The notes below the pieces were generated by a model, which did no database searches, was not told where the DNA came from, and saw nothing but the letters and a program-made list of their open reading frames with translations. A DNA stretch of 55,715 bases. Source: Bacteroidales bacterium (GTDB taxonomy: Bacteria; Bacteroidota; Bacteroidia; Bacteroidales; Muribaculaceae). How positions within the stretch are numbered: the stretch's first letter is position 1; each line of letters begins with the position of its first letter. Positions 1 to 55,715 of this stretch are shown one piece after another. The stretch lies in contig JAAVFK010000008.1 of NCBI GenBank assembly GCA_014800785.1, positions 14,074 to 69,788 on the forward strand, in the 5' to 3' direction. The translations under genes and the position numbers were made by a program.

Positions 1-1
1 T

Positions 2-448
2 ATTGAAAGGATAGGTTCTTACAATCCGAACACTAATCCTGCTACGATAAATTTGGACTTCGACCGTGCTCTTTATTGGGTAGAAGTGGGTGCGATTCCC
101 ACCGACACAGTTCGTTCACTTCTCTCGAAAGAGGGTGTGCTCATGATGAAGCATCTTCGTGGCGGCGTCAAGAAAGGCTCGTTCAACGAAGAAGAGGCAC
201 AGCGCCGTTTCGACGCCTGGAAAGCTGACCGCACCAAAGCGGTTGACGCTGTCAAGGCTGCGAAAGCCCAGAAGGCTGCCGAGGAAGCTAAGGCTCGCCT
301 CGACGCCGAAATCGAGAAGAACCGCCTGAAAGGTGAATCTGTAGCTAAGAAGAAAGCTGAGATCCTCGCCGCTCAGGAAGCTGCTGCAAAGGCTGCTCTC
401 GAAGCAGAAACAGCAGAGACAACTGCAGAAGAGGCTGCTGCCGAGTAA
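2..448 (+). CDS. rpsP: 30S ribosomal protein S16, 5' end cut off by the window edge
   Basis: The frame is open from base 2 (IERIGSYNPNTNPATINLDFDRALYWVEVGAIPTDTVRSLL...). An S16 core is followed by a Lys/Ala/Glu-rich tail. The listed ORF 53..448 merely starts at an internal TTG. Confidence 0.85.
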   Translation: MERIGSYNPNTNPATINLDFDRALYWVEVGAIPTDTVRSLLSKEGVLMMKHLRGGVKKGSFNEEEAQRRFDAWKADRTKAVDAVKAAKAQKAAEEAKARLDAEIEKNRLKGESVAKKKAEILAAQEAAAKAALEAETAETTAEEAAAE

Positions 449-552
449 TTCGACAGACGATCTCATGGTGATTGCCCGGCCGATCCGGGTCGGGTAGTCA
501 CTAAAAATCGCAAAAAGTTGTCCGAAAAGTTGCGCAGATCGAAAAAAATGCG

Positions 553-560
553 TAACTTTG
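553..560 (+). promoter_or_regulatory. Bacteroidota -7 promoter box TAACTTTG upstream of the tRNA-Glu pair
   Basis: Exact match to the TAnnTTTG consensus, about 60 nt upstream of the first tRNA-Glu. Confidence 0.45.
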
Positions 561-620
561 CAACGCAAAAAGGAAATCACGGTTCCCGGTGAACCACTGA
601 AAGAATCGTGATCCGCGTAT

Positions 621-692
621 GGTCTATTAGTGTAGCGGTTAGCACGCCACCCTCTCACGGTGGAAACTCGGGTTCGAGTCCCGGATAGACTA
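621..692 (+). tRNA. tRNA-Glu (anticodon CUC), copy 1
   Basis: Hand-folded cloverleaf: acceptor GGTCTAT/ATAGACT, D arm GTGT/GCAC, anticodon stem CCACC/GGTGG with loop CTCTCAC, T arm TCGGG-TTCGAGT-CCCGG. Confidence 0.85.
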
Positions 693-722
693 CTATTTTT
701 AAACTACCTCACATCCTGAATT

Positions 723-794
723 GGTCTATTAGTGTAGCGGTTAGCACGCCACCCTCTCACGGTGGAAACTCGGGTTCGAGTCCCGGATAGACTA
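723..794 (+). tRNA. tRNA-Glu (anticodon CUC), copy 2, identical to copy 1
   Basis: The 72-nt sequence is identical to 621..692, separated by a 30-nt spacer. Confidence 0.85.
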
Positions 795-1022
795 CCTTCT
801 TTCAGCTGCGGCTTCTGATTCGAGAGAATCGGAAGCCGTTTGCTATTTAGACCCCATCCTACAAAGAATGTTAAAGCCAGGGCGGTGTATTTTCGAGGGA
901 ATTCGTTTATCTCGGAGGGAGCAATGCGAGCATTTTTATCTATTAAGAACCGGCCATATATGCTGACGTCTCAGAAAGCCGTCAGCTTATATGGCCGGGA
1001 TATGGTTGGAGGAGTGTCTGAT

Positions 1023-2822
1023 TTATACGACTATGTGGAGGCCGTCGTAGGCCGGTTCTATGCCTTCCGGTAGTCGGTCGGCGATTTCTGCGTGCGTACC
1101 CGCTTCATGGCTGAAATGGGTGAGATAGCAACGTTCGGGATGAATCCGGTCAATGAGGGCAAGTGCCTCCTCAAAGTTGAGATGTGCGAAATGAGGACGC
1201 TTTCTGAGAGCATTCAGGATCAAGACCTTCACTCCCTCAAGTTTGTCAAGCTCTGTTTCGTCGATTGTCTTCACGTCTGTCAGATATGCGAAATCTCCAA
1301 TTCTGTAACCGGCTATCGGTAGTTTGCCATGCATCACCTCAATCGGAATGATCTTCACGCCGTCTATCTCAAAGGGATAGGTGCCGATCTCATGGAGGTC
1401 GAATCGTGGTACGCCGGGGTAGGGGTGTTCCTTGAATGCGTAGTCAAGTCGGCGGCGAAGAGCGGCGCAAACATCCGGACGGGCAAAAATGCGGACGTCG
1501 CCCTCTGTGCAAAATGGACGCAGGTCATCTATGCCACCGACATGATCATAGTGTTCATGGGTGAGGAGCAACGCATCGATATGATGGAGGTCGGCATCAA
1601 TCGCCTGCATACGTAGGTCCGGTGAAGCGTCGATCAACAAGGTCTTTCCGCCGGCTTTGACAAGCACCGATGCACGGCGACGCTTGTCATGGCTGTCGCC
1701 TGAGCGGCACACATGACAGTCACAGCCGATTTCGGGAACTCCCTTGGAAGTGCCTGAACCGAGAACCGTCACTTCAACCCGCGTCGAGATATAATTGACC
1801 TCCGGTGAAATCCATACTCCGAATTTCTCACGAACGGTTTCTCGTACATGATCTACAAGTCTGACCACATCTTCGGCGGTGGCGTGGTCTCGGTTAACAA
1901 TCACAAGACATTGTTTCGGGTAGACCTCAGCGCCCCCGATACGATATCCTTTGAGGCCGGCATGTTCGATCAGCCATCCGGCGGGTATCTTCACTCGGTC
2001 GGGCTCGTGATCATCCTTTTTCGCGAGGTTATAGCACGGAACATCAGGATTGCGACGCAGTATCTCCTCCTCGTAATATGACTTGAAGACTACCGGATTC
2101 TTGAAGAAACTCCCTGCGCTTCCGAGTTCTTTCGGATCGGGAAGTTTGGCTGCACGTACTTCCTCGACCTCCTTTAATACCTCACTGATAGAGGGTGTGT
2201 GGCCGAGTCTTTCGGCAAAATCTTTTAGGGAGCCGTATGTGAGATTCGTGGCACGTGTGCTGTCCGACAGTCTGAAAGCTACTCGCAGAACGAAATATCG
2301 TCCTTTCCAGTCATGCTTGAATCGTGAGTCGCGGTATCCGAACTCGCAGTCTTTGTTCATGAAGGTCACTACCTCTCGCTTCTCGCAGTCGAAACACTCC
2401 ACGCTGAAGATAGTGTCTTTGGCTTCAGCTCCGTAGGCTCCTATATTCTGGACCGCAGAGGCGCCAACTTGCCCCGGGATAGCGGCCAGGTTTTCGAGAC
2501 CGCCAAGTCCGTTCTCGACTGTCCAGCGAACGAATTCCGGCCAATCTTCGCCGGCTCCTGCTATGACAGTCACCGCACCGGTGTCGTTGTTGCGGTAGAT
2601 TGTCTTGCCCGTCACACGTGATCTGAGTACGAGACCATCGTATTTCCCGGTGAAAAGGAGGTTGCTGCCGCCTCCTATATGGAGCACAGGGTTGTTCAGA
2701 AACTCCGGCTGACGGGAGATCCAGGTCAGCTGTCTGATATTTTCGTACTCAGCGTAGACGGAACATTCTGCGTGTATTCCGAAAGTCGTGAGTGGGGTGA
2801 GGTCTTTGTCGAATTCAAACAT
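1023..2822 (-). CDS. murB: UDP-N-acetylenolpyruvoylglucosamine reductase (MurB) fused in frame to an MBL-fold metallo-hydrolase
   Basis: The N-terminal ~350 aa are MurB-like (FGIHAECSVYAEY...HIGGGSNLLF...GWLIEHAGLKG...PEVNYI). They continue without a stop into VTVLGSGTSKGVPEIGCDCHVC...LLLTHEHYDHVGGIDDL (HxHxDH metallo-beta-lactamase motif). The ATG at 2822 (MFEFDKD) is preferred over the TTG at 2885. Confidence 0.75.
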   Translation of the reverse strand: MFEFDKDLTPLTTFGIHAECSVYAEYENIRQLTWISRQPEFLNNPVLHIGGGSNLLFTGKYDGLVLRSRVTGKTIYRNNDTGAVTVIAGAGEDWPEFVRWTVENGLGGLENLAAIPGQVGASAVQNIGAYGAEAKDTIFSVECFDCEKREVVTFMNKDCEFGYRDSRFKHDWKGRYFVLRVAFRLSDSTRATNLTYGSLKDFAERLGHTPSISEVLKEVEEVRAAKLPDPKELGSAGSFFKNPVVFKSYYEEEILRRNPDVPCYNLAKKDDHEPDRVKIPAGWLIEHAGLKGYRIGGAEVYPKQCLVIVNRDHATAEDVVRLVDHVRETVREKFGVWISPEVNYISTRVEVTVLGSGTSKGVPEIGCDCHVCRSGDSHDKRRRASVLVKAGGKTLLIDASPDLRMQAIDADLHHIDALLLTHEHYDHVGGIDDLRPFCTEGDVRIFARPDVCAALRRRLDYAFKEHPYPGVPRFDLHEIGTYPFEIDGVKIIPIEVMHGKLPIAGYRIGDFAYLTDVKTIDETELDKLEGVKVLILNALRKRPHFAHLNFEEALALIDRIHPERCYLTHFSHEAGTHAEIADRLPEGIEPAYDGLHIVV

Positions 2823-2881
2823 ACGCTTTGAAAAGGGGATTGGTTTGATGTGCCCGTGTCCGAGCGTCGGAGATTGATGTG

Positions 2882-3832
2882 TCAACGTCGGAAATCGACG
2901 AGAAGTCCGTCTGCGAAACGGAGATAGACGCCGTCCGAGTACTGCCAGACATCCAGGGTCTCGCTGTGGGTGTGTCCGGCTGCGACATCAGTGGGATTGC
3001 CGAGTGAGAGACGACATTCGAGCTTGGTCATTCCCTTGGTGATGTCGCCGTTCTGGATAAGTCGCCAATGTTCGTCTGATATATCCGGATAATCCTTGCG
3101 CCTGTCGGTCAATGAGAACAGCACCGGGAATCGTCGGCTGTCTGAGGTTGAAGAGGTGTAGTTCATCCACATCATGGCCTCGGCTCCATTCTCGTCGGTG
3201 AAGAAAACCTTGATGGGGAACAGTTGAGAACCCGGGGAGATGGCGGTCACCGTGACGGGAGCGAATTTGCGCCCGTTTATTTTTTCACCATCCGCGTCAT
3301 ACCATAATTGCGAGCGCGTCCAGAGCTCGCGACCCTTCATGCGCGAATTCACTTCACTGACCGTCTGAAGGTCGATGAGCATGGGAAGTTTTGTGCTGAC
3401 CATAGCCGTGTCGGCCTTGGCCGGATCCATTCCGGTAGGGAACCTGTAGGTCCTGATGCTGTCTGAAAGCAGGATCAGACATTCTTCGGAGCGGTCGGGA
3501 CGCAGGCGAGTGTCGACGCCGACGAAACTGAGATGGCGTCCGACCAGCGACGTGTCCTCAGGAGACATGAGACCATCGGATTCGAGTATCAGTGCTATGC
3601 GGGGATCGGCTATGAGATATGGATCGCCAGGTTGCCAATCCTTGAGCGGATGTCCTTCAAGATCTTTGAGGAATATCTCTTCGGGAGAGAGCGTAAGCTG
3701 GCGTTTATCCTGACGTGTGAGTTCTATCTTTTTCGTGTTCTCGATTCCGGTGAAACATGAGGTCATAGCCGTCGACATTAATGCGGAGGCTACGATAAAT
3801 GAAGAGAATCTTATGACACGATAGATATTCAT
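2882..3832 (-). CDS. putative lipoprotein, function unknown
   Basis: ATG start and an N-terminal signal peptide ending in a lipobox-like MTSC. The ORF is long with no competing frame. Confidence 0.6.
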   Translation of the reverse strand: MNIYRVIRFSSFIVASALMSTAMTSCFTGIENTKKIELTRQDKRQLTLSPEEIFLKDLEGHPLKDWQPGDPYLIADPRIALILESDGLMSPEDTSLVGRHLSFVGVDTRLRPDRSEECLILLSDSIRTYRFPTGMDPAKADTAMVSTKLPMLIDLQTVSEVNSRMKGRELWTRSQLWYDADGEKINGRKFAPVTVTAISPGSQLFPIKVFFTDENGAEAMMWMNYTSSTSDSRRFPVLFSLTDRRKDYPDISDEHWRLIQNGDITKGMTKLECRLSLGNPTDVAAGHTHSETLDVWQYSDGVYLRFADGLLVDFRR

Positions 3833-3839
3833 GGTGATG

Positions 3840-4484
3840 TTATGTTTGCTGCGGTCTGAAGAACATGGCGTTCTCTTCCGGCACCCATTTGATCATTCCG
3901 CGTCTGTGTCGTTCGTCAAGGTGATCCTTGAGAGTGTCGAGAGGTATTGACAGAATCTCGCTTAGTCTTTGAAGTTTCACGTCGACGCGTATCGGTGAGT
4001 TCCCACCATAGGTGGTGCTGAGACTGTTGATCCAGAGGTCAAATCCGTTATCGCCGGAGATTACCGGCGGGTAGGATGCTGCTCTTCCAAGAGAATTGAT
4101 CAGATTTATCAAGATAATCGGCTCGGCTTCATACAGGTGGCGGAACTGTGCCTTATCTATCGAGACGACTTCCGCGCGATCAACCGCGCGGGCGGTGAGA
4201 CCGTGGCTCTGCGAAAGGCCATACATGGCCGGGAGATCGATGGGTTGGCCTTCCGGTACTTTCCAGGACACACGCACACCGTCATACGGTTCGCGTTCGA
4301 TCACCACATGTCCGTTCAGAAGCAGGAACAGATTGTGGGCCTTCATGCCCGGATATAGAAGCCGGGCTCCCTTGTCGTAAACCCTGAACTCAAGACGTAC
4401 CTTTTCTATGAGAGGTATCAGTCTGTCAGGGCTGACGCCGAGGAATGGAGTGAGGGAGCGTATGTAATCCTGTATTCGGGTCAT
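3840..4484 (-). CDS. Crp/Fnr-family-like transcriptional regulator
   Basis: A cNMP-binding-type beta-roll region (LFLLLNGHVVIERE...ARAVDRAEVVSIDKAQF) is followed by a C-terminal HTH-like segment (LQRLSEILSIPLDTLKDHL). Confidence 0.55.
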   Translation of the reverse strand: MTRIQDYIRSLTPFLGVSPDRLIPLIEKVRLEFRVYDKGARLLYPGMKAHNLFLLLNGHVVIEREPYDGVRVSWKVPEGQPIDLPAMYGLSQSHGLTARAVDRAEVVSIDKAQFRHLYEAEPIILINLINSLGRAASYPPVISGDNGFDLWINSLSTTYGGNSPIRVDVKLQRLSEILSIPLDTLKDHLDERHRRGMIKWVPEENAMFFRPQQT

Positions 4485-4614
4485 ATTGAGATTAGAAGGT
4501 CTTCAGAGTTTGGAGAGTCCGTTTTCCGATCCATTCAAAATGGGGGACAAGGGGGGATTGGAAAGAGAAAAGCGTCCGGTGAATAGTTACTTCACAGGGC
4601 GCTTGGACTTGCAG

Positions 4615-4688
4615 TAGCGGGATCGAGAATTGAACTCGAGACCTCCGGGTTATGAATCCGACGCTCTAACCAACTGAGCTATCCCGCC
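4615..4688 (-). tRNA. tRNA with CAU anticodon (elongator Met; lysidine-type Ile2 not excluded)
   Basis: The reverse complement GGCGGGATAGCTCAGTTGGTTAGAGCGTCGGATTCATAACCCGGAGGTCTCGAGTTCAATTCTCGATCCCGCTA folds as a 74-nt cloverleaf with loop TTCATAA. Confidence 0.8.
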
Positions 4689-4732
4689 AAATCAGCATCA
4701 CTTTGGAAGTGCTTTCCTCCGTTTTGCGAGTG

Positions 4733-4740
4733 CAAAGTTA
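4733..4740 (-). promoter_or_regulatory. -7 box TAACTTTG for tRNA-Met
   Basis: The reverse complement of CAAAGTTA matches TAnnTTTG. It lies inside a 21-nt block also found upstream of tRNA-Cys (54660..54680). Confidence 0.45.
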
Positions 4741-4865
4741 GAACATTTTCGCGACATGTGCAAACTTTTTTGAAAAAATATTTGAGAAGTATGAGTGATG
4801 GAGTGCTTAACCCTTTATTCGATAATTGATTGGATAAAAGTTTTTGTCGGTCTGAAAATTTTAGT

Positions 4866-4873
4866 TATCTTTG
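4866..4873 (+). promoter_or_regulatory. -7 box TATCTTTG for the nucleoside transporter gene
   Basis: TAnnTTTG match about 90 nt upstream of the ATG at 4965. Confidence 0.4.
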
Positions 4874-4964
4874 CAGAAACATATCTAACACAGCGCCTGG
4901 GACTACTTGGGTTTGTCATTGAGACAGCGCTCGATTCAGTCTCTGCCCTTACCTTTAAATCGTA

Positions 4965-6350
4965 ATGTCATCATCTACTCTTGGCCTGAAAAGCCGTCTG
5001 GCCGTCCTCAACTTCATCGAGTTTGCTGTCTGGGGTGCATATCTGACTTCCCTCGGCAATTATCTCGGTCGCATCGGCATGTCTTCCGATATATCGTGGT
5101 TCTATGCCATTCAGGGCATCGTTTCCATATTTATGCCCGGAATTATAGGAATTGTCGCCGACCGGTATATTCAGGCCCAGAGAGTACTGAGTATATGTCA
5201 TCTGCTGGCTGGAATGTTTATGATCGGCGCGGCAATCTATTGTATGTCGGCCGATAATAACGTGGAATTCGGTCCGCTGTTTACCTTATACAGCCTATCG
5301 GTTGCGTTCTATATGCCTACTATCGGTCTGGCCAATTCTGTCGCCTATAGTGCTCTTGGGCGATATAATCTCGATCCTGTGAAGCATTTTCCTCCGATCC
5401 GTGTGTTCGGAACAATCGGCTTCATCTGCGCTATGTTGTTTGTAAACTTCGTGGGCCCCGAAGGCCATAAGTTCCAGACATCATATATGCAACTCTATGT
5501 CTCCGGTATACTGAGCTTCCTCATGTGTATCTATGCACTGACGATGCCTAAATGTCCGGTCAATAAGGGATCCGGCAAAGCCTCGATATCCGATGCTCTC
5601 GGTCTGAAAGCCTTCGCGCTGTTCAAGGACCACACGATGGCTATCTTTTTCCTCTTCTCAATGCTTCTCGGTGTTTCGCTTCAGATTACGAACGGTTACG
5701 GCAATCTATTCATCTCAAGTTTCCAAAGCGTGGCGGAATATGCCGATTCCTGGGGTGCTAAAAATGCGAATGCACTCATTTCTCTCTCGCAGATGAGCGA
5801 AACCTGTTGCATACTTCTGATTCCCTACTGCCTCAAGCGTTTCGGCATCAAGGGTGTCATGCTCATGGCTATGATCGCCTGGGTAGGTCGTTTCGGTTTC
5901 TTCGGTATCGGAAATCCCGGTTCGGGAGTATGGCTGTTCGTCCTTTCGATGATCGTTTACGGTATCGCCTTCGACTTCTTCAATGTTTCAGGTTCGCTCT
6001 ATGTCGACCAGAAGACCGATGTTTCGATCCGTTCGAGCGCACAGGGCCTCTTTATGATTATGACCAATGGCCTCGGAGCAACATTCGGCACACTTGCTGC
6101 AGGCAAGGTTCTCGATGTGGTGGTCTTTTCGAAGCCTGAGGGCATTGAGCAGATTGAAGGCTGGCACAAGGCGTGGCTTATTTTCGCTGCCTATGCCGCA
6201 GTCGTTGCCATACTGTTCGCCTTGATTTTCCATGACAAGAAGAAAGCACCCGAAGTGACCAAGCGCGAAATCGCTGATGAAAGCGGTGCGGATCCTGCCG
6301 GATTCGATATTGTCAATGGTGAAGTAGGTGCTAACACCAACGACCTTTGA
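4965..6350 (+). CDS. MFS nucleoside:H+ symporter family transporter (NupG/XapB-like)
   Basis: The N-terminus LKSRLAVLNFIEFAVWGAYLTSLGNYL is typical of the Nuc_H_symport family. About 12 hydrophobic segments are present. Confidence 0.8.
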   Translation: MSSSTLGLKSRLAVLNFIEFAVWGAYLTSLGNYLGRIGMSSDISWFYAIQGIVSIFMPGIIGIVADRYIQAQRVLSICHLLAGMFMIGAAIYCMSADNNVEFGPLFTLYSLSVAFYMPTIGLANSVAYSALGRYNLDPVKHFPPIRVFGTIGFICAMLFVNFVGPEGHKFQTSYMQLYVSGILSFLMCIYALTMPKCPVNKGSGKASISDALGLKAFALFKDHTMAIFFLFSMLLGVSLQITNGYGNLFISSFQSVAEYADSWGAKNANALISLSQMSETCCILLIPYCLKRFGIKGVMLMAMIAWVGRFGFFGIGNPGSGVWLFVLSMIVYGIAFDFFNVSGSLYVDQKTDVSIRSSAQGLFMIMTNGLGATFGTLAAGKVLDVVVFSKPEGIEQIEGWHKAWLIFAAYAAVVAILFALIFHDKKKAPEVTKREIADESGADPAGFDIVNGEVGANTNDL

Positions 6351-6457
6351 TCAGATCGGGAGACAAGTTCCCCGAAACATTCCTCAAGAGTGTGTTTAAT
6401 CTGGTTTAAAAGTAAACACTCTCTCTTAGGGTCAATTAAAAAGTGGATTAACATCAG

Positions 6458-7216
6458 ATGATACAGTTCTACGCTCCGGACATCGAAACGACATTGACTC
6501 TGCCACCCGCCGAGTCTGCCCATTGTGTGAAGGTGCTTCGCAAAAAGGCAGGTGATGAAATTGTGGTGACAGATGGTCGCGGGCGGCGTTTTGCCTGCCG
6601 TCTGACATTACCCGATCCGCGAGGGGCGATGGTTGAGATTCTCAAAATCGAGGAGATCCCCTCTCATTGGGGTGTGAAGATTGTACTTGCCGTCGCTCCG
6701 TCCAAGAATATGGACCGCATGGAATGGTTCGTTGAGAAAGCGGTAGAGATAGGAGTAGATAAAATCATCATGCTGAAATGTGAGCGTAGTGAACGTAAGG
6801 TCGTGAAGATCGAACGTCTTCAGAAAATCGCTCTGTCGGCCATGAATCAGAGTCTGAAGACCGTGGTTCCGGAAATTGTGGAGATGACCGACATCCGCGA
6901 TCTGATACGAGCTCAGTTTGACGGCGAAAAGTTCTTCGGTTACTGCAGTGACGAAGTGAAACGCCGCGAGTTGATAGGGGAGTACCGCCCCGGCTCGAAC
7001 GTACTCATCATGATCGGACCCGAGGGAGACTTCTCTCCGCGTGAGGTTGGAGAGGCTATCGCTTCCGGTTTCTTGCCCGTCACTTTCGGCGAGAGCCGTC
7101 TGCGAACCGAAACCGCCGCCCTCTATGCCGTTCAGTCAATTCACATTCTGAATTCTATCGCCTCGATGAGAGAAGGACTGTGTCCCTCAAAGAGTACCGA
7201 ATCCAATAATGATTAA
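6458..7216 (+). CDS. rsmE: 16S rRNA (uracil1498-N3)-methyltransferase
   Basis: MIQFYAPDIE...AHCVKVLRKKAGDEIVVTDGRG...IGPEGDFSPREV follows the RsmE N-terminal PUA-like plus SPOUT pattern. Confidence 0.85.
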   Translation: MIQFYAPDIETTLTLPPAESAHCVKVLRKKAGDEIVVTDGRGRRFACRLTLPDPRGAMVEILKIEEIPSHWGVKIVLAVAPSKNMDRMEWFVEKAVEIGVDKIIMLKCERSERKVVKIERLQKIALSAMNQSLKTVVPEIVEMTDIRDLIRAQFDGEKFFGYCSDEVKRRELIGEYRPGSNVLIMIGPEGDFSPREVGEAIASGFLPVTFGESRLRTETAALYAVQSIHILNSIASMREGLCPSKSTESNND

Positions 7217-7220
7217 GTAA

Positions 7221-8744
7221 ATGAAAATGAAATATCGCACATTCGCCTCACTCCTCATCGCAGGCGCCTCGGTGCTCGCTTCCGCCCAGCAGATTTCTCC
7301 GCTGGCAAAGGCAATGCTGGACGGATATTCCGAGATTCTTTCTCAGAATCCTCAGGACTACCAGACCCTCTATGAGAGAGCCGCCCAGTATTACTCGCTC
7401 TCTATCTATGATCAGGCTCTGATAGATATCTCCAAGGCTATCCAGTACACTCCCGCTAAGGAAACGGCACTGCTGGCTCAGGAATATTCGCTTCTTGCCG
7501 ATATCAAGATGCAGGAAGGGGAATATGAAAAAGCTCTCGATGCTGTCAACAAAGCGCTCGGCTATGCTCCCGATGCGTATGCCGATATATATAAGAAAGG
7601 TAATATCTGTCTTTATTTGAAGCAGCCCGAAGATGCTTACCGTGCGTTCTCTCAGCTTCAACGGTTCAAGAGCCGTAGTCAGGAAGCCTACTTCGGAATG
7701 GCTAAGGCGCGTATCATGCAGGGCAATGTCAAGGAGGCCCAGGCACTGATGGAAGAGGCCGAAAAGTCTGATCCGAGCAACTGGCTGACCTATTGCCGTC
7801 TCGGTGATCTGTGTCGCGATATGAATGACAATACAGGCGCTGCAAGATCCTATATCTCGGCTTTCGCACTCGCCGATAATTCCTCGCGTCCTCTCGAGTC
7901 TCTCCTGTCGCTCGGTGCCGAAGACTATCCCTCTGTTGCCGCTGCTTTTGATAATGCACTGGGTCAGACGGACAATAAGCTCCCCCTGTATTTCCTCAAA
8001 GCCAATATAGCTAACCGTGCCGGTGCATATTCGGATGCGGAGGCAGCTTTTGAGCGGGTGCTCGCCAATCCCGATGGCAAACAGCCCGGTGTGTGGGCTG
8101 CCTATGCTGAAGCCCTTTTTGCTCTCGATAAGATAGATGAGGCTCTTAAAGCGGCTGAGAATGCAGTCTCCGGAGCACCGACAGTATCAAACTATGCCCT
8201 TCTGTCACGATGCCTGCTCGCTTCCGGCGATACAAATCAGGCTGCACTCGTCGCACTCAAGGCCTACGCGGCCGATGAACATTCCCCCGAAGCAATGACT
8301 GCGCTTGTCGAGGCTCAGCTGGCAGGCGGTAATCACAAGGAGGCTCTTACTATTCTCAACGAGATGATCGTCTCAAATCCCGAGAATGTAGAGGCCGTCG
8401 CGATGCGTGCATATGTAAAGGATCTCCTCGGAGATCTTCAGGGTGCTAAGTCCGACTGGCAACGCGGTTCGAACCTGATACCGTCAACCCCTGAAGATAC
8501 GGTTTGGGTAGCTCTGTGCAAGAACCGCACCGGCAAGACTCTTGATGCTGACGCCGTTCTGGAGCCGGTTGCTGAAAATGCCGACAAGAATACCGCCTAC
8601 CTACTTGCCTCTTACTACGCCACCATAGGCAATACAGAGAAAGGAAAGCAGTGGCTTCAGAAAGCAATAGAAGCGGGTTATGCAAATCTGTACAACCTCA
8701 ATCACAACACCACGTCTCTTCTGAACGTCTCCACGCTCCGCTGA
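7221..8744 (+). CDS. secreted tetratricopeptide-repeat protein
   Basis: Signal peptide (ASLLIAGASVLASAQQ) followed by repeated Ala/Tyr/Leu-rich TPR-like 34-aa periodicity. Confidence 0.7.
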   Translation: MKMKYRTFASLLIAGASVLASAQQISPLAKAMLDGYSEILSQNPQDYQTLYERAAQYYSLSIYDQALIDISKAIQYTPAKETALLAQEYSLLADIKMQEGEYEKALDAVNKALGYAPDAYADIYKKGNICLYLKQPEDAYRAFSQLQRFKSRSQEAYFGMAKARIMQGNVKEAQALMEEAEKSDPSNWLTYCRLGDLCRDMNDNTGAARSYISAFALADNSSRPLESLLSLGAEDYPSVAAAFDNALGQTDNKLPLYFLKANIANRAGAYSDAEAAFERVLANPDGKQPGVWAAYAEALFALDKIDEALKAAENAVSGAPTVSNYALLSRCLLASGDTNQAALVALKAYAADEHSPEAMTALVEAQLAGGNHKEALTILNEMIVSNPENVEAVAMRAYVKDLLGDLQGAKSDWQRGSNLIPSTPEDTVWVALCKNRTGKTLDADAVLEPVAENADKNTAYLLASYYATIGNTEKGKQWLQKAIEAGYANLYNLNHNTTSLLNVSTLR

Positions 8745-8874
8745 TCACGGCAGTCGTCCGAGCGTCTCCACACTCCGCTGATCACTGCAGCCGTCCGAAC
8801 GTCTCGTCGCTTCGCTGATCACTGCAGTCGTCCGAACGTCTCGTCGCTTCGCTGATCACGGCTGTTGTCCGAAC
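8727..8874. repeat. four tandem 37-bp repeats starting inside the last codons of the TPR gene
   Basis: Units lie at 8727-8763, 8764-8800, 8801-8837 and 8838-8874 (GTCTCCACGCTCCGCTGATCACGGCAGTCGTCCGAGC and variants). Each copy repeats the CTCCGC-TGA stop context. Confidence 0.9.
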
Positions 8875-9089
8875 GATAGGCAACTCTTATCGACTATTTT
8901 CTCCAAGCAAATAAACAAATATCAATCGTAGGCATATCGCTCATGATAAGAATCGCCGGGGTTTAACGAACCTCGGCGATTCCATTTCTTGGGATCGCCG
9001 AGTTCTTGGGAGCGACGCCTGTAAGGGGGAGGCTATGGTCAAAATGACAATCTGACAATCTGACAAATTAGAATCCCTACAAACGGAAA

Positions 9090-9117
9090 GTGGGCCATGT
9101 CGTCTGACATGGCCCAC
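9090..9117 (-). terminator. intrinsic terminator downstream of the M23 peptidase gene
   Basis: 12-bp stem GTGGGCCATGTC/GACATGGCCCAC, followed on the - strand by a T-rich tract. Confidence 0.6.
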
Positions 9118-9139
9118 AGGTATATTGAGATGGTCGTGG

Positions 9140-10066
9140 TTATTTCAGTTTCAGTTTCTGTCCGGCTCTGAGCGAGTTGGACTTGAGTCCGTTCAGGCGT
9201 TTGAGACGGGAAACGGAGATTCCGTAGGATTTAGCCACTGATGAAAGAGTGTCTCCTTTGCGGACGGTGTAGGTCGAAGGCGAGCTCTTTGCCGACTTAT
9301 AGGGGTTAGTCTGTGCTGTTTCCTGACGGCCCGGAGCGTAATTGCGAGCCTGGGTATATGTGCTCTTGCTGAACGTATATGTATCGGTATGCGTCGTCTG
9401 ATTCGCGAAATCGAAGATCGCCGAGGGGTTGATTGCGTAACCCATATAGCGAGTCTCGAAGTGGAGGTGAGGACCGGTGGAACGGCCGGTAGAACCGCCG
9501 AGGCCGATAGGATCGCCTGCGCGAACAACTTGATCCGGTTTAACCAGATGTTTGTTGAGGTGACCATAAACGGTTTCGAGTCCGTTAGGGTGACGAATGA
9601 TCACATAGTTACCATAACCCTTGGCCTCGTAGTTTGTCAGTCGGACTTTGCCGTCGAAAGCTGCGTAGATGGTGTCGTTGCTGCGGATTGCGAGGTCAAC
9701 ACCTTTGTGCATACGGCCGAAACGAGCACGATATCCGTAGTTGGAAGTGATTCGGCCGGGACACGGCATATGATATCCGGTCACGTCAATCACCTTTGAA
9801 TCGGGGACCTCAGATGCCTTGAAGGGATTGACCATTTTTGAGTTCCATCCTTCGGTATAGAGGTCGAGCTCGGGCTCGGGCTCCTCCATCAGGTCGATGA
9901 AGTTGCTTTGCTCAATGAGTTTGATCTGTTCTTTGCCGGTTGACTTCTGACTTGCGAGCAGTTCCTTGTGTGCGCTTGAGTGACGCGAGGTCTTCTGAGC
10001 TACAGCCGGAACGGCAAGCACAGTCGCGAGAAGAGCTGTATATAATGCTTTGGTAAGTAATTTCAT
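9140..10066 (-). CDS. M23-family metallopeptidase with C-terminal LysM domain
   Basis: HKGVDLA...GNYVIIRHPNGLETVYGHL...GSTGRSTGPHLHFE (M23 motifs), then YTVRKGDTLSSVAKSYGISVSRLKRLNGL (LysM). A signal peptide is present. Confidence 0.85.
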   Translation of the reverse strand: MKLLTKALYTALLATVLAVPAVAQKTSRHSSAHKELLASQKSTGKEQIKLIEQSNFIDLMEEPEPELDLYTEGWNSKMVNPFKASEVPDSKVIDVTGYHMPCPGRITSNYGYRARFGRMHKGVDLAIRSNDTIYAAFDGKVRLTNYEAKGYGNYVIIRHPNGLETVYGHLNKHLVKPDQVVRAGDPIGLGGSTGRSTGPHLHFETRYMGYAINPSAIFDFANQTTHTDTYTFSKSTYTQARNYAPGRQETAQTNPYKSAKSSPSTYTVRKGDTLSSVAKSYGISVSRLKRLNGLKSNSLRAGQKLKLK

Positions 10067-10103
10067 CTTTATAATATCTCGGAGGGAGAGGAGGGGTCAG
10101 GAA

Positions 10104-10571
10104 TTAGTTGCTTAATTCGTCCTCGCCATAGATATAGTCGATAGTCGCAGGAGTGTAATCGAACACTTCTTCCGGACGGAAGAAACGGGCGATTTCGATC
10201 TTCGCGTTCTCAACGCTGTCGCTTGCGTGGACAATGTTGGCCTGACCGCTCATGCAGAAATCTCCGCGGAGAGTTCCGGGGGCTGCCTTGCGGCCGTTGG
10301 TGACTCCTGTCATAGTGCGGAACACCTCTACAACGTCAACACCTTTGAGCACCATCGCCACAACCGGCGAAGCTGTCATGGATTTGACAATCGAGGGGAA
10401 GAAAGGTTTATCCACAAGGTGTGAATAGTGTTCGCGCAGTATTTTTTCGTCAAGTTGCATCATCTTGAGACCACAGATAATCAGTCCGCGGTTCTCGATG
10501 CGCTTGATAACCTCACCGATCAGAGCACGCTCAACGGCAGAGGGCTTGAGGAGAACAAGAGTCTGTTCCAT
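10104..10571 (-). CDS. ndk: nucleoside diphosphate kinase
   Basis: TLVLLKPSAVERALIGEVIKRIE...GTLRGDF...NIVHASDS is the canonical NDK pattern with the active-site His. Confidence 0.9.
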   Translation of the reverse strand: MEQTLVLLKPSAVERALIGEVIKRIENRGLIICGLKMMQLDEKILREHYSHLVDKPFFPSIVKSMTASPVVAMVLKGVDVVEVFRTMTGVTNGRKAAPGTLRGDFCMSGQANIVHASDSVENAKIEIARFFRPEEVFDYTPATIDYIYGEDELSN

Positions 10572-11083
10572 AATATTGGATTTTTAACTTTTTGAGTTTT
10601 TCTTCTCTCAAAGTTACATAGAATGAACGACATGACAAAGCTTGAAAGTGTATTTTTTGTTCACCTGAAAGTGTGAAAAATATTTAAATACAGGATAAGT
10701 AATTATTAATCAGATTTATAAGTTTATGGGCAAAATTTTCTTTGGTGTGGTGAATACTGCACATGCCAAGTGGTCGTGTGCAGAAATGATGAATCGGTGT
10801 GAGTTAATTATTGTTAACGACAAATTAATTATTCGCTTTTCAATTGATTATCTCCATTATTGGATTCGATGTTGAGATCGGTGAGAGTTAAGGCAGGAAC
10901 ACCGGCTTGGTCATAAGACATGCAAAGAGCAGGTGAGTAGATACAGAAGGTAAGCGAGATGATATATTGAGATGATGATATATTGATATATGGTGTGCAT
11001 CGAGTGAACCATCAAAGCATTGAATGTGTAGATAAGAATGAGTACGCTTTCGTTCTCCTTAATTAAAAAACCTGCATTCATCT

Positions 11084-12604
11084 ATGATCACACTTTGCAG
11101 TCTTATCGCCGTCGCCGAAAAAGCTTCGGCAGTTGTTCCAAAAGTCTCTCTCTCTCCCGAGACAGAACAGAATACCTATACCGTGGCCCGATGGATCATG
11201 GGAATAGTGAATTGGCTGTTGAGCCTCGTTGGGCTTGAGCACAACACCACACTTTTTCTGTGGATCTATGCAGCTCTCGTCTTTGTTATCTCAATCGGGA
11301 TCGGATATGTCGTTACCTGGGTGATTCTCGGTAGCGTCAAGCTGATCGGCAAGCGCTTGAAGACCCCTTTATATCAAGGCGTGGCCGATTCAAATTTCTT
11401 CAGAAAGGCATCAAGAATAGTCCCTGCTATTGTCTTTCTGATATTGATCCAGTTCACTCTGGTCACACACGCTTCGCTGGCAACCTGGCTGTCGCGTCTG
11501 ACTTGGATTTATCTGACTTATGTGATATGCAGATGCACTGTGATTCTTATAGGGGTCATCTGGCATCATATAGATGTACGCGAGAACAAGCGTCATCTTC
11601 CGCTCCGTGGGCTGGTCCAGCTAATAAAAGGTCTGGTCTGGATGATTTTTGCTATCATCACCCTCGCTATCCTGTTTGACAAGTCACCGGGTTCGCTGCT
11701 TGCCGGTCTCGGTGCCTTCGCCGCCGTACTGATGTTGATCTTTAAAGACAGTATTTTAGGTGTAGTGGCCGGTGTTCAATTGTCGGAAAATGATTCGCTT
11801 CACGTCGGAGACTGGATCGCCATCGGTGACGCCAATGGTACCGTGACGCAGGTATCCCTGACTTCGGTTACGATCGAGAACTGGGACAAGACGACATCTA
11901 ACGTTCCTCCCTATAATTTTGTGAGCAATGGTTTCAAGAATTACCGCTCGATGCAGGAGAGCCATACGCGGCGAATCCAGCGTTCGTGGCTCATTGATGC
12001 CGACAGCGTGGTTCCCTGTGACGACGCGATGCTTGCCGATTTTGCCAAAATACCTTTGCTGACCGATTGGATTCAGAAGAAAATTGAGCAGAAGAAAGCG
12101 GGTAAGGAGTGTAACGCTGCCAATCCCGAGGGTCTTGTGAACGGTACCATCGACACCAATCTCGGTGTTTTCCGCGCCTATCTGCAGCTCTATCTCGAAG
12201 CGAGCAGCGAGATTGACAAAAACTCAGACTGCTTCGTGAGCACATTGGCCCAGACCTCTCAGGGTCTTCCGCTTCAGATTTACTGCTTCACGACCACTTC
12301 TTCCTGGATTCCCTATGAAGCCATCCAGTCAGCTCTGTTCGAGCATATCGCCGTCATGCTGTTCCGCTTCAGACTCTATGTCTTCGAGAATGCCACCGGC
12401 CGCGATACTATTCTGGAAGGCTATATGTGCAATCCGGACCCCAAGCCGAGGGCATACGGTCTCCCTTATCCCTTCTATGATCCGCAGAGAGTTTCGGCCG
12501 GCGACGCCGTTCAGGGCCCGGAGCCCGCTCTTGGACAAAGTCCGCAGACGGCGAGTAAGCAATCGCCCGCGGCCAATAATCCCGGCGAGTCCCCAAAAAA
12601 CTGA
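11084..12604 (+). CDS. mechanosensitive ion channel (MscS family) protein
   Basis: Multiple N-terminal TM segments, then LIFKDSILGVVAGVQLSENDSLHVGDWIAIGDANGTVTQVSLTSVTIENWDKT (MscS beta-domain signature). The start could instead be the ATG at 11198. Confidence 0.8.
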   Translation: MITLCSLIAVAEKASAVVPKVSLSPETEQNTYTVARWIMGIVNWLLSLVGLEHNTTLFLWIYAALVFVISIGIGYVVTWVILGSVKLIGKRLKTPLYQGVADSNFFRKASRIVPAIVFLILIQFTLVTHASLATWLSRLTWIYLTYVICRCTVILIGVIWHHIDVRENKRHLPLRGLVQLIKGLVWMIFAIITLAILFDKSPGSLLAGLGAFAAVLMLIFKDSILGVVAGVQLSENDSLHVGDWIAIGDANGTVTQVSLTSVTIENWDKTTSNVPPYNFVSNGFKNYRSMQESHTRRIQRSWLIDADSVVPCDDAMLADFAKIPLLTDWIQKKIEQKKAGKECNAANPEGLVNGTIDTNLGVFRAYLQLYLEASSEIDKNSDCFVSTLAQTSQGLPLQIYCFTTTSSWIPYEAIQSALFEHIAVMLFRFRLYVFENATGRDTILEGYMCNPDPKPRAYGLPYPFYDPQRVSAGDAVQGPEPALGQSPQTASKQSPAANNPGESPKN

Positions 12605-12636
12605 AATGGTCAATAGGGTTAGGGGGGAGCCGTCAG

Positions 12637-12738
12637 GATTAATCGGGATCAATCGGGAAAATCTTGATTAATCCCGAAAATCCCGATTAATCCCGATTAG
12701 TCTCGAGAATCTCGATTAATCTCGATAAACCCGATTCC
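12637..12738. repeat. cluster of degenerate GATTAATC(C/T)CGA repeats
   Basis: GATTAATCGGG, GATCAATCGGG, GATTAATCCCG, CGATTAATCCCGATTAG, CGATTAATCTCGATAA occur within about 100 nt directly after the MscS stop. Confidence 0.7.
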
Positions 12739-12744
12739 GTCTCT

Positions 12745-12785
12745 AAAAACAAGGAGCCCGCGAATTTCGCGGGCTCCTGTTTTTG
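12745..12785. terminator. bidirectional intrinsic terminator between convergent genes
   Basis: 11-bp stem AGGAGCCCGCG/CGCGGGCTCCT (12752-12778), flanked by an A-run upstream and a T-run downstream. Confidence 0.8.
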
Positions 12786-12814
12786 GGTTATCAGAGCGAG
12801 GCTCTGTCGGATCG

Positions 12815-14323
12815 TTATTTGACGAGGACTTTGCCGGCTTTGCCGTCGGTCACCTTGATGTACAGACCGGCGGAGGGGGCGGTTACTTCTGTACCGTCGA
12901 GATTAAAGTAGCGGCTCTCACCCTCCTCGACATTAATGTCTGCGACACCTGAACCGGGTTCCCCGAAGGAAATCGGAGCGAGCCAGAAGTAGACCGTGTT
13001 GCCGCTCTTTGCGTATCTTACGACACAAGTCACGCTATAGGTGCCTGCGGGATATGTCTGAATTTCATAGGTATTCTGGAACTCGTATGACTTGCCGTCG
13101 GGTGTCTTGCCATAAACCTTGTTGTTGCCGTAAGGGGTCGTGGTAGTGAAGATCATTTCCGGGAAGGTCACCACCCTGTTGACATCCTCGGGTGATACGC
13201 TCTCCACTTCAGGATAAGTAACGGTTGTCTGTTCCTCAACCTTAGGCGGGATGCCTTCCCAGGTTATGCTTTCAGCTTGGGTAACGTTGGTCGCTGTCCA
13301 ACCGGCCGGGATGATATCTCCTACTTTGTATATAGTGATGGCCGAGCTGCTTGTGCTGTTGTCGTTAACAGTGCTACGGAAACATGCGGCGTTACCTTCC
13401 TCATCTTTTATATATGCAATACTTGTATAAGGAAACGTGACGGTCGCGGGAAAATCGATATACACCCGGTCAAAATCGGCCGGAGCAAGTTCGCTCAGTT
13501 CTTTTGCATTCGACGCAACGGGAATTACGAGAAGTTCGTAGCGTGCGTTGCCCGGAGCGAAGTCTGCATTACCGGCCGTTCCGGCGCTGATCACCGTTTT
13601 GCCTCCACCTGTAAGGGTCAGTTCGCCTGAAGAGTTGACGGTGGCCACTTTTTCGTCCGAACTGGTCCATGTCACAGCGAGATTGTTCGGGTTTGAAAGG
13701 ACGGGGAGGGTGTATTCATGACCTATGATCGCCTCGGCTTTTGTCTCATTGAACGCGAGGCCACACTCTTTCTTGCCGCCGAGATCTTCTGTATATGTAA
13801 CCTCGATCCAGTGGAGATAACGTTGATAGTACTTGTTGGGCCATGTAAACGAAACGGTTTCCATTCCTTCCTCATCGCTCCAGCCCCAGACATAAACCGC
13901 ACCCTCCAATTCGGGCAATAAAGGTTCTTCGCCCCCGAAGTCAAGTTCAAGTGAGGCCATAGCAAGTCCGGACATGGCTACTTTGACGGATGAGATCTTG
14001 CCTCCGGGAACCGTGAGGTCAACTACCGGGGTGATGTGGGTCGTGCTCGCGATGTCCGAGAAGCAGACGAGTCCCTCGCCCACACCTTTGGCATTCACGA
14101 GGGCGAAGCCGCCGTCGGACGGTGTGGAATTCTTGATTGAGAAGTCTATGCCGGCTTCTGTGAATGAGAAATCCTGGGTTAAGACCCATTCTTTTTTGTC
14201 TGTTGATGTCTGGCGCACGAGTCCGTTGATGTCGTTGTTCCCATCAAAGACAAGCGTGTGCTGATTCGCCGATGCCGAAAGAGCAGCCACGCCGATAAAT
14301 GCAGATAGTGCAAGTTTCTTCAT
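12815..14323 (-). CDS. secreted Big_2-domain protein with T9SS C-terminal sorting domain
   Basis: Starts at the ATG at 14323 (MKKLALSAFIGVAALSASA signal). It has an Ig-like segment VTWTSSDEKVATVNSSGELTLTGGGKTVISA and the C-terminus RYFNLDGTEVTAPSAGLYIKVTDGKAGKVLVK, typical of the Por/T9SS CTD. Confidence 0.7.
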   Translation of the reverse strand: MKKLALSAFIGVAALSASANQHTLVFDGNNDINGLVRQTSTDKKEWVLTQDFSFTEAGIDFSIKNSTPSDGGFALVNAKGVGEGLVCFSDIASTTHITPVVDLTVPGGKISSVKVAMSGLAMASLELDFGGEEPLLPELEGAVYVWGWSDEEGMETVSFTWPNKYYQRYLHWIEVTYTEDLGGKKECGLAFNETKAEAIIGHEYTLPVLSNPNNLAVTWTSSDEKVATVNSSGELTLTGGGKTVISAGTAGNADFAPGNARYELLVIPVASNAKELSELAPADFDRVYIDFPATVTFPYTSIAYIKDEEGNAACFRSTVNDNSTSSSAITIYKVGDIIPAGWTATNVTQAESITWEGIPPKVEEQTTVTYPEVESVSPEDVNRVVTFPEMIFTTTTPYGNNKVYGKTPDGKSYEFQNTYEIQTYPAGTYSVTCVVRYAKSGNTVYFWLAPISFGEPGSGVADINVEEGESRYFNLDGTEVTAPSAGLYIKVTDGKAGKVLVK

Positions 14324-14878
14324 AAACAATTTATTTGGTTAAGTTCATGTGCCCGGTTTTCCGAAACTGTGAAGTCATCTGACTTTTATTCCGAAAGCCT
14401 AAGCTGGCTCCAAAGTTAATGATAATCTTAAAAAAATAAAAATTAATAAGCAAAAAAATTAGTTGACTCTGAAATATACACTGAAACAACTCTGAAATAT
14501 AACCGGAAGTATGTCCTTAAACATATTCTGATGCAAACTCTGAAGCATGCCCTTAAATAGACTCTGAAACATTCTCCGGTATCTTCACATAATTCGTAGT
14601 AGCCGGCTCACCTTGAAACCTCCTCCCCCGGATTGTCCCTGAGGGGGGAGGAGGAGATCATGATTTACGGGATGTGAAACGCTCCGGAGATTGGTTGAGA
14701 TGATCATTGACCATGTGATTTTAATTTGAGAAGTTTTAATACAAGTGTCTAAGATTTGTGTATATTTTGTTTATAATAGGTTGTATATAGTCTTTAATAT
14801 TGAATTTATTTGTATGCTGAAATAAAAAATTTCATAAATTTTTTTGAATAATTTTTGTTTCATTTCGAAAACTATCAT

Positions 14879-14886
14879 TATATTTG
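14879..14886 (+). promoter_or_regulatory. -7 box TATATTTG upstream of the second T9SS cargo gene
   Basis: TAnnTTTG match about 90 nt upstream of the ATG at 14976. Confidence 0.4.
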
Positions 14887-14975
14887 TGGCGCAAAAAATA
14901 AATTCTACGCTTGAGGTTGACGAAAAAAAGGCTCAATCCTTCCTCAAGTTTACATTATGGGCCAAGGATAAATAT

Positions 14976-16349
14976 ATGAAACATTTTCTTACAACGGCAC
15001 TCCTCTCGGCGCTCTGTCTTCCGACCTTCGCGCAAGGGCAGTTGCAAATCTTCCAGACCGACTTATATTCACCCGAACGTGGCGATATGCCTCTGATCGG
15101 TCTCGGAATCTCTCCGAAGGCAAAATATGTATGTGGTGCCCTTGATCAAGGTATGGGTATTTTCATCGCTGACCGCGAAACCGGCAAGGTGGTCTACCAG
15201 GTTTTTGATGACGAACCCGGCGGAGAGCTCCGTGACGTAGCGGACAGTGGCGTGGCTATCGGTTTCGAGCGTACGGCTCTTCTCTATTCATTTGCGACAA
15301 ACGAGTATAATTTCTTCGCCTCGCCCGAAGGGGTTCTTGATATTCTCGGTGAGGGTATCTCCGCAGACGGAGAGATGGTGGTCGGAACTCTCTTCGGAAA
15401 CACCAAAGCCGATGAAATGGCTGCTGCAGCTATTGCTGCCTACAAGTACAGCGGAACAGACTGGTTTCCCCTCCCGATGCCGGCAGACGAATGTTTCGAT
15501 AAATACGGCGTAAAGCAAAAAATCACCTACGGCAAGTTCGTCAGTGGTGACGGAAAAGTGATTCTCGGCAACATCGGTAACTTTTCGATGCCCGTTCTCT
15601 GGATTCAGAACGATACCGGGTCATACGATGTCGATTTCTTTCCCGAACGTTACGTGAAGAGCGGTGTTGAGGGAGTTGACAACACAGGCAAACCTCTTCA
15701 CAGCATCTCGGCAATGACAGGTCTCGGTCTTAGCAATAACGGCCGCTATGTCTGTGCTCTTGCGCTTCTTAATTTAGGGGAAAGCGACGATCCCGAAGAG
15801 GCCATCTATAAAAATGTGCCCGTAGTCTACGATACAAAAGAGAAGACGCTAAAGATCTATGACGAAGATCAGGAAATAGATCCCAACAACTTCGGACTTA
15901 TTCCTTCTGCTATCGCAGACGACGGTACACTCGTGGGTACCATCGGCCAGCATGTGTTCGGAACTCTCGGATCGTTTATCCTGAGAGCAGGAAAGGAACA
16001 GGCCGAAACTTTCAACGAGGCATTTTCTGAGTTCAAGGAGGTTCTCGGTGAGTCTGAAGAACTCGGATTCAATACTCCGACTGCCATTTCTCCTGACGGG
16101 CAGTACATCGTAGGCTACACCTACTATGCTTCCGATTATATGGGAGACGAGACCGTACCTGATTACTACGTCACCTATGTGATTGACACCACGGTCGGCG
16201 CAAATGTAGAGACCGTCGCTTCATCGGACAAGGACGCAGTCGTAACCGGCTACTATGATATCTCCGGCCGTCGTCTCGACAATCTGACCAAGGGTATCAA
16301 CATAATTCGTAAATCAGACGGCTCGGCTCAGAAAGTGATCGTTCGCTAA
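14976..16349 (+). CDS. secreted protein with T9SS C-terminal sorting domain, function unknown
   Basis: The ATG at 14976 gives MKHFLTTALLSALCLPTFAQG (signal peptide). The C-terminus VTGYYDISGRRLDNLTKGINIIRKSDGSAQKVIVR is T9SS-CTD-like. The upstream part of the listed ORF 14844.. is AT-rich leader. Confidence 0.65.
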   Translation: MKHFLTTALLSALCLPTFAQGQLQIFQTDLYSPERGDMPLIGLGISPKAKYVCGALDQGMGIFIADRETGKVVYQVFDDEPGGELRDVADSGVAIGFERTALLYSFATNEYNFFASPEGVLDILGEGISADGEMVVGTLFGNTKADEMAAAAIAAYKYSGTDWFPLPMPADECFDKYGVKQKITYGKFVSGDGKVILGNIGNFSMPVLWIQNDTGSYDVDFFPERYVKSGVEGVDNTGKPLHSISAMTGLGLSNNGRYVCALALLNLGESDDPEEAIYKNVPVVYDTKEKTLKIYDEDQEIDPNNFGLIPSAIADDGTLVGTIGQHVFGTLGSFILRAGKEQAETFNEAFSEFKEVLGESEELGFNTPTAISPDGQYIVGYTYYASDYMGDETVPDYYVTYVIDTTVGANVETVASSDKDAVVTGYYDISGRRLDNLTKGINIIRKSDGSAQKVIVR

Positions 16350-16373
16350 CTCAGAACCGTACAAATAACATAT

Positions 16374-16403
16374 AATCCGCGGATCCACTCGGGTCCGCGG
16401 ATT
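16374..16403 (+). terminator. intrinsic terminator after the T9SS cargo gene
   Basis: Stem AATCCGCGGATCC/GGTCCGCGGATT, followed by AATTTT. Confidence 0.55.
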
Positions 16404-16566
16404 AATTTTGGGTATCGTATCGCAGGTGTCTCGCCTGCGCACAGAAGCTTTTTTAAGGTCTGCGCTTTTCTCAGAAACTTCGGATAGCACAATGACGTTG
16501 CTGTGATCGCAACGTTGGCATATGGGAAGGATGAGTGGAAGAAGAGAAGGACAATAGGAGAATAGA

Positions 16567-16598
16567 AAAGAGGTGTCGTCCGTAAACGACACCTCTTT
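16567..16598 (-). terminator. intrinsic terminator after tnaA
   Basis: 13-bp stem AAAGAGGTGTCGT/ACGACACCTCTTT, followed by a T-run on the - strand. Confidence 0.7.
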
Positions 16599-16647
16599 AT
16601 ATTTGTTTATATTTGGCGATTCAGATTTTATGTCTGACTTCGACGGT

Positions 16648-18027
16648 TCAGTCGGTGATAGGTTCGAGCTGAACAGTGAAGTGGCGCATGAGTTCGGTTT
16701 CCCATACGATCTTCACACCGTGCTTGATCTCGTGGCGACGGTCGTAGACGTTCTTAAGAGCGGCTGCGATCACGTCCATGTGGTTGTTGGTGTAGGTGCG
16801 ACGGCAGATGCAGAGACGCAGGAAGTCGTTGCCACCGAAGCGGTTTTCGCGGGTAACGGGATCGCGGTCAGCGAGGATGTAGCCGATCTCACAACCGCGG
16901 ACGCCTGCCTCAAGATAGAGCAGGATGGTCAGCATCTGGGCGGGGAACTCCTCTTTGGGCACCTGGTCGAGAACCTTGTCAGCGTCGATGAAGACAGCGT
17001 GGCCGCCGACGGGGCGCTGGTAGGGAATGCCATACTCGTCAAGTTTTGCGGCGAGATACTCAACCTGCTTGATGCGGGTTTCGAGCATATCGAACTCGGT
17101 GTTCTCATCGAGGCCGACAGCGAGAGCGGCCATATCGCGGCCGTTCATACCACCATAGGTGAGGAAGCCTTCGAAGGGAATGCAATATTTCTTCGCACCT
17201 TCATACCAGTCTTCCCAGCGGGTAGCGATGAAGCCACCCATGTTCACGAGACCGTCTTTCTTCGAGGACATGGTCATACCGTCTGCGAGCGAGAACATTT
17301 CGCGGCAGATTTCCTTGATGGTCTTGTCTTTGAACTCCGGTTCGCGAACCTTGATGAAGTATGCGTTCTCAGCGAAGCGGGCAGAGTCGAAGATCACGCG
17401 CTTGTTATACTTGTCGGCGAGGGCACGAACGCCGCGGAGGTTTTCCATCGAAACGGGCTGACCGCCGGCGGTGTTGTTGGTGATGGTTACGATGATGAAC
17501 GGAATCTTGTCGGCGTGTTCCTCAAGTTCCTTCTCGAGTTTGGTAAGGTCTACATTTCCTTTGAAGGGAATTTCGAGCTGAGTGTCCTTGGCTTCGTCGA
17601 TTGTGCAGTCAATCGCAAAAGCCTTGCGGCTCTCGATGTGACCCTTGGTGGTATCGAAATGCGAGTTGCCCGGAACACGGTCACCCTCCTTAACAAGATG
17701 AGAGAAGAGTACGTTCTCGGCGGCACGGCCCTGGTGGGTCGGGATTACATATTCAAAACCGGTGATGCGGTTGATGGTGTCTTTCAGCTCATAGAAAGAG
17801 CGTGCTCCGGCATAAGACTCGTCGCCGGTCATCATAGCTGCCCACTGGCGGTCAGACATTGCGCCTGTGCCCGAGTCGGTCAGACAGTCGATGTAGACAT
17901 GATCGCTGCGGAGCATGAATACGTTGTACTTGGCGTCTTTCAGCCATTTTTCACGTTCTTCACGGGTAGATTTGTGGATGGGTTCAACCATCTTGATCTT
18001 CCATGATTCTGCAAAGGGAATTTCCAT
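16648..18027 (-). CDS. tnaA: tryptophanase (beta-eliminating lyase family; tyrosine phenol-lyase not excluded)
   Basis: MEIPFAESWKIKMVEPIHKSTREEREKWLKDAKYNVF...DSGTGAMSDRQWAAMMTGDESYAG...MSSKKDGLVNMGGF (PLP-lysine motif). Confidence 0.85.
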   Translation of the reverse strand: MEIPFAESWKIKMVEPIHKSTREEREKWLKDAKYNVFMLRSDHVYIDCLTDSGTGAMSDRQWAAMMTGDESYAGARSFYELKDTINRITGFEYVIPTHQGRAAENVLFSHLVKEGDRVPGNSHFDTTKGHIESRKAFAIDCTIDEAKDTQLEIPFKGNVDLTKLEKELEEHADKIPFIIVTITNNTAGGQPVSMENLRGVRALADKYNKRVIFDSARFAENAYFIKVREPEFKDKTIKEICREMFSLADGMTMSSKKDGLVNMGGFIATRWEDWYEGAKKYCIPFEGFLTYGGMNGRDMAALAVGLDENTEFDMLETRIKQVEYLAAKLDEYGIPYQRPVGGHAVFIDADKVLDQVPKEEFPAQMLTILLYLEAGVRGCEIGYILADRDPVTRENRFGGNDFLRLCICRRTYTNNHMDVIAAALKNVYDRRHEIKHGVKIVWETELMRHFTVQLEPITD

Positions 18028-18197
18028 GGTTCGAATTATGATGTTTTGGGTTTAGTTAAGTATTATAGCCATAGCAAGCAGTGAATATTATTTAAAAATT
18101 ATAAATTCTATGAATGCTAAGTGGCTTTTCTGTACCCCAAAATTACAAAATTCTCTTGTGATATGCAAAAAATATGAAGAAAATATTTGCGGTTGCC

Positions 18198-19067
18198 TTA
18201 TTCGGCCGATTCTACCGTGTATCCGAGTCTGCGCAGACCCTCTACGAGACCTTGTTCACCGGCAAGATGCAACGCTCCGACGCCTACAAAGACGTCCTGA
18301 TCTTTCATCATCTCCGGAAGCTGACGAAGCCAATCGGCGTTTCTCTCATCGAGAAGTTTCTTCATGAATTCCGGATTTTCGTCTTCGTCAAGAGATATGG
18401 CCAATAATTTCTGAAGGTCGTGTGCGAAATAGGCTTCGTTAATTTTCTTGGAGGTTTCGATAGCCTTCTGAGGATCGTTGACAAGCTCCATAAGTGATTT
18501 TGCCTGTTCCGAAACCGGGATTGACGCGAACATAATCTCGGCTTGTTGAGCTGCCGTTTCGAAAGCCAAGGCCTTCTTGCCGCTCGCGGCGCCCTGTCCG
18601 CAGATATAGGTGTCGAGTTGTTCGTTCTGAATGAACTCAGGCATATTCTTCATCATCACCATCATGCTGATGTTCGTAGCGGCGAGCATCGGGCGATAGG
18701 GATCGACCGTGGCAATAGGCAGGCCGGTGAGACTCTGGAAGACGCTGTCAGCCTTCGCCAAGTCTTCAGGACGCAGTACTTTGGAGAGGGTCGAATCCTG
18801 AGGCGCGAGCATATAAGGGACCATAGCCGACTGAAGAGTCAATTGATCCTGGGTCATGTCGATTTCCGTCACCACAGCTGCGACATCCTTGAAAGCCTTC
18901 ATTGCCTTCTCGTTTTCCGTCAGGACGCTCAGAGGGGCGAGATGATGGGTTCCGAACAGATATGAGGGTTTTTCGAGACCGTTTCCGGATACTTTATAAA
19001 AAATCTGTGCGTTGAGGCCGAACGCGCAGAAGAGGACGCCGGCGATAAGAAATAAGGTTTTTCTCAT
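18198..19067 (-). CDS. TraB/GumN family protein
   Basis: The ATG at 19067 gives MRKTLFLIAGVLFCAFGLNAQ (signal). YLFGTHHLAP and the C-terminal VGVGALHLAGEQGLVEGLRRLGYTV are family hallmarks. Confidence 0.7.
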   Translation of the reverse strand: MRKTLFLIAGVLFCAFGLNAQIFYKVSGNGLEKPSYLFGTHHLAPLSVLTENEKAMKAFKDVAAVVTEIDMTQDQLTLQSAMVPYMLAPQDSTLSKVLRPEDLAKADSVFQSLTGLPIATVDPYRPMLAATNISMMVMMKNMPEFIQNEQLDTYICGQGAASGKKALAFETAAQQAEIMFASIPVSEQAKSLMELVNDPQKAIETSKKINEAYFAHDLQKLLAISLDEDENPEFMKKLLDERNADWLRQLPEMMKDQDVFVGVGALHLAGEQGLVEGLRRLGYTVESAE

Positions 19068-19206
19068 TTTTAAGTTTAGGCTGTATTTGAGTTTGGTCAA
19101 TATTATGGATTGAATCGTGTAGACAAAGGTATGACCGCTGTCTATATTATTTGACGTCGTAAAAGCCAAATAGTTTCAGTCGTTGCTCCGTTATTGGGAT
19201 TTTTTT

Positions 19207-19225
19207 CGTAAATTTGTCGCAAGAG
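19207..19225. repeat. attL core (19-bp direct repeat)
   Basis: TCGTAAATTTGTCGCAAGA is identical to 52783-52801, and the flanking bases differ on both sides. Confidence 0.75.
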
Positions 19226-19410
19226 GATCCGGTTAGACATAAGCAAGAGCGCATAACAAATATAAGCAACAAAATCAATGTGTTAAGAAATAGACGCAGA
19301 TAGTCAAAAATAACGTATTTGCACTGTTTGACCGAGATTCTGTAACTGAAATGTTACCTGCGAAAATAAGTAACAAAACACGAGTAACAAGATACTAAAT
19401 AAGTGGAAAA

Positions 19411-20544
19411 ATGAAACTCAAAGAACCTGTACGCATACGAGAAAGGGAGCTTGCCGGCGGCAATCGTTCTCTCTATCTCGATATATATTTCAACGGCCGC
19501 CGACACTATGAATTTTTGAAACTATACCTGATCCCCGAGACTGATCGGCGAAGCCGTCAGACAAATGCGGACACACTGGCACTTGCACAGAGGATCAAAA
19601 GCGAACGCATCCTCGAACTCCAGGAGAACCGGTTCAACTATAAGACTCGCCGGGGGGTAGGACTGTTGAAGTATTTCGACAAGCTCACAGAGGACAAGCG
19701 AGCGGAGGTATGTAGTACAACTGCAACCCTGTGGAGAAATACCCGAAATCATCTAATCCGTTTTCTCGCCGGTAAAGATATTCCGTTGACGAAGATAGAC
19801 GCCGAGTGGCTCCGGGCCTTCCAAAAATACCTGAAGCATGACGCAATCAGTTACGAGTCCAGATATAGAAAATATCAGGACCGAGAGACGCCGCGGCTTG
19901 GGCCCAGCACCGCCGCTTTGTACTATCAGAAACTGTGTGCATGTCTCAATGATGCCGAGAAGAACGGCCTTCTCGATGCCAATCCTGTAAAGCGGGTAAA
20001 AGCGTTGGAGATGCCCGAGGGACACCGCAACTACCTGACGATAGAGGAACTGCGCACACTGATTGAAACACCTATTGAAGACAACCGAGTTCGGAGAATG
20101 TTCCTTTTTTCGTGTCTTACAGGCCTCCGATGGTCAGATATCCGGAACATGAAATGGGGACAGCTGACCGAAACATCGGGAATGATTCGTTATAATTTCA
20201 TACAACAGAAAACACGGAAAACCGAATATCTGGACCTTAACCCTCAGGTTACCGAGTTACTCGGGCGGCGACGTGACCCCGAATGCACTGTTTTCGATAA
20301 CATAACTAACAGCGTATTGAACAGCAAGCTCGCCCAGTGGGTTCTGAGAGCAGGGATAAAGAAGAGAATCACGTTTCACTGTGCCCGGCACACTTTCGCC
20401 GTCATGATGCTGACACTCGACACCGACATTTACACGATCTCGAAACTTCTCGGGCACCGGCAACTCGAGACAACACAGATCTACGCAAAGATTGTGGACT
20501 CAAAGAAACGGGCTGCAGTCAACAGGATTCCTGATCTTCTATGA
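19411..20544 (+). CDS. int: site-specific tyrosine recombinase (phage integrase family)
   Basis: The C-terminal catalytic region is LTGLRWSDIRNM...HCARHTFAVMMLTL...LLGHRQLETTQIYAKI (R..HxxR..Y). The N-terminus is of the SAM-like/arm-binding type common in Bacteroidales integrases. Confidence 0.9.
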   Translation: MKLKEPVRIRERELAGGNRSLYLDIYFNGRRHYEFLKLYLIPETDRRSRQTNADTLALAQRIKSERILELQENRFNYKTRRGVGLLKYFDKLTEDKRAEVCSTTATLWRNTRNHLIRFLAGKDIPLTKIDAEWLRAFQKYLKHDAISYESRYRKYQDRETPRLGPSTAALYYQKLCACLNDAEKNGLLDANPVKRVKALEMPEGHRNYLTIEELRTLIETPIEDNRVRRMFLFSCLTGLRWSDIRNMKWGQLTETSGMIRYNFIQQKTRKTEYLDLNPQVTELLGRRRDPECTVFDNITNSVLNSKLAQWVLRAGIKKRITFHCARHTFAVMMLTLDTDIYTISKLLGHRQLETTQIYAKIVDSKKRAAVNRIPDLL

Positions 20545-22363
20545 TCGGGTAGAAGTCACCCTTGAGCAGTGCCGACCTTCCCGACTCCGAGAAACTCGCG
20601 GTTATTTTCTCGCAGACGTAGCGCTTTCCACGAATGACAAAAACCGACCGCACATCCGGAACCGAAGAAGACAACCACCTGAAAGTGGTTTTCATCTTCG
20701 GTTCGATTTTGTTTATAATCCTTGATCTTGCGGAGTTTCTGTCGTTCAGACGCAATGAGAAATGAGCGAAACCGAAATTTTCCCAATCGTCCGAGATCAT
20801 GATGTTCTCCACGGCCGGAGCCGGCAACAATGGCTCCTTGTTGAAAAATCGCGATCCATCATACCACCCCACGAAAATACGGTCGAAAAACTCCGTCTTT
20901 TTCTCCTTCTCTCCTGCTTCGAGAGTCAGAACCGAGAACGGCTTTTGATAATTGAGAAACTTCTCCTCGTCGTCATCTTCCTTAACGTCGTCGTCATCAT
21001 TCGCCGAAAGCGACAGAAAGAGAATCCGACCGTACTTTTTTTCCGTCTCATCTATTCGTGCCGGCACGAACTCGATCTCCTCCTTAGGTGCGTCGTCACT
21101 CTCGTTGACGATCCGGCCACCGAAAAGATTAACCGGGCGTAGCCTGCTCGGAAAATACCAGAGTATTCTGTCGAAAAGATCATCCACCCCGCGCAATATC
21201 CTGTCATACGGTTCTACGGCAAAATAAGCATCACAATCGGCGGCATAAAATAACTTCTCGATTCTTCCTCCCCGGAGATGCTCACCGTTCCACATCCGGA
21301 ACCCCTTATTGGCCGCTATAAGCTCGGCAAGCGTGTCATAACACACGACGCGGTCCGAGTCCTTCCATGCGCTGATGAACCAATCGCACGAGTACCACTT
21401 CCACGTTGCGTTATCGCAATCCTTATAAACGAGGTTTGTCACCTCCCTGTACTTGCACTCCGTCTCATCGTCGGCCACGTCCGACGAATGTTCCTCCGTT
21501 ACATTTTCCAGACAAACCGGTTTCTTGTCCTCCAGGATATCGGCTGTGAAACGGAAGTCTATATGTTTAGCCCGGTGATCGAACTCGAACTCACCCCCCA
21601 TAAAGAGTTCCAGTTTGCGGAAATACTCCTCAACTGTCCAACGAGGCAGAGCGTTTGCAAACTCCGGCATTGCCCAGGCTGCCGGGAGTGTGTTGCACAC
21701 CAACAGCCACCGGTGCTCTTCCGACTGCTCCCATGGTGAAAGATTGACCGTATATCCCACGGCGTCGCAAATCTGCCTGGTAAGCCAAAGCAGATAAGGC
21801 TGCCATGACAAACCGGTGCATTTTTTTTCATTCCATACATAATGGCCCTTGTGCTGTGAAGCATCATCAACGACGTATTCGGCCAGATTCTGAATATTTC
21901 CTGAATAATCGTTGACCCATGGTAACGCCACGAATCTACCGTCTGAGGTTTGAGGGTTCCACGCCTTTTCAGGTGTAATGGATGCTGTTCGAGTCGCCTC
22001 CGGTTCTCCGAGTGGAAGATCGTTAATAAAAATAGTATCGAAGGTCTTGTCAAAATTCTGTTCCGACCGACCCTCCAGAAACTGCCCTTGAACTTCCGAC
22101 TCCGAAATGCCGGTTATCGTCAGCACGCCGGACTTTACGAAATTGATGTCTGCAATCTCGCAATCGAACCTCAATTTGTCCGCTAACACATCTGCGCGGT
22201 TCACATGGCCGAAAATCGCCAGATTTTCCGGACACCCGCGCAACGGGAAAGTAATAGAAAGCGTGTAGGCGTCAGAATCGGAGAACATCCGGTTTTCTGA
22301 TACGTAATCGAACGACGAGCCCTTCTTGAGCACTGCCTGCGCTCCATTGATTCTGATCTGCAT
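20519..22363 (-). CDS. phage structural protein downstream of the tape measure (distal-tail/host-recognition candidate), function unassigned
   Basis: 614-aa ORF whose ATG overlaps the tape-measure stop (TAATG). No motif was recognised, so the call is from position only. Confidence 0.55.
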   Translation of the reverse strand: MQIRINGAQAVLKKGSSFDYVSENRMFSDSDAYTLSITFPLRGCPENLAIFGHVNRADVLADKLRFDCEIADINFVKSGVLTITGISESEVQGQFLEGRSEQNFDKTFDTIFINDLPLGEPEATRTASITPEKAWNPQTSDGRFVALPWVNDYSGNIQNLAEYVVDDASQHKGHYVWNEKKCTGLSWQPYLLWLTRQICDAVGYTVNLSPWEQSEEHRWLLVCNTLPAAWAMPEFANALPRWTVEEYFRKLELFMGGEFEFDHRAKHIDFRFTADILEDKKPVCLENVTEEHSSDVADDETECKYREVTNLVYKDCDNATWKWYSCDWFISAWKDSDRVVCYDTLAELIAANKGFRMWNGEHLRGGRIEKLFYAADCDAYFAVEPYDRILRGVDDLFDRILWYFPSRLRPVNLFGGRIVNESDDAPKEEIEFVPARIDETEKKYGRILFLSLSANDDDDVKEDDDEEKFLNYQKPFSVLTLEAGEKEKKTEFFDRIFVGWYDGSRFFNKEPLLPAPAVENIMISDDWENFGFAHFSLRLNDRNSARSRIINKIEPKMKTTFRWLSSSVPDVRSVFVIRGKRYVCEKITASFSESGRSALLKGDFYPIIEDQESC

Positions 22364-25300
22364 TATTTTTTAAATTTAGGTGACTTGTTTTTCATCAAGC
22401 GCTCGTAGGCCTCCTGCGCCTTCTTGGTTCCGAGATCACCCGTTACCGTGTTGACCGTCACAAACGGCTCGTTCAGTCGATCATTGAGCCTGTCGAGCAC
22501 TGCGAGCATCCTGCGGTTCTCCGTAGGATCTGCGCCACTATTGTAATTATTTGTAACAACAGCCTGCGTTTTCTCCGGCCGCGATGCGAGAACAACGGGC
22601 GTGGTAATCGAACGCGACACATCATCCGGAGATATCGACCCGATCGTGTTCGTGCGCTGGGCGTAGTCGAGCGCCTCAAGCATTGGGCGGATGCGTGGGT
22701 TCTTCGTCAGCTTCTGCGAGGCCACCCATTCCCCAGCATGGACGACGCCCGCCTCACGGTCAGCCGGGCCGTCGGGTGTAAAACCGCCCGACATGTATCC
22801 TTGAGAAGCGGATGCCTGCTGTTGCTTCTTGATGGCAGCGACCTGTAACATACCGGCCGCTACGGCCATACTCGCCGCAATAGGCGCGAGGACATGACCC
22901 ACCACAGGGATAGCCGCAGCCGAACCGTAAGCGTTAATCGCGTTCGTTGCGGTCTGTGCTATAGCCTGAATAACCTGCATGGCGAACATCTTCCGGTTCG
23001 CCTCGTTCTTGGCCTTGGCAATCTCCTTTTCTTTCTGCTCCTCAAGTTTCCTGGTCTTATACGCGTTTCCTTCGGCTAAAGAAATTTCTGTGTCGTATCG
23101 CTTGGTGATCTGCGCCGTCAGACTCTCCAGATCCGCCTGCATCATGGACGTTGCCTGTGAGAATATTTCCGACATACCCGAACCGATCACCTGCATTGAG
23201 CCGACAAGAGCCTTTCCACCGTCGGACTGCAACCACTCGGCAGACTTTGCAATTATATTCTTATTGTCTGCCGCTTCCGCTTGGTTGTACTTCTTCTGAA
23301 GAGCAAGTTTGGCGATCTGGTACGCTTCCTCTATCTCCAGTTTCCGCGCGGCGTTATCTTCACATGCCGATAACTCCGCCTTATAGACTTCGTCGAGCAG
23401 TGCGAGCTCCGCCTGATAGTCGCGGTCGTTCTTCTCCTGAGGGAGCATGAAATCGCGCATCTTGTTAACCTGATCATCATGCGCCTTGGCGAGATCTGCG
23501 GCCTCCTTCCGCTCTCGTTCGGCTATCTGGTTTACCAAGGTTAAATAGGCGCTCTGAGCATCGAGATACTTTTTGTGCGCCTCCGGATCCGGTTCCCTTT
23601 CCTCGGTAGTTTCCGAGTGTCGGAAATAAAGGTCTTTTACTGAACCGAGATGTCGCACGTTCTCCTCCTCGGTCTTCTTGTTGTACTGTTCGGCTGTCAG
23701 AAGATTATCAGCCCATGCCTGTTGAATCTCGGTGAGCTGTTCGCGGTGATAGAGATCTTCTTCATCGATAGACTTTGCATTTGTGTCCTGCCTCTGCTTG
23801 GCCAATGCTTCCTCATATTTCGCCTGGTTCTCGATCCGTTCGCGGTTCGAGAGATCCTGACGCTTTAGAATCCTCTCATAATACTCTACGTTGATCCGGT
23901 CCAACTCGGCCGTATAATCGTAGGCCGAGTAAATATTTTTATTACCCTGCTCATCAACGGTGAGCCCCTGCGACTTCTTGATCAGAGCGAGAGCTTCCTG
24001 AATTGCTTTCCACTCTTTTTCTCTTGAGAACCGGTCCCCGGTCTTTGCTCCGCCGTCACCTTGGGGATCTACACCGTCTCCTAATTCGAGAGTCCCGTCT
24101 GTTTTGCTTGCCGGAGCTTCGCCCGCCCCACGGGTGTAGAGTTCCCATCGGATCTGATCAAGCCATTCTGTAACCTCATTGGCCGAAAGATTCTTTACCG
24201 TAGGATTCTGGCCGAGGTCTCCCCACAAAACACGCCCACCCTTTTTCTCGTCCGCGAGTTTCTGAAGCTCCGAGGCCTGCTTCTCCAGCCACTCAGTGTT
24301 CCAATTCATAAACGGCCGTTGTTCGCTCTGTATATCCTCAATGGCACCCATGGCCTCAGTGTGAGCACCCATAAGGGAGATCATGTCGTTGACGATCGCC
24401 GCCGGCGCTCGGTCCTCATTTTTGTTTCGTCTTCCCCAAAAATTGACCTTGCTGACCTGTTCGATCAGTTTTTTAGTCTCCGGGCTAAGAGTATTCGTAG
24501 TGGTCAGCTCGATGACTACTTTCTGTGAAAGTGCCGACGCCTCCCTAACATCTTTTCCCTCCTTCCGCAAGGATTCATATAGCTCGTTCTGAAAATCTCC
24601 CAACCCCTTGGAATATGACTCATCGGCCTGCTTGACGGCGTTATCGATCGCTCTCTGTTGAGCTGCATATCTGGCCATATTTCCGAGCCGGCGGTAGGCC
24701 TCCGCAAGATTTGTTATCTCTCCGCGCTCGTTGATCAGGCCTGACAGATATTGCCCATACTGCGAGATGATCTGCTGTTTGGCCATTTCATATTCCTTCG
24801 TGCCCTTCTTCGCTACATCGAGTTTGGCAAACAGCAAGTCTATCTGACGCTGTTCCTCCACGAGACCATCGGTAAAGTCTACCGCCGCTTTCTTTGCACC
24901 GGCGAAGGCCTCCGTAAATTTATCTGTTGCCTTGACTGCGTTTTTAATGATCATTACCAGCGTGGCGAGAACCGAAACGACGAGACCGATTGCATTTGTC
25001 TTCATCGCTTGATTCAGAAACGTAAACGCTGTTCCTGCCGCTTTCAACCCATGCGTGAACGCTATAACGACTACTTCGCACAGACCGACGGCATACTTGA
25101 ATAAACCGACGGCCTTAGTGCCGAGAGTGACGGCGGCCGTCCATGCGAGTTGCAGACCCTTGGCAATTCCGATGGCGGCATAATAAGAGCCGATTGCAAC
25201 CGTCAGGGTGACAATCTCCTTGCGGTATGAAATAAAGAAACCCACCATTGCCGAGAGAGCCTTCAACATCAGAGTCGACGAAGAAATCATCATACTCATC

Positions 25301-26712
25301 ACCGGCTGCAACTTCTCGCCGAGTTCGACCGATAGCTCCTTCACGCTTTTTTTCGCCTTGTCGAGGCTTGCCTGTACCGTATTGTTCTGTACTTCAAATT
25401 CATTGTCAATCGAGATTGCATCTCTGAATGCTTCATTGGCCACCTCCTGCTGGCTTTTCACGTCCGCGATATGATTCGCGAGAGTTGAAAGTGTGGAAAT
25501 TGCACGCGATCCGTTCTCTCCCATATCCCTGAACATAGGAGAGAGCACGTCCATTTTGCCGGCCTGTTTCAGCGTCTCCAACAATTCGATCAGAGCCGAG
25601 TTCATATCCTCCTTGACAAGAGCCGAGAACTTCTGCACATCCATGCCCGCCACCCTGGCATACTTCGCCGGATCCTGATAGATTCGCACGATCACCTGCG
25701 AGAGAGCCGTCGCCGACGCTTCGAGGTTTTGATTATTCGAGTCAAGAACCGCCGCGAACGCCATAATCTGTTGTACTGTCATTCCCGCCTGCGCGCCGAC
25801 ACCACCCATGCGAGACGCAAAATCGGCGATGTAGGGTGCCGATGCAGAGCAGTTCTGTGAAAGCTCATTTATCACAGAACCGACCGAGAGGAGCGCCTTT
25901 TCAGTCCCCAAACGTTGTTCATCACCAAAAATTCCCGTGAGTTTCGATAGCGTGAGTGTCGCTCCCGATCCGAGATCATCGAGAGCTACGTTTATTTTGT
26001 CGGCCGCGCGGACGAACCCGAGGACGTCCTCCTGCGAAGTCTTACCGAGACGGCCCGCCTCCTGGGCCAACTGGTTTAATTCTTCCCTGGAGGTGCGCGT
26101 GTCCATCTTCTTGAACTCCTCGTTTAGCGCGCCGACCTGCGACTCAGTCATGCCTGTAAATTTCCTGACGTTTGCCATCTCCTGTTCCATTTCGGCAAAA
26201 GCATTTACGGCTGATCTTCCAGCCACCACAAGACCGGTTATAACAGCGACTGCGCTTGTTATGGCCAATTGGTATTTCTCCCAGTGGCCATTGATCTTAT
26301 CCCAAAAAGATTTATCCGGATTCATCGAATCATTAAGAGACTCCATCTCGGCTCTCACTGCCTTAATTTTTGCTATCTGAGCATCCCAAGCCTTAGAGCC
26401 TCTTTCAATTCCATTTAGTTCATTTTTCAGCTGAGAGAGTGCTTTATTCAGTTCACGTGGGGATGCTCTATTGATATTTTTAAGCGTCTCCTCGGTCTTC
26501 TTCCCGCTATTTGTAACCGCATTAATCGAATTCTCGACAGTCTTCAGCTCTCTCGAGAGCTGTTTCATTCTGACCTTATTCCCTGCCTGAGCTGCTGCGT
26601 CCATCTGCTGCTGAAGGCTCTGCGCCTTCTGGCGCAAAGCGTCGAGCATAGACTTCGCTTGATTTCCGTTAACGGAAATTACAACGGATGCTTTAGTAAC
26701 TGAATTTGCCAT
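22363..26712 (-). CDS. tail tape measure protein
   Basis: 1449 aa with a coiled-coil N-terminus and a TP901-type TMP core (FTGMTESQVGALNEEFKKMDTRTSREELNQLAQEAGRLG...ASRMGGVGAQAGMTVQQIMAFAAVLDS). Central hydrophobic segments and a long Glu/Lys/Ala-rich helical region follow. Confidence 0.9.
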   Translation of the reverse strand: MANSVTKASVVISVNGNQAKSMLDALRQKAQSLQQQMDAAAQAGNKVRMKQLSRELKTVENSINAVTNSGKKTEETLKNINRASPRELNKALSQLKNELNGIERGSKAWDAQIAKIKAVRAEMESLNDSMNPDKSFWDKINGHWEKYQLAITSAVAVITGLVVAGRSAVNAFAEMEQEMANVRKFTGMTESQVGALNEEFKKMDTRTSREELNQLAQEAGRLGKTSQEDVLGFVRAADKINVALDDLGSGATLTLSKLTGIFGDEQRLGTEKALLSVGSVINELSQNCSASAPYIADFASRMGGVGAQAGMTVQQIMAFAAVLDSNNQNLEASATALSQVIVRIYQDPAKYARVAGMDVQKFSALVKEDMNSALIELLETLKQAGKMDVLSPMFRDMGENGSRAISTLSTLANHIADVKSQQEVANEAFRDAISIDNEFEVQNNTVQASLDKAKKSVKELSVELGEKLQPVMSMMISSSTLMLKALSAMVGFFISYRKEIVTLTVAIGSYYAAIGIAKGLQLAWTAAVTLGTKAVGLFKYAVGLCEVVVIAFTHGLKAAGTAFTFLNQAMKTNAIGLVVSVLATLVMIIKNAVKATDKFTEAFAGAKKAAVDFTDGLVEEQRQIDLLFAKLDVAKKGTKEYEMAKQQIISQYGQYLSGLINERGEITNLAEAYRRLGNMARYAAQQRAIDNAVKQADESYSKGLGDFQNELYESLRKEGKDVREASALSQKVVIELTTTNTLSPETKKLIEQVSKVNFWGRRNKNEDRAPAAIVNDMISLMGAHTEAMGAIEDIQSEQRPFMNWNTEWLEKQASELQKLADEKKGGRVLWGDLGQNPTVKNLSANEVTEWLDQIRWELYTRGAGEAPASKTDGTLELGDGVDPQGDGGAKTGDRFSREKEWKAIQEALALIKKSQGLTVDEQGNKNIYSAYDYTAELDRINVEYYERILKRQDLSNRERIENQAKYEEALAKQRQDTNAKSIDEEDLYHREQLTEIQQAWADNLLTAEQYNKKTEEENVRHLGSVKDLYFRHSETTEEREPDPEAHKKYLDAQSAYLTLVNQIAERERKEAADLAKAHDDQVNKMRDFMLPQEKNDRDYQAELALLDEVYKAELSACEDNAARKLEIEEAYQIAKLALQKKYNQAEAADNKNIIAKSAEWLQSDGGKALVGSMQVIGSGMSEIFSQATSMMQADLESLTAQITKRYDTEISLAEGNAYKTRKLEEQKEKEIAKAKNEANRKMFAMQVIQAIAQTATNAINAYGSAAAIPVVGHVLAPIAASMAVAAGMLQVAAIKKQQQASASQGYMSGGFTPDGPADREAGVVHAGEWVASQKLTKNPRIRPMLEALDYAQRTNTIGSISPDDVSRSITTPVVLASRPEKTQAVVTNNYNSGADPTENRRMLAVLDRLNDRLNEPFVTVNTVTGDLGTKKAQEAYERLMKNKSPKFKK

Positions 26713-26730
26713 ATCTCAAAATTTTTATGG

Positions 26731-26738
26731 CAAATGTA
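26731..26738 (-). promoter_or_regulatory. -7 box TACATTTG directly upstream of the tape measure gene
   Basis: The reverse complement of CAAATGTA matches TAnnTTTG, about 20 nt upstream of the ATG at 26712. Confidence 0.45.
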
Positions 26739-26810
26739 AGCCAACGACTAAATAAAGAAAAGGACGATACACGCTCTCGTGTCTCCCAATCCGGATAAAG
26801 AAATCTTGCG

Positions 26811-26840
26811 AAAGTCGGCATCCCGAAAGATGCCGACTTT
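26811..26840 (-). terminator. intrinsic terminator after the 43-aa ORF
   Basis: 12-bp stem AAAGTCGGCATC/GATGCCGACTTT with loop CCGAAA. It lies between the small ORF stop (26851) and the TMP promoter box. Confidence 0.55.
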
Positions 26841-26850
26841 CTGAGAGGGC

Positions 26851-26982
26851 TTACATCGTGAAGCCGAGGAAATACCCTATCCACAGGGCACCGAAGAACA
26901 GCGCAACGGCCATGGCGCAAACCACGATGAAGCCGAGCACGTTTGCGGCAGTGATAGCCGCCTCAATGATTTTTTTTCTCAT
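26851..26982 (-). CDS. small hydrophobic protein (43 aa), not in the supplied ORF track
   Basis: ATG..TAA reads MRKKIIEAAITAANVLGFIVVCAMAVALFFGALWIGYFLGFTM, with one or two TM segments. It is followed by its own terminator. Confidence 0.4.
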   Translation of the reverse strand: MRKKIIEAAITAANVLGFIVVCAMAVALFFGALWIGYFLGFTM

Positions 26983-27076
26983 TGCATTTATTAATTAGTT
27001 AATTAAAAATATTCCCCTACATTCCCTCCGATTGCGCGAAAATGATTAATTTTACAGCGCATTTATTAATTAGTTT

Positions 27077-27118
27077 ACTGGCAACATGCTCGTGAGAGTG
27101 GTGGTTGCCAGTTTTTTT
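27077..27118 (+). terminator. terminator-like hairpin with T-run on the + strand (orphan)
   Basis: Stem ACTGGCAAC/GTTGCCAGT (27077-27085/27104-27112) followed by TTTTTT. No + strand gene lies upstream. Confidence 0.45.
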
Positions 27119-27136
27119 GTGTCCGTTTTCTGAATA

Positions 27137-27144
27137 CAAAGATA
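27137..27144 (-). promoter_or_regulatory. candidate -7 box TATCTTTG inside the non-coding gap
   Basis: The reverse complement of CAAAGATA matches TAnnTTTG. It would drive the 43-aa ORF through a ~150-nt structured leader. Confidence 0.35.
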
Positions 27145-27680
27145 CAAATTAATTCACACATATACAAGTAAATAGCTAAGAAATTAGCGCAAACGCAGTT
27201 GTAAAATATATGTTTTACAACATATATTTTTCAAGTAAAAACAAGTTCAAAACAACCGACCGCCAACGCTTATTAGAAGAAGTAAAGGGGTGCGAAATTT
27301 AACACGCTGAAATTCAGCGTGTGGGGTTTGTAAGGGGGCCGTGCCCCCTTACTGCTGTCTGCAAAGACCCCCCACCGCCCTAAATTGTGATTCAATGCGC
27401 TACTCTTCCCCTTGCGGAATATGCAAACACATATTCTGCAAATAATTGCATAATAAAATAAAATTTCTCGGCAAGCAATTAAATAAAACACATGGGTTAG
27501 CACGATGCCCCACACGCTCCATCTCGGCCAGCATCGGCGGTGCTGGCCCTCCGTGAGAGGGTCAGCACAAATTAACCTTATTCCTATTATTTTACTTTCA
27601 TTGCAAATATTTTTTGCATTGATGTTGATTTTTTATCCCAGCGGTGGTGAGCCTCCGAACGGAAATTTTAATTTTCGATC

Positions 27681-27966
27681 GGAGGCGTGACTGGTGGTAA
27701 TTTCCGTGCTCATGGCCCTGGCTCGATTCGGAGGGTACGGAAAGCGGCCCCGGGTGCTCGCACCGGGGGTTGCGGGTGCCCTCCGCGGCGGTGCGCAGCC
27801 TCGGGACCAGGGCGGAGCACGTTTCGGTCCGGAGGCGTGACTGGTGGTAATTTTTGTGCTCAAGACCCTGGCTCGATTCGGAGGGCACGGAAAGCGGCCC
27901 CGGGTGCTTGCACCGGGGGAGAGCGGGTGCCCTCCGCGTTGGTGCGCAGCCTCGGGACCGGGGCGT
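27681..27966. repeat. two head-to-tail ~150-nt G+C-rich repeat units
   Basis: Unit 1 is 27681-27830 and unit 2 is 27831-~27966. They differ by about a dozen substitutions and one 1-nt indel. Both start GGAGGCGTGACTGGTGGTAATTT. Confidence 0.9.
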
Positions 27967-28310
27967 GTGTAGCGCAGGCGGGACGTCACGGAGGCCGCGA
28001 CGTCCGGAGATGGCGTAGGGGCGGGGGAGCCGGAGACGGAGGCCGGAGGGAGGTCAGGCTGGCGCGGATTAAGGAACATGCGGCCCGGCTGTCCGAGGGT
28101 GTGACGAAAAGAAAGAAAAAAACAATGTAGTGAAGTGCATAGGCCCGCAGGGGCTTTGGGCTTCGCATTCCTATTGCCGGAAAGCGGTTGCCCTCAGGTC
28201 AGGCGGGGCGCATGTTCCCCGCGACGGCGGACCTTCCGGAGGCCGGAGGCGGAGTCGCCCCCGGACCTGCCATCGGAGGACAGTCGGGGCCGGAGTGACA
28301 GGCATGCCGG

Positions 28311-28367
28311 AGCGGAGCACGTTCCGGTCCGGAGGCGTGACTGGTGGTAATTTCCGTGCTCATGACC
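28311..28367. repeat. third copy of the repeat-unit junction
   Basis: AGCGGAGCACGTTCCGGTCCGGAGGCGTGACTGGTGGTAATTTCCGTGCTCATGACC matches 27811-27867. It ends 1 nt before the stop of the spanin-like gene. Confidence 0.9.
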
Positions 28368-28368
28368 T

Positions 28369-28932
28369 TTAATGTAATTTCCAGATGCGGTATACGACCC
28401 AGCCGATCATTGCGAGACCCAGCAGGAACGCGGCGATATCAAGCCATGGAGGCGACACAGTCCGCGCCCGGCTTTGTTCATCGGCTGTGCGTGATAGTTC
28501 GGAATCGGTTCGTGAGACGGACTGCGACAGTGATTTTGTATTGTCGACGGTCGAATCATTGCGGGCGATGGTGCGCGTCTCTGACCGGGATCCTGAAGAA
28601 TTTGTGACAACATGCGGCCGATGAAATACGACCATGACCTGGGATCCGTCGGAGTCCCGGCTCAAGACGATCGAATCGGCCGAGAAAGAGGCCGCGGACG
28701 TTTCAAATATTGAGCGGTTAATCTCCATAAGCTCCGATCTGACAGCAACAGCCGAGGCGATGCTGTCAGAAACGGAGATTGAGAGAGAGGAAGAGCAGCT
28801 GTCAACAGACTCGGTCGAGTGAGTCGACACGCGGCGTGCGGCGCATCCAGTGCAAAGAACGAGTCCCAGCAGAAGGGTGCCCACGAGGAGAGAGAACAGA
28901 ATAATGTTATCTGTCGTATTCTTTGAGTTCAT
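28369..28932 (-). CDS. membrane protein with N-terminal lipoprotein signal and C-terminal TM helix (unimolecular-spanin-like)
   Basis: The N-terminus is LLVGTLLLGLVLCTGC (lipobox). A Ser-rich middle is followed by the C-terminal PPWLDIAAFLLGLAMIGWVVYRIW. The start overlaps the endolysin stop (ATGA). Confidence 0.5.
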   Translation of the reverse strand: MNSKNTTDNIILFSLLVGTLLLGLVLCTGCAARRVSTHSTESVDSCSSSLSISVSDSIASAVAVRSELMEINRSIFETSAASFSADSIVLSRDSDGSQVMVVFHRPHVVTNSSGSRSETRTIARNDSTVDNTKSLSQSVSRTDSELSRTADEQSRARTVSPPWLDIAAFLLGLAMIGWVVYRIWKLH

Positions 28933-29612
28933 AGGTTAGCATATTCAGATTTTGCATCGAAGCCCGGACAGGGCTTCGATGCAAATTCCCTGTGGCCATG
29001 AACCGACGCAGCGGGATATTTGCGTTTCAGTTCCCTGATAATAGAGCGTAGGGACTCCTTTTGGGCCGGTGTGCGTGTATCGAGTCCCACGTTCTGCCAG
29101 TTCGGGTTGGACCTTGGCGGACAACCGCCGCAATAGCACACGCCGATGGAGCGCGTATTGTGCCCGACCGTGTGCGCTCCGGCGTAATCCTCCGGGCGAC
29201 CCTTGAAGACTTTTCCGTTCGCGTCGATATACCAGTGATAGCCGATGTCGGACCATCCGTTGGCCAGATGCATCTGCCGGATCTGCTCTACCGTGAAATT
29301 CTCCCCTTGCGGGGTTGCGGTGTAGTGAACGATGATCTCGTCAACACGGCGTTTTGATGTCGGCTTTCCCGTAAGCGGGAAAGCCGATGACGAAGCCGAG
29401 TTGATCCATGTCTCGGCGCTCATGAGCGCCGACCAGGTACTTTGTCCGACGATGCCATCGGCGGCGAGTCCATGCGATCGCTGGAACTCCAGCACGGCCT
29501 CGAGAGTGAGGGCGCCGAAGATTCCGTCCGGATATAGATTGAGCAGGTTCTGGAGACGTTTCACGTCCTCGCCCCGAGAGCCCTTCTTAATTGTCTGCAT
29601 TTTCTGATTCAT
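28929..29612 (-). CDS. endolysin: peptidoglycan-binding domain plus N-acetylmuramoyl-L-alanine amidase (Amidase_2/PGRP type)
   Basis: RGEDVKRLQNLLNLYPDGIFGALTLEAVLEFQRSHGLAADGIVGQSTWSAL (PG_binding_1), then IIVHYTATP...GWSDIGYHWYIDANGKVFKGRP...GAHTVGHNTRSIGVCYCGG. Confidence 0.9.
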   Translation of the reverse strand: MNQKMQTIKKGSRGEDVKRLQNLLNLYPDGIFGALTLEAVLEFQRSHGLAADGIVGQSTWSALMSAETWINSASSSAFPLTGKPTSKRRVDEIIVHYTATPQGENFTVEQIRQMHLANGWSDIGYHWYIDANGKVFKGRPEDYAGAHTVGHNTRSIGVCYCGGCPPRSNPNWQNVGLDTRTPAQKESLRSIIRELKRKYPAASVHGHREFASKPCPGFDAKSEYANL

Positions 29613-29838
29613 TTAGGAGCATTGTTTCTTCTTCCAACTTTCGAGCCTCGTTATATTTCCGCTTCCACTCCTCGGCCTCCTCGGCCGAGATCTCGACCCA
29701 TTCCTCCGGGCTGTCGTTGCGACCGACGGCGACGACACTCGCGACGGTTCTCTTGAGTATGGGCACGTCCTCTCTCTCGGTCAGGAAGTGACCCTCGTCG
29801 GCAGTCAGCATTATAGTTGTAAATTCTTCGGTTTTCAT
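29587..29838 (-). CDS. hypothetical acidic phage protein (83 aa)
   Basis: The ATG at 29838 gives MKTEEFTTIMLTADEGHF.... The protein is not hydrophobic, so it is not a holin. It overlaps the endolysin start by 26 nt. Confidence 0.5.
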   Translation of the reverse strand: MKTEEFTTIMLTADEGHFLTEREDVPILKRTVASVVAVGRNDSPEEWVEISAEEAEEWKRKYNEARKLEEETMLLNESENADN

Positions 29839-29848
29839 ATTGTTTGGG

Positions 29849-30955
29849 TTATGTGAACGCGATTGTCCAGCCTTTTGAGGTTGCCTCCGCGATCTGTTCG
29901 TCATCCACTTTCTCGCGCACTCTTCCGCTCAATTTGAGGGTCATTGAGGTGTCAACCGGGACCAGAGCCTCAATTATGCGAGCGATGGAGGACGTTGTCA
30001 GCTTGACGCAGTAACCGAGATCGAGAGGCTTGTCGATATTTGTAAGACCTTGGATAATCTCCAGACTCTCGCAGTAGGTGAACATTAAGTCGCAGTTCGC
30101 GACGTTGCTCATGTCGAAATCATCAAACAGCGCGAATCTCAGAGCAGAGCAGGCGTTGAACATGGCGTATGTCGAAGTCCCGGTGCACGATTTGAGACTT
30201 TTTAAATCGGCTCTCTCCAGGGCCGAGCACTGATTGAACATGCCGCTGAAGTCCGTGACGTTCTGGGTATCGTTGAGCTCGGACGTCATGCTGACAGACT
30301 TGAGCCGCTTGCATCCGTAGAACATGCTCCCCATCGTCATGACGCTGCAAGTCTCGAATCCGGAGAGGTCCACTTCCTCGATGTCTGTCTGGTTGAACAT
30401 GCACGACATGTCGGTGACCTTGGAGGTGTCGACGCCGTCAAGGTTGACACGTCGCAGAGATTTGCACTCTCGGAACAGCCATTGCATCGTCACGACATTG
30501 CGCGTGATCATCATTGATAGATCCGCCTCCTTGAGGTTGACGGCTTTGTAAAACATATAGGCCATGTTCGTCATCTGCTCCGAGCAGTTGAGCGTCGGCA
30601 GATACTCGACGTCGGACTCCCGGAACATACTTGACATGGAGGTGAGCATCTGGAGATTCGGAAGGCGATAGATCGCCTTGACGTTTTTCGGGAACTGAAT
30701 TCCTGCTATGATGGCCGGGAGGACCTTCACCGGTGTAAGGCCATCCATAGGACCGAAGCTCGACGAAGAACCGGGATTCGACAGATACGGCCACGTTGTC
30801 CGTTCGTCGCTCTCGAAGAGCAGAATGTCGTTTGACTCAAGTTCCTCGCGGCAGTTCCACATCTGCCGGTCACCGATCGAGATGTTGCGGAGCGTCTTCG
30901 GCTGGCCGGGACGGGTCGTGCCGTTGGCAAGGCGAATTTCGTAAATCTGGCCCAT
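29849..30955 (-). CDS. BspA-type leucine-rich-repeat protein (receptor-binding candidate)
   Basis: Repeated ~22-25-aa units xMxxMFxxCxxLxxxDLSxFDTSxVT (MTNMAYMFYKAVNLKEADLS, VTDMSCMFNQTDIEEVDLSGFETCSVMTMGSMFYGCKRLKSV, ...). The ATG is at 30955, just downstream of the preceding gene's stop (30958). Confidence 0.8.
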   Translation of the reverse strand: MGQIYEIRLANGTTRPGQPKTLRNISIGDRQMWNCREELESNDILLFESDERTTWPYLSNPGSSSSFGPMDGLTPVKVLPAIIAGIQFPKNVKAIYRLPNLQMLTSMSSMFRESDVEYLPTLNCSEQMTNMAYMFYKAVNLKEADLSMMITRNVVTMQWLFRECKSLRRVNLDGVDTSKVTDMSCMFNQTDIEEVDLSGFETCSVMTMGSMFYGCKRLKSVSMTSELNDTQNVTDFSGMFNQCSALERADLKSLKSCTGTSTYAMFNACSALRFALFDDFDMSNVANCDLMFTYCESLEIIQGLTNIDKPLDLGYCVKLTTSSIARIIEALVPVDTSMTLKLSGRVREKVDDEQIAEATSKGWTIAFT

Positions 30956-30957
30956 AA

Positions 30958-31245
30958 TCAGTAGATGACATAGAGTTTGTTCCCCTCGGCCTCGCGATCG
31001 AGCTCGAGGTATTGCTTGTAGGTCCCCATCCACACCTGCGCCCCTTCCTGATTGGCGACGATCGAGAGTGCGGTCAGAAGGTTCGAGAGCCCCATCTGTT
31101 CTTTGATCGCTTCGAGCTCTGTGGCGATGTTCCCTCCCATTTCATCGAGGGCTCCGATCATCCCTCCCTCGGCGGTGACGATCCGTTCGTCGACCTGTTC
31201 GAGCGCGGTCTTCAACCCCTCGCTGTTGATTGCTTTTTCGGCCAT
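30958..31245 (-). CDS. hypothetical phage protein (95 aa)
   Basis: ATG start, tight spacing with neighbouring genes and helical composition. Confidence 0.55.
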   Translation of the reverse strand: MAEKAINSEGLKTALEQVDERIVTAEGGMIGALDEMGGNIATELEAIKEQMGLSNLLTALSIVANQEGAQVWMGTYKQYLELDREAEGNKLYVIY

Positions 31246-31272
31246 CTCAAAATAATTGAGTTAGGGAAATTG

Positions 31273-31316
31273 CGGGGGCGCCTCTCAATCTGAAATCTAA
31301 AAAACAGGCGCCCCCG
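31273..31316. other. 10-bp G+C-rich inverted repeat with 24-nt loop between fibre-cluster genes
   Basis: CGGGGGCGCC (31273-31282) pairs with GGCGCCCCCG (31307-31316). Confidence 0.5.
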
Positions 31317-31322
31317 GGTTAA

Positions 31323-31859
31323 TTACTTCAATGTCTCGGCGCAGATGGCGAGAATCTCGGCCTCGGTGGCGAACTGATAGTCCTCGATCTTGAGGAACTC
31401 CTCGTCAGCCTCGGTCTTGGTGTATACGTCAGCCGTGTTGGCCTTCTTGCCGATCTCAGCGGTCAGGGTTGCCGAGAGGTTCGCATCTTCGCCCAGGGCG
31501 TCGGCGATCTCCTTGAGGGTGTCGAGAGTTTCCGGAGCGCCACCTACGATCTCGGTGATCTTGGAGTCGACATAGGTCTTCTCGGCGATCTTGTCGGTGT
31601 CGACCGAAACTGTGCCTGAGGCAGCCTTGAGGCCGGTTCCGGCTTTCATCACACCGGCCGTCGTAGCCGAGGCAGTGTTTACATTGAGCGAACCGTCAGC
31701 GCCGACGGTCATGTTCGTTCCGGGTTTCACGATACCGGGCACGGTTGCTGATGCGATCGGAGCCGAGACGGCTGCGGCCTGCTCCTTGATTCGATCGTTG
31801 ATTTTGACGAGCGCGGCCTGGAATATATCCGCGCTCAGGGCTTTCTTAATTTCTGCCAT
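31323..31859 (-). CDS. tail-fibre-like protein
   Basis: TVPGIVKPGTNMTVGADGSLNVNTASATTAGVMKAGTGLKAASGTVSVD followed by YVDSKITEIVGGAPETLDTLKEIADALGED. The latter motif is common in phage tail-fibre shafts. Confidence 0.55.
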   Translation of the reverse strand: MAEIKKALSADIFQAALVKINDRIKEQAAAVSAPIASATVPGIVKPGTNMTVGADGSLNVNTASATTAGVMKAGTGLKAASGTVSVDTDKIAEKTYVDSKITEIVGGAPETLDTLKEIADALGEDANLSATLTAEIGKKANTADVYTKTEADEEFLKIEDYQFATEAEILAICAETLK

Positions 31860-31895
31860 GATTTTTGTGTTTAGTGATTAATAAAAAATGGTTGG

Positions 31896-32387
31896 TTATT
31901 TAAGATTGTCAAACATTGCGTCGAGTTCTTCGAGCGACATGAACTCTATATTGCCATCACCCGGAGGGCCCGGGGGTCCCTGAGGGCCGGGATCCCCTTT
32001 CTCGCCCTTTGCCATTGGGATCGCGAGCGACAGGTCAAGTTTCGACGGTGGATCCGACGGACCTTCAACGAGAAAGATCGGACGGTCACACATGGCGATC
32101 ACGCGTTCCGATTGGTCGGCCATATCCGCCGACGGGATCATGGCCTCGAAAGAAACCGAGAGTTTGCCCGGCAATAGGCCGTGATTGTCTGCGAAGACGA
32201 GCAGACGGTCACGATCTGCGGCCATATTCACCAATTGTCCGTCGATACGTCCGGCGGTGAAGACCTTAGCGCCCGACGTCTTGAGAAGGATTCTGAAATC
32301 ATAATCCGGCACGCCGATTTGGGCACCCGCGGCGTCGTAAAGCCGGATGTAGATTTTCAGATCATCCCTGTAATGTTTTCGTATCAT
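31896..32387 (-). CDS. phage protein with C-terminal collagen-like G-X-Y tract
   Basis: GEKGDPGPQGPPGPPGDG lies near the C-terminus. Confidence 0.6.
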   Translation of the reverse strand: MIRKHYRDDLKIYIRLYDAAGAQIGVPDYDFRILLKTSGAKVFTAGRIDGQLVNMAADRDRLLVFADNHGLLPGKLSVSFEAMIPSADMADQSERVIAMCDRPIFLVEGPSDPPSKLDLSLAIPMAKGEKGDPGPQGPPGPPGDGNIEFMSLEELDAMFDNLK

Positions 32388-32862
32388 TGTTCAAATATTC
32401 CGGTTCGATGTAGGGGACCTTGTGCTCCTGTTCCGGCTCACGAACTCCGCAGTCCTTGAACTCTTTTTTACAAAGCCAGTTCTTGAGGAACTGGTTGAGC
32501 AACCGCAGACGGGCCGACTCTCGCTGTTCCTGGAGAAGATCACTCTGAGACTTGGCCAGCGCGTCCTGCGTCTTTCTAAGGCGCTGCGTCTGCTCTTCAT
32601 ATCGCGCGTCTGAAACGGCCCTCTGCTCGGTCAGTTCCTTGATATGGTTGTTGGCGATCTCCTGGGTTCGGTGCATCTGGTCGAGTTCCGCCTGATATCG
32701 CTCGAACTGGGCCTTGTCTTCGGAGAGCTCCGCGATTTTTGCGTTGGCCTCGGCCAGGCGGGCCTCGGCCGCGCTTTTGCGCCTTGACGACTTGAGCAAC
32801 ATCCCCAGTCCACCGGCGGTGAAGAATGTTGTGACGATTGAAAGAATGAAATTTAAATCCAT
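32362..32862 (-). CDS. membrane-anchored coiled-coil phage protein
   Basis: N-terminal TM segment LNFILSIVTTFFTAGGLGMLL, then a heptad-rich region (AEARLAEANAKIAELSEDKAQFERYQAELDQ...). Confidence 0.55.
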   Translation of the reverse strand: MDLNFILSIVTTFFTAGGLGMLLKSSRRKSAAEARLAEANAKIAELSEDKAQFERYQAELDQMHRTQEIANNHIKELTEQRAVSDARYEEQTQRLRKTQDALAKSQSDLLQEQRESARLRLLNQFLKNWLCKKEFKDCGVREPEQEHKVPYIEPEYLNNDTKTLQG

Positions 32863-32891
32863 GGGGAGAGAGGTTGAAAAATGGGTTAGTA

Positions 32892-32923
32892 TTTGTCAGT
32901 CATTAAAAAAAGTATTATATTTG
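32892..32923 (+). promoter_or_regulatory. complete Bacteroidota-type promoter (-33 TTTG, -7 TATATTTG) antisense to the phage late genes
   Basis: TTTG at 32892-32895 and TATATTTG at 32916-32923, separated by 20 nt. It lies in the gap between two - strand genes. Confidence 0.5.
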
Positions 32924-32929
32924 CAATGT

Positions 32930-33071
32930 AGTTGGGCCTATGCTAAATTTATTGCGAGGCACTCGGAAGGGCAAAAACAGGCTTCGTTCGCGAGCTTTGT
33001 CCATCCCGCAGAAGGTATGAGCTTGCTTTTAGCGCTACCTCCTCCGACACGAAACCGTGCCGGATTTTTTT
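32930..33071 (+). ncRNA. candidate ~140-nt small RNA (promoter-to-terminator unit, no convincing ORF)
   Basis: Delimited by the promoter above and the terminator at 33043-33071. The only ATG-initiated frame encodes 26 aa (32940-33020). Confidence 0.35.
33043..33071 (+). terminator. intrinsic terminator on the + strand
   Basis: 9-bp stem TCCGACACG/CGTGCCGGA (one A.C mismatch), loop AAAC, followed by seven T. Confidence 0.65.
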
Positions 33072-33084
33072 GTGCCCTCCCGAT

Positions 33085-34311
33085 TCATTTCTTCACGGTG
33101 AGCATGAATCGGGCGTCGACCCCATCCTCGAATCTATCGGAAGCGAACGCCTCGATCTCGAACGGGATAAGCGGCGTAATCATGTTGGCCGGTGAGAGGC
33201 GCGCTTTGCCGTGCTCGTGAGGCAGACCGAACGCCAGAGCGAATGTGAAACGCTTGCGTTTGTTCTCCGATATCTCATATCGATGGCCATTGAAAACGAC
33301 TCTATTTTTGGCTATCTTCAGGAACGATCGGGCCGAGGCCGAGTATGTGGAAGACTTCTCATGTAACCGATAACGCGGGATGGTAGAGAAATAGAGACGT
33401 CCCTTGCCAATCCTTATCGTGTGACGCGATCCGACGACATGCCACCCGGCCCGGCGCTCACAAGCCGGTTTCTTGTCCGGGTTCCCCCTATCGCGATAGG
33501 GGTTGCGGCGGTTCACGCGGCAAAGCAGATATGGGACGAGACCCAACTTGGCGAATCGGTCATAACCGAGGACAAGGAGCTGCCCCTTTTCGATCATCAG
33601 CCCGAGATTGACCGAAGCCAGCGACACGGCGCGCTCCGCTTTCGCATCAGCCGAAGAGGCGAGACTGCCGTTTCGGCTGATCTGCGCATACATTTCCGGT
33701 AAATTCTTCCTGAGCTGAGACACGAACGTGTTGTTGTCCGACTCCAGATTTCCGGCAAAACTGTTACCGGCAAGACCGTCAGCGCCGGCTCCGATCCATA
33801 CCGACATATCGGCCAGACAGACGAACACCTTGTCCCGATGGGGAAGATGGTCGGCGTCGGCATACTTCGATTCGGGCCAGTATTCATAGAGGAGCGGGGC
33901 ACCGCTCGAGAGGCTGAGCCCCTGCTCGACAACCTGAAGATAGAAACGTTTTGACCCCCTGTCATAGACAACCGTCCGGCCCTGTTCCGGGTCCCGTCCG
34001 AGTGATGTTCCGGACTGAGCGAAGCGTTCCGCTCCGGAGAGCTCGACGACTTCGTCGAAGAGCGCAACGCCCACTGCGTCCAGATTCGAGAGCTCGCCCG
34101 AGGCGGCGAGCAGTTTCGACAGAGAGTCCGAGAGATCCGCAACGTCGGCGGCCACCTCCCGCACATCCGAGCGCAGCTCATCGATATTATGTTCCGAAGC
34201 CGCGGACTCCGAGAGACCCAGGATCTCGAGTAATATTCCCGATATCTGCGCCGGTGTGATGGAATCGCGGGCGTTCTGGCGCCCCAGGGCTTGAATTGTA
34301 TCGCGTAACAT
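33085..34311 (-). CDS. hypothetical phage structural protein (408 aa)
   Basis: Long ATG-initiated ORF in the late operon with no recognisable motif. Confidence 0.6.
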   Translation of the reverse strand: MLRDTIQALGRQNARDSITPAQISGILLEILGLSESAASEHNIDELRSDVREVAADVADLSDSLSKLLAASGELSNLDAVGVALFDEVVELSGAERFAQSGTSLGRDPEQGRTVVYDRGSKRFYLQVVEQGLSLSSGAPLLYEYWPESKYADADHLPHRDKVFVCLADMSVWIGAGADGLAGNSFAGNLESDNNTFVSQLRKNLPEMYAQISRNGSLASSADAKAERAVSLASVNLGLMIEKGQLLVLGYDRFAKLGLVPYLLCRVNRRNPYRDRGNPDKKPACERRAGWHVVGSRHTIRIGKGRLYFSTIPRYRLHEKSSTYSASARSFLKIAKNRVVFNGHRYEISENKRKRFTFALAFGLPHEHGKARLSPANMITPLIPFEIEAFASDRFEDGVDARFMLTVKK

Positions 34312-34392
34312 TAAAGTTTCACTTTAAGGTTGTTAAATCGTCATTTATCAAAAAAAGCTAAAGTATCGGTTTAAGAATCGGCCCGGAACCCA

Positions 34393-34830
34393 TCATGGAG
34401 AGCCGAATTCAAGAATCAGATCTTTCGTCAGGGCGTTGGATATAATCTGCGTCGCATCGCGCCCGATGTTCTCCTCGTAGAATTCCTTCAGGTTCATGTA
34501 TGACGAGAAGTGTTTGCGTGAGAACCACCGCTTTCGGCGGCGTGTGTTGTCTCGTCCGAGGTCACCGCCGTTACCGCGCCATGTGTTCCGGCCGGTTCCC
34601 GCGTCGACAAATACGCCGTAACGGAGGAACGACCACTGCATCTCCGTGCTCAGCGCCTGCGGGCCGACCGAGAAAACGCCGTTTTGAATCGACGTGTAGA
34701 GCGCGCCCGTATCGAAAGCCCGTGTGAGCATCACCCGGTCTTTCCAGATTCTGGCCATTGTCGAATAGAACGCGGTCAGGTACTTCTCGCGCGCCGTCTC
34801 ACTCCTCGTGGGTCCATTGTCGCGGGTCAT
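34393..34830 (-). CDS. hypothetical phage protein (145 aa)
   Basis: The ATG at 34830 overlaps the upstream gene by 32 nt. An alternative ATG lies at 34758. Confidence 0.5.
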   Translation of the reverse strand: MTRDNGPTRSETAREKYLTAFYSTMARIWKDRVMLTRAFDTGALYTSIQNGVFSVGPQALSTEMQWSFLRYGVFVDAGTGRNTWRGNGGDLGRDNTRRRKRWFSRKHFSSYMNLKEFYEENIGRDATQIISNALTKDLILEFGSP

Positions 34831-35314
34831 ATCTCAGATCATTGAACACGTCGAATGCGAGCGAGAAATGCGCGCACGCCGCGCCGGTGAAGAAATATCG
34901 GTCGATCTCCTGAAATGTGATTCTCTCGTCGAGATAGATCCGGTTCTGCTCCAGGCGTGTCCGTTCCTGAATCAAGACGGACATGAACTGGTTGAAGATC
35001 TCGTGCATGAGATCGAACGCGCGGTTGCGCGCCTGCTGGTCGTCCGGGTCGTGACGCATGGCCATGAATACGGTCTTCACGCGGCGTGTCGAAGGTGTCG
35101 GGTTAATCTGCGTATATCCGTCGGCCGTATCAGATACGGCCACGAAAGCCACGTCATCGAGAGCGGCCGCAAGCGCTTCCTCGAAACCCGCCAGCCCCGA
35201 CACGGTCCGGAACGCAAACCCATTGCGTCGGCACATGATGTTGCGTGCCGTGAGATCACGGAAAAAATCGTTGGCCGACCAGCGGCCGTTATGTTTTTTC
35301 CCGGTTATCTTCAT
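34799..35314 (-). CDS. hypothetical phage protein (171 aa)
   Basis: The ATG at 35314 forms an ATGA overlap with the stop of the upstream gene. The listed longer ORF start (35386) is unlikely. Confidence 0.55.
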   Translation of the reverse strand: MKITGKKHNGRWSANDFFRDLTARNIMCRRNGFAFRTVSGLAGFEEALAAALDDVAFVAVSDTADGYTQINPTPSTRRVKTVFMAMRHDPDDQQARNRAFDLMHEIFNQFMSVLIQERTRLEQNRIYLDERITFQEIDRYFFTGAACAHFSLAFDVFNDLRYDPRQWTHEE

Positions 35315-36114
35315 GACTTGGTCTGTTGTTTGATTTCCCGGTATTCCCGAGCCTTGGCGTTCAGTTCGGTGAATGCCCGGTGACAATCGAGATCGAGCAC
35401 CGCGCGTTCCTTGGTTGGATCTCCACCAGTCAGGGCGCGGAGCTGAGAATCGATTGCCCCCTGAATATCGGGAACCGCCGGAGCCAGCGCGTCCGGATCC
35501 TGTACCTGCCGGAAGAACTCCGGCCAGCGTGCCGAGAAATGGAGCTTGAGCGACATAAACCAGAAGAACACGGCCATTGTCATGGCCGGCGTCACACGTT
35601 TAGCCGAGCACCGGTAGAGCGTCTGCGCCAGTTCTATGATCAGCGACTCGTCCTGAGTCTGCAGATAGCCCTGGTACAGATTGTCGCAGACAATGAACTG
35701 TTCGAGCGACACGCCCGACAGGTCAGCCGGCAGCGCCGAAGTCTTACGCCCGAAACATTGCGGTCGCACCGGATATGCCGCCGGGCGGTCAAAGAAATCG
35801 ATGTGCGACTGGATCTCTGCCAGCTTCGAGGCCTTGATCTGAAAAAACACTTTGTGCCGTCCTCCATAATCCCGGCGCTGCGCCTTGGTGAGTTTCTTTT
35901 CAAAAATCCAGTTTCCGTCGTCATTTCGTCCGACAACCGAGAGGCCGTTGACGGCCAGAAGGAATCTGGTCTTGATCTCACCGGGACAATACATTTTCGA
36001 CGGATCGACCGAGGCCATGAGGTTGAAGAAGAGCACCAGCTGACGCTCCGTGCACGACTCCCATGAGGTCGGGAGCGTGAAATCTATTTTATTTTCGAGT
36101 ACAGAATCTGCCAT
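35311..36114 (-). CDS. hypothetical phage protein (267 aa)
   Basis: ATG start, located in the head-completion region downstream of the portal candidate. Confidence 0.6.
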   Translation of the reverse strand: MADSVLENKIDFTLPTSWESCTERQLVLFFNLMASVDPSKMYCPGEIKTRFLLAVNGLSVVGRNDDGNWIFEKKLTKAQRRDYGGRHKVFFQIKASKLAEIQSHIDFFDRPAAYPVRPQCFGRKTSALPADLSGVSLEQFIVCDNLYQGYLQTQDESLIIELAQTLYRCSAKRVTPAMTMAVFFWFMSLKLHFSARWPEFFRQVQDPDALAPAVPDIQGAIDSQLRALTGGDPTKERAVLDLDCHRAFTELNAKAREYREIKQQTKS

Positions 36115-36120
36115 GATCGT

Positions 36121-36933
36121 TTAGAAAAAATAACCTCCGCTTTTCCTGGAGTTCCGGAAGGGCTCGACCCTGAACAGGGCCTTGAGCTCCGAGGCGTGCC
36201 ACTCCGGGAACTCTTCCGGACAATCGCGGATTATATTGACGATATCGAAATTGTGAATCTTAGACACGTTCCCGTGAATGACCGCGTCTACCACGAGCGC
36301 TATCTGCGCTGCCACCTGCCGGCGCATCGGTGAGCCGGTGCCCGACTGCCGCTCCAGACGGAGAGCGTCCATCAGCTGCGCCGAATAGAAAGAGACGGCG
36401 AGATTGGTTTCTACCGAGACGGCGAGTTTTGAATCTTCGTACCACTCCTCCAGGCGTGACAATTCCGGGCGTAGCCGGAAAGGTGAGAGCGTGAAGAAGA
36501 GCGAGCGGCGAAAGAACTTCGCCTGCTCGGTTTGGGTCCAACCCTTTATTTTGTGGGCCGTTCTGAGGAAATGGTCGAGAGCGTCATCCCTGCGGTCGGC
36601 CATCGAGCGCACGAGCGCCTCGGTTCTGTGGGCCGAAGCTACGGCGATCGTGTCGTTACCCAAAGTCGCGAACCCGTTGGGTGTGAGCACCAGGTCGAGC
36701 GCCGGCACGGCACGTCGGATTGTCTCGGCGCCGACAATTTTGCGGATGTCAGCAATATGGTCGGCCGGCATCCGGTCGAGCATTGAGAGTGGACACACGG
36801 TCGAATCTACCCAGGCCTCGGCCTCGTCGACAAACGGGGCGAGCTTTGTCAGATATGGCGAAGTTCCCGGCGCTTCCCTCAGAACGTTCGGGAGAAACGA
36901 CTTCAGTTCATCAGTTGAGGAAAATAGTATCAT
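36121..36933 (-). CDS. hypothetical phage protein (270 aa)
   Basis: ATGA overlap with the portal candidate's stop. Confidence 0.6.
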   Translation of the reverse strand: MILFSSTDELKSFLPNVLREAPGTSPYLTKLAPFVDEAEAWVDSTVCPLSMLDRMPADHIADIRKIVGAETIRRAVPALDLVLTPNGFATLGNDTIAVASAHRTEALVRSMADRRDDALDHFLRTAHKIKGWTQTEQAKFFRRSLFFTLSPFRLRPELSRLEEWYEDSKLAVSVETNLAVSFYSAQLMDALRLERQSGTGSPMRRQVAAQIALVVDAVIHGNVSKIHNFDIVNIIRDCPEEFPEWHASELKALFRVEPFRNSRKSGGYFF

Positions 36934-38273
36934 TTCGTTTTCTGTGCGTTTTGTGAGATATCCACCTTCTTTGCGTCGGTGTGTTCGTCGAGTGTCGTCA
37001 GCTGCATGAACGGACAGACGGGCTTCACGCCGCGCCAGCCGTTGAAACCGATGATCAGGTCGTGAGCTCCGAAAAGTATGTCCCGGTACGGCTTCTGGAG
37101 CGCCTGGGCGATCGTGTAGAGCTCGCGCTTGTCGGATCCCGAGTTGTTTGTCTGCGCCTTGCCCGGAACCGAACCCACGAGGTTCGAATGAACCCTCATT
37201 GTGAAGCAGACCATGTTGACGGCCTCCTGTATGTCGGTTTCCCAGTCACCCCCCTCCTTCGAAGAATCGACCTTATTGATCGTCACCTCCTTTACGGTCT
37301 GCCCCGTCGGGTTGACATACTCGGTCGAGAAGAGCACCTTGCCGGAGTTCTCGGCGCCGGTGATAAAGTCGATGATGTTCTGTTTCTCGGCGGCGATGCG
37401 TTCCATCTGCTTCACGCGGTCTGTGATGTGTTCCGCCTCGAAAATGTGCTTCCAATAGGTGTTGGCAATCGTGATATGATATCTGATCGGAGCCGAATTG
37501 CGCAGCTTCGCTTCCTTGGCGGTTGCGATGAGTTTCTTGATGTCGTACCACTTCGATTTGAAGAGCGACGCATAGCTCGGGATCGGATAGTATGTGTGAT
37601 CCACGGTCGGGATACGCGACACAATGGCATACTTGCACTCCTTGTCACCGCGTTCTACGCGTTCCCGAAGGTCGGCCAGCGGGGCCGACGGATCGAGAAG
37701 CGGGATTGATTCGACCTTATGAGCTGCCGAGGATCCGAGGCGCCAGTTAGCGAAATGCACCTTGTCGATGCGTCCCATGTCGTCGGCTTTGCTGAACCGG
37801 CAATAACAGGCCTCCTTGCGTACCGCGCGAACGATTTTTGAGCGGTCGCGGCTGAGGATGACTACGGTCACGGCGAATCCGAAATGCTTGAAATCTATGC
37901 ACGAGCCGAGAAAGAGCTGAGGGATGGCGTTGGCCTTGAAGAAGTCCTCCACTTCCGAGGCCACCGGTCGGGACACCTCCGAGGTGTCATACTGCAGGCC
38001 GGCGCCGTAGCAGATCTCCGCGTTGAAGTCCTGGCACGTCGACAGGGTCTCATCGGATTCGATGAGATCCATAATCTTGTATGGCATCTGATTGTCCGCT
38101 CCCCAGGGCATATACCAGTCTCCCGAGTCGAGCCGGATCGGTGCGATCTGTCCCTGCTCACGGAACACGGATGCGCTTTCGGGCACGAAAGCGACGGCCG
38201 ATTTATTGTCGGGCATCATGCGCACGTCGATTCCGAGGAACGGTGATGAAATATCGGTTGCAGAAGTGTTCAT
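36930..38273 (-). CDS. putative portal protein
   Basis: 447 aa, located downstream of the large terminase and upstream of head-completion-sized genes. The call is from size and position only. Confidence 0.5.
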   Translation of the reverse strand: MNTSATDISSPFLGIDVRMMPDNKSAVAFVPESASVFREQGQIAPIRLDSGDWYMPWGADNQMPYKIMDLIESDETLSTCQDFNAEICYGAGLQYDTSEVSRPVASEVEDFFKANAIPQLFLGSCIDFKHFGFAVTVVILSRDRSKIVRAVRKEACYCRFSKADDMGRIDKVHFANWRLGSSAAHKVESIPLLDPSAPLADLRERVERGDKECKYAIVSRIPTVDHTYYPIPSYASLFKSKWYDIKKLIATAKEAKLRNSAPIRYHITIANTYWKHIFEAEHITDRVKQMERIAAEKQNIIDFITGAENSGKVLFSTEYVNPTGQTVKEVTINKVDSSKEGGDWETDIQEAVNMVCFTMRVHSNLVGSVPGKAQTNNSGSDKRELYTIAQALQKPYRDILFGAHDLIIGFNGWRGVKPVCPFMQLTTLDEHTDAKKVDISQNAQKTK

Positions 38274-38316
38274 GGCGCGAAATAACCGTTAAACGGGAAA
38301 TTAAAAAAGGACATGT

Positions 38317-38538
38317 TCAAATGTAGACCTCCTCATCATTGAGCATGAAGATGCACACGTCACGGATCCGCCGGACCTGTCCGGACGACAGAATCTTAAT
38401 ATTGCGCGTACCGGTGCGCGTGTCGTAACTGAGCGAGACCGCACCGAGTGCGACCTGCTGCTCACCTTTTGAGGTCCAATAGTGGATATCGCACGCCTCC
38501 CGGCTGTTCAGGATCGCGCGGGCCTGTGAAATGTGCAT
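38317..38538 (-). CDS. hypothetical phage protein (73 aa)
   Basis: The ATG at 38538 lies 3 nt after the upstream stop. The longer listed ORF (to 38754) overlaps the 363-aa gene and is rejected. Confidence 0.45.
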   Translation of the reverse strand: MHISQARAILNSREACDIHYWTSKGEQQVALGAVSLSYDTRTGTRNIKILSSGQVRRIRDVCIFMLNDEEVYI

Positions 38539-38540
38539 GG

Positions 38541-39632
38541 TCAGAGGAATGATCGATTGAACTGAGATTTGAAGATATCGGGCGAGAAACATCCCGCCAT
38601 TGCGGGTCTTACGTCGGCAAGCTGCCATGTGATAGAGGCTGTCTGTTTCTCCTGTGTCGAATCTGAGAATGAGAGTTCGGTTTCTGTCACGACGGCCGGC
38701 ATGAGCACCGGAGCTGCGAGCGGATCCGGAAAGAACGGAACGCTCACGTCCCATGACTCGCCGAGCTGACGGACAGTGTCCAGTTCCGGCTCGGAGAGTG
38801 GCAGCGTCACGGCCTTGTACGAGTCGGTGATCCTACGGTCATAGGCGCGGAGCTCGGTGCCGACCGCAGCTGTCGATATCTCGAGTCCCTGCGAGAACGT
38901 CACCGCTCCGAGAGTGTAGAGCCGTTCCGGTACATTGAACGTGTTCCGGAACTCGACGAACGAACGATCCGAGAGCGACGGGTCGACGAAAAACGAGGCC
39001 ACGCGATCCCCGCAGTGAACATGAAGAGAGGCGAGATCCGCAGTGCCGGCTCCCGCTCCTTCGGCCAATTGGTCGAGCGGAGCGCGGAAAGTCCGGACGT
39101 ATGGCGCCGATGCCGGCGACATGACCGCCGTCAGAGTGTAATCACGCGGTCCGTCGGGTGCGATGAACGAAGCGTTCCAGGTCATCACACCCGAATTATC
39201 GCCCGGCGAGCGGAGAAGTGTCACCGCCGGTGTCACACCTTGCGGAATCCGCGATGCCTCCGAATGGAGAAAACGTGTTGTCAGCGACCGCTCCGGATCT
39301 CCGATCAGGAGCCGCGGAAAATGGATTGCGGGGAATCTCACGGCCGACGGTTTGAAAGCCGACGCGCCAGATGGCGACACCGACAGCGTGAAGATCATCA
39401 GGGGCTGTGAGTGCGAGCGCATGAACTCCTCCGCGATTTCGTCGAGCCGGAAGAGCGTCAGTTTACCTTTCCAGGGCCACAGACGCTGCGAATAGAGCGG
39501 TTCCGCCTGCGCTTCGGCCGAAAGCGAGACAATCACCGGCTCCCCGTCGGGCACCGGGACCGACACAAGAGCAAGCTCCGACGAGAGAAGAAACGAGCGT
39601 TTCCCGATAGAATTGAAGTCAATGGATTCCAT
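38541..39632 (-). CDS. hypothetical phage protein (363 aa)
   Basis: The ATG start overlaps the TerL stop by 14 nt. No motif was recognised. Confidence 0.6.
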   Translation of the reverse strand: MESIDFNSIGKRSFLLSSELALVSVPVPDGEPVIVSLSAEAQAEPLYSQRLWPWKGKLTLFRLDEIAEEFMRSHSQPLMIFTLSVSPSGASAFKPSAVRFPAIHFPRLLIGDPERSLTTRFLHSEASRIPQGVTPAVTLLRSPGDNSGVMTWNASFIAPDGPRDYTLTAVMSPASAPYVRTFRAPLDQLAEGAGAGTADLASLHVHCGDRVASFFVDPSLSDRSFVEFRNTFNVPERLYTLGAVTFSQGLEISTAAVGTELRAYDRRITDSYKAVTLPLSEPELDTVRQLGESWDVSVPFFPDPLAAPVLMPAVVTETELSFSDSTQEKQTASITWQLADVRPAMAGCFSPDIFKSQFNRSFL

Positions 39633-41250
39633 AGATCAGGGGTGTTGAAATGTCAGATTGCGGGAATTTCTCCGCGCCTATATAGAGTGTGTCGAATGCG
39701 TCGGTGCCGTCGGTTCGGTGTTCCAGCAGGTCCTCCTCCGACTCGGCGAGTTTCTCGCCTGCCTTGTTTTTCCGGAAACCGAGACGCCCGCGCGAAACTC
39801 CGGCCGACTGAATGGCAATAAGAAGATCCTCATTGTTCTGGCGGTTGAAAAACGGCGTCAGACGCTGTTTGCCTGAGAAAGCCTGCGAGATGAGCAGGTA
39901 TTTCTCGTCGTGACGCATCGGATTCCCGAGGTAGACATCGTCTACCGACCATCCGAGGCGCTGAAATTCGTTGATGATCACCCAGCGGAAATCCTGGTCG
40001 TTGACGGCGTAGTTCGCGCCCAGTGCGGTCGAGTCGTAGTAAAAGATCACCCGCTTGTTGCGGTGTGAGGAATAGTAGGCGCAGAAATCGGCGATCAGCG
40101 CCGGAATCTTCCGGTCAAATTTGGTGTAGAACGATTTGATCACGTCGAGACGCGCGCCGTGTACCTGTCCGGCGACGATCCAGTTGATGTTCGCGTTGTA
40201 GTCCATGCCGATCATGATGGGGGCGTCAGGATCTACGTCACGGTCTGCGCGTGCGTCGAAGAGCGACGGGTCGACGATATCCGACGACATACCGAGCGAG
40301 TCGAGATAATCGAGATCTGAGGCGTCGTAGATGTGGTGTTCACGCATCGATGAGTAAAAGCCATCCTTGGCGATTCCGAGGCGCCGGCAGAGAATCGAGG
40401 TCTGGAACGTAAGCGGCGGGAGGTCACGTTTCATCTGGGCGATATACTTTTCGCCCAGGAGCTGCAGATTCTCGATCGACGAATATTCCTTGTAGAAGAC
40501 CGCGACCGAGCGCATCTTGTTGAGATCGCGATCGAGCCGGCGGCGATAGTCCCTGAGGTAAGCCGGGACCTCTCCCGAGGTCTCGCGTGCCTTCAGGATC
40601 CGTTCCCTGGTCTTCCATAGCTCGAAGACGGTTCCCTTTATGGCCTCGATCAGCTCCGGGTCCATCTTCTCGCGGTAATTGAGAAACCACGAGCCGCGCT
40701 TTCCCTGAGGCATATCGGAGAGAACCATCATGGCGTGATTGGCCGAGCAATGTCCGAAATCGACCTTGATTCCGCCGTTTGCCGGGAGTGTTTCGTTCTT
40801 GAGCTTGTCGTAATCGACGAATCGGGCCTCGTCGACAAGAAGCCAGGAGAGTGTGAGCGAGTTCGACGAGCCGGGGCGGTCCTGCGAGATGATGACGGCA
40901 TACGATCCGTTGTAGAACGAGATCACGTGTTTGTACTCGAACGGTGGTCTGATCGGGTCAGCGAACGATTTCGGCGGTTTCTTGCCTACGACGAAGTGCA
41001 CACCTTCGATCCATCCCCATCGCTTCCACGCGGCAAGCATTCCGGGTATTGTGTTAGTCAGACCGTGTTTGTAGGTGGGCACGACGATTCCGCCGCACGA
41101 GCGAGGCATGCGCTGCATGCAGCGCAATACGAACGGGGCGGCGATCGAGTCGGTCTTTCCGGTTCGGCGCCCTGCTACGATCACCGATGTGTTTGCGCCT
41201 ACGAGCTGGACGAGCCGTTGCGGGTCGTTGAAATAAACCTGTTTCGACAT
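39619..41250 (-). CDS. terL: terminase large subunit
   Basis: Walker A-like VIVAGRRTGKTDS, Walker B WLLVDEARF and a C-terminal nuclease-type segment PIMIGMDYNANINWIVAGQ. The size is 543 aa. Confidence 0.85.
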   Translation of the reverse strand: MSKQVYFNDPQRLVQLVGANTSVIVAGRRTGKTDSIAAPFVLRCMQRMPRSCGGIVVPTYKHGLTNTIPGMLAAWKRWGWIEGVHFVVGKKPPKSFADPIRPPFEYKHVISFYNGSYAVIISQDRPGSSNSLTLSWLLVDEARFVDYDKLKNETLPANGGIKVDFGHCSANHAMMVLSDMPQGKRGSWFLNYREKMDPELIEAIKGTVFELWKTRERILKARETSGEVPAYLRDYRRRLDRDLNKMRSVAVFYKEYSSIENLQLLGEKYIAQMKRDLPPLTFQTSILCRRLGIAKDGFYSSMREHHIYDASDLDYLDSLGMSSDIVDPSLFDARADRDVDPDAPIMIGMDYNANINWIVAGQVHGARLDVIKSFYTKFDRKIPALIADFCAYYSSHRNKRVIFYYDSTALGANYAVNDQDFRWVIINEFQRLGWSVDDVYLGNPMRHDEKYLLISQAFSGKQRLTPFFNRQNNEDLLIAIQSAGVSRGRLGFRKNKAGEKLAESEEDLLEHRTDGTDAFDTLYIGAEKFPQSDISTPLIYGIH

Positions 41251-41279
41251 TGGGGAGAGAGTTTTGAGGGGTCACTTTG

Positions 41280-41894
41280 TCAGTCGGAGACGGGCGGCGG
41301 AGCCGGGAAGAGCAGATCTTCCTCAAGGTCGGCCGGTTCAAATTCGATATCCTCGATATCGGCAGACTCGCGGGAATAATGCTCGATGAGTTTCGCGACC
41401 CGCTCCTTGAGATTCGGGATCGGTTCGATTCCGAGCACCCGCGGATCGGAGGTCGCGGTGAAAGGCTGAACGAGTATTTTGTCGAGCGGAACCGACTGTG
41501 GATCCTCGGCGTCGATCTTGGTATATCTGGCGTAGGATGTTGCGGCGCGCTCCATGGTTTTTGTATCTCCGCGTTTGCGTGCGTTTTCGTATGTGTTCAG
41601 AATCATTTCGATGTAACGCCAGCGGTGAAAGTCGCGCGAGGTCTCGGTGATTAGTGGCAGGAGGCGTTTTGTGACTTTCAGATCGTCGTAAGCTGTCGGT
41701 TTTGTAACTGCGTGGCGCGCTATGTCCTCTGTCACGAAATCGGCGTCCTTGGCGCCCGGGTTCTGTAGAAACCAGTTATACATTGCGCGGATACGCACCA
41801 CCTTGTCGGCGATGGCCGGTGTATATGTTCCGGCCAGCGTTTCATGATCAGTGAACAGATCCCGCCGGCAGATCTCGAATGTGTCCTGTGTCAT
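41280..41894 (-). CDS. hypothetical phage protein (204 aa), small-terminase position
   Basis: Lies immediately upstream of terL, with an ATGA overlap with the preceding gene. Confidence 0.45.
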   Translation of the reverse strand: MTQDTFEICRRDLFTDHETLAGTYTPAIADKVVRIRAMYNWFLQNPGAKDADFVTEDIARHAVTKPTAYDDLKVTKRLLPLITETSRDFHRWRYIEMILNTYENARKRGDTKTMERAATSYARYTKIDAEDPQSVPLDKILVQPFTATSDPRVLGIEPIPNLKERVAKLIEHYSRESADIEDIEFEPADLEEDLLFPAPPPVSD

Positions 41895-42166
41895 TCGTCC
41901 TCCTCCATTTCCATTAATGATTGTCTTACATTCTCGATGCCCAGCGGAGAGCCGATTTGCGCAAGTCTCATTTCCTGTGCGTGCAGGTTTACACGTGATG
42001 CCGCCTTGCCCTTGCGGTAAGCCTGTGATGCCTCCGGGCTGTCGCAGGCGATATCTTCACGGAGTACTGCAGCCGGCACACCTATTATATCGGCGATATC
42101 CGATATCTTCACGTATAGCGATGCGAGTTTCTCAATCGTCTTCAGCTGTTCTGCAGAGTAGGTCAT
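41891..42166 (-). CDS. small HTH-like DNA-binding protein (91 aa)
   Basis: The ATG at 42166 gives MTYSAEQLKTIEKLASLYVKISDIADIIGVPAAVLREDI (helix-turn-helix-like). Confidence 0.45.
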   Translation of the reverse strand: MTYSAEQLKTIEKLASLYVKISDIADIIGVPAAVLREDIACDSPEASQAYRKGKAASRVNLHAQEMRLAQIGSPLGIENVRQSLMEMEEDE

Positions 42167-42644
42167 AGAGAGAAATAGATTTATTGTTGATGATATCGTC
42201 GAGATCCGCGCTAAGTCTGTCGAAAATGCGCGGATCCTCGGCAATGATGTAGGACTCGTTTCTGTTTCCTCTGGTCAGGTTCTGAGATGTCATGATTGCC
42301 ACGCGTCTTCCCGATGCCGATTCCAGAAGCACAATTTTTGAATGGTTCTCGCATAGATCGGCCCTGTCGCAGACCGCTTCGATGAAATACCAGAGCGAAA
42401 CGGTTTTGTTTGTTGCCTTGAAATCGAGCGCCAACTGTACCTCTGTAACAGAGCCGTTTCTCTTGGCCATGGCCAGATGCCGGAGCGCTTCCTCTGATAT
42501 CGAGAAAGATGTCATGCGTAATCGCGATGGCCCGATCTGGGCAATAACATGATCGACTATGTCGAGCAGCTGAAGCGAATTAACCAGATGTGCCTGAATG
42601 GGGCACTCGTCGAGCTGTTGAAATATCTTTGCGGATTTTGTCAT
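42132..42644 (-). CDS. phospholipase-D-superfamily (single HKD) protein, nuclease-like
   Basis: CENHSKIVLLESASGRRVAIMTSQNLTRGN fits HxK(x)4[DE](x)6-8..[GT]SxN. At 170 aa it is a single domain. ATGA overlap with the PRTase gene. Confidence 0.6.
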   Translation of the reverse strand: MTKSAKIFQQLDECPIQAHLVNSLQLLDIVDHVIAQIGPSRLRMTSFSISEEALRHLAMAKRNGSVTEVQLALDFKATNKTVSLWYFIEAVCDRADLCENHSKIVLLESASGRRVAIMTSQNLTRGNRNESYIIAEDPRIFDRLSADLDDIINNKSISLYDLLCRTAEDD

Positions 42645-43309
42645 GAATGGTTCTTTATACCGGCGAAAAACGCGAGGTTTTTACCGAACGGTTTCAACAG
42701 TCTGTGCATCGAGCAGAGAGTAGATCCTGTTGTCACGATATCGTCGAAAATTATGATATTCGGTTCATCGGGTACCGGATGCGCGAGCGTGTATTCCGCG
42801 TTCACGCGTCCGAGTTTGTGAGCTTTTGCGAGACTGACGAATCTAATCCCGAGCAAGCCGGCAATTTCAATTGCCGTCACCGTTGCGAAATTCCGCTCTT
42901 TGTGACGCCTCGGAGGCGGCACCGTGAGGACCCATCCGCCTGCTGCGGGATTGTCACCGATTACTGACCGTATCATAGAGGCTACGGCATCGGCGAAAAA
43001 GTGCGGCATATCTTCCGAATCTTTAATCTGCGAGAGGCGTTTTCCCATCGGTGATTTCTTCCATACCGAGATAACACGGAAACCGGGCATTGCCGTTATT
43101 GTGTTTCTGTTAGGTGCGAAATCGCATCTCGGTTCCGGCCTGTGTTGTGAGGCGGAGCCTCCCCAGGCCTTGCGTTTCTTGTGATCTGTGAAGTTTTCCG
43201 CATGCTGCTCACTGACCGGACCGGTGTCAGGATCCTGGAGCCTGTAATCGACAGAATCGAGAATATCCGAGATATCGGGTATTATCAATCCGTCTGTTCC
43301 GGCGTCCAT
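42641..43309 (-). CDS. ComF-family phosphoribosyltransferase-domain protein
   Basis: PRPP-binding loop NIIIFDDIVTTGSTL, plus the upstream WVLTVPPPRRHKERNFA segment typical of ComFC-like proteins. Confidence 0.7.
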   Translation of the reverse strand: MDAGTDGLIIPDISDILDSVDYRLQDPDTGPVSEQHAENFTDHKKRKAWGGSASQHRPEPRCDFAPNRNTITAMPGFRVISVWKKSPMGKRLSQIKDSEDMPHFFADAVASMIRSVIGDNPAAGGWVLTVPPPRRHKERNFATVTAIEIAGLLGIRFVSLAKAHKLGRVNAEYTLAHPVPDEPNIIIFDDIVTTGSTLCSMHRLLKPFGKNLAFFAGIKNHS

Positions 43310-43794
43310 GAATCGTAACGGGCCCAGTTCGCCAGGCGGAGCTTGTCGAGCCGGATAAGGTCAGTAACGAAAGGATAGATCTCGGAATCGGGACACGGTG
43401 CGTCATCGAGCGAGAGGGCGCGGAGCTGGCGGTGAGTCTCTCGCATCCGGTGAAGTATGTCCAGATTCTGTTCGAACAGCGCGCGGATCTCGTCGGGCAG
43501 TGAGTCGTGGTCCGGACGTTTTCCCCGCGGGCGGTTAGCGTCGGTCATAGCCTTCTCGGCCTTGACCGAGAGATCGGCGACCTGTTCACGCGTCATCTTG
43601 CGCAGACGGAACTCGAGATAACGCGCGAGTTCCGCGCGGATGAACGCGAGCGCTCCGGCGCCGCGCCTGATAAGGTTTCGGTGTCGGATCTTGTTTCCGG
43701 AAAGCGAGAGGAGCAGATCCGCACCGGCGGCCGGATCCGGATTGTCCGCGTCGAGCCACGCGCGGATCTTGTCGTTAAGTGAATTGTCGGTCAT
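43285..43794 (-). CDS. hypothetical phage protein (169 aa), first gene of the PRTase/PLD cassette
   Basis: ATG start and a 25-nt overlap with the PRTase gene. The protein is Arg-rich and helical. Confidence 0.55.
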   Translation of the reverse strand: MTDNSLNDKIRAWLDADNPDPAAGADLLLSLSGNKIRHRNLIRRGAGALAFIRAELARYLEFRLRKMTREQVADLSVKAEKAMTDANRPRGKRPDHDSLPDEIRALFEQNLDILHRMRETHRQLRALSLDDAPCPDSEIYPFVTDLIRLDKLRLANWARYDSWTPEQTD

Positions 43795-43817
43795 AGAGAG
43801 GAGAGAAAGAAGAGACT

Positions 43818-43862
43818 AAAAAAATGAACGGCCCGGGATCCGTCAGGCGAATCCCGAGCCGT
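43818..43862 (-). terminator. intrinsic terminator after the capsid operon
   Basis: 12-bp stem ACGGCCCGGGAT/ATCCCGAGCCGT (one mismatch) at 43828-43862, followed on the - strand by seven T (43818-43824). Confidence 0.65.
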
Positions 43863-43894
43863 CCGGCAAGAAAGTGGAAATAATTGAAACTCTG

Positions 43895-44488
43895 TCAAGT
43901 TTCGGGTTCGGTCTCATCTTGGGTGAGATCGATGGTGCCGTCTTCGGTCTCGATAGATCCGAAATAGAACGGCGCCGGGGTCTCGTCGGTTGCTTCGACC
44001 GAAATGGTGGTGGATGTGGTCCCCGTCGGGCCCTGGCCGTTGTCCTGGGTGACGGTGGTTTTGGTCATCCATTTCTCCGAACCGACGACGCGCCATGCGT
44101 CCTTCATATCCTGAACGAGAAAAACACAGTCTGTATTGTTCAGATAGGCCGCGGCGGCTGAAGCTTCTTCACCGACGCCCGGGTGAAGCAGGGTCAGTTT
44201 GTTGAGCTGCGTCTGTGACGGCAGGTCTCCCTGAGCATCGGAAGTCAGCTGTGATTTGTCGGGAAGGATGTCTATATACTTCCATGTAGCATCGGCCGAG
44301 AGAATGAACGAGCCCTTGAGACGGGCCGAGATGGCGCGACCTTTGTCGTCACGCTCGAAGTTGGGATACTTCTGGATTTCGGACTTGGCGATGTAGTAAG
44401 CGCGACGGCGGATGCCGGGTAACTCCGGCGTTCCCTGACACCAGCGCAGCGAGCGCTGGAGAGGGGAACAGTTATTTTTTTCTGCCAT
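43895..44488 (-). CDS. hypothetical phage head-associated protein (197 aa)
   Basis: The ATG at 44488 gives MAEKNNCSPLQ.... It lies directly downstream of the capsid candidate. Confidence 0.55.
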   Translation of the reverse strand: MAEKNNCSPLQRSLRWCQGTPELPGIRRRAYYIAKSEIQKYPNFERDDKGRAISARLKGSFILSADATWKYIDILPDKSQLTSDAQGDLPSQTQLNKLTLLHPGVGEEASAAAAYLNNTDCVFLVQDMKDAWRVVGSEKWMTKTTVTQDNGQGPTGTTSTTISVEATDETPAPFYFGSIETEDGTIDLTQDETEPET

Positions 44489-44501
44489 GGTGAGAGAGGA
44501 T

Positions 44502-45467
44502 TTATGCGGCAAGTTCAACGACCATGAGGCGCGACTTGTCGATGGTTTCAAACTGGACACCGAAGAACATCGTTGCCACATACGAGAGGATGAACGGCTC
44601 GTATTCCTTGATGAGAACAGATTCGATGTCGCCCATCTGGTCGTAACCGATCAGCATGTTGTCACGCGTGGAGACGTGGATGAATTTCGATTCGACCTTA
44701 TTCGAGAGAGGGACGAACTTCATGCGGCCGCCCGAGCCTTCGACAGCCTGCTGCTCGAACTGGGCGTTGTAGGGGATCGCGCCGGTATTGAGCTTGTAGG
44801 CCTCGTTGTAGGAGTCGACGAAATCCTGTGTGCAGTACACGAGGATTTCCTTCTCGGCGCGGAGATGCACGCTGAGCGAGCGCCAGATCTTCTTGGCAAC
44901 GTCATATGCGTTCTCGTCGGTGATCGCTTCTTCGAGCTTGAGATAATTGCCCTTTTCTGCGGAGATTCCGCCGCCGGCGATCTCCTTCTCGGTGATGGTG
45001 TCGAATCCGTCGAACAGATCCTGCGTTGTGTCACCCGAGGCGTTACGCTTGGCCGACCAAATGGCGGCGTTGAGCGAGTCGGAGAGCGAGCGGGCAATGA
45101 GCGTGAGAACGTGCATCGCCGTTGGGGCTTCTGCCTGGGCGTCGCCCTTGGTTGCGGCGAGCTTGCCGAGAACAGTCGAAACGGCCGAGTTAGGCTCGAA
45201 TTCGGCCACAACCGAACCGAAATGTGTTTCGAGGTCGCGGAATTCGAGCTTGAGTTCCGCGTCGGTGCGGCGCTTGGCCTTATAGGGTGCGAACTGCGCC
45301 TTGCCGGTCATCTGGCCCACGCGCTCCTTATATCTGATGCCGGGGCGCTGGGTCATCCACTGGGTGGTTTCCTCGATACCGATGATGGGGAGCATCAGAA
45401 GCTCCGGGCGGTACTGGACCGCGGCCTCCTGATACTCTTCGAGAGTGAAAGAAATTTGTCCTGCCAT
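44502..45467 (-). CDS. putative major capsid protein
   Basis: 321 aa, immediately after the protease/scaffold gene. The call is from position and size. Confidence 0.55.
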   Translation of the reverse strand: MAGQISFTLEEYQEAAVQYRPELLMLPIIGIEETTQWMTQRPGIRYKERVGQMTGKAQFAPYKAKRRTDAELKLEFRDLETHFGSVVAEFEPNSAVSTVLGKLAATKGDAQAEAPTAMHVLTLIARSLSDSLNAAIWSAKRNASGDTTQDLFDGFDTITEKEIAGGGISAEKGNYLKLEEAITDENAYDVAKKIWRSLSVHLRAEKEILVYCTQDFVDSYNEAYKLNTGAIPYNAQFEQQAVEGSGGRMKFVPLSNKVESKFIHVSTRDNMLIGYDQMGDIESVLIKEYEPFILSYVATMFFGVQFETIDKSRLMVVELAA

Positions 45468-45507
45468 GAGGAGAGAGAGTTTAAGAAGTTATGAAAAAAA
45501 TGGTTGA

Positions 45508-46533
45508 TTACTTGAATTTGTTGAACAGGTCGCGGGCACGGCCTGCGACGGCCACATACTTGGCCGCGGCGTTTGTCGGCGTCTGTGGAGCCTGCTGGTT
45601 GACTACGTTCTGTGTTTTTGCTCCGGGCTTTTTCTTGAGTTCCGCGTTCTCGGCTTCAAGAGCCTCGATTCTCGCCTGCGCTTCGGCCAGGAGTTCGGCG
45701 TCTGTCTTGTTTCCGGGCGTTTCGGTGTTATGTCCGGCTTCGGGCGCTTCATTCTGCGCAGTCTGTTCCGATGTCGCGGGAACCGCTTCGGGAGCTGTCT
45801 GCGGATTCTGCTCGTTTGTGTTCATTGTCGAATTATTTAAAAGATCCTTGATGTTCTGGAGGAGTGCGGCCTGGTCGGAGAGCGTTCCGAGAGGGAGTTC
45901 CCCGGCCTTGGCAGCGACAGCGACCGGAGGGAGCGAGCATCCGAAAGCATGAAGCTCACGGAGTGCGTCGAGCGAGACCGAGTCTTCGACTTTGACCGCG
46001 ATCCCTTCGGGTTTCTCGGTGATCTCGTCGACAAACCCCCATTCGAGCGCCTCCTGGGCCGAGAGCCAGTTGCCTGTGCGCATCTGCTGAAGCATTTCGG
46101 CCACGGGGCGTTTGCAACGCGCAGCGTAGAGCCGGGCGATCGCAGCATCGAATTTGTCGAGCTCCTCGGCCTGAGATGATAGCGACTCGGCCAGAGAGCG
46201 GCAGTCGTCGGCGTTCAGGTTGGCCCACTGGAGGAACTGCATGGAGGCCTTGTGGATCATGTAGAACCCGGCCGGATCCATGGTGATCTTGCGGGCGCCG
46301 AGTCCGGCGATCGTTGCCGCAGACGCGCAGAGCCCCGAGTAATGGACCGAGGCGCCGGCCTCGTGGTCGCGGATAATGTTGTGAATCTCGAATCCGTCAG
46401 CCAGCGATCCGCCGGGCGAGCATATATGTATTGCCAGCGGTTCCTCGGTTTCTTCCGAGACGCGGCGAACGTCATCCGGATAGAATGTTTCCGAACCGAC
46501 GTAACCTGTAAGTGTGATGTCAAATTTAGGCAT
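45508..46533 (-). CDS. ClpP/S49-like prohead protease fused to a coiled-coil scaffold-like C-terminus
   Basis: IHICSPGGSLADGFEIHNII...YSGLCASAATIAGLGARKITMDPAGFYMIHKAS, followed by a Gln/Ala/Glu-rich tail with AELLAEAQARIEALEAENAELKKK. Confidence 0.75.
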   Translation of the reverse strand: MPKFDITLTGYVGSETFYPDDVRRVSEETEEPLAIHICSPGGSLADGFEIHNIIRDHEAGASVHYSGLCASAATIAGLGARKITMDPAGFYMIHKASMQFLQWANLNADDCRSLAESLSSQAEELDKFDAAIARLYAARCKRPVAEMLQQMRTGNWLSAQEALEWGFVDEITEKPEGIAVKVEDSVSLDALRELHAFGCSLPPVAVAAKAGELPLGTLSDQAALLQNIKDLLNNSTMNTNEQNPQTAPEAVPATSEQTAQNEAPEAGHNTETPGNKTDAELLAEAQARIEALEAENAELKKKPGAKTQNVVNQQAPQTPTNAAAKYVAVAGRARDLFNKFK

Positions 46534-46561
46534 GATGAGAAGAGAGAAGAATTTTCAGTGG

Positions 46562-46569
46562 CAAAGATA
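46562..46569 (-). promoter_or_regulatory. candidate late promoter -7 box TATCTTTG
   Basis: The reverse complement of CAAAGATA lies about 28 nt upstream of the protease ATG (46533). Confidence 0.45.
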
Positions 46570-46708
46570 GGGCGCTCCGGCGACGGCTGAAAGGACACGC
46601 CGTGCCTGGCCGGCTCCTCTCGGCGGGGTTCTCCGGAGCGTCTGATTACGGGTGACGGCGTCCCATCGGCGCCCGCCATCGCGTCGTTGAGTCTGAAAAA
46701 CCCGAAAA

Positions 46709-46744
46709 AGCGTTACAAGCGTTACAAGCGTTACAAGCGTTACA
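46709..46744. repeat. four perfect tandem copies of the 9-bp unit AGCGTTACA
   Basis: Copies lie at 46709-17, 46718-26, 46727-35 and 46736-44, about 140-180 nt upstream of the late promoter box. Confidence 0.9.
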
Positions 46745-46811
46745 CAGGGACAAACAGCACTCCGAAGTCGGTGAGAAAAATTTGGATCTTCCGCGAACCG
46801 CCTCCCGGCCA

Positions 46812-46847
46812 TAAAAAAGCCCGGCCGGCCATCATGGCCGACCGGAC
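46812..46847 (-). terminator. intrinsic terminator ending the early/middle operon
   Basis: On the - strand there is a 12-bp G+C-rich stem (two G.U pairs) with loop ATGAT, followed by six T (complement of 46813-46818). Confidence 0.7.
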
Positions 46848-47019
46848 CGGTCTTGTCGGAAATACATGAACGAGATAGATCAAAACCCGACAAGATTTGA
46901 ATTGTTCTGCTGTCAAACAAGAACTAACTCAATGCTATCAGTTGGGCTCCGATTAATCCAGAGCCGTTTTGATTCTGGCAATCTGCAGGGGCGCGGATGC
47001 TTGACGCCACAGGCGTTGT

Positions 47020-47190
47020 TTATTTTTCGTTTCGGTTTCTTGGTGTTGGTTTGGGATGGTACGAGAAGTGGGGACAGCGGGCACGGTCGGCGGTGTGCTT
47101 CGAGGCGGCGAAGACGAGACACTCCCCGTTGCCGTAATCGTCGAGCCCGACGAGATTGCGGCAGAAACCGCAGTAACGGCGCGAGCTCAT
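47020..47190 (-). CDS. small Cys-rich protein (56 aa), zinc-ribbon-like
   Basis: The ATG at 47190 forms an ATGA overlap with the upstream stop. The sequence is MSSRRYCGFCRNLVGLDDYGNGECLVFAASKHTADRARCPHF. Confidence 0.4.
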   Translation of the reverse strand: MSSRRYCGFCRNLVGLDDYGNGECLVFAASKHTADRARCPHFSYHPKPTPRNRNEK

Positions 47191-47615
47191 GGCAGCACAC
47201 ATCTTATGAGCGACCGCACCGCCGAGAGCGTGACCGAGTATTTATAGACAACCTTCCTGTCGGGGCCGGCTGTTCCGGTTTCGAGCTCCACCCAGGGATA
47301 GGGACCCTCGCGGCTTCCGATGAGCCACGACCGGCCGTTCACGTCGGTGACGACGAATCCGAGGCGCGAATAGCCGAGAATACCGATCGGATCGGCGGTC
47401 TCGAAGACGAGATCCGTCCGCTGGAACGTCTCGCGATCATTGACCGATAGGACTGCCTTCACCTCAGGATGACCGGTGAACGCGATCGGCTTGGCCGGGA
47501 CCGCGACGGCCGGCCACGAGCCGCAAATTGATTCCATCACGACATATCTCGGAAGGTCGTCGGCCGACACGATGCCGATGGTGCGGATTCCCGGGAGATT
47601 GGTGTATTCAAGCAT
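47187..47615 (-). CDS. hypothetical phage protein (142 aa)
   Basis: ATG start with no recognised motif. Confidence 0.55.
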   Translation of the reverse strand: MLEYTNLPGIRTIGIVSADDLPRYVVMESICGSWPAVAVPAKPIAFTGHPEVKAVLSVNDRETFQRTDLVFETADPIGILGYSRLGFVVTDVNGRSWLIGSREGPYPWVELETGTAGPDRKVVYKYSVTLSAVRSLIRCVLP

Positions 47616-47629
47616 GTGAAATTTCGTGT

Positions 47630-48133
47630 TTAACGTTTTTTGTAATGTTTCTTGAGCGTCAGGCGGTGACGGCGCACACGCTCAAGCACTCCGGTTCGCC
47701 GTCTGAGACGCCTCCAGCGCTTCGTGACGGCTTCGATCGAGGTATCGGTCATTTCGATCGCGCGAGCCTCACAGAAGGCAGCTATCGCGTCCGAGAGCGT
47801 CTCCCGGGTCATGGCAGTCCCGAGCAGCGACTTTGTCAGGTCGTTGTCGAATTGGATCCGCACAGAGTGGAGAAACAGTTTCCTGGCCGATTCGGGCAGA
47901 AAGCTGTTGGAGCGCGGGTCCTTGGTCTTGAAGTAGGGGAGTGCTATGGTCAGGCATCCCTCAGTCGGTCGGTCGGGGATCCGATCTGATGGCCAGGGGC
48001 GCAGATATTGTTCAAGGATGTTTGACTCGATCGAACCGCGGCGCGGGCGGATCGGGCTCACGCCTCCGTGAGACCATACGAGCCAGTCGCGCAAATAGGC
48101 GGGCATTTCGAGATAAAGCAGTATTTCAGACAT
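47630..48133 (-). CDS. hypothetical phage protein (167 aa) with strongly basic C-terminus
   Basis: ATG start and the C-terminus KRWRRLRRRTGVLERVRRHRLTLKKHYKKR. Confidence 0.55.
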   Translation of the reverse strand: MSEILLYLEMPAYLRDWLVWSHGGVSPIRPRRGSIESNILEQYLRPWPSDRIPDRPTEGCLTIALPYFKTKDPRSNSFLPESARKLFLHSVRIQFDNDLTKSLLGTAMTRETLSDAIAAFCEARAIEMTDTSIEAVTKRWRRLRRRTGVLERVRRHRLTLKKHYKKR

Positions 48134-48149
48134 TCTGGATTGTGTTTGG

Positions 48150-48281
48150 TCAGTTCATGCTCAGGTCGTCAGTCGGGTCGGCCAGTTTGTTCCCGATGGC
48201 GCGGAGCGCCGCGGAGAGCTGGTCGGCCGTCAGGCCGCTGAGCGTGTAACCGATGGATTTCTTGAAATGGATCGAGATCAT
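48150..48281 (-). CDS. possible small protein (43 aa), not in the ORF track
   Basis: ATG..TGA reads MISIHFKKSIGYTLSGLTADQLSAALRAIGNKLADPTDDLSMN. It fills the gap between two genes. Confidence 0.3.
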   Translation of the reverse strand: MISIHFKKSIGYTLSGLTADQLSAALRAIGNKLADPTDDLSMN

Positions 48282-48303
48282 GAGGGTTCGGTATTTGGAG
48301 AGT

Positions 48304-49086
48304 TTATAGTTCGAGCCGGGGCGACGTTCGGTATGAGTCGTTCCGGAAGACCACGACCTGACAGTATTCCTTCAGGCGGTCATAGATGCGCTTTCCGTAT
48401 CGCTCCTCGAGTTGCGGACCCGTGAGGTTTGTCGTGAACAGGGTCATGAGGTTCCGCCCATACCGATAGGAGATCAGATCTACCATCGGACGCACCACAT
48501 TTCCCCAGCATTGGACGTCGGCCGGTTCTTCGCCGATATCATCGATGATTGACCATTCCCCGGAGCGCATCCGCCGGAACCGCGCGGTTTCCTGTTCGCG
48601 TGCGGCTTCGGCGATCTCGGCGGCCGTGAAGAGTCGGAATGAGAGCCGGCGTTCCGCGTCGTCGAACCAGTAGGAGTAGGAGTCGAGCCAGTGGGCGACG
48701 GCCATGGCCATTGTCGTCTTTCCGTTGCCTGTCGTCCCCATCAGCAGGAGCGAGGGCCTGCGGTTAGGTGTCGCCAGCCAGCGGGCGACGGCTTCGAGGT
48801 TTGCGATTGTCGCTTCGTCGAGAACCGGTTTGACTCCGCGGTGCATGACCACGCCGCTATAGGCATTTGCCAACGTCTCGAGGATCTTTTCAAACGGGAG
48901 CCGGATTTCATAGGCTGTCGGAGTAGTCCGCCGGATTTGAAGTGATCTCGAGAAAGCCTCCGCGTCGGGGGTTTCTGGTGCTGTACGTGTTTTCATTCCG
49001 GCGACGAGCTTCCGGCCGAGTTCGAAGGCTTTCTGAGAAGCTTCGGTCGGCTGTCTGCCCGGCTGTTTTCTGTTGTGCTGTTTCAT
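48304..49086 (-). CDS. DnaC/IstB-like AAA+ ATPase (helicase-loader candidate)
   Basis: Walker A LLLMGTTGNGKTT and Walker B WSIIDDIGEEP. The listed start overlaps the upstream gene by 179 nt, so the true start is uncertain (ATG at 48996 or later). Confidence 0.7.
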   Translation of the reverse strand: MKQHNRKQPGRQPTEASQKAFELGRKLVAGMKTRTAPETPDAEAFSRSLQIRRTTPTAYEIRLPFEKILETLANAYSGVVMHRGVKPVLDEATIANLEAVARWLATPNRRPSLLLMGTTGNGKTTMAMAVAHWLDSYSYWFDDAERRLSFRLFTAAEIAEAAREQETARFRRMRSGEWSIIDDIGEEPADVQCWGNVVRPMVDLISYRYGRNLMTLFTTNLTGPQLEERYGKRIYDRLKEYCQVVVFRNDSYRTSPRLEL

Positions 49087-50143
49087 GATCCTGTTCTTTG
49101 GCAGTCTTGGAGTTGGTATTTTCAGATTTCAGGCGGATCCAGGCGATCAGGTGACGGTTGAAATCGTCCTTGTCGGCGTGCCGCTTCTCGCGGGCCTGAC
49201 ATTCGGCCCACCATCGGCCGCCGAGTATTCGCGCTTTGTCTTCGGGGACGTCACAGGCCCGGGCGGTCAGAATCCAGAAATTGTCGTCGAGCTGTACCAC
49301 CCGCCACAGTTCGGCCTCCTGCTTTTCGGTCATCTTCCCGGGTTCGCTCTTCTCCGGCACGCCGGCCGCCCCCCCTTTCTCCTTTACGATCGGTTTCGCG
49401 GCGTCAGCATCTTCTCCAAAACCCCAAAACCCGTTTTTCTCGCGCGTGCGCACGCACGCGGTTGACGACGATGAAATAATATTATTATAATTATATATAT
49501 ACTTACTGTGTACGTCACGCGCGCCCGCCTGCGCACACGAGGTTTGTTGATCCTTTGTTACCCCCGCTCCCGAAGCCCCCGGAGCGGGGGCCGGCGCCGC
49601 GGCTGCCGGCGCTTTCTTCGGGCCGTCGACGCTCCCGGCGATGTCGGCGCCAACTTCCTGACAACAAATACCTTTCGCCGGGCCTTCGGCCGAAAGGGTC
49701 GATATTCCCTCCTTTTCCGCCCCTTTGGCGCCCCCCTGCCGGGGGCCTGTTTTACGGCTGTTCCGACCCTGTTTACTCCCTGTTGGGGTGTTGTTACCCC
49801 CTTGTTGATCTTCTGTTAATCTTTTGTTAGCGTCCGAATTTTCATCGTTGTAACTCACTATCTCGCATAGCGTTATAGTGGTTATATTATTTGTTACCTC
49901 CGTTGTTATATACTTCGATTCTATCAGTTTCCTGATACATGTCCTGATATTCTGTATCGAGAGGCCTGTCTCGCGGCTGATCCGCTCTATCGTGGTCACG
50001 ATAGAGCGGGGTGCGATTACTCGTCCGCGCCACTTCCGCGCTGTCTCGCGGGCACGCAAAACGAGATAGATGTATAGGTTCACCATACCGTGGTACGAGA
50101 ACCATTCCCATTCCAGGAATTCGTCAGATAGCGTTATATTCAT
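48908..50143 (-). CDS. replication-initiator-like protein (N-terminal winged-helix domain, low-complexity linker)
   Basis: The N-terminus is MVNLYIYLVLRARETARKWRGRVIAPRSIVTTIERISRETGLSIQNIRTCIRKLIESKYIT (wHTH-like). It lies upstream of the DnaC-like gene. Confidence 0.5.
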   Translation of the reverse strand: MNITLSDEFLEWEWFSYHGMVNLYIYLVLRARETARKWRGRVIAPRSIVTTIERISRETGLSIQNIRTCIRKLIESKYITTEVTNNITTITLCEIVSYNDENSDANKRLTEDQQGGNNTPTGSKQGRNSRKTGPRQGGAKGAEKEGISTLSAEGPAKGICCQEVGADIAGSVDGPKKAPAAAAPAPAPGASGAGVTKDQQTSCAQAGARDVHSKYIYNYNNIISSSSTACVRTREKNGFWGFGEDADAAKPIVKEKGGAAGVPEKSEPGKMTEKQEAELWRVVQLDDNFWILTARACDVPEDKARILGGRWWAECQAREKRHADKDDFNRHLIAWIRLKSENTNSKTAKEQDHETAQQKTAGQTADRSFSESLRTRPEARRRNENTYSTRNPRRGGFLEITSNPADYSDSL

Positions 50144-50435
50144 AGCGGGTGATCGGATTTAGTACGACATGTTCCTGTGCCTTGGCTGCGAGTTCCTCTT
50201 CGGTCGGGATGCGATCGCCGAGCACCCACTCTTCGAGCTCGCGGCGCGAGAACTGGATTCGATTGCGCGAGTTCCGGTAGTGCGGGATCATTCGCGAGGC
50301 GCACATATGATAGATTCGGGATTCGGAGATATTGAGCAGCGCTGCGGCCTCCTTGCAACCCACGACGTCGATTGTCTGCATTCTGAGGAGATATTCAATT
50401 TTCTTGAGTGTTTCGAGAATTTCCTGATTATCCAT
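50124..50435 (-). CDS. excisionase/AlpA-type helix-turn-helix DNA-binding protein
   Basis: EAAALLNISESRIYHMCASRMIPHYRNSRNRIQFSRRELEEWV follows the HTH_17 pattern. Confidence 0.6.
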   Translation of the reverse strand: MDNQEILETLKKIEYLLRMQTIDVVGCKEAAALLNISESRIYHMCASRMIPHYRNSRNRIQFSRRELEEWVLGDRIPTEEELAAKAQEHVVLNPITRYEYNAI

Positions 50436-50456
50436 TTCCTTGCTTGATTTTCCGAG

Positions 50457-50708
50457 TTAGACTTCTTGCTTTCCGATAATGACGGCGCCGGCTCCGGCGA
50501 CGATGGCGCCGAAGAAAATCGCCGTGTCGCTGTCTGCGAAGACGCCGGCGATGACGGCCAGTGTCCCGCCGATGAGCGACGGCCATCCGGATACGTTCGC
50601 CAGTTTCTTGAGCGCGTCGGCACCCTTGCGGGCCGTGAAGGCGATAGTCAGCATACCGCGGACGGCCTCGATATGCTTCAGGGTTTTGAGAGTTTTCAGA
50701 GTTTCCAT
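50457..50708 (-). CDS. small membrane protein (83 aa)
   Basis: Two Gly/Ala-rich hydrophobic segments (WPSLIGGTLAVIAGVF, AIFFGAIVAGAGAVIIG). Confidence 0.5.
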   Translation of the reverse strand: METLKTLKTLKHIEAVRGMLTIAFTARKGADALKKLANVSGWPSLIGGTLAVIAGVFADSDTAIFFGAIVAGAGAVIIGKQEV

Positions 50709-50745
50709 TTCCTTGCTTTTAGAGTTTCGTTTCCTGTGTTTCCTG

Positions 50746-51264
50746 TTATTCTATGTAATATTCGAGTCTGATCCGGAGCGTGACCGATGCATCAACAAAC
50801 CTGTTAGCCAGACCGGCACATTTCAGCAGTGTGTGCAGCGTGCGTTCTTCGACGGCATCGCGGAGCTGATGAACGACATTGTCGCGCAGCTCTTCTTCGG
50901 TGCTGATCCTCTCGATGGTCTCGAAGGGATAGACGAGCGAACGCTTGGTGCCGGAGACTACGCGGAACAGTCCGTCGGTACCTTTCTTCATCTCATCCGT
51001 GTCGCCGTCGAACATCGCGACTCCGACGAGTATGTTCATATATTCATATGGTCCCTGAGGCTTGACCGCCGTCAGCATTTTCTCAATGATCGGCATACTC
51101 GCGATCCCCTGCGCGGTGAGAATGGCGCGTTTCTGCGGTTCCTCCTTGAGCTTGTCGATCATAGTATGTGAGAACTGCAGCTGCAGATCCGTCGTATAAT
51201 CCCCCTCCATGAGTCCGGTTTCCATGATTCCCCGTTCCCGATTCTCCATGTGCGTTTCTTTCAT
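50746..51264 (-). CDS. hypothetical early phage protein (172 aa)
   Basis: The ATG at 51264 lies 4 nt after the upstream stop. The longer listed start is rejected. Confidence 0.5.
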   Translation of the reverse strand: MKETHMENRERGIMETGLMEGDYTTDLQLQFSHTMIDKLKEEPQKRAILTAQGIASMPIIEKMLTAVKPQGPYEYMNILVGVAMFDGDTDEMKKGTDGLFRVVSGTKRSLVYPFETIERISTEEELRDNVVHQLRDAVEERTLHTLLKCAGLANRFVDASVTLRIRLEYYIE

Positions 51265-51268
51265 CTCT

Positions 51269-51892
51269 TTACTTGCTTGCGGGGTTAGCGACTTCGGATT
51301 CATTCTCTTCGGACGGCCCGTCACAGACGGCCAGCACCAATTTCAAGGTTAGCTTCTCGGCCGTAAACAGTTCGGGATGACATCTGGCCTCTTTGTGGAT
51401 CTTGCGGGCGGCCGTCTTAAAGGTCGCGGTCATCCCGTGAATATTCGACTTTCGCTTCTGCGTATCGGCGATTGTCATTAGTTCCGTCTTATCAAATTCT
51501 ACTTTACGGACTACTCCCATATTGAGAGTTCCGTCGGGAAAGCTGAACGTCACTGTATCTATGGCGCCGTTAGTCAGCTCTGCTCTGATGTTAAGATGGC
51601 AGACATCGCCGGTGAACTTCTCGATTGTCCTGGTGACGTCGTCAATCAGGTTTTCTATTGTCGTCTCAGAGGCGGCTTCGATCGCGGCTTCGATGACATT
51701 CCACGATTCGATCTCAGGCTCGTCGATCACGGCCTCGCGAGAAATCAGGAAGCTTGGGATTGCAGCCACCGAGTGTTTCTGGCCCGGTTGCGGAGCTCTG
51801 ACAATTTTCTTGTTCTTGAGTATGTCCATCTCGATACTCACGTTGTCGTTCTCGTACTTGATGTTTGCTTCGTTTTCCACTTTCTTTTTCAT
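51269..51892 (-). CDS. hypothetical early phage protein (207 aa)
   Basis: ATG start with no recognised motif. Confidence 0.55.
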   Translation of the reverse strand: MKKKVENEANIKYENDNVSIEMDILKNKKIVRAPQPGQKHSVAAIPSFLISREAVIDEPEIESWNVIEAAIEAASETTIENLIDDVTRTIEKFTGDVCHLNIRAELTNGAIDTVTFSFPDGTLNMGVVRKVEFDKTELMTIADTQKRKSNIHGMTATFKTAARKIHKEARCHPELFTAEKLTLKLVLAVCDGPSEENESEVANPASK

Positions 51893-51928
51893 TTGTTCTT
51901 GGTTTTGTGATCTGGTTTGTGATTCATG

Positions 51929-52219
51929 TTATTTCATTCGGGTGATTGCCACGACGCCTTCGCGCTTGTCGGCCTTGGTCGTGAACCGGCGGTCGGTCCA
52001 TTTGTGCATCTTCGAGATTTCGGTGCGGGCGGTTGCCATGCGCACGATCGGCAGCACAATCACCTGGTCGACCTCCATTCCCTCGATGACCGATCTGGTC
52101 GTCATTACGTGGTTGCTGCGCAGCATTTCTGCCCGGGCCTTGATGCTGTCGACTACGTCGGGACATTCGTCAGCGGGGATCGTTGCAACCCCCTGAAATC
52201 GAGTATTCGTATTGCTCAT
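51929..52219 (-). CDS. hypothetical protein (96 aa), first gene of the leftward early operon
   Basis: The ATG at 52219 gives MSNTNTRFQG.... It is divergent from the repressor gene. Confidence 0.5.
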   Translation of the reverse strand: MSNTNTRFQGVATIPADECPDVVDSIKARAEMLRSNHVMTTRSVIEGMEVDQVIVLPIVRMATARTEISKMHKWTDRRFTTKADKREGVVAITRMK

Positions 52220-52247
52220 TTCTATTTTATTTATTAATTTAGTTGTG

Positions 52248-52255
52248 CAAAGGTA
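52248..52255 (-). promoter_or_regulatory. early leftward promoter -7 box TACCTTTG
   Basis: The reverse complement of CAAAGGTA lies about 30 nt upstream of the ATG at 52219. It overlaps the left arm of the inverted repeat. Confidence 0.45.
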
Positions 52256-52291
52256 AAATAAAAATCCCATTTGGCATATACATTTTACCTT
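52250..52291. promoter_or_regulatory. 10-bp perfect inverted repeat (operator candidate) in the immunity region
   Basis: AAGGTAAAAT (52250-52259) pairs with ATTTTACCTT (52282-52291), between the divergent repressor and early genes. Confidence 0.5.
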
Positions 52292-52308
52292 AATAATTGT
52301 GTTAAAAA

Positions 52309-52704
52309 ATGTTACAAAATACCAAACAGCTAAATATCAGGAAAATAAATCAAGTGTTTGAAGAAAGTAAATATTCTAAGCGTGAAGTGGTTGCGCGCTG
52401 TGGTTTTACTCGTCCTACACTTGACGGACTTCTTAGAGGCTCCGATGTGAAAATTTCTACCCTAATTGCGTGGGCGGAATGTTTTAATCGTCCTATAGGA
52501 TTCTTTTTCGATGAAGAAACGAAAATCGACATGCACTCTGAGGGCGACTACTCTCCCGTCGCTAACGAGAGCACCGTGTCGGTGTCCGTCGGCGACGCGC
52601 TGCTTGCCGAACGCGTGAAGATGCTGGAGTCGCTGTTGGCTGAGAAAGACGAGCGAATCAAGGATCTCAAGGACCGAATTGATGATCTCAAGCAGCAGAT
52701 TTAA
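52309..52704 (+). CDS. XRE-family (CI-like) repressor with C-terminal coiled coil
   Basis: HTH segment KREVVARCGFTRPTLDGLLRGSDVKISTLIAWAECFNRPIGFFF. The C-terminus is LLAERVKMLESLLAEKDERIKDLKDRIDDLKQQI. Confidence 0.75.
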   Translation: MLQNTKQLNIRKINQVFEESKYSKREVVARCGFTRPTLDGLLRGSDVKISTLIAWAECFNRPIGFFFDEETKIDMHSEGDYSPVANESTVSVSVGDALLAERVKMLESLLAEKDERIKDLKDRIDDLKQQI

Positions 52705-52782
52705 TACCTGCGTCTGTTACGATTTTGTGACCGAAATTTCCAACCCTCTTCAACTATCTATAAAAACGCAAGTTAGGTAATG

Positions 52783-52801
52783 TCGTAAATTTGTCGCAAG
52801 A
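52783..52801. repeat. attR core (19-bp direct repeat)
   Basis: Identical to 19207-19225. Confidence 0.75.
52786..52793 (+). promoter_or_regulatory. -7 box TAAATTTG of the HU gene, lying inside the att core
   Basis: TAnnTTTG match 21 nt upstream of the ATG at 52814. Confidence 0.5.
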
Positions 52802-52813
52802 ACAAGTTCAGAG

Positions 52814-53089
52814 ATGGATAACAAAACCCTGATAGATAAACTTTCCGTGCGCTCGGCGACTACTCCCGCCGAGGCCGAACGACTGCTTGATGCCTTTGCA
52901 CGGGTCGTTGCCGATGCGGCCTCCGTTTATGATTCGGTTGCGCTTCCCGCATTCGGAACATTTGAGGTTCGCAAGCGTGCCGAACGTGTCGCCGTGCATC
53001 CTGCGACCGGCAAGCGTTTGTTGATTCCCCCGAAACTGGCACTTGTGTTCCGTCCATCCTCAATACTCAAACAAAAGGTCAACGAATGA
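52814..53089 (+). CDS. hup: HU-family DNA-binding protein
   Basis: 91 aa with the motif LPAFGTFEVRKRAERVAVHPATGKRLLIPPKLALVFRPS (HU beta-arm). Confidence 0.85.
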   Translation: MDNKTLIDKLSVRSATTPAEAERLLDAFARVVADAASVYDSVALPAFGTFEVRKRAERVAVHPATGKRLLIPPKLALVFRPSSILKQKVNE

Positions 53090-54414
53090 ACAAGAAGATA
53101 ACGCTTCCGAAAGCGGCGAGAATGATGGCGGATGCTTCAGGTTTGACCATGCGCCAGTGTGAAGATTTTCTCAAGTCTCTCGCCGAGATAGTAACGGAGA
53201 CCCTCTCCGAAGGGGAATCTATCAAGGTGAAAGGTCTCGGAACTTTCCGCCTTACTCGTGTGGACGCGCGTCGGAGTATCGACGTTGCTTCCGGAGAACC
53301 AACAGAAATAGCTGAACACTCAAAGGTAGTGTTCGTGCCTTGTAAAGAGATGGCCGCCGAGGTCAATTCTCCCTTCGAGTTTTTCGAAGCTGTTGAACTC
53401 GACGATTCGGTAAACGAGGAGGATCTGGACGCTATAGGATCTGATGATACGGATGATATATTCGGAGGTCGTGAAGACAATCCGGAAGATGCGAACATCG
53501 AAGAAAAGGAGACACAAACTCTAACTGAAGAAGTGTCAGAATCTCGTGGCTCCGAATCCGTGGTGACCTATTCCGAAGAGGAATATACGGAGACAACTGA
53601 CGAACAGCCGATACCCGAGCTCGCGTCTCTGCACGTGCCGGAGGCGGAAAATGAACCGGATTTGCAGGCTGAAGGTTCTGTCGAACCGGAGACAGCCGTC
53701 GAGCAGGAACCCGATAGAGCAGATGAGTCAATAAGAGAGTCCGTAAATCTCTCCGAAGCAGAAGCAGTTTCTCAAGCTACTGAAAACGCGGAGCCTGCAA
53801 ATATCGTAGATGATGAATATGTTGCTCCCGTAAAGGATAAGAGCTTCCGGTTCGGTCGAGGCTTTATCGTTGGTTTTGCGGTCTGTCTGGTTGCGGTAGC
53901 TATCGGCATGGGGATTGCGTTTGCCTATATGTTCGGTAAGATGCAGAGTGCTCAGCGCGATTCCGAAACTCCGGTTATGGCTGAAAACGTGGTTGTCGTC
54001 TCGGATGAGGCCGTTCGGATTGAAGAAGCCGGAGCTGTGAAGGATACAGCCGTAGATGGTGATGCCCGAACATCCGGATCGGCGAAAGAATCCGGAGTAG
54101 GGGAGAGTGCCAAAGTAAGCAGTGGGGATGTCCCCACCGAAGCATCCGATGTACCTAAAGCGGAGAAACCGGTATATGACACCATCACCAAAACCCGCTA
54201 TCTGACAACTATGGCCAAAGAGCATTATGGCGATTTCAATCTGTGGCCCTACATATATGAGGAGAACAAGGCTATTCTCGGCCATCCCGACCGAATTCGC
54301 CCGGGAACCAAAGTTGTGATTCCACCCTTGTCGAAATACGGAGTCACCGTGACCCCGGCAGCAATTGAAAAAGCCAAACGTCTCGGAACGGCGATCTACG
54401 CTCGCTACGAGTGA
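53086..54414 (+). CDS. HU-domain protein with acidic linker, TM segment and LysM-like C-terminus
   Basis: N-terminal VKGLGTFRLTRVDARRSIDVASGEPTEIAEHSKVVFVPCKEM, an acidic repeat region and the TM segment FIVGFAVCLVAVAIGMGIAFAYMF. The C-terminus is TRYLTTMAKEHYGDFNLWPYIYEENKAILGHPDRIRPGTKVVIP. ATGA overlap with hup. Confidence 0.7.
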   Translation: MNKKITLPKAARMMADASGLTMRQCEDFLKSLAEIVTETLSEGESIKVKGLGTFRLTRVDARRSIDVASGEPTEIAEHSKVVFVPCKEMAAEVNSPFEFFEAVELDDSVNEEDLDAIGSDDTDDIFGGREDNPEDANIEEKETQTLTEEVSESRGSESVVTYSEEEYTETTDEQPIPELASLHVPEAENEPDLQAEGSVEPETAVEQEPDRADESIRESVNLSEAEAVSQATENAEPANIVDDEYVAPVKDKSFRFGRGFIVGFAVCLVAVAIGMGIAFAYMFGKMQSAQRDSETPVMAENVVVVSDEAVRIEEAGAVKDTAVDGDARTSGSAKESGVGESAKVSSGDVPTEASDVPKAEKPVYDTITKTRYLTTMAKEHYGDFNLWPYIYEENKAILGHPDRIRPGTKVVIPPLSKYGVTVTPAAIEKAKRLGTAIYARYE

Positions 54415-54435
54415 CGAAGCGCCTTGTGGTTTAAC

Positions 54436-54520
54436 ATTAGTACCGCAGGAGTTGCAGGCAACTCCTGCGGTACTAATGAAACAAAAAAAGAGAATCAAGT
54501 CCAAGGACTTGATTCTCTTT
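54436..54520. terminator. two consecutive hairpins, the second a bidirectional terminator
   Basis: A 19-bp stem ATTAGTACCGCAGGAGTTGC/GCAACTCCTGCGGTACTAAT lies at 54436-54477. AAAGAGAATCAAGTC/GACTTGATTCTCTTT (54487-54520) is flanked by A- and T-runs. Confidence 0.6.
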
Positions 54521-54522
54521 TG

Positions 54523-54593
54523 AGGTTCCAACCAGATTCGAACTGGTGTGAACGGTTTTGCAGACCGGTACCTAACCACTCGGACATGGAACC
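54523..54593 (-). tRNA. tRNA-Cys (anticodon GCA)
   Basis: The reverse complement is GGTTCCATGTCCGAGTGGTTAGGTACCGGTCTGCAAAACCGTTCACACCAGTTCGAATCTGGTTGGAACCT. The acceptor (GGTTCCA/TGGAACC) and T arm (ACCAG-TTCGAAT-CTGGT) are perfect and the loop is CTGCAAA. The D stem is weak in my hand fold. Confidence 0.75.
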
Positions 54594-54670
54594 ATCATTG
54601 CAAAGTTTACTTCCCGGCGGCCGGCGGATCCTTGCCTTGGTGACATCGGGTTGTTTCCCTTTTGCGAGTG

Positions 54671-54678
54671 CAAAGTTA
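54671..54678 (-). promoter_or_regulatory. -7 box TAACTTTG for tRNA-Cys
   Basis: Lies within the 21-nt block 54660-54680, identical to 4722-4742 upstream of tRNA-Met. Confidence 0.4.
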
Positions 54679-54855
54679 GAGCTTTTTTTTGACTCGGCCA
54701 AATTTTTCGCAAAAATTTTTTTCAACCGCTCCATTTTATTAATTTTGTAATGTGAAGTGGTGCCCCCTGATCTATGGTGTCCATCGGTTCCTGCCGTATG
54801 GGTTCCTGCGACGCTTTCCTGGTCATTGAGTCGGTGTCCACCCCTTCTTCTATAT

Positions 54856-55715
54856 ATGTCTGACAACACTAAACCTGACATCTTGCGGTCCAGCTCTCCG
54901 CTTTTCAATTCGATATGGCCACCCATACTGTGGGTTGTCATAGCATTGGTGCCGCTCTTTTTCGTGCGTGATTTCCTGCCCGCTAACGAACTGCGCTATA
55001 TCAGCATAGCCGATGAAGCGCTTGCCAACGGGCAGATATTTGCGTTTACAAACCAGGGAATGCCATACGCTGACAAACCACCTTTGTATATGTGGCTCGT
55101 TATCATCTCGCGATGGATTGCCGGCGACAATTGTCTGTGGCTCATCTCCCTCTTCTCATTGATTCCGGCGGTTGTTATTGTTCTGGTTATGAACAAGTGG
55201 AGCGCCTCCTTCCTTCCGGCCCCTTTCCGCCCTATGGCCGCGATGCTTCTTCTGACCTGCGGTCTGTTTACGGGAATGATGGTCACGCTTCGCATGGATA
55301 TGTTGATGACCATGTGGATCGTGCTGCCTCTCTATGAATTTTATAAATGGACGAAAGAAAACAATCCTTCCGGACGAACCAAATGGCTTTTCCCGATTTA
55401 TGTATTCCTCGCCATTTTCACGAAAGGACCGATGGGTTTCCTTATACCTCTCGTCGGTACTGCGGTCTACCTTTTCGTCATAGGAGAACTGAAGAGCTGG
55501 TTCAGATATTGGAACTGGCGCACATGGCTCCTCCTGCTCGGACTCTGTGCGATATGGTTCTCGGGCGTATATCTTGACGGAGGCAAGGAGTATCTGGACA
55601 ATCTTCTGTTCCATCAGACCATGGATCGCGCCGTTAATTCGTTCCATCACAAGCGTCCCTTCCATTACTACTTCACATCTATGTGGTACACCTTCATGCC
55701 CTGGGCTTTTCTTGT
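54856..55715 (+). CDS. ArnT-like family-39 glycosyltransferase (PMT_2), 3' end beyond the window
   Basis: My own translation from the ATG at 54856 reads MSDNTKPDILRSS...ELRYISIADEALANGQIFAFTNQGMPYADKPPLYMWLVIISRW...FTKGPMGFLIPLVG. The frame stays open to the window end, so it is absent from the ORF track. Confidence 0.75.
   Translation, partial: MSDNTKPDILRSSSPLFNSIWPPILWVVIALVPLFFVRDFLPANELRYISIADEALANGQIFAFTNQGMPYADKPPLYMWLVIISRWIAGDNCLWLISLFSLIPAVVIVLVMNKWSASFLPAPFRPMAAMLLLTCGLFTGMMVTLRMDMLMTMWIVLPLYEFYKWTKENNPSGRTKWLFPIYVFLAIFTKGPMGFLIPLVGTAVYLFVIGELKSWFRYWNWRTWLLLLGLCAIWFSGVYLDGGKEYLDNLLFHQTMDRAVNSFHHKRPFHYYFTSMWYTFMPWAFL

What the first reader, a model, noticed from the sequence alone, without database searches (positions are those of the whole stretch)
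27640..28368. Tandem ~150-nt G+C-rich structured repeats in a protein-free gap of the prophage late region: candidate novel phage non-coding RNA
No credible ORF exists between the stop of the spanin-like gene (28369) and the 43-aa ORF/tape-measure gene. Only Arg/Pro/Gly-rich frames appear, on both strands. The high-coordinate half of the gap is conspicuously G+C-rich. It is built from two head-to-tail copies of a ~150-nt unit (27681-27830 and 27831-~27966) plus a third copy of the unit junction (28311-28367) that abuts the gene stop. The copies differ by a 1-nt indel (GGGGGTTGCGGG vs GGGGGAGAGCGGG), so this is not a duplicated coding segment. Each unit can be paired by hand into four helices: H1 27715-27721/27807-27813 (7 bp), H2 27729-27738/27776-27785 (10 bp), H3 a bulged hairpin at 27748-27768, and junction helix H4 GAGCACG/CGTGCTC at 27815-27821/27855-27861 (again at 28315-28321/28355-28361). 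GCCTCGGGACC (27798-27808) pairs with GGTCCGGAGGC (27826-27836) and encloses the 5' arm of H4, which is a pseudoknot topology. The first unit instead uses GCCTCCGA 27651-27658 with TCGGAGGC 27679-27686. Differences between copies fall into two classes. Some lie in loops or junctions: the H3 loop (C27759 vs T27909), the indel, and GC to TT at 27788-89. Others keep pairing: T27736.G27778 vs C27886-G27929, T27719-A27809 vs T27869.G27960, and G28321-C28355 vs G27821.T27855. Those three are wobble-compatible only if the + strand is the RNA, that is, antisense to the phage late genes. One terminal pair (G27715-C27813 vs A27865xC27964) argues the other way. With only 2-3 copies this evidence is suggestive, not proof. 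Large ornate RNAs are known from prophages of other phyla, so an analogous element, a self-processing RNA array or a protein-binding scaffold are all conceivable.
Basis: partly seen in the sequence, partly recalled or inferred. Interest (0 to 1): 0.78.

Follow-up and report, generated by a model that had tools for sequence, protein, structure and literature searches.

The report
Repeated structured non-coding element in prophage
A 730-base, G+C-rich, protein-free stretch of a Bacteroidales prophage is built of repeated, strongly folding units. It sits in the genome slot where related prophages carry a previously undescribed tandem structured RNA, so it is probably a fast-evolving phage non-coding RNA of unknown function, though this copy cannot yet be proven.

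Summary
Window 27640-28368 holds two head-to-tail ~150-nt units, a 57-nt junction present three times, and the hand-drawn helices. It has no credible ORF, no Pfam hit and no Rfam hit.

It lies between the lysis cassette (endolysin, spanin-like gene) and the tape-measure operon of an integrase-bearing Bacteroidales prophage.

No homologue exists in IMG/VR, GTDB genomes or JGI metagenomes, so covariation cannot be tested on this element. Only near-identical metagenome variants exist. In them the ~500-nt block 27831-28330 is duplicated, and the element has changed while the adjacent gene is identical.

Related prophages carry in the same slot a G-rich (antisense-strand), CGGAG-rich non-coding region. 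In one group this is a ~290-500-nt unit in 1-4 tandem copies. That unit covaries strongly: 96% of cells paired and 146 compensatory cells against 50 in shuffles. G.U to A.C is 118:14, which favours the strand antisense to the late genes. It matches no Rfam family.

A covariance model of that unit does not hit the window. The window element is therefore an analogue or extremely diverged relative, not a demonstrated member.

Best reading: a lineage-specific structured ncRNA array on the + strand (confidence ~0.5). Function is unknown. Rivals are a decaying repeat, a late-transcript 3' structure, and a DNA-level site.

The parts
27640..28368 (+). Whole G+C-rich repeat element, the candidate structured ncRNA. 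G-rich on the + strand, which is antisense to the phage late genes.
   Evidence: GC 0.63-0.72 and GC skew -0.15 to -0.27 on the late strand. MFE -413 kcal/mol, z -8.7 on +. CGGAG occurs 18 times against 2.5+-1.4 in dinucleotide shuffles; CTCCG occurs only 3 times. No Rfam hit. No Pfam hit.
27648..27690 (+). 5'-proximal hairpin GCCTCCGA...TCGGAGGC with an inner A/T stem. Its 3' arm overlaps the first junction copy.
   Evidence: -22.2 kcal/mol, z -5.3. 8/8 pairs.
27680..27829 (+). Unit copy 1 (150 nt). Holds H1 27715-27721/27807-27813 and H2/H3, a long bulged hairpin at 27729-27785.
   Evidence: Unit fold -83.5 kcal/mol, z -3.4 on + against -63.0, z -2.5 on -.
27830..27966 (+). Unit copy 2, 88-93% identical to copy 1 with a 1-nt indel.
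27811..27867 (+). Junction motif J2 (GCGGAGCACG..CCGGAGGCGTGACTGGTGGTAATTT..GTGCTCA). Also present as partial J1 at 27679-27717.
   Evidence: Local hairpin -17.2 kcal/mol, z -1.0, which is not exceptional on its own.
28311..28367 (+). Junction motif J3. It abuts the stop codon of the spanin-like gene.
27967..28310 (+). Segment X, single-copy in the window. It completes a ~500-nt period (27831-28330). It holds CCGGAGG/GGAGCC microrepeats at 28026-28048 and 28236-28254, and the long-range inverted repeat 28073-28094/28197-28218. Part of it is present twice in metagenome variants L001/L002.
   Evidence: Weak colinear nhmmer match (E=0.88) of 27995-28163 to the terminal unit of L012, around CGGAGGnCGGAGGGAGGTC.
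28095..28172 (-). Weak hairpin followed by a T-rich run (TTGTTTTTTTCTTTCTTTT) on the late strand. It is a possible terminator of the lysis operon. It aligns weakly with the hairpin plus T-run that follows the spanin gene in group-A phages, which I read by eye as a terminator.
   Evidence: Sequence. Alignment. The hairpin is not better than shuffles: -11.4 kcal/mol, z +0.2. No terminator was called by the scan. Tentative.
27290..27395 (-). Separate small conserved structured motif (GCGGT-GGGGGGT, a covarying hairpin, CCCC, then a second hairpin). It is not part of the repeat element but lies in the same gap.
   Evidence: Found by nhmmer in 45 hits, roughly 35 distinct loci, typically ~170-420 nt upstream of the tape-measure start. 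13 pairs, 6 with compensatory changes. G.U 27 against A.C 5 in late orientation. z -4.4. No Rfam hit.
27137..27144 (-). Bacteroidetes-type -7 promoter box TAtcTTTG on the late strand, upstream of the 43-aa ORF and tape-measure operon. A second box, TAcaTTTG, starts at 26738.
   Evidence: The full TTTG..TAnnTTTG pattern occurs 7 times elsewhere in the window against 0.5 expected.
28369..28932 (-). Spanin-like lipoprotein gene (187 aa), the last gene of the lysis cassette. Endolysin lies at 28929-29612.
   Evidence: endolysin matches phrog_822, 1e-51. The spanin-like protein has no relative in 5.8 billion proteins other than itself.
22363..26982 (-). 43-aa membrane ORF (26851-26982) and tape-measure gene (22363-26712), downstream of the gap.
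   Evidence: PF10145 1.8e-20. phrog_28 5.8e-43.

Best explanation
Window 27640-28368 is most likely a phage-encoded structured non-coding RNA, read from the + strand, which is G-rich and antisense to the late genes. It is built from a ~500-nt unit (junction J, a 150-nt rod-like hairpin module, and a CGGAGG-rich segment) that duplicates and diverges quickly. It occupies a dedicated 'RNA slot' between the lysis cassette and the separately promoted tape-measure operon. Related Bacteroidales prophages fill that slot with 1-4 tandem copies of a covarying structured RNA unit on the same strand.

Inferred mechanism, not shown: the RNA works by dosage and multivalency. Copy number varies, and the one-stranded motif CGGAG(G) is presented many times per unit. 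This fits a scaffold, sponge or self-assembling RNA acting during lysogeny or the lytic cycle, rather than a cis-regulatory leader.

Shown: the repeats, the folding potential, the absence of coding signal, the synteny, the strand skew, the motif enrichment, and the covariation in relatives.

Inferred: that this particular element is transcribed, from which strand, and what it binds.
For: - Repeats and helices are real. Folding z is -8.7.
- No coding signal was found. There is no Pfam hit and only low-complexity tblastx noise. Frame-breaking 1-nt indels separate copies and variants.
- Wobble changes favour the + strand 4:1. Copy differences avoid stems: 5 of 14 in paired columns against ~9 expected, with 1 breaking a pair.
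- Synteny: the order holin, endolysin, spanin-like gene, 1.3-1.9-kb gap, tape-measure gene is kept in loci L008-L016 and L040-L042. Lysis genes also lie upstream of the tape-measure gene in L017, L021-L029, L044 and L054, with wider spacing. Many Bacteroidales MAG prophages carry the same kind of gap.
- These gaps are GC-rich and C-skewed on the late strand.
- They are enriched for CTCCG on the late strand, which is CGGAG on the antisense strand: L012 20 against 4.1+-1.9; L041 15 against 3.4; L042 13 against 2.4.
- The group-A gaps hold a unit repeated 1-4 times in tandem with a ~500-535-nt period.
- On 23 copies the unit shows 57 predicted pairs, 96.2% of cells paired (shuffles 84.3+-0.6; slid controls 35-45%) and 146 compensatory cells (shuffles 49.7+-5.3; 0 of 500 shuffles reach the observed value).
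- G.U to A.C is 118:14 overall and 44:4 in the best helices, favouring the G-rich strand.
- The window element shows the same 500-nt period and copy-number polymorphism in L001/L002.
- It shares the string CGGAGGnCGGAGGGAGGTC, in colinear context, with group-A terminal units.
Against: - There is no homologue of the window element, so its own helices have no covariation support.
- The covariance model R1 of the relatives' unit finds nothing real in the window: the best match is 8.6 bits and consists of trivial hairpins. The same model scores 180-308 bits on more than 35 full-length copies in loci that supplied no training sequence.
- No Bacteroidetes-type promoter was found on the + strand upstream of 27640. 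No + strand terminator was found.
- The - strand also folds significantly better than shuffles.
- The element changed by 4% plus indels while the neighbouring gene stayed identical. That pattern could equally mean weak constraint.
- The G.U counts in relatives were made on a structure predicted in the G-rich orientation, which biases them somewhat.
- There are no expression data.
Confidence: 0.5

Rival explanations
1. It is a decaying or neutral tandem duplication. In this reading the element is a remnant or runaway expansion of a GC-rich repeat, perhaps descended from the relatives' RNA, with no function of its own. The hairpins would persist only because the ancestral unit was self-complementary and the copies are young.
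For: The element is unique to one phage lineage. It evolves faster than the adjacent gene and varies in arrangement between samples. Microsatellite-like CCGGAGG/GGAGCC runs point to slippage. The element fails the CM of the relatives' RNA. Assemblies break here.
Against: U1 and U2 are 7-12% diverged, yet stems are spared and wobble-compatible. The folding z-score is extreme. The same slot, strand skew, motif and period recur in lineages where constraint is proven. 730 nt of useless DNA is unusual in a ~35-kb phage genome.
Confidence: 0.2
2. It is a structured 3' untranslated or terminator-insulator region of the late (lysis) transcript, read from the - strand. Stable hairpins would block 3' exonucleases or stop read-through into the separately promoted tape-measure operon.
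For: The element starts directly at the spanin stop codon. The - strand fold is also significant, with z -9.9. A T-rich run follows a hairpin at 28095-28172 on the late strand. The tape-measure operon has its own -7 boxes at 27144 and 26738. Group-A phages have a hairpin followed by a T-run right after the spanin gene (alignment; read by eye, no terminator scan was run on those loci).
Against: The putative terminator hairpin is no better than shuffles. Most of the element (27640-28095) lies beyond it. Wobble changes are mismatches on the - strand, 4:1. In the relatives, A.C cells are rare and G.U cells common in the G-rich orientation. 700 nt and variable copy number are excessive for a terminator.
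Confidence: 0.15
3. It is a cis-acting DNA element: an array of short protein-binding sites (CGGAG) within larger direct repeats, next to an AT-rich region. It could act as a replication origin or enhancer, an R-loop-prone origin, or a packaging or recombination site.
For: The pentamer is 7-fold enriched over dinucleotide shuffles, and the hexamer CGGAGG ~12-fold, on one strand only. Large direct repeats lie next to an AT-rich 26983-27640 segment that contains palindromes. Contigs of many assemblies end in this gap. From my own knowledge, phage P4 crr has two 120-bp direct repeats that carry short iterons.
Against: In the relatives the equivalent sequence shows compensatory base changes across long-range helices. 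That pattern is expected for a folded single strand, not for duplex binding sites. The terminase and early/replication genes lie more than 10 kb away. Contig breaks are explained by the repeats themselves.
Confidence: 0.12

Closest known systems
Unnamed ~290-500-nt tandem structured RNA unit of related Bacteroidales prophages
   Same: - It occupies the same slot, between the lysis cassette and the tape-measure operon.
- It lies on the same G-rich strand, antisense to the late genes.
- It has the same ~500-nt tandem period and variable copy number.
- It shows the same one-stranded CGGAG enrichment.
- It shares the string CGGAGGnCGGAGGGAGGTC.
   Different: There is no significant sequence or CM match. 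The helix architectures do not correspond. The window element is more G+C-rich (65-72% against ~58-62%) and has a nested 150-nt duplication.
GOLLD and ROOL large ornate RNAs of prophages
   Same: They are large (about 580 to more than 800 nt), highly structured, protein-free RNAs encoded in prophages and phages, with unknown function. GOLLD rises during lysis (bioRxiv 10.1101/2024.12.08.627333).
   Different: No match to any Rfam model, even at E<=10. The element is not next to tRNA genes; the nearest tRNAs are at 4615 and 54523. It is built of tandem units of variable number, and it occurs in Bacteroidales. Multimeric cage formation was not tested.
CsrB/RsmZ-type sponge RNAs
   Same: Many copies of a short GGA-containing motif are presented on a structured RNA. 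In some bacteria the genes are duplicated in tandem (my own knowledge).
   Different: The motif here is CGGAG(G) and is found in stems, bulges and loops alike. No CsrA partner is known or was tested. By my recollection, which I did not test, Bacteroidetes lack CsrA.
Type III toxin-antitoxin antitoxin arrays (ToxI) and their phage mimics
   Same: They are tandem repeats of a non-coding RNA unit, and phages can vary the copy number (my own knowledge).
   Different: The units here are 150-500 nt rather than ~36 nt. No toxin gene follows, and no such Rfam family matched.

Membership tests
Any Rfam 15 family (including GOLLD, ROOL, OLE, HEARO, ribozymes and riboswitches) | Covariance-model match at or near the gathering score | tested here: not met
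   The whole window at gathering thresholds gave only 4 tRNAs. Region 26900-28500 at E<=10 gave three chance-level matches of 13-19 bits against gathering scores of 77-155.
Tandem RNA unit of related Bacteroidales prophages (model R1) | Sequence and structure match to the covarying core (291 positions, 78 pairs) | tested here: not met
   With filters off, the best window match is 8.6 bits and consists of hairpin-only alignments with more than 250 model positions deleted. Default filters gave no window, L001 or L003 hit at E<=0.001. In the same search more than 35 full-length copies in loci that supplied no training sequence scored 180-308 bits.
Tandem RNA unit of related Bacteroidales prophages (model R1) | Location between the lysis cassette and the tape-measure gene, on the strand antisense to both | tested here: met
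   R1 hits lie on the strand opposite to the tape-measure gene in every locus that is oriented on that gene. The window element is G-rich on the + strand.
Tandem RNA unit of related Bacteroidales prophages (model R1) | Tandem units of ~500 nt with variable copy number | tested here: met
   The window period is 500 nt, from 27831 to 28331. The block is duplicated in L001/L002. Relatives hold 1-4 copies at ~500-535-nt spacing.
Tandem RNA unit of related Bacteroidales prophages (model R1) | One-stranded CGGAG enrichment | tested here: met
   The window has 18 against 2.5+-1.4. Relatives have 8-20 against 2-4.
Protein-coding gene or duplicated coding segment | An open frame kept across copies, domain homology, or codon-periodic conservation | tested here: not met
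   1-nt indels separate U1 from U2 and the window from L001. Five ORFs inside the element, plus the flanking 43-aa ORF, gave no significant Pfam hit at E<=1. tblastx gave only low-complexity matches to unrelated high-GC contigs.
Diversity-generating retroelement template/variable repeat | Adenine-specific differences between the two repeats, and a reverse transcriptase nearby | tested here: not met
   The differences between copies are C/T, CC/TT, T/A, G/A, GC/TT and an indel, not A-specific. No ORF in the gap could encode a reverse transcriptase. The rest of the window was not scanned for a reverse transcriptase.
Type III TA antitoxin RNA array (ToxI-like) | Short (~34-36 nt) tandem repeats immediately upstream of an endoribonuclease toxin gene | tested here: not met
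   The units are 150 and 500 nt. The flanking genes are a spanin-like lipoprotein and a 43-aa ORF plus the tape-measure gene.
CsrB/RsmZ-type protein sponge | Repeated GGA motifs in hairpin loops, bound by a CsrA-family protein | tested here: inconclusive
   The motif is strongly enriched. Predicted unpaired probability at the motif is 0.45 against 0.33 overall, so exposure is only slightly raised. The partner protein was not searched for.

The most novel reading that the evidence does not exclude
The window element and the covarying units of related prophages would be fast-diverging members of one new superfamily of ~500-nt, tandemly arrayed, ornate RNAs of Bacteroidales prophages. They would be transcribed antisense to the late genes. 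Their copy number and repeated CGGAG(G) motifs would let them act as multivalent scaffolds: titrating a host or phage factor (for example the ribosome's normally sequestered anti-Shine-Dalgarno end, or an RNA-binding protein), or self-assembling into RNA-only particles as GOLLD and ROOL do.
Probability: 0.3. Interest if true: 0.82.

Novelty: new variant of a known kind. Interest (0 to 1): 0.64.

Why it matters
Large structured RNAs of prophages (GOLLD, ROOL) are among the least understood bacterial RNAs, and none is described for gut Bacteroidales. This work shows that a lineage of Bacteroidales prophages (found in MAGs labelled Muribaculaceae, Prevotella and Porphyromonadaceae) reserves a fixed slot between lysis and tail genes for long non-coding sequence. 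In one group that sequence is a strongly covarying unit repeated 1-4 times and absent from Rfam.

The window element would be a second, lineage-specific occupant of that slot. If both are RNAs, they offer a natural series in copy number and rapid sequence turnover under a conserved genomic role. That series could be used to find what such phage RNAs do.

If the window element proves to be a neutral repeat, it still marks a hypervariable region that breaks assemblies of these prophages.

Tried and rejected
- Rfam at gathering and at E<=10 on the window and on 11 relatives found nothing relevant.
- BLASTN against GenBank phages found no match. TBLASTN with the tape-measure protein found no relative above 37% identity.
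- Exact-pattern scans for the junction motif and the H2/H3 hairpins in IMG/VR, GTDB genomes and JGI metagenomes gave either nothing or six chance hits.
- Looking for relatives through the spanin-like protein failed. It is unique.
- Looking through the endolysin also failed. The nearest relatives (67-68% identical) sit in phages of different architecture, with no tape-measure gene downstream.
- nhmmer with the window element and with the group-A profile gave only an E=0.88 match.
- I first took C-skewed sequence after the endolysin in group C (L021-L029, L054) as the same feature. The alignment showed it is a spanin-like gene, so it was dropped.
- Sliding-window structure-conservation indices on group A could not tell the strands apart. 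G.U/A.C counts in covarying helices were used instead.
- CGGAG is not preferentially unpaired in the predicted ensemble. A simple 'loop motif' model is therefore not supported.
- Chi-site idea: CGGAG and CTCCG are equally frequent over the whole window (112 against 116). There is no genome-wide skew to support it.
- DGR, CRISPR-like array, ToxI-like array, ribozyme array and hidden-gene readings were rejected (see the membership tests).
- Literature searches found no description of such an RNA in Bacteroidales prophages.
Full report
1. WHAT IS IN THE SEQUENCE

- Two head-to-tail units lie at 27680-27829 and 27830-27966. They are 88-93% identical, with spacing that shifts from 150 to 151 nt.
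- The 23-mer GGAGGCGTGACTGGTGGTAATTT occurs three times, at 27681, 27831 and 28331. None is expected by chance.
- The third occurrence belongs to a 57-nt junction copy (28311-28367) that ends two bases before the stop codon of the spanin-like gene.
- All helices drawn by hand are true complementarities, and the differences between copies are as stated.
- The 731-nt stretch folds far better than dinucleotide shuffles on both strands: + strand -413 kcal/mol, z -8.7; - strand -320 kcal/mol, z -9.9.

Two refinements apply. First, the natural period is ~500 nt (27831 to 28331), with a nested 150-nt duplication. Second, the minimum-energy fold of one unit closes the unit by pairing CGTGCTC (27705-27711) with GAGCACG (27815-27821), stacked on H1.

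2. CONTEXT

The window carries a prophage. The integrase (19411-20544) is on the + strand and the late genes are on the - strand.
- Terminase large subunit, 39622-41250.
- Portal-like protein, 36933-38273.
- Tail-fibre-like protein, 31326-31859.
- Endolysin, 28929-29612.
- Spanin-like lipoprotein, 28369-28932.
- The 1.4-kb gap.
- A 43-aa membrane ORF, the 1449-aa tape-measure protein and a 614-aa protein.

The host uses Bacteroidetes promoters. TTTG..TAnnTTTG occurs 7 times against 0.5 expected. The only database record of the spanin-like protein is from a Bacteroidales MAG.

On the late strand, -7 boxes at 27144 and 26738 give the tape-measure operon its own promoter. The G+C-rich element therefore lies between two late transcription units. 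No such box precedes 27640 on the + strand.

3. NOT CODING, NOT A KNOWN RNA

ORFs of up to 148 aa exist on both strands. They are Arg/Gly/Pro-rich and have no Pfam match at E<=1. Single-base indels between the two units, and between the window and a metagenome variant, break their frames. tblastx against 100 related and pattern-matched loci gave only low-complexity noise. Rfam 15 gave nothing at gathering thresholds and only chance-level matches at E<=10.

4. NO HOMOLOGUES; A FAST-CHANGING, COPY-NUMBER-VARIABLE REGION

None of the following found the element elsewhere:
- GenBank phages.
- Exact 20-23-mers in IMG/VR, GTDB representative genomes and JGI metagenomes.
- blastn or nhmmer against 190 related loci.

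Only near-identical metagenome contigs exist. L003 confirms the window arrangement at 99.9% identity. L001 and L002 come from two other samples. They have a spanin gene identical to the window's, but an element that differs by ~4% plus two 1-nt indels and a rewritten A-rich loop. In them a second copy of the 28205-28311 segment sits where the window has unit 1, which means the ~500-nt block is duplicated. All these contigs break inside the repeats.

5. THE SAME SLOT IN RELATED PHAGES

The N-terminal 400 residues of the tape-measure protein retrieved 80 IMG/VR loci and 80 loci from Bacteroidales MAGs (Muribaculaceae, Prevotella, Porphyromonadaceae and others).

In the closer relatives the order holin, endolysin, spanin-like gene, 1.3-1.9-kb gap, tape-measure gene is kept. 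These gaps share several features.
- They are G+C-rich and C-skewed on the late strand, as in the window.
- They are enriched on that strand only for CTCCG, which is CGGAG on the antisense strand. The window has 18 against 2.5+-1.4. L012 has 20 against 4.1, L041 15 against 3.4 and L042 13 against 2.4. More than 30 of the loci counted show 8-20 against 0-3 on the other strand.
- The gaps fall into groups that do not align with each other.

In group A a unit is present in 1 to 4 tandem copies at a ~500-535-nt period: one copy in L008, two in L012, four in L105 and L110.

An alignment of 23 copies (median identity 62% over the 25 copies first collected) gives 57 consensus pairs.
- 96.2% of cells are paired, against 84.3+-0.6 in shuffles and 35-45% when partners are slid.
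- 25 pairs and 146 cells have changes on both sides, against 49.7+-5.3 cells in shuffles. None of 500 shuffles reaches this.
- Long-range helices and a hairpin have 7 of 10 pairs covarying.
- G.U cells outnumber A.C cells 118:14 overall, and 44:4 in the best helices. The folded strand is therefore the G-rich one, antisense to the late genes. The caveat is that the structure was predicted in that orientation.

No Rfam family matches these loci. I found no paper describing them. This is good comparative evidence that the slot holds a structured RNA in those phages.

6. IS THE WINDOW ELEMENT A MEMBER?

A covariance model of the unit core (R1: 291 positions, 78 pairs) finds more than 35 full-length copies in loci that supplied no training sequence, at 180-308 bits. 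It also finds two distant ones, L013 at 26 bits and L109 at 21 bits. In the window, L001 and L003 it finds only trivial hairpins of at most 8.6 bits.

nhmmer gives one colinear but non-significant match (E=0.88). It joins window 27995-28163 to the terminal unit of L012, around the shared CGGAGGnCGGAGGGAGGTC and the hairpin plus T-run next to the late genes.

Membership is therefore not shown. What is shared is the slot, the strand, the period, the copy-number behaviour and the short motif.

7. INTERNAL EVIDENCE FOR STRUCTURE IN THE WINDOW ELEMENT

Among unit 1, unit 2 and the L001 copy of unit 2, 14 columns vary. Only 5 fall in the 63% of columns that are paired in the + strand consensus fold, and only one breaks a pair.

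Four changes are wobble-compatible on the + strand only: T27736.G27778, T27869.G27960, G27821.T27855, and L001 G28076.T28216. One change (A27865xC27964) points the other way. This is suggestive, not proof.

8. MECHANISM

I commit to the following reading. The element is a + strand structured ncRNA made of quickly duplicating units. It acts by dosage and multivalency as a scaffold, sponge or self-assembling RNA. Confidence that it is a functional RNA is about 0.5. The specific activity is inferred only from the variable copy number and the repeated one-stranded CGGAG(G) motif.

In the covarying relatives that motif lies in a GGA bulge, twice in an apical loop, and in junctions. In the window it is only slightly more exposed than average in the predicted ensemble.

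The rivals are:
- a neutral or decaying repeat (0.2);
- a 3' structure or insulator of the late transcript (0.15), weakened by the strand evidence and by a putative terminator hairpin that is no better than chance;
- a DNA-level site array such as an origin (0.12), weakened by the compensatory changes seen in relatives.

9. COMPARISON AND NOVELTY

The closest described kind is the large ornate prophage RNAs GOLLD and ROOL. They too are phage-borne, large, highly structured and of unknown function. The window element is not a member of either. It is not near tRNA genes, and it is organised as tandem units.

I rate it a new variant of a known kind. Interest is 0.64. The window element alone is an unprovable singleton. 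It did, however, lead to a well-supported, apparently undescribed tandem RNA family in the same slot of gut Bacteroidales prophages, and both are now directly testable.

Noticed in passing
window 27290-27395 (- strand): A small conserved structured motif: invariant GCGGT-GGGGGGT, a 7-bp covarying hairpin, CCCC pairing back to the G-run, then a second hairpin and a T-rich tail. It occurs in roughly 35 related phage and prophage loci, typically ~170-420 nt upstream of the tape-measure gene. G.U to A.C of 27:5 favours the late strand. It has no Rfam match. It lies upstream of the predicted tape-measure promoter box, so it could be an sRNA or a leader/attenuator.
   Followed up: partly
L008-L012, L040, L041, L088, L103-L111, L114-L116, L177, L179-L181, L184-L196 (for example L110:257-2562, four copies): A strongly covarying ~290-500-nt structured RNA unit in 1-4 tandem copies, antisense to the late genes. 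It is absent from Rfam, and I found no paper describing it. Alignments A2 and A4 and model R1 were made here.
   Followed up: yes
L024:4275-4392 and L026:4741-4851: SAM-I/IV riboswitch aptamers (RF01725, 57-59 bits against a gathering score of 41) lie inside the enlarged lysis-to-tape-measure gap of two related phages. This suggests cargo genes under SAM control in that slot.
   Followed up: no
L024, gap coordinates 2233-2556 (locus ~5186-5509), and L054, gap coordinates 1490-1700: Arrays of 4-6 tandem 57-nt repeats lie a few hundred bases upstream of the tape-measure gene in two related phages. They are unrelated in sequence to the window element.
   Followed up: no
Contig ends in L033, L034, L107, L113-L116, L125, L126, L142, L143 and L003-L004: Many independent metagenome and MAG contigs end within ~0-1.3 kb upstream of the tape-measure gene. 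L033 and L034 end at the same base. The likeliest cause is assembly breaks at the repeats or population heterogeneity, but physical genome ends were not excluded.
   Followed up: partly
window 621-692 and 723-794 (+): Two tRNA genes with identical sequence lie in tandem, 30 bases apart, in the host part of the window.
   Followed up: no
window 27198-27234: An A/T-rich perfect palindrome (GTTGTAAAATAT/ATGTTTTACAAC, extended to 16+16 nt) overlaps sigma-70-like hexamers on both strands, ~60 nt upstream of the late-strand -7 box. It is a possible operator.
   Followed up: no
window ~28955-28995: A strong 15-bp hairpin (TTTGCATCGAAGCCC...GGGCTTCGATGCAAA) lies inside the 3' end of the endolysin coding sequence, just before the overlapping start of the spanin-like gene.
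   Followed up: no
A1 columns ~475-520 (for example L012 ~5525-5560): A near-perfect palindrome, GGTCAAATTTCCGCATCGTGGAAATTGACC, is conserved in some group-A gaps (L012, L088, L008, L010) but not in L041 or L009. It lies between the small motif and the RNA units. It is either an operator-like site or a hairpin.
   Followed up: no
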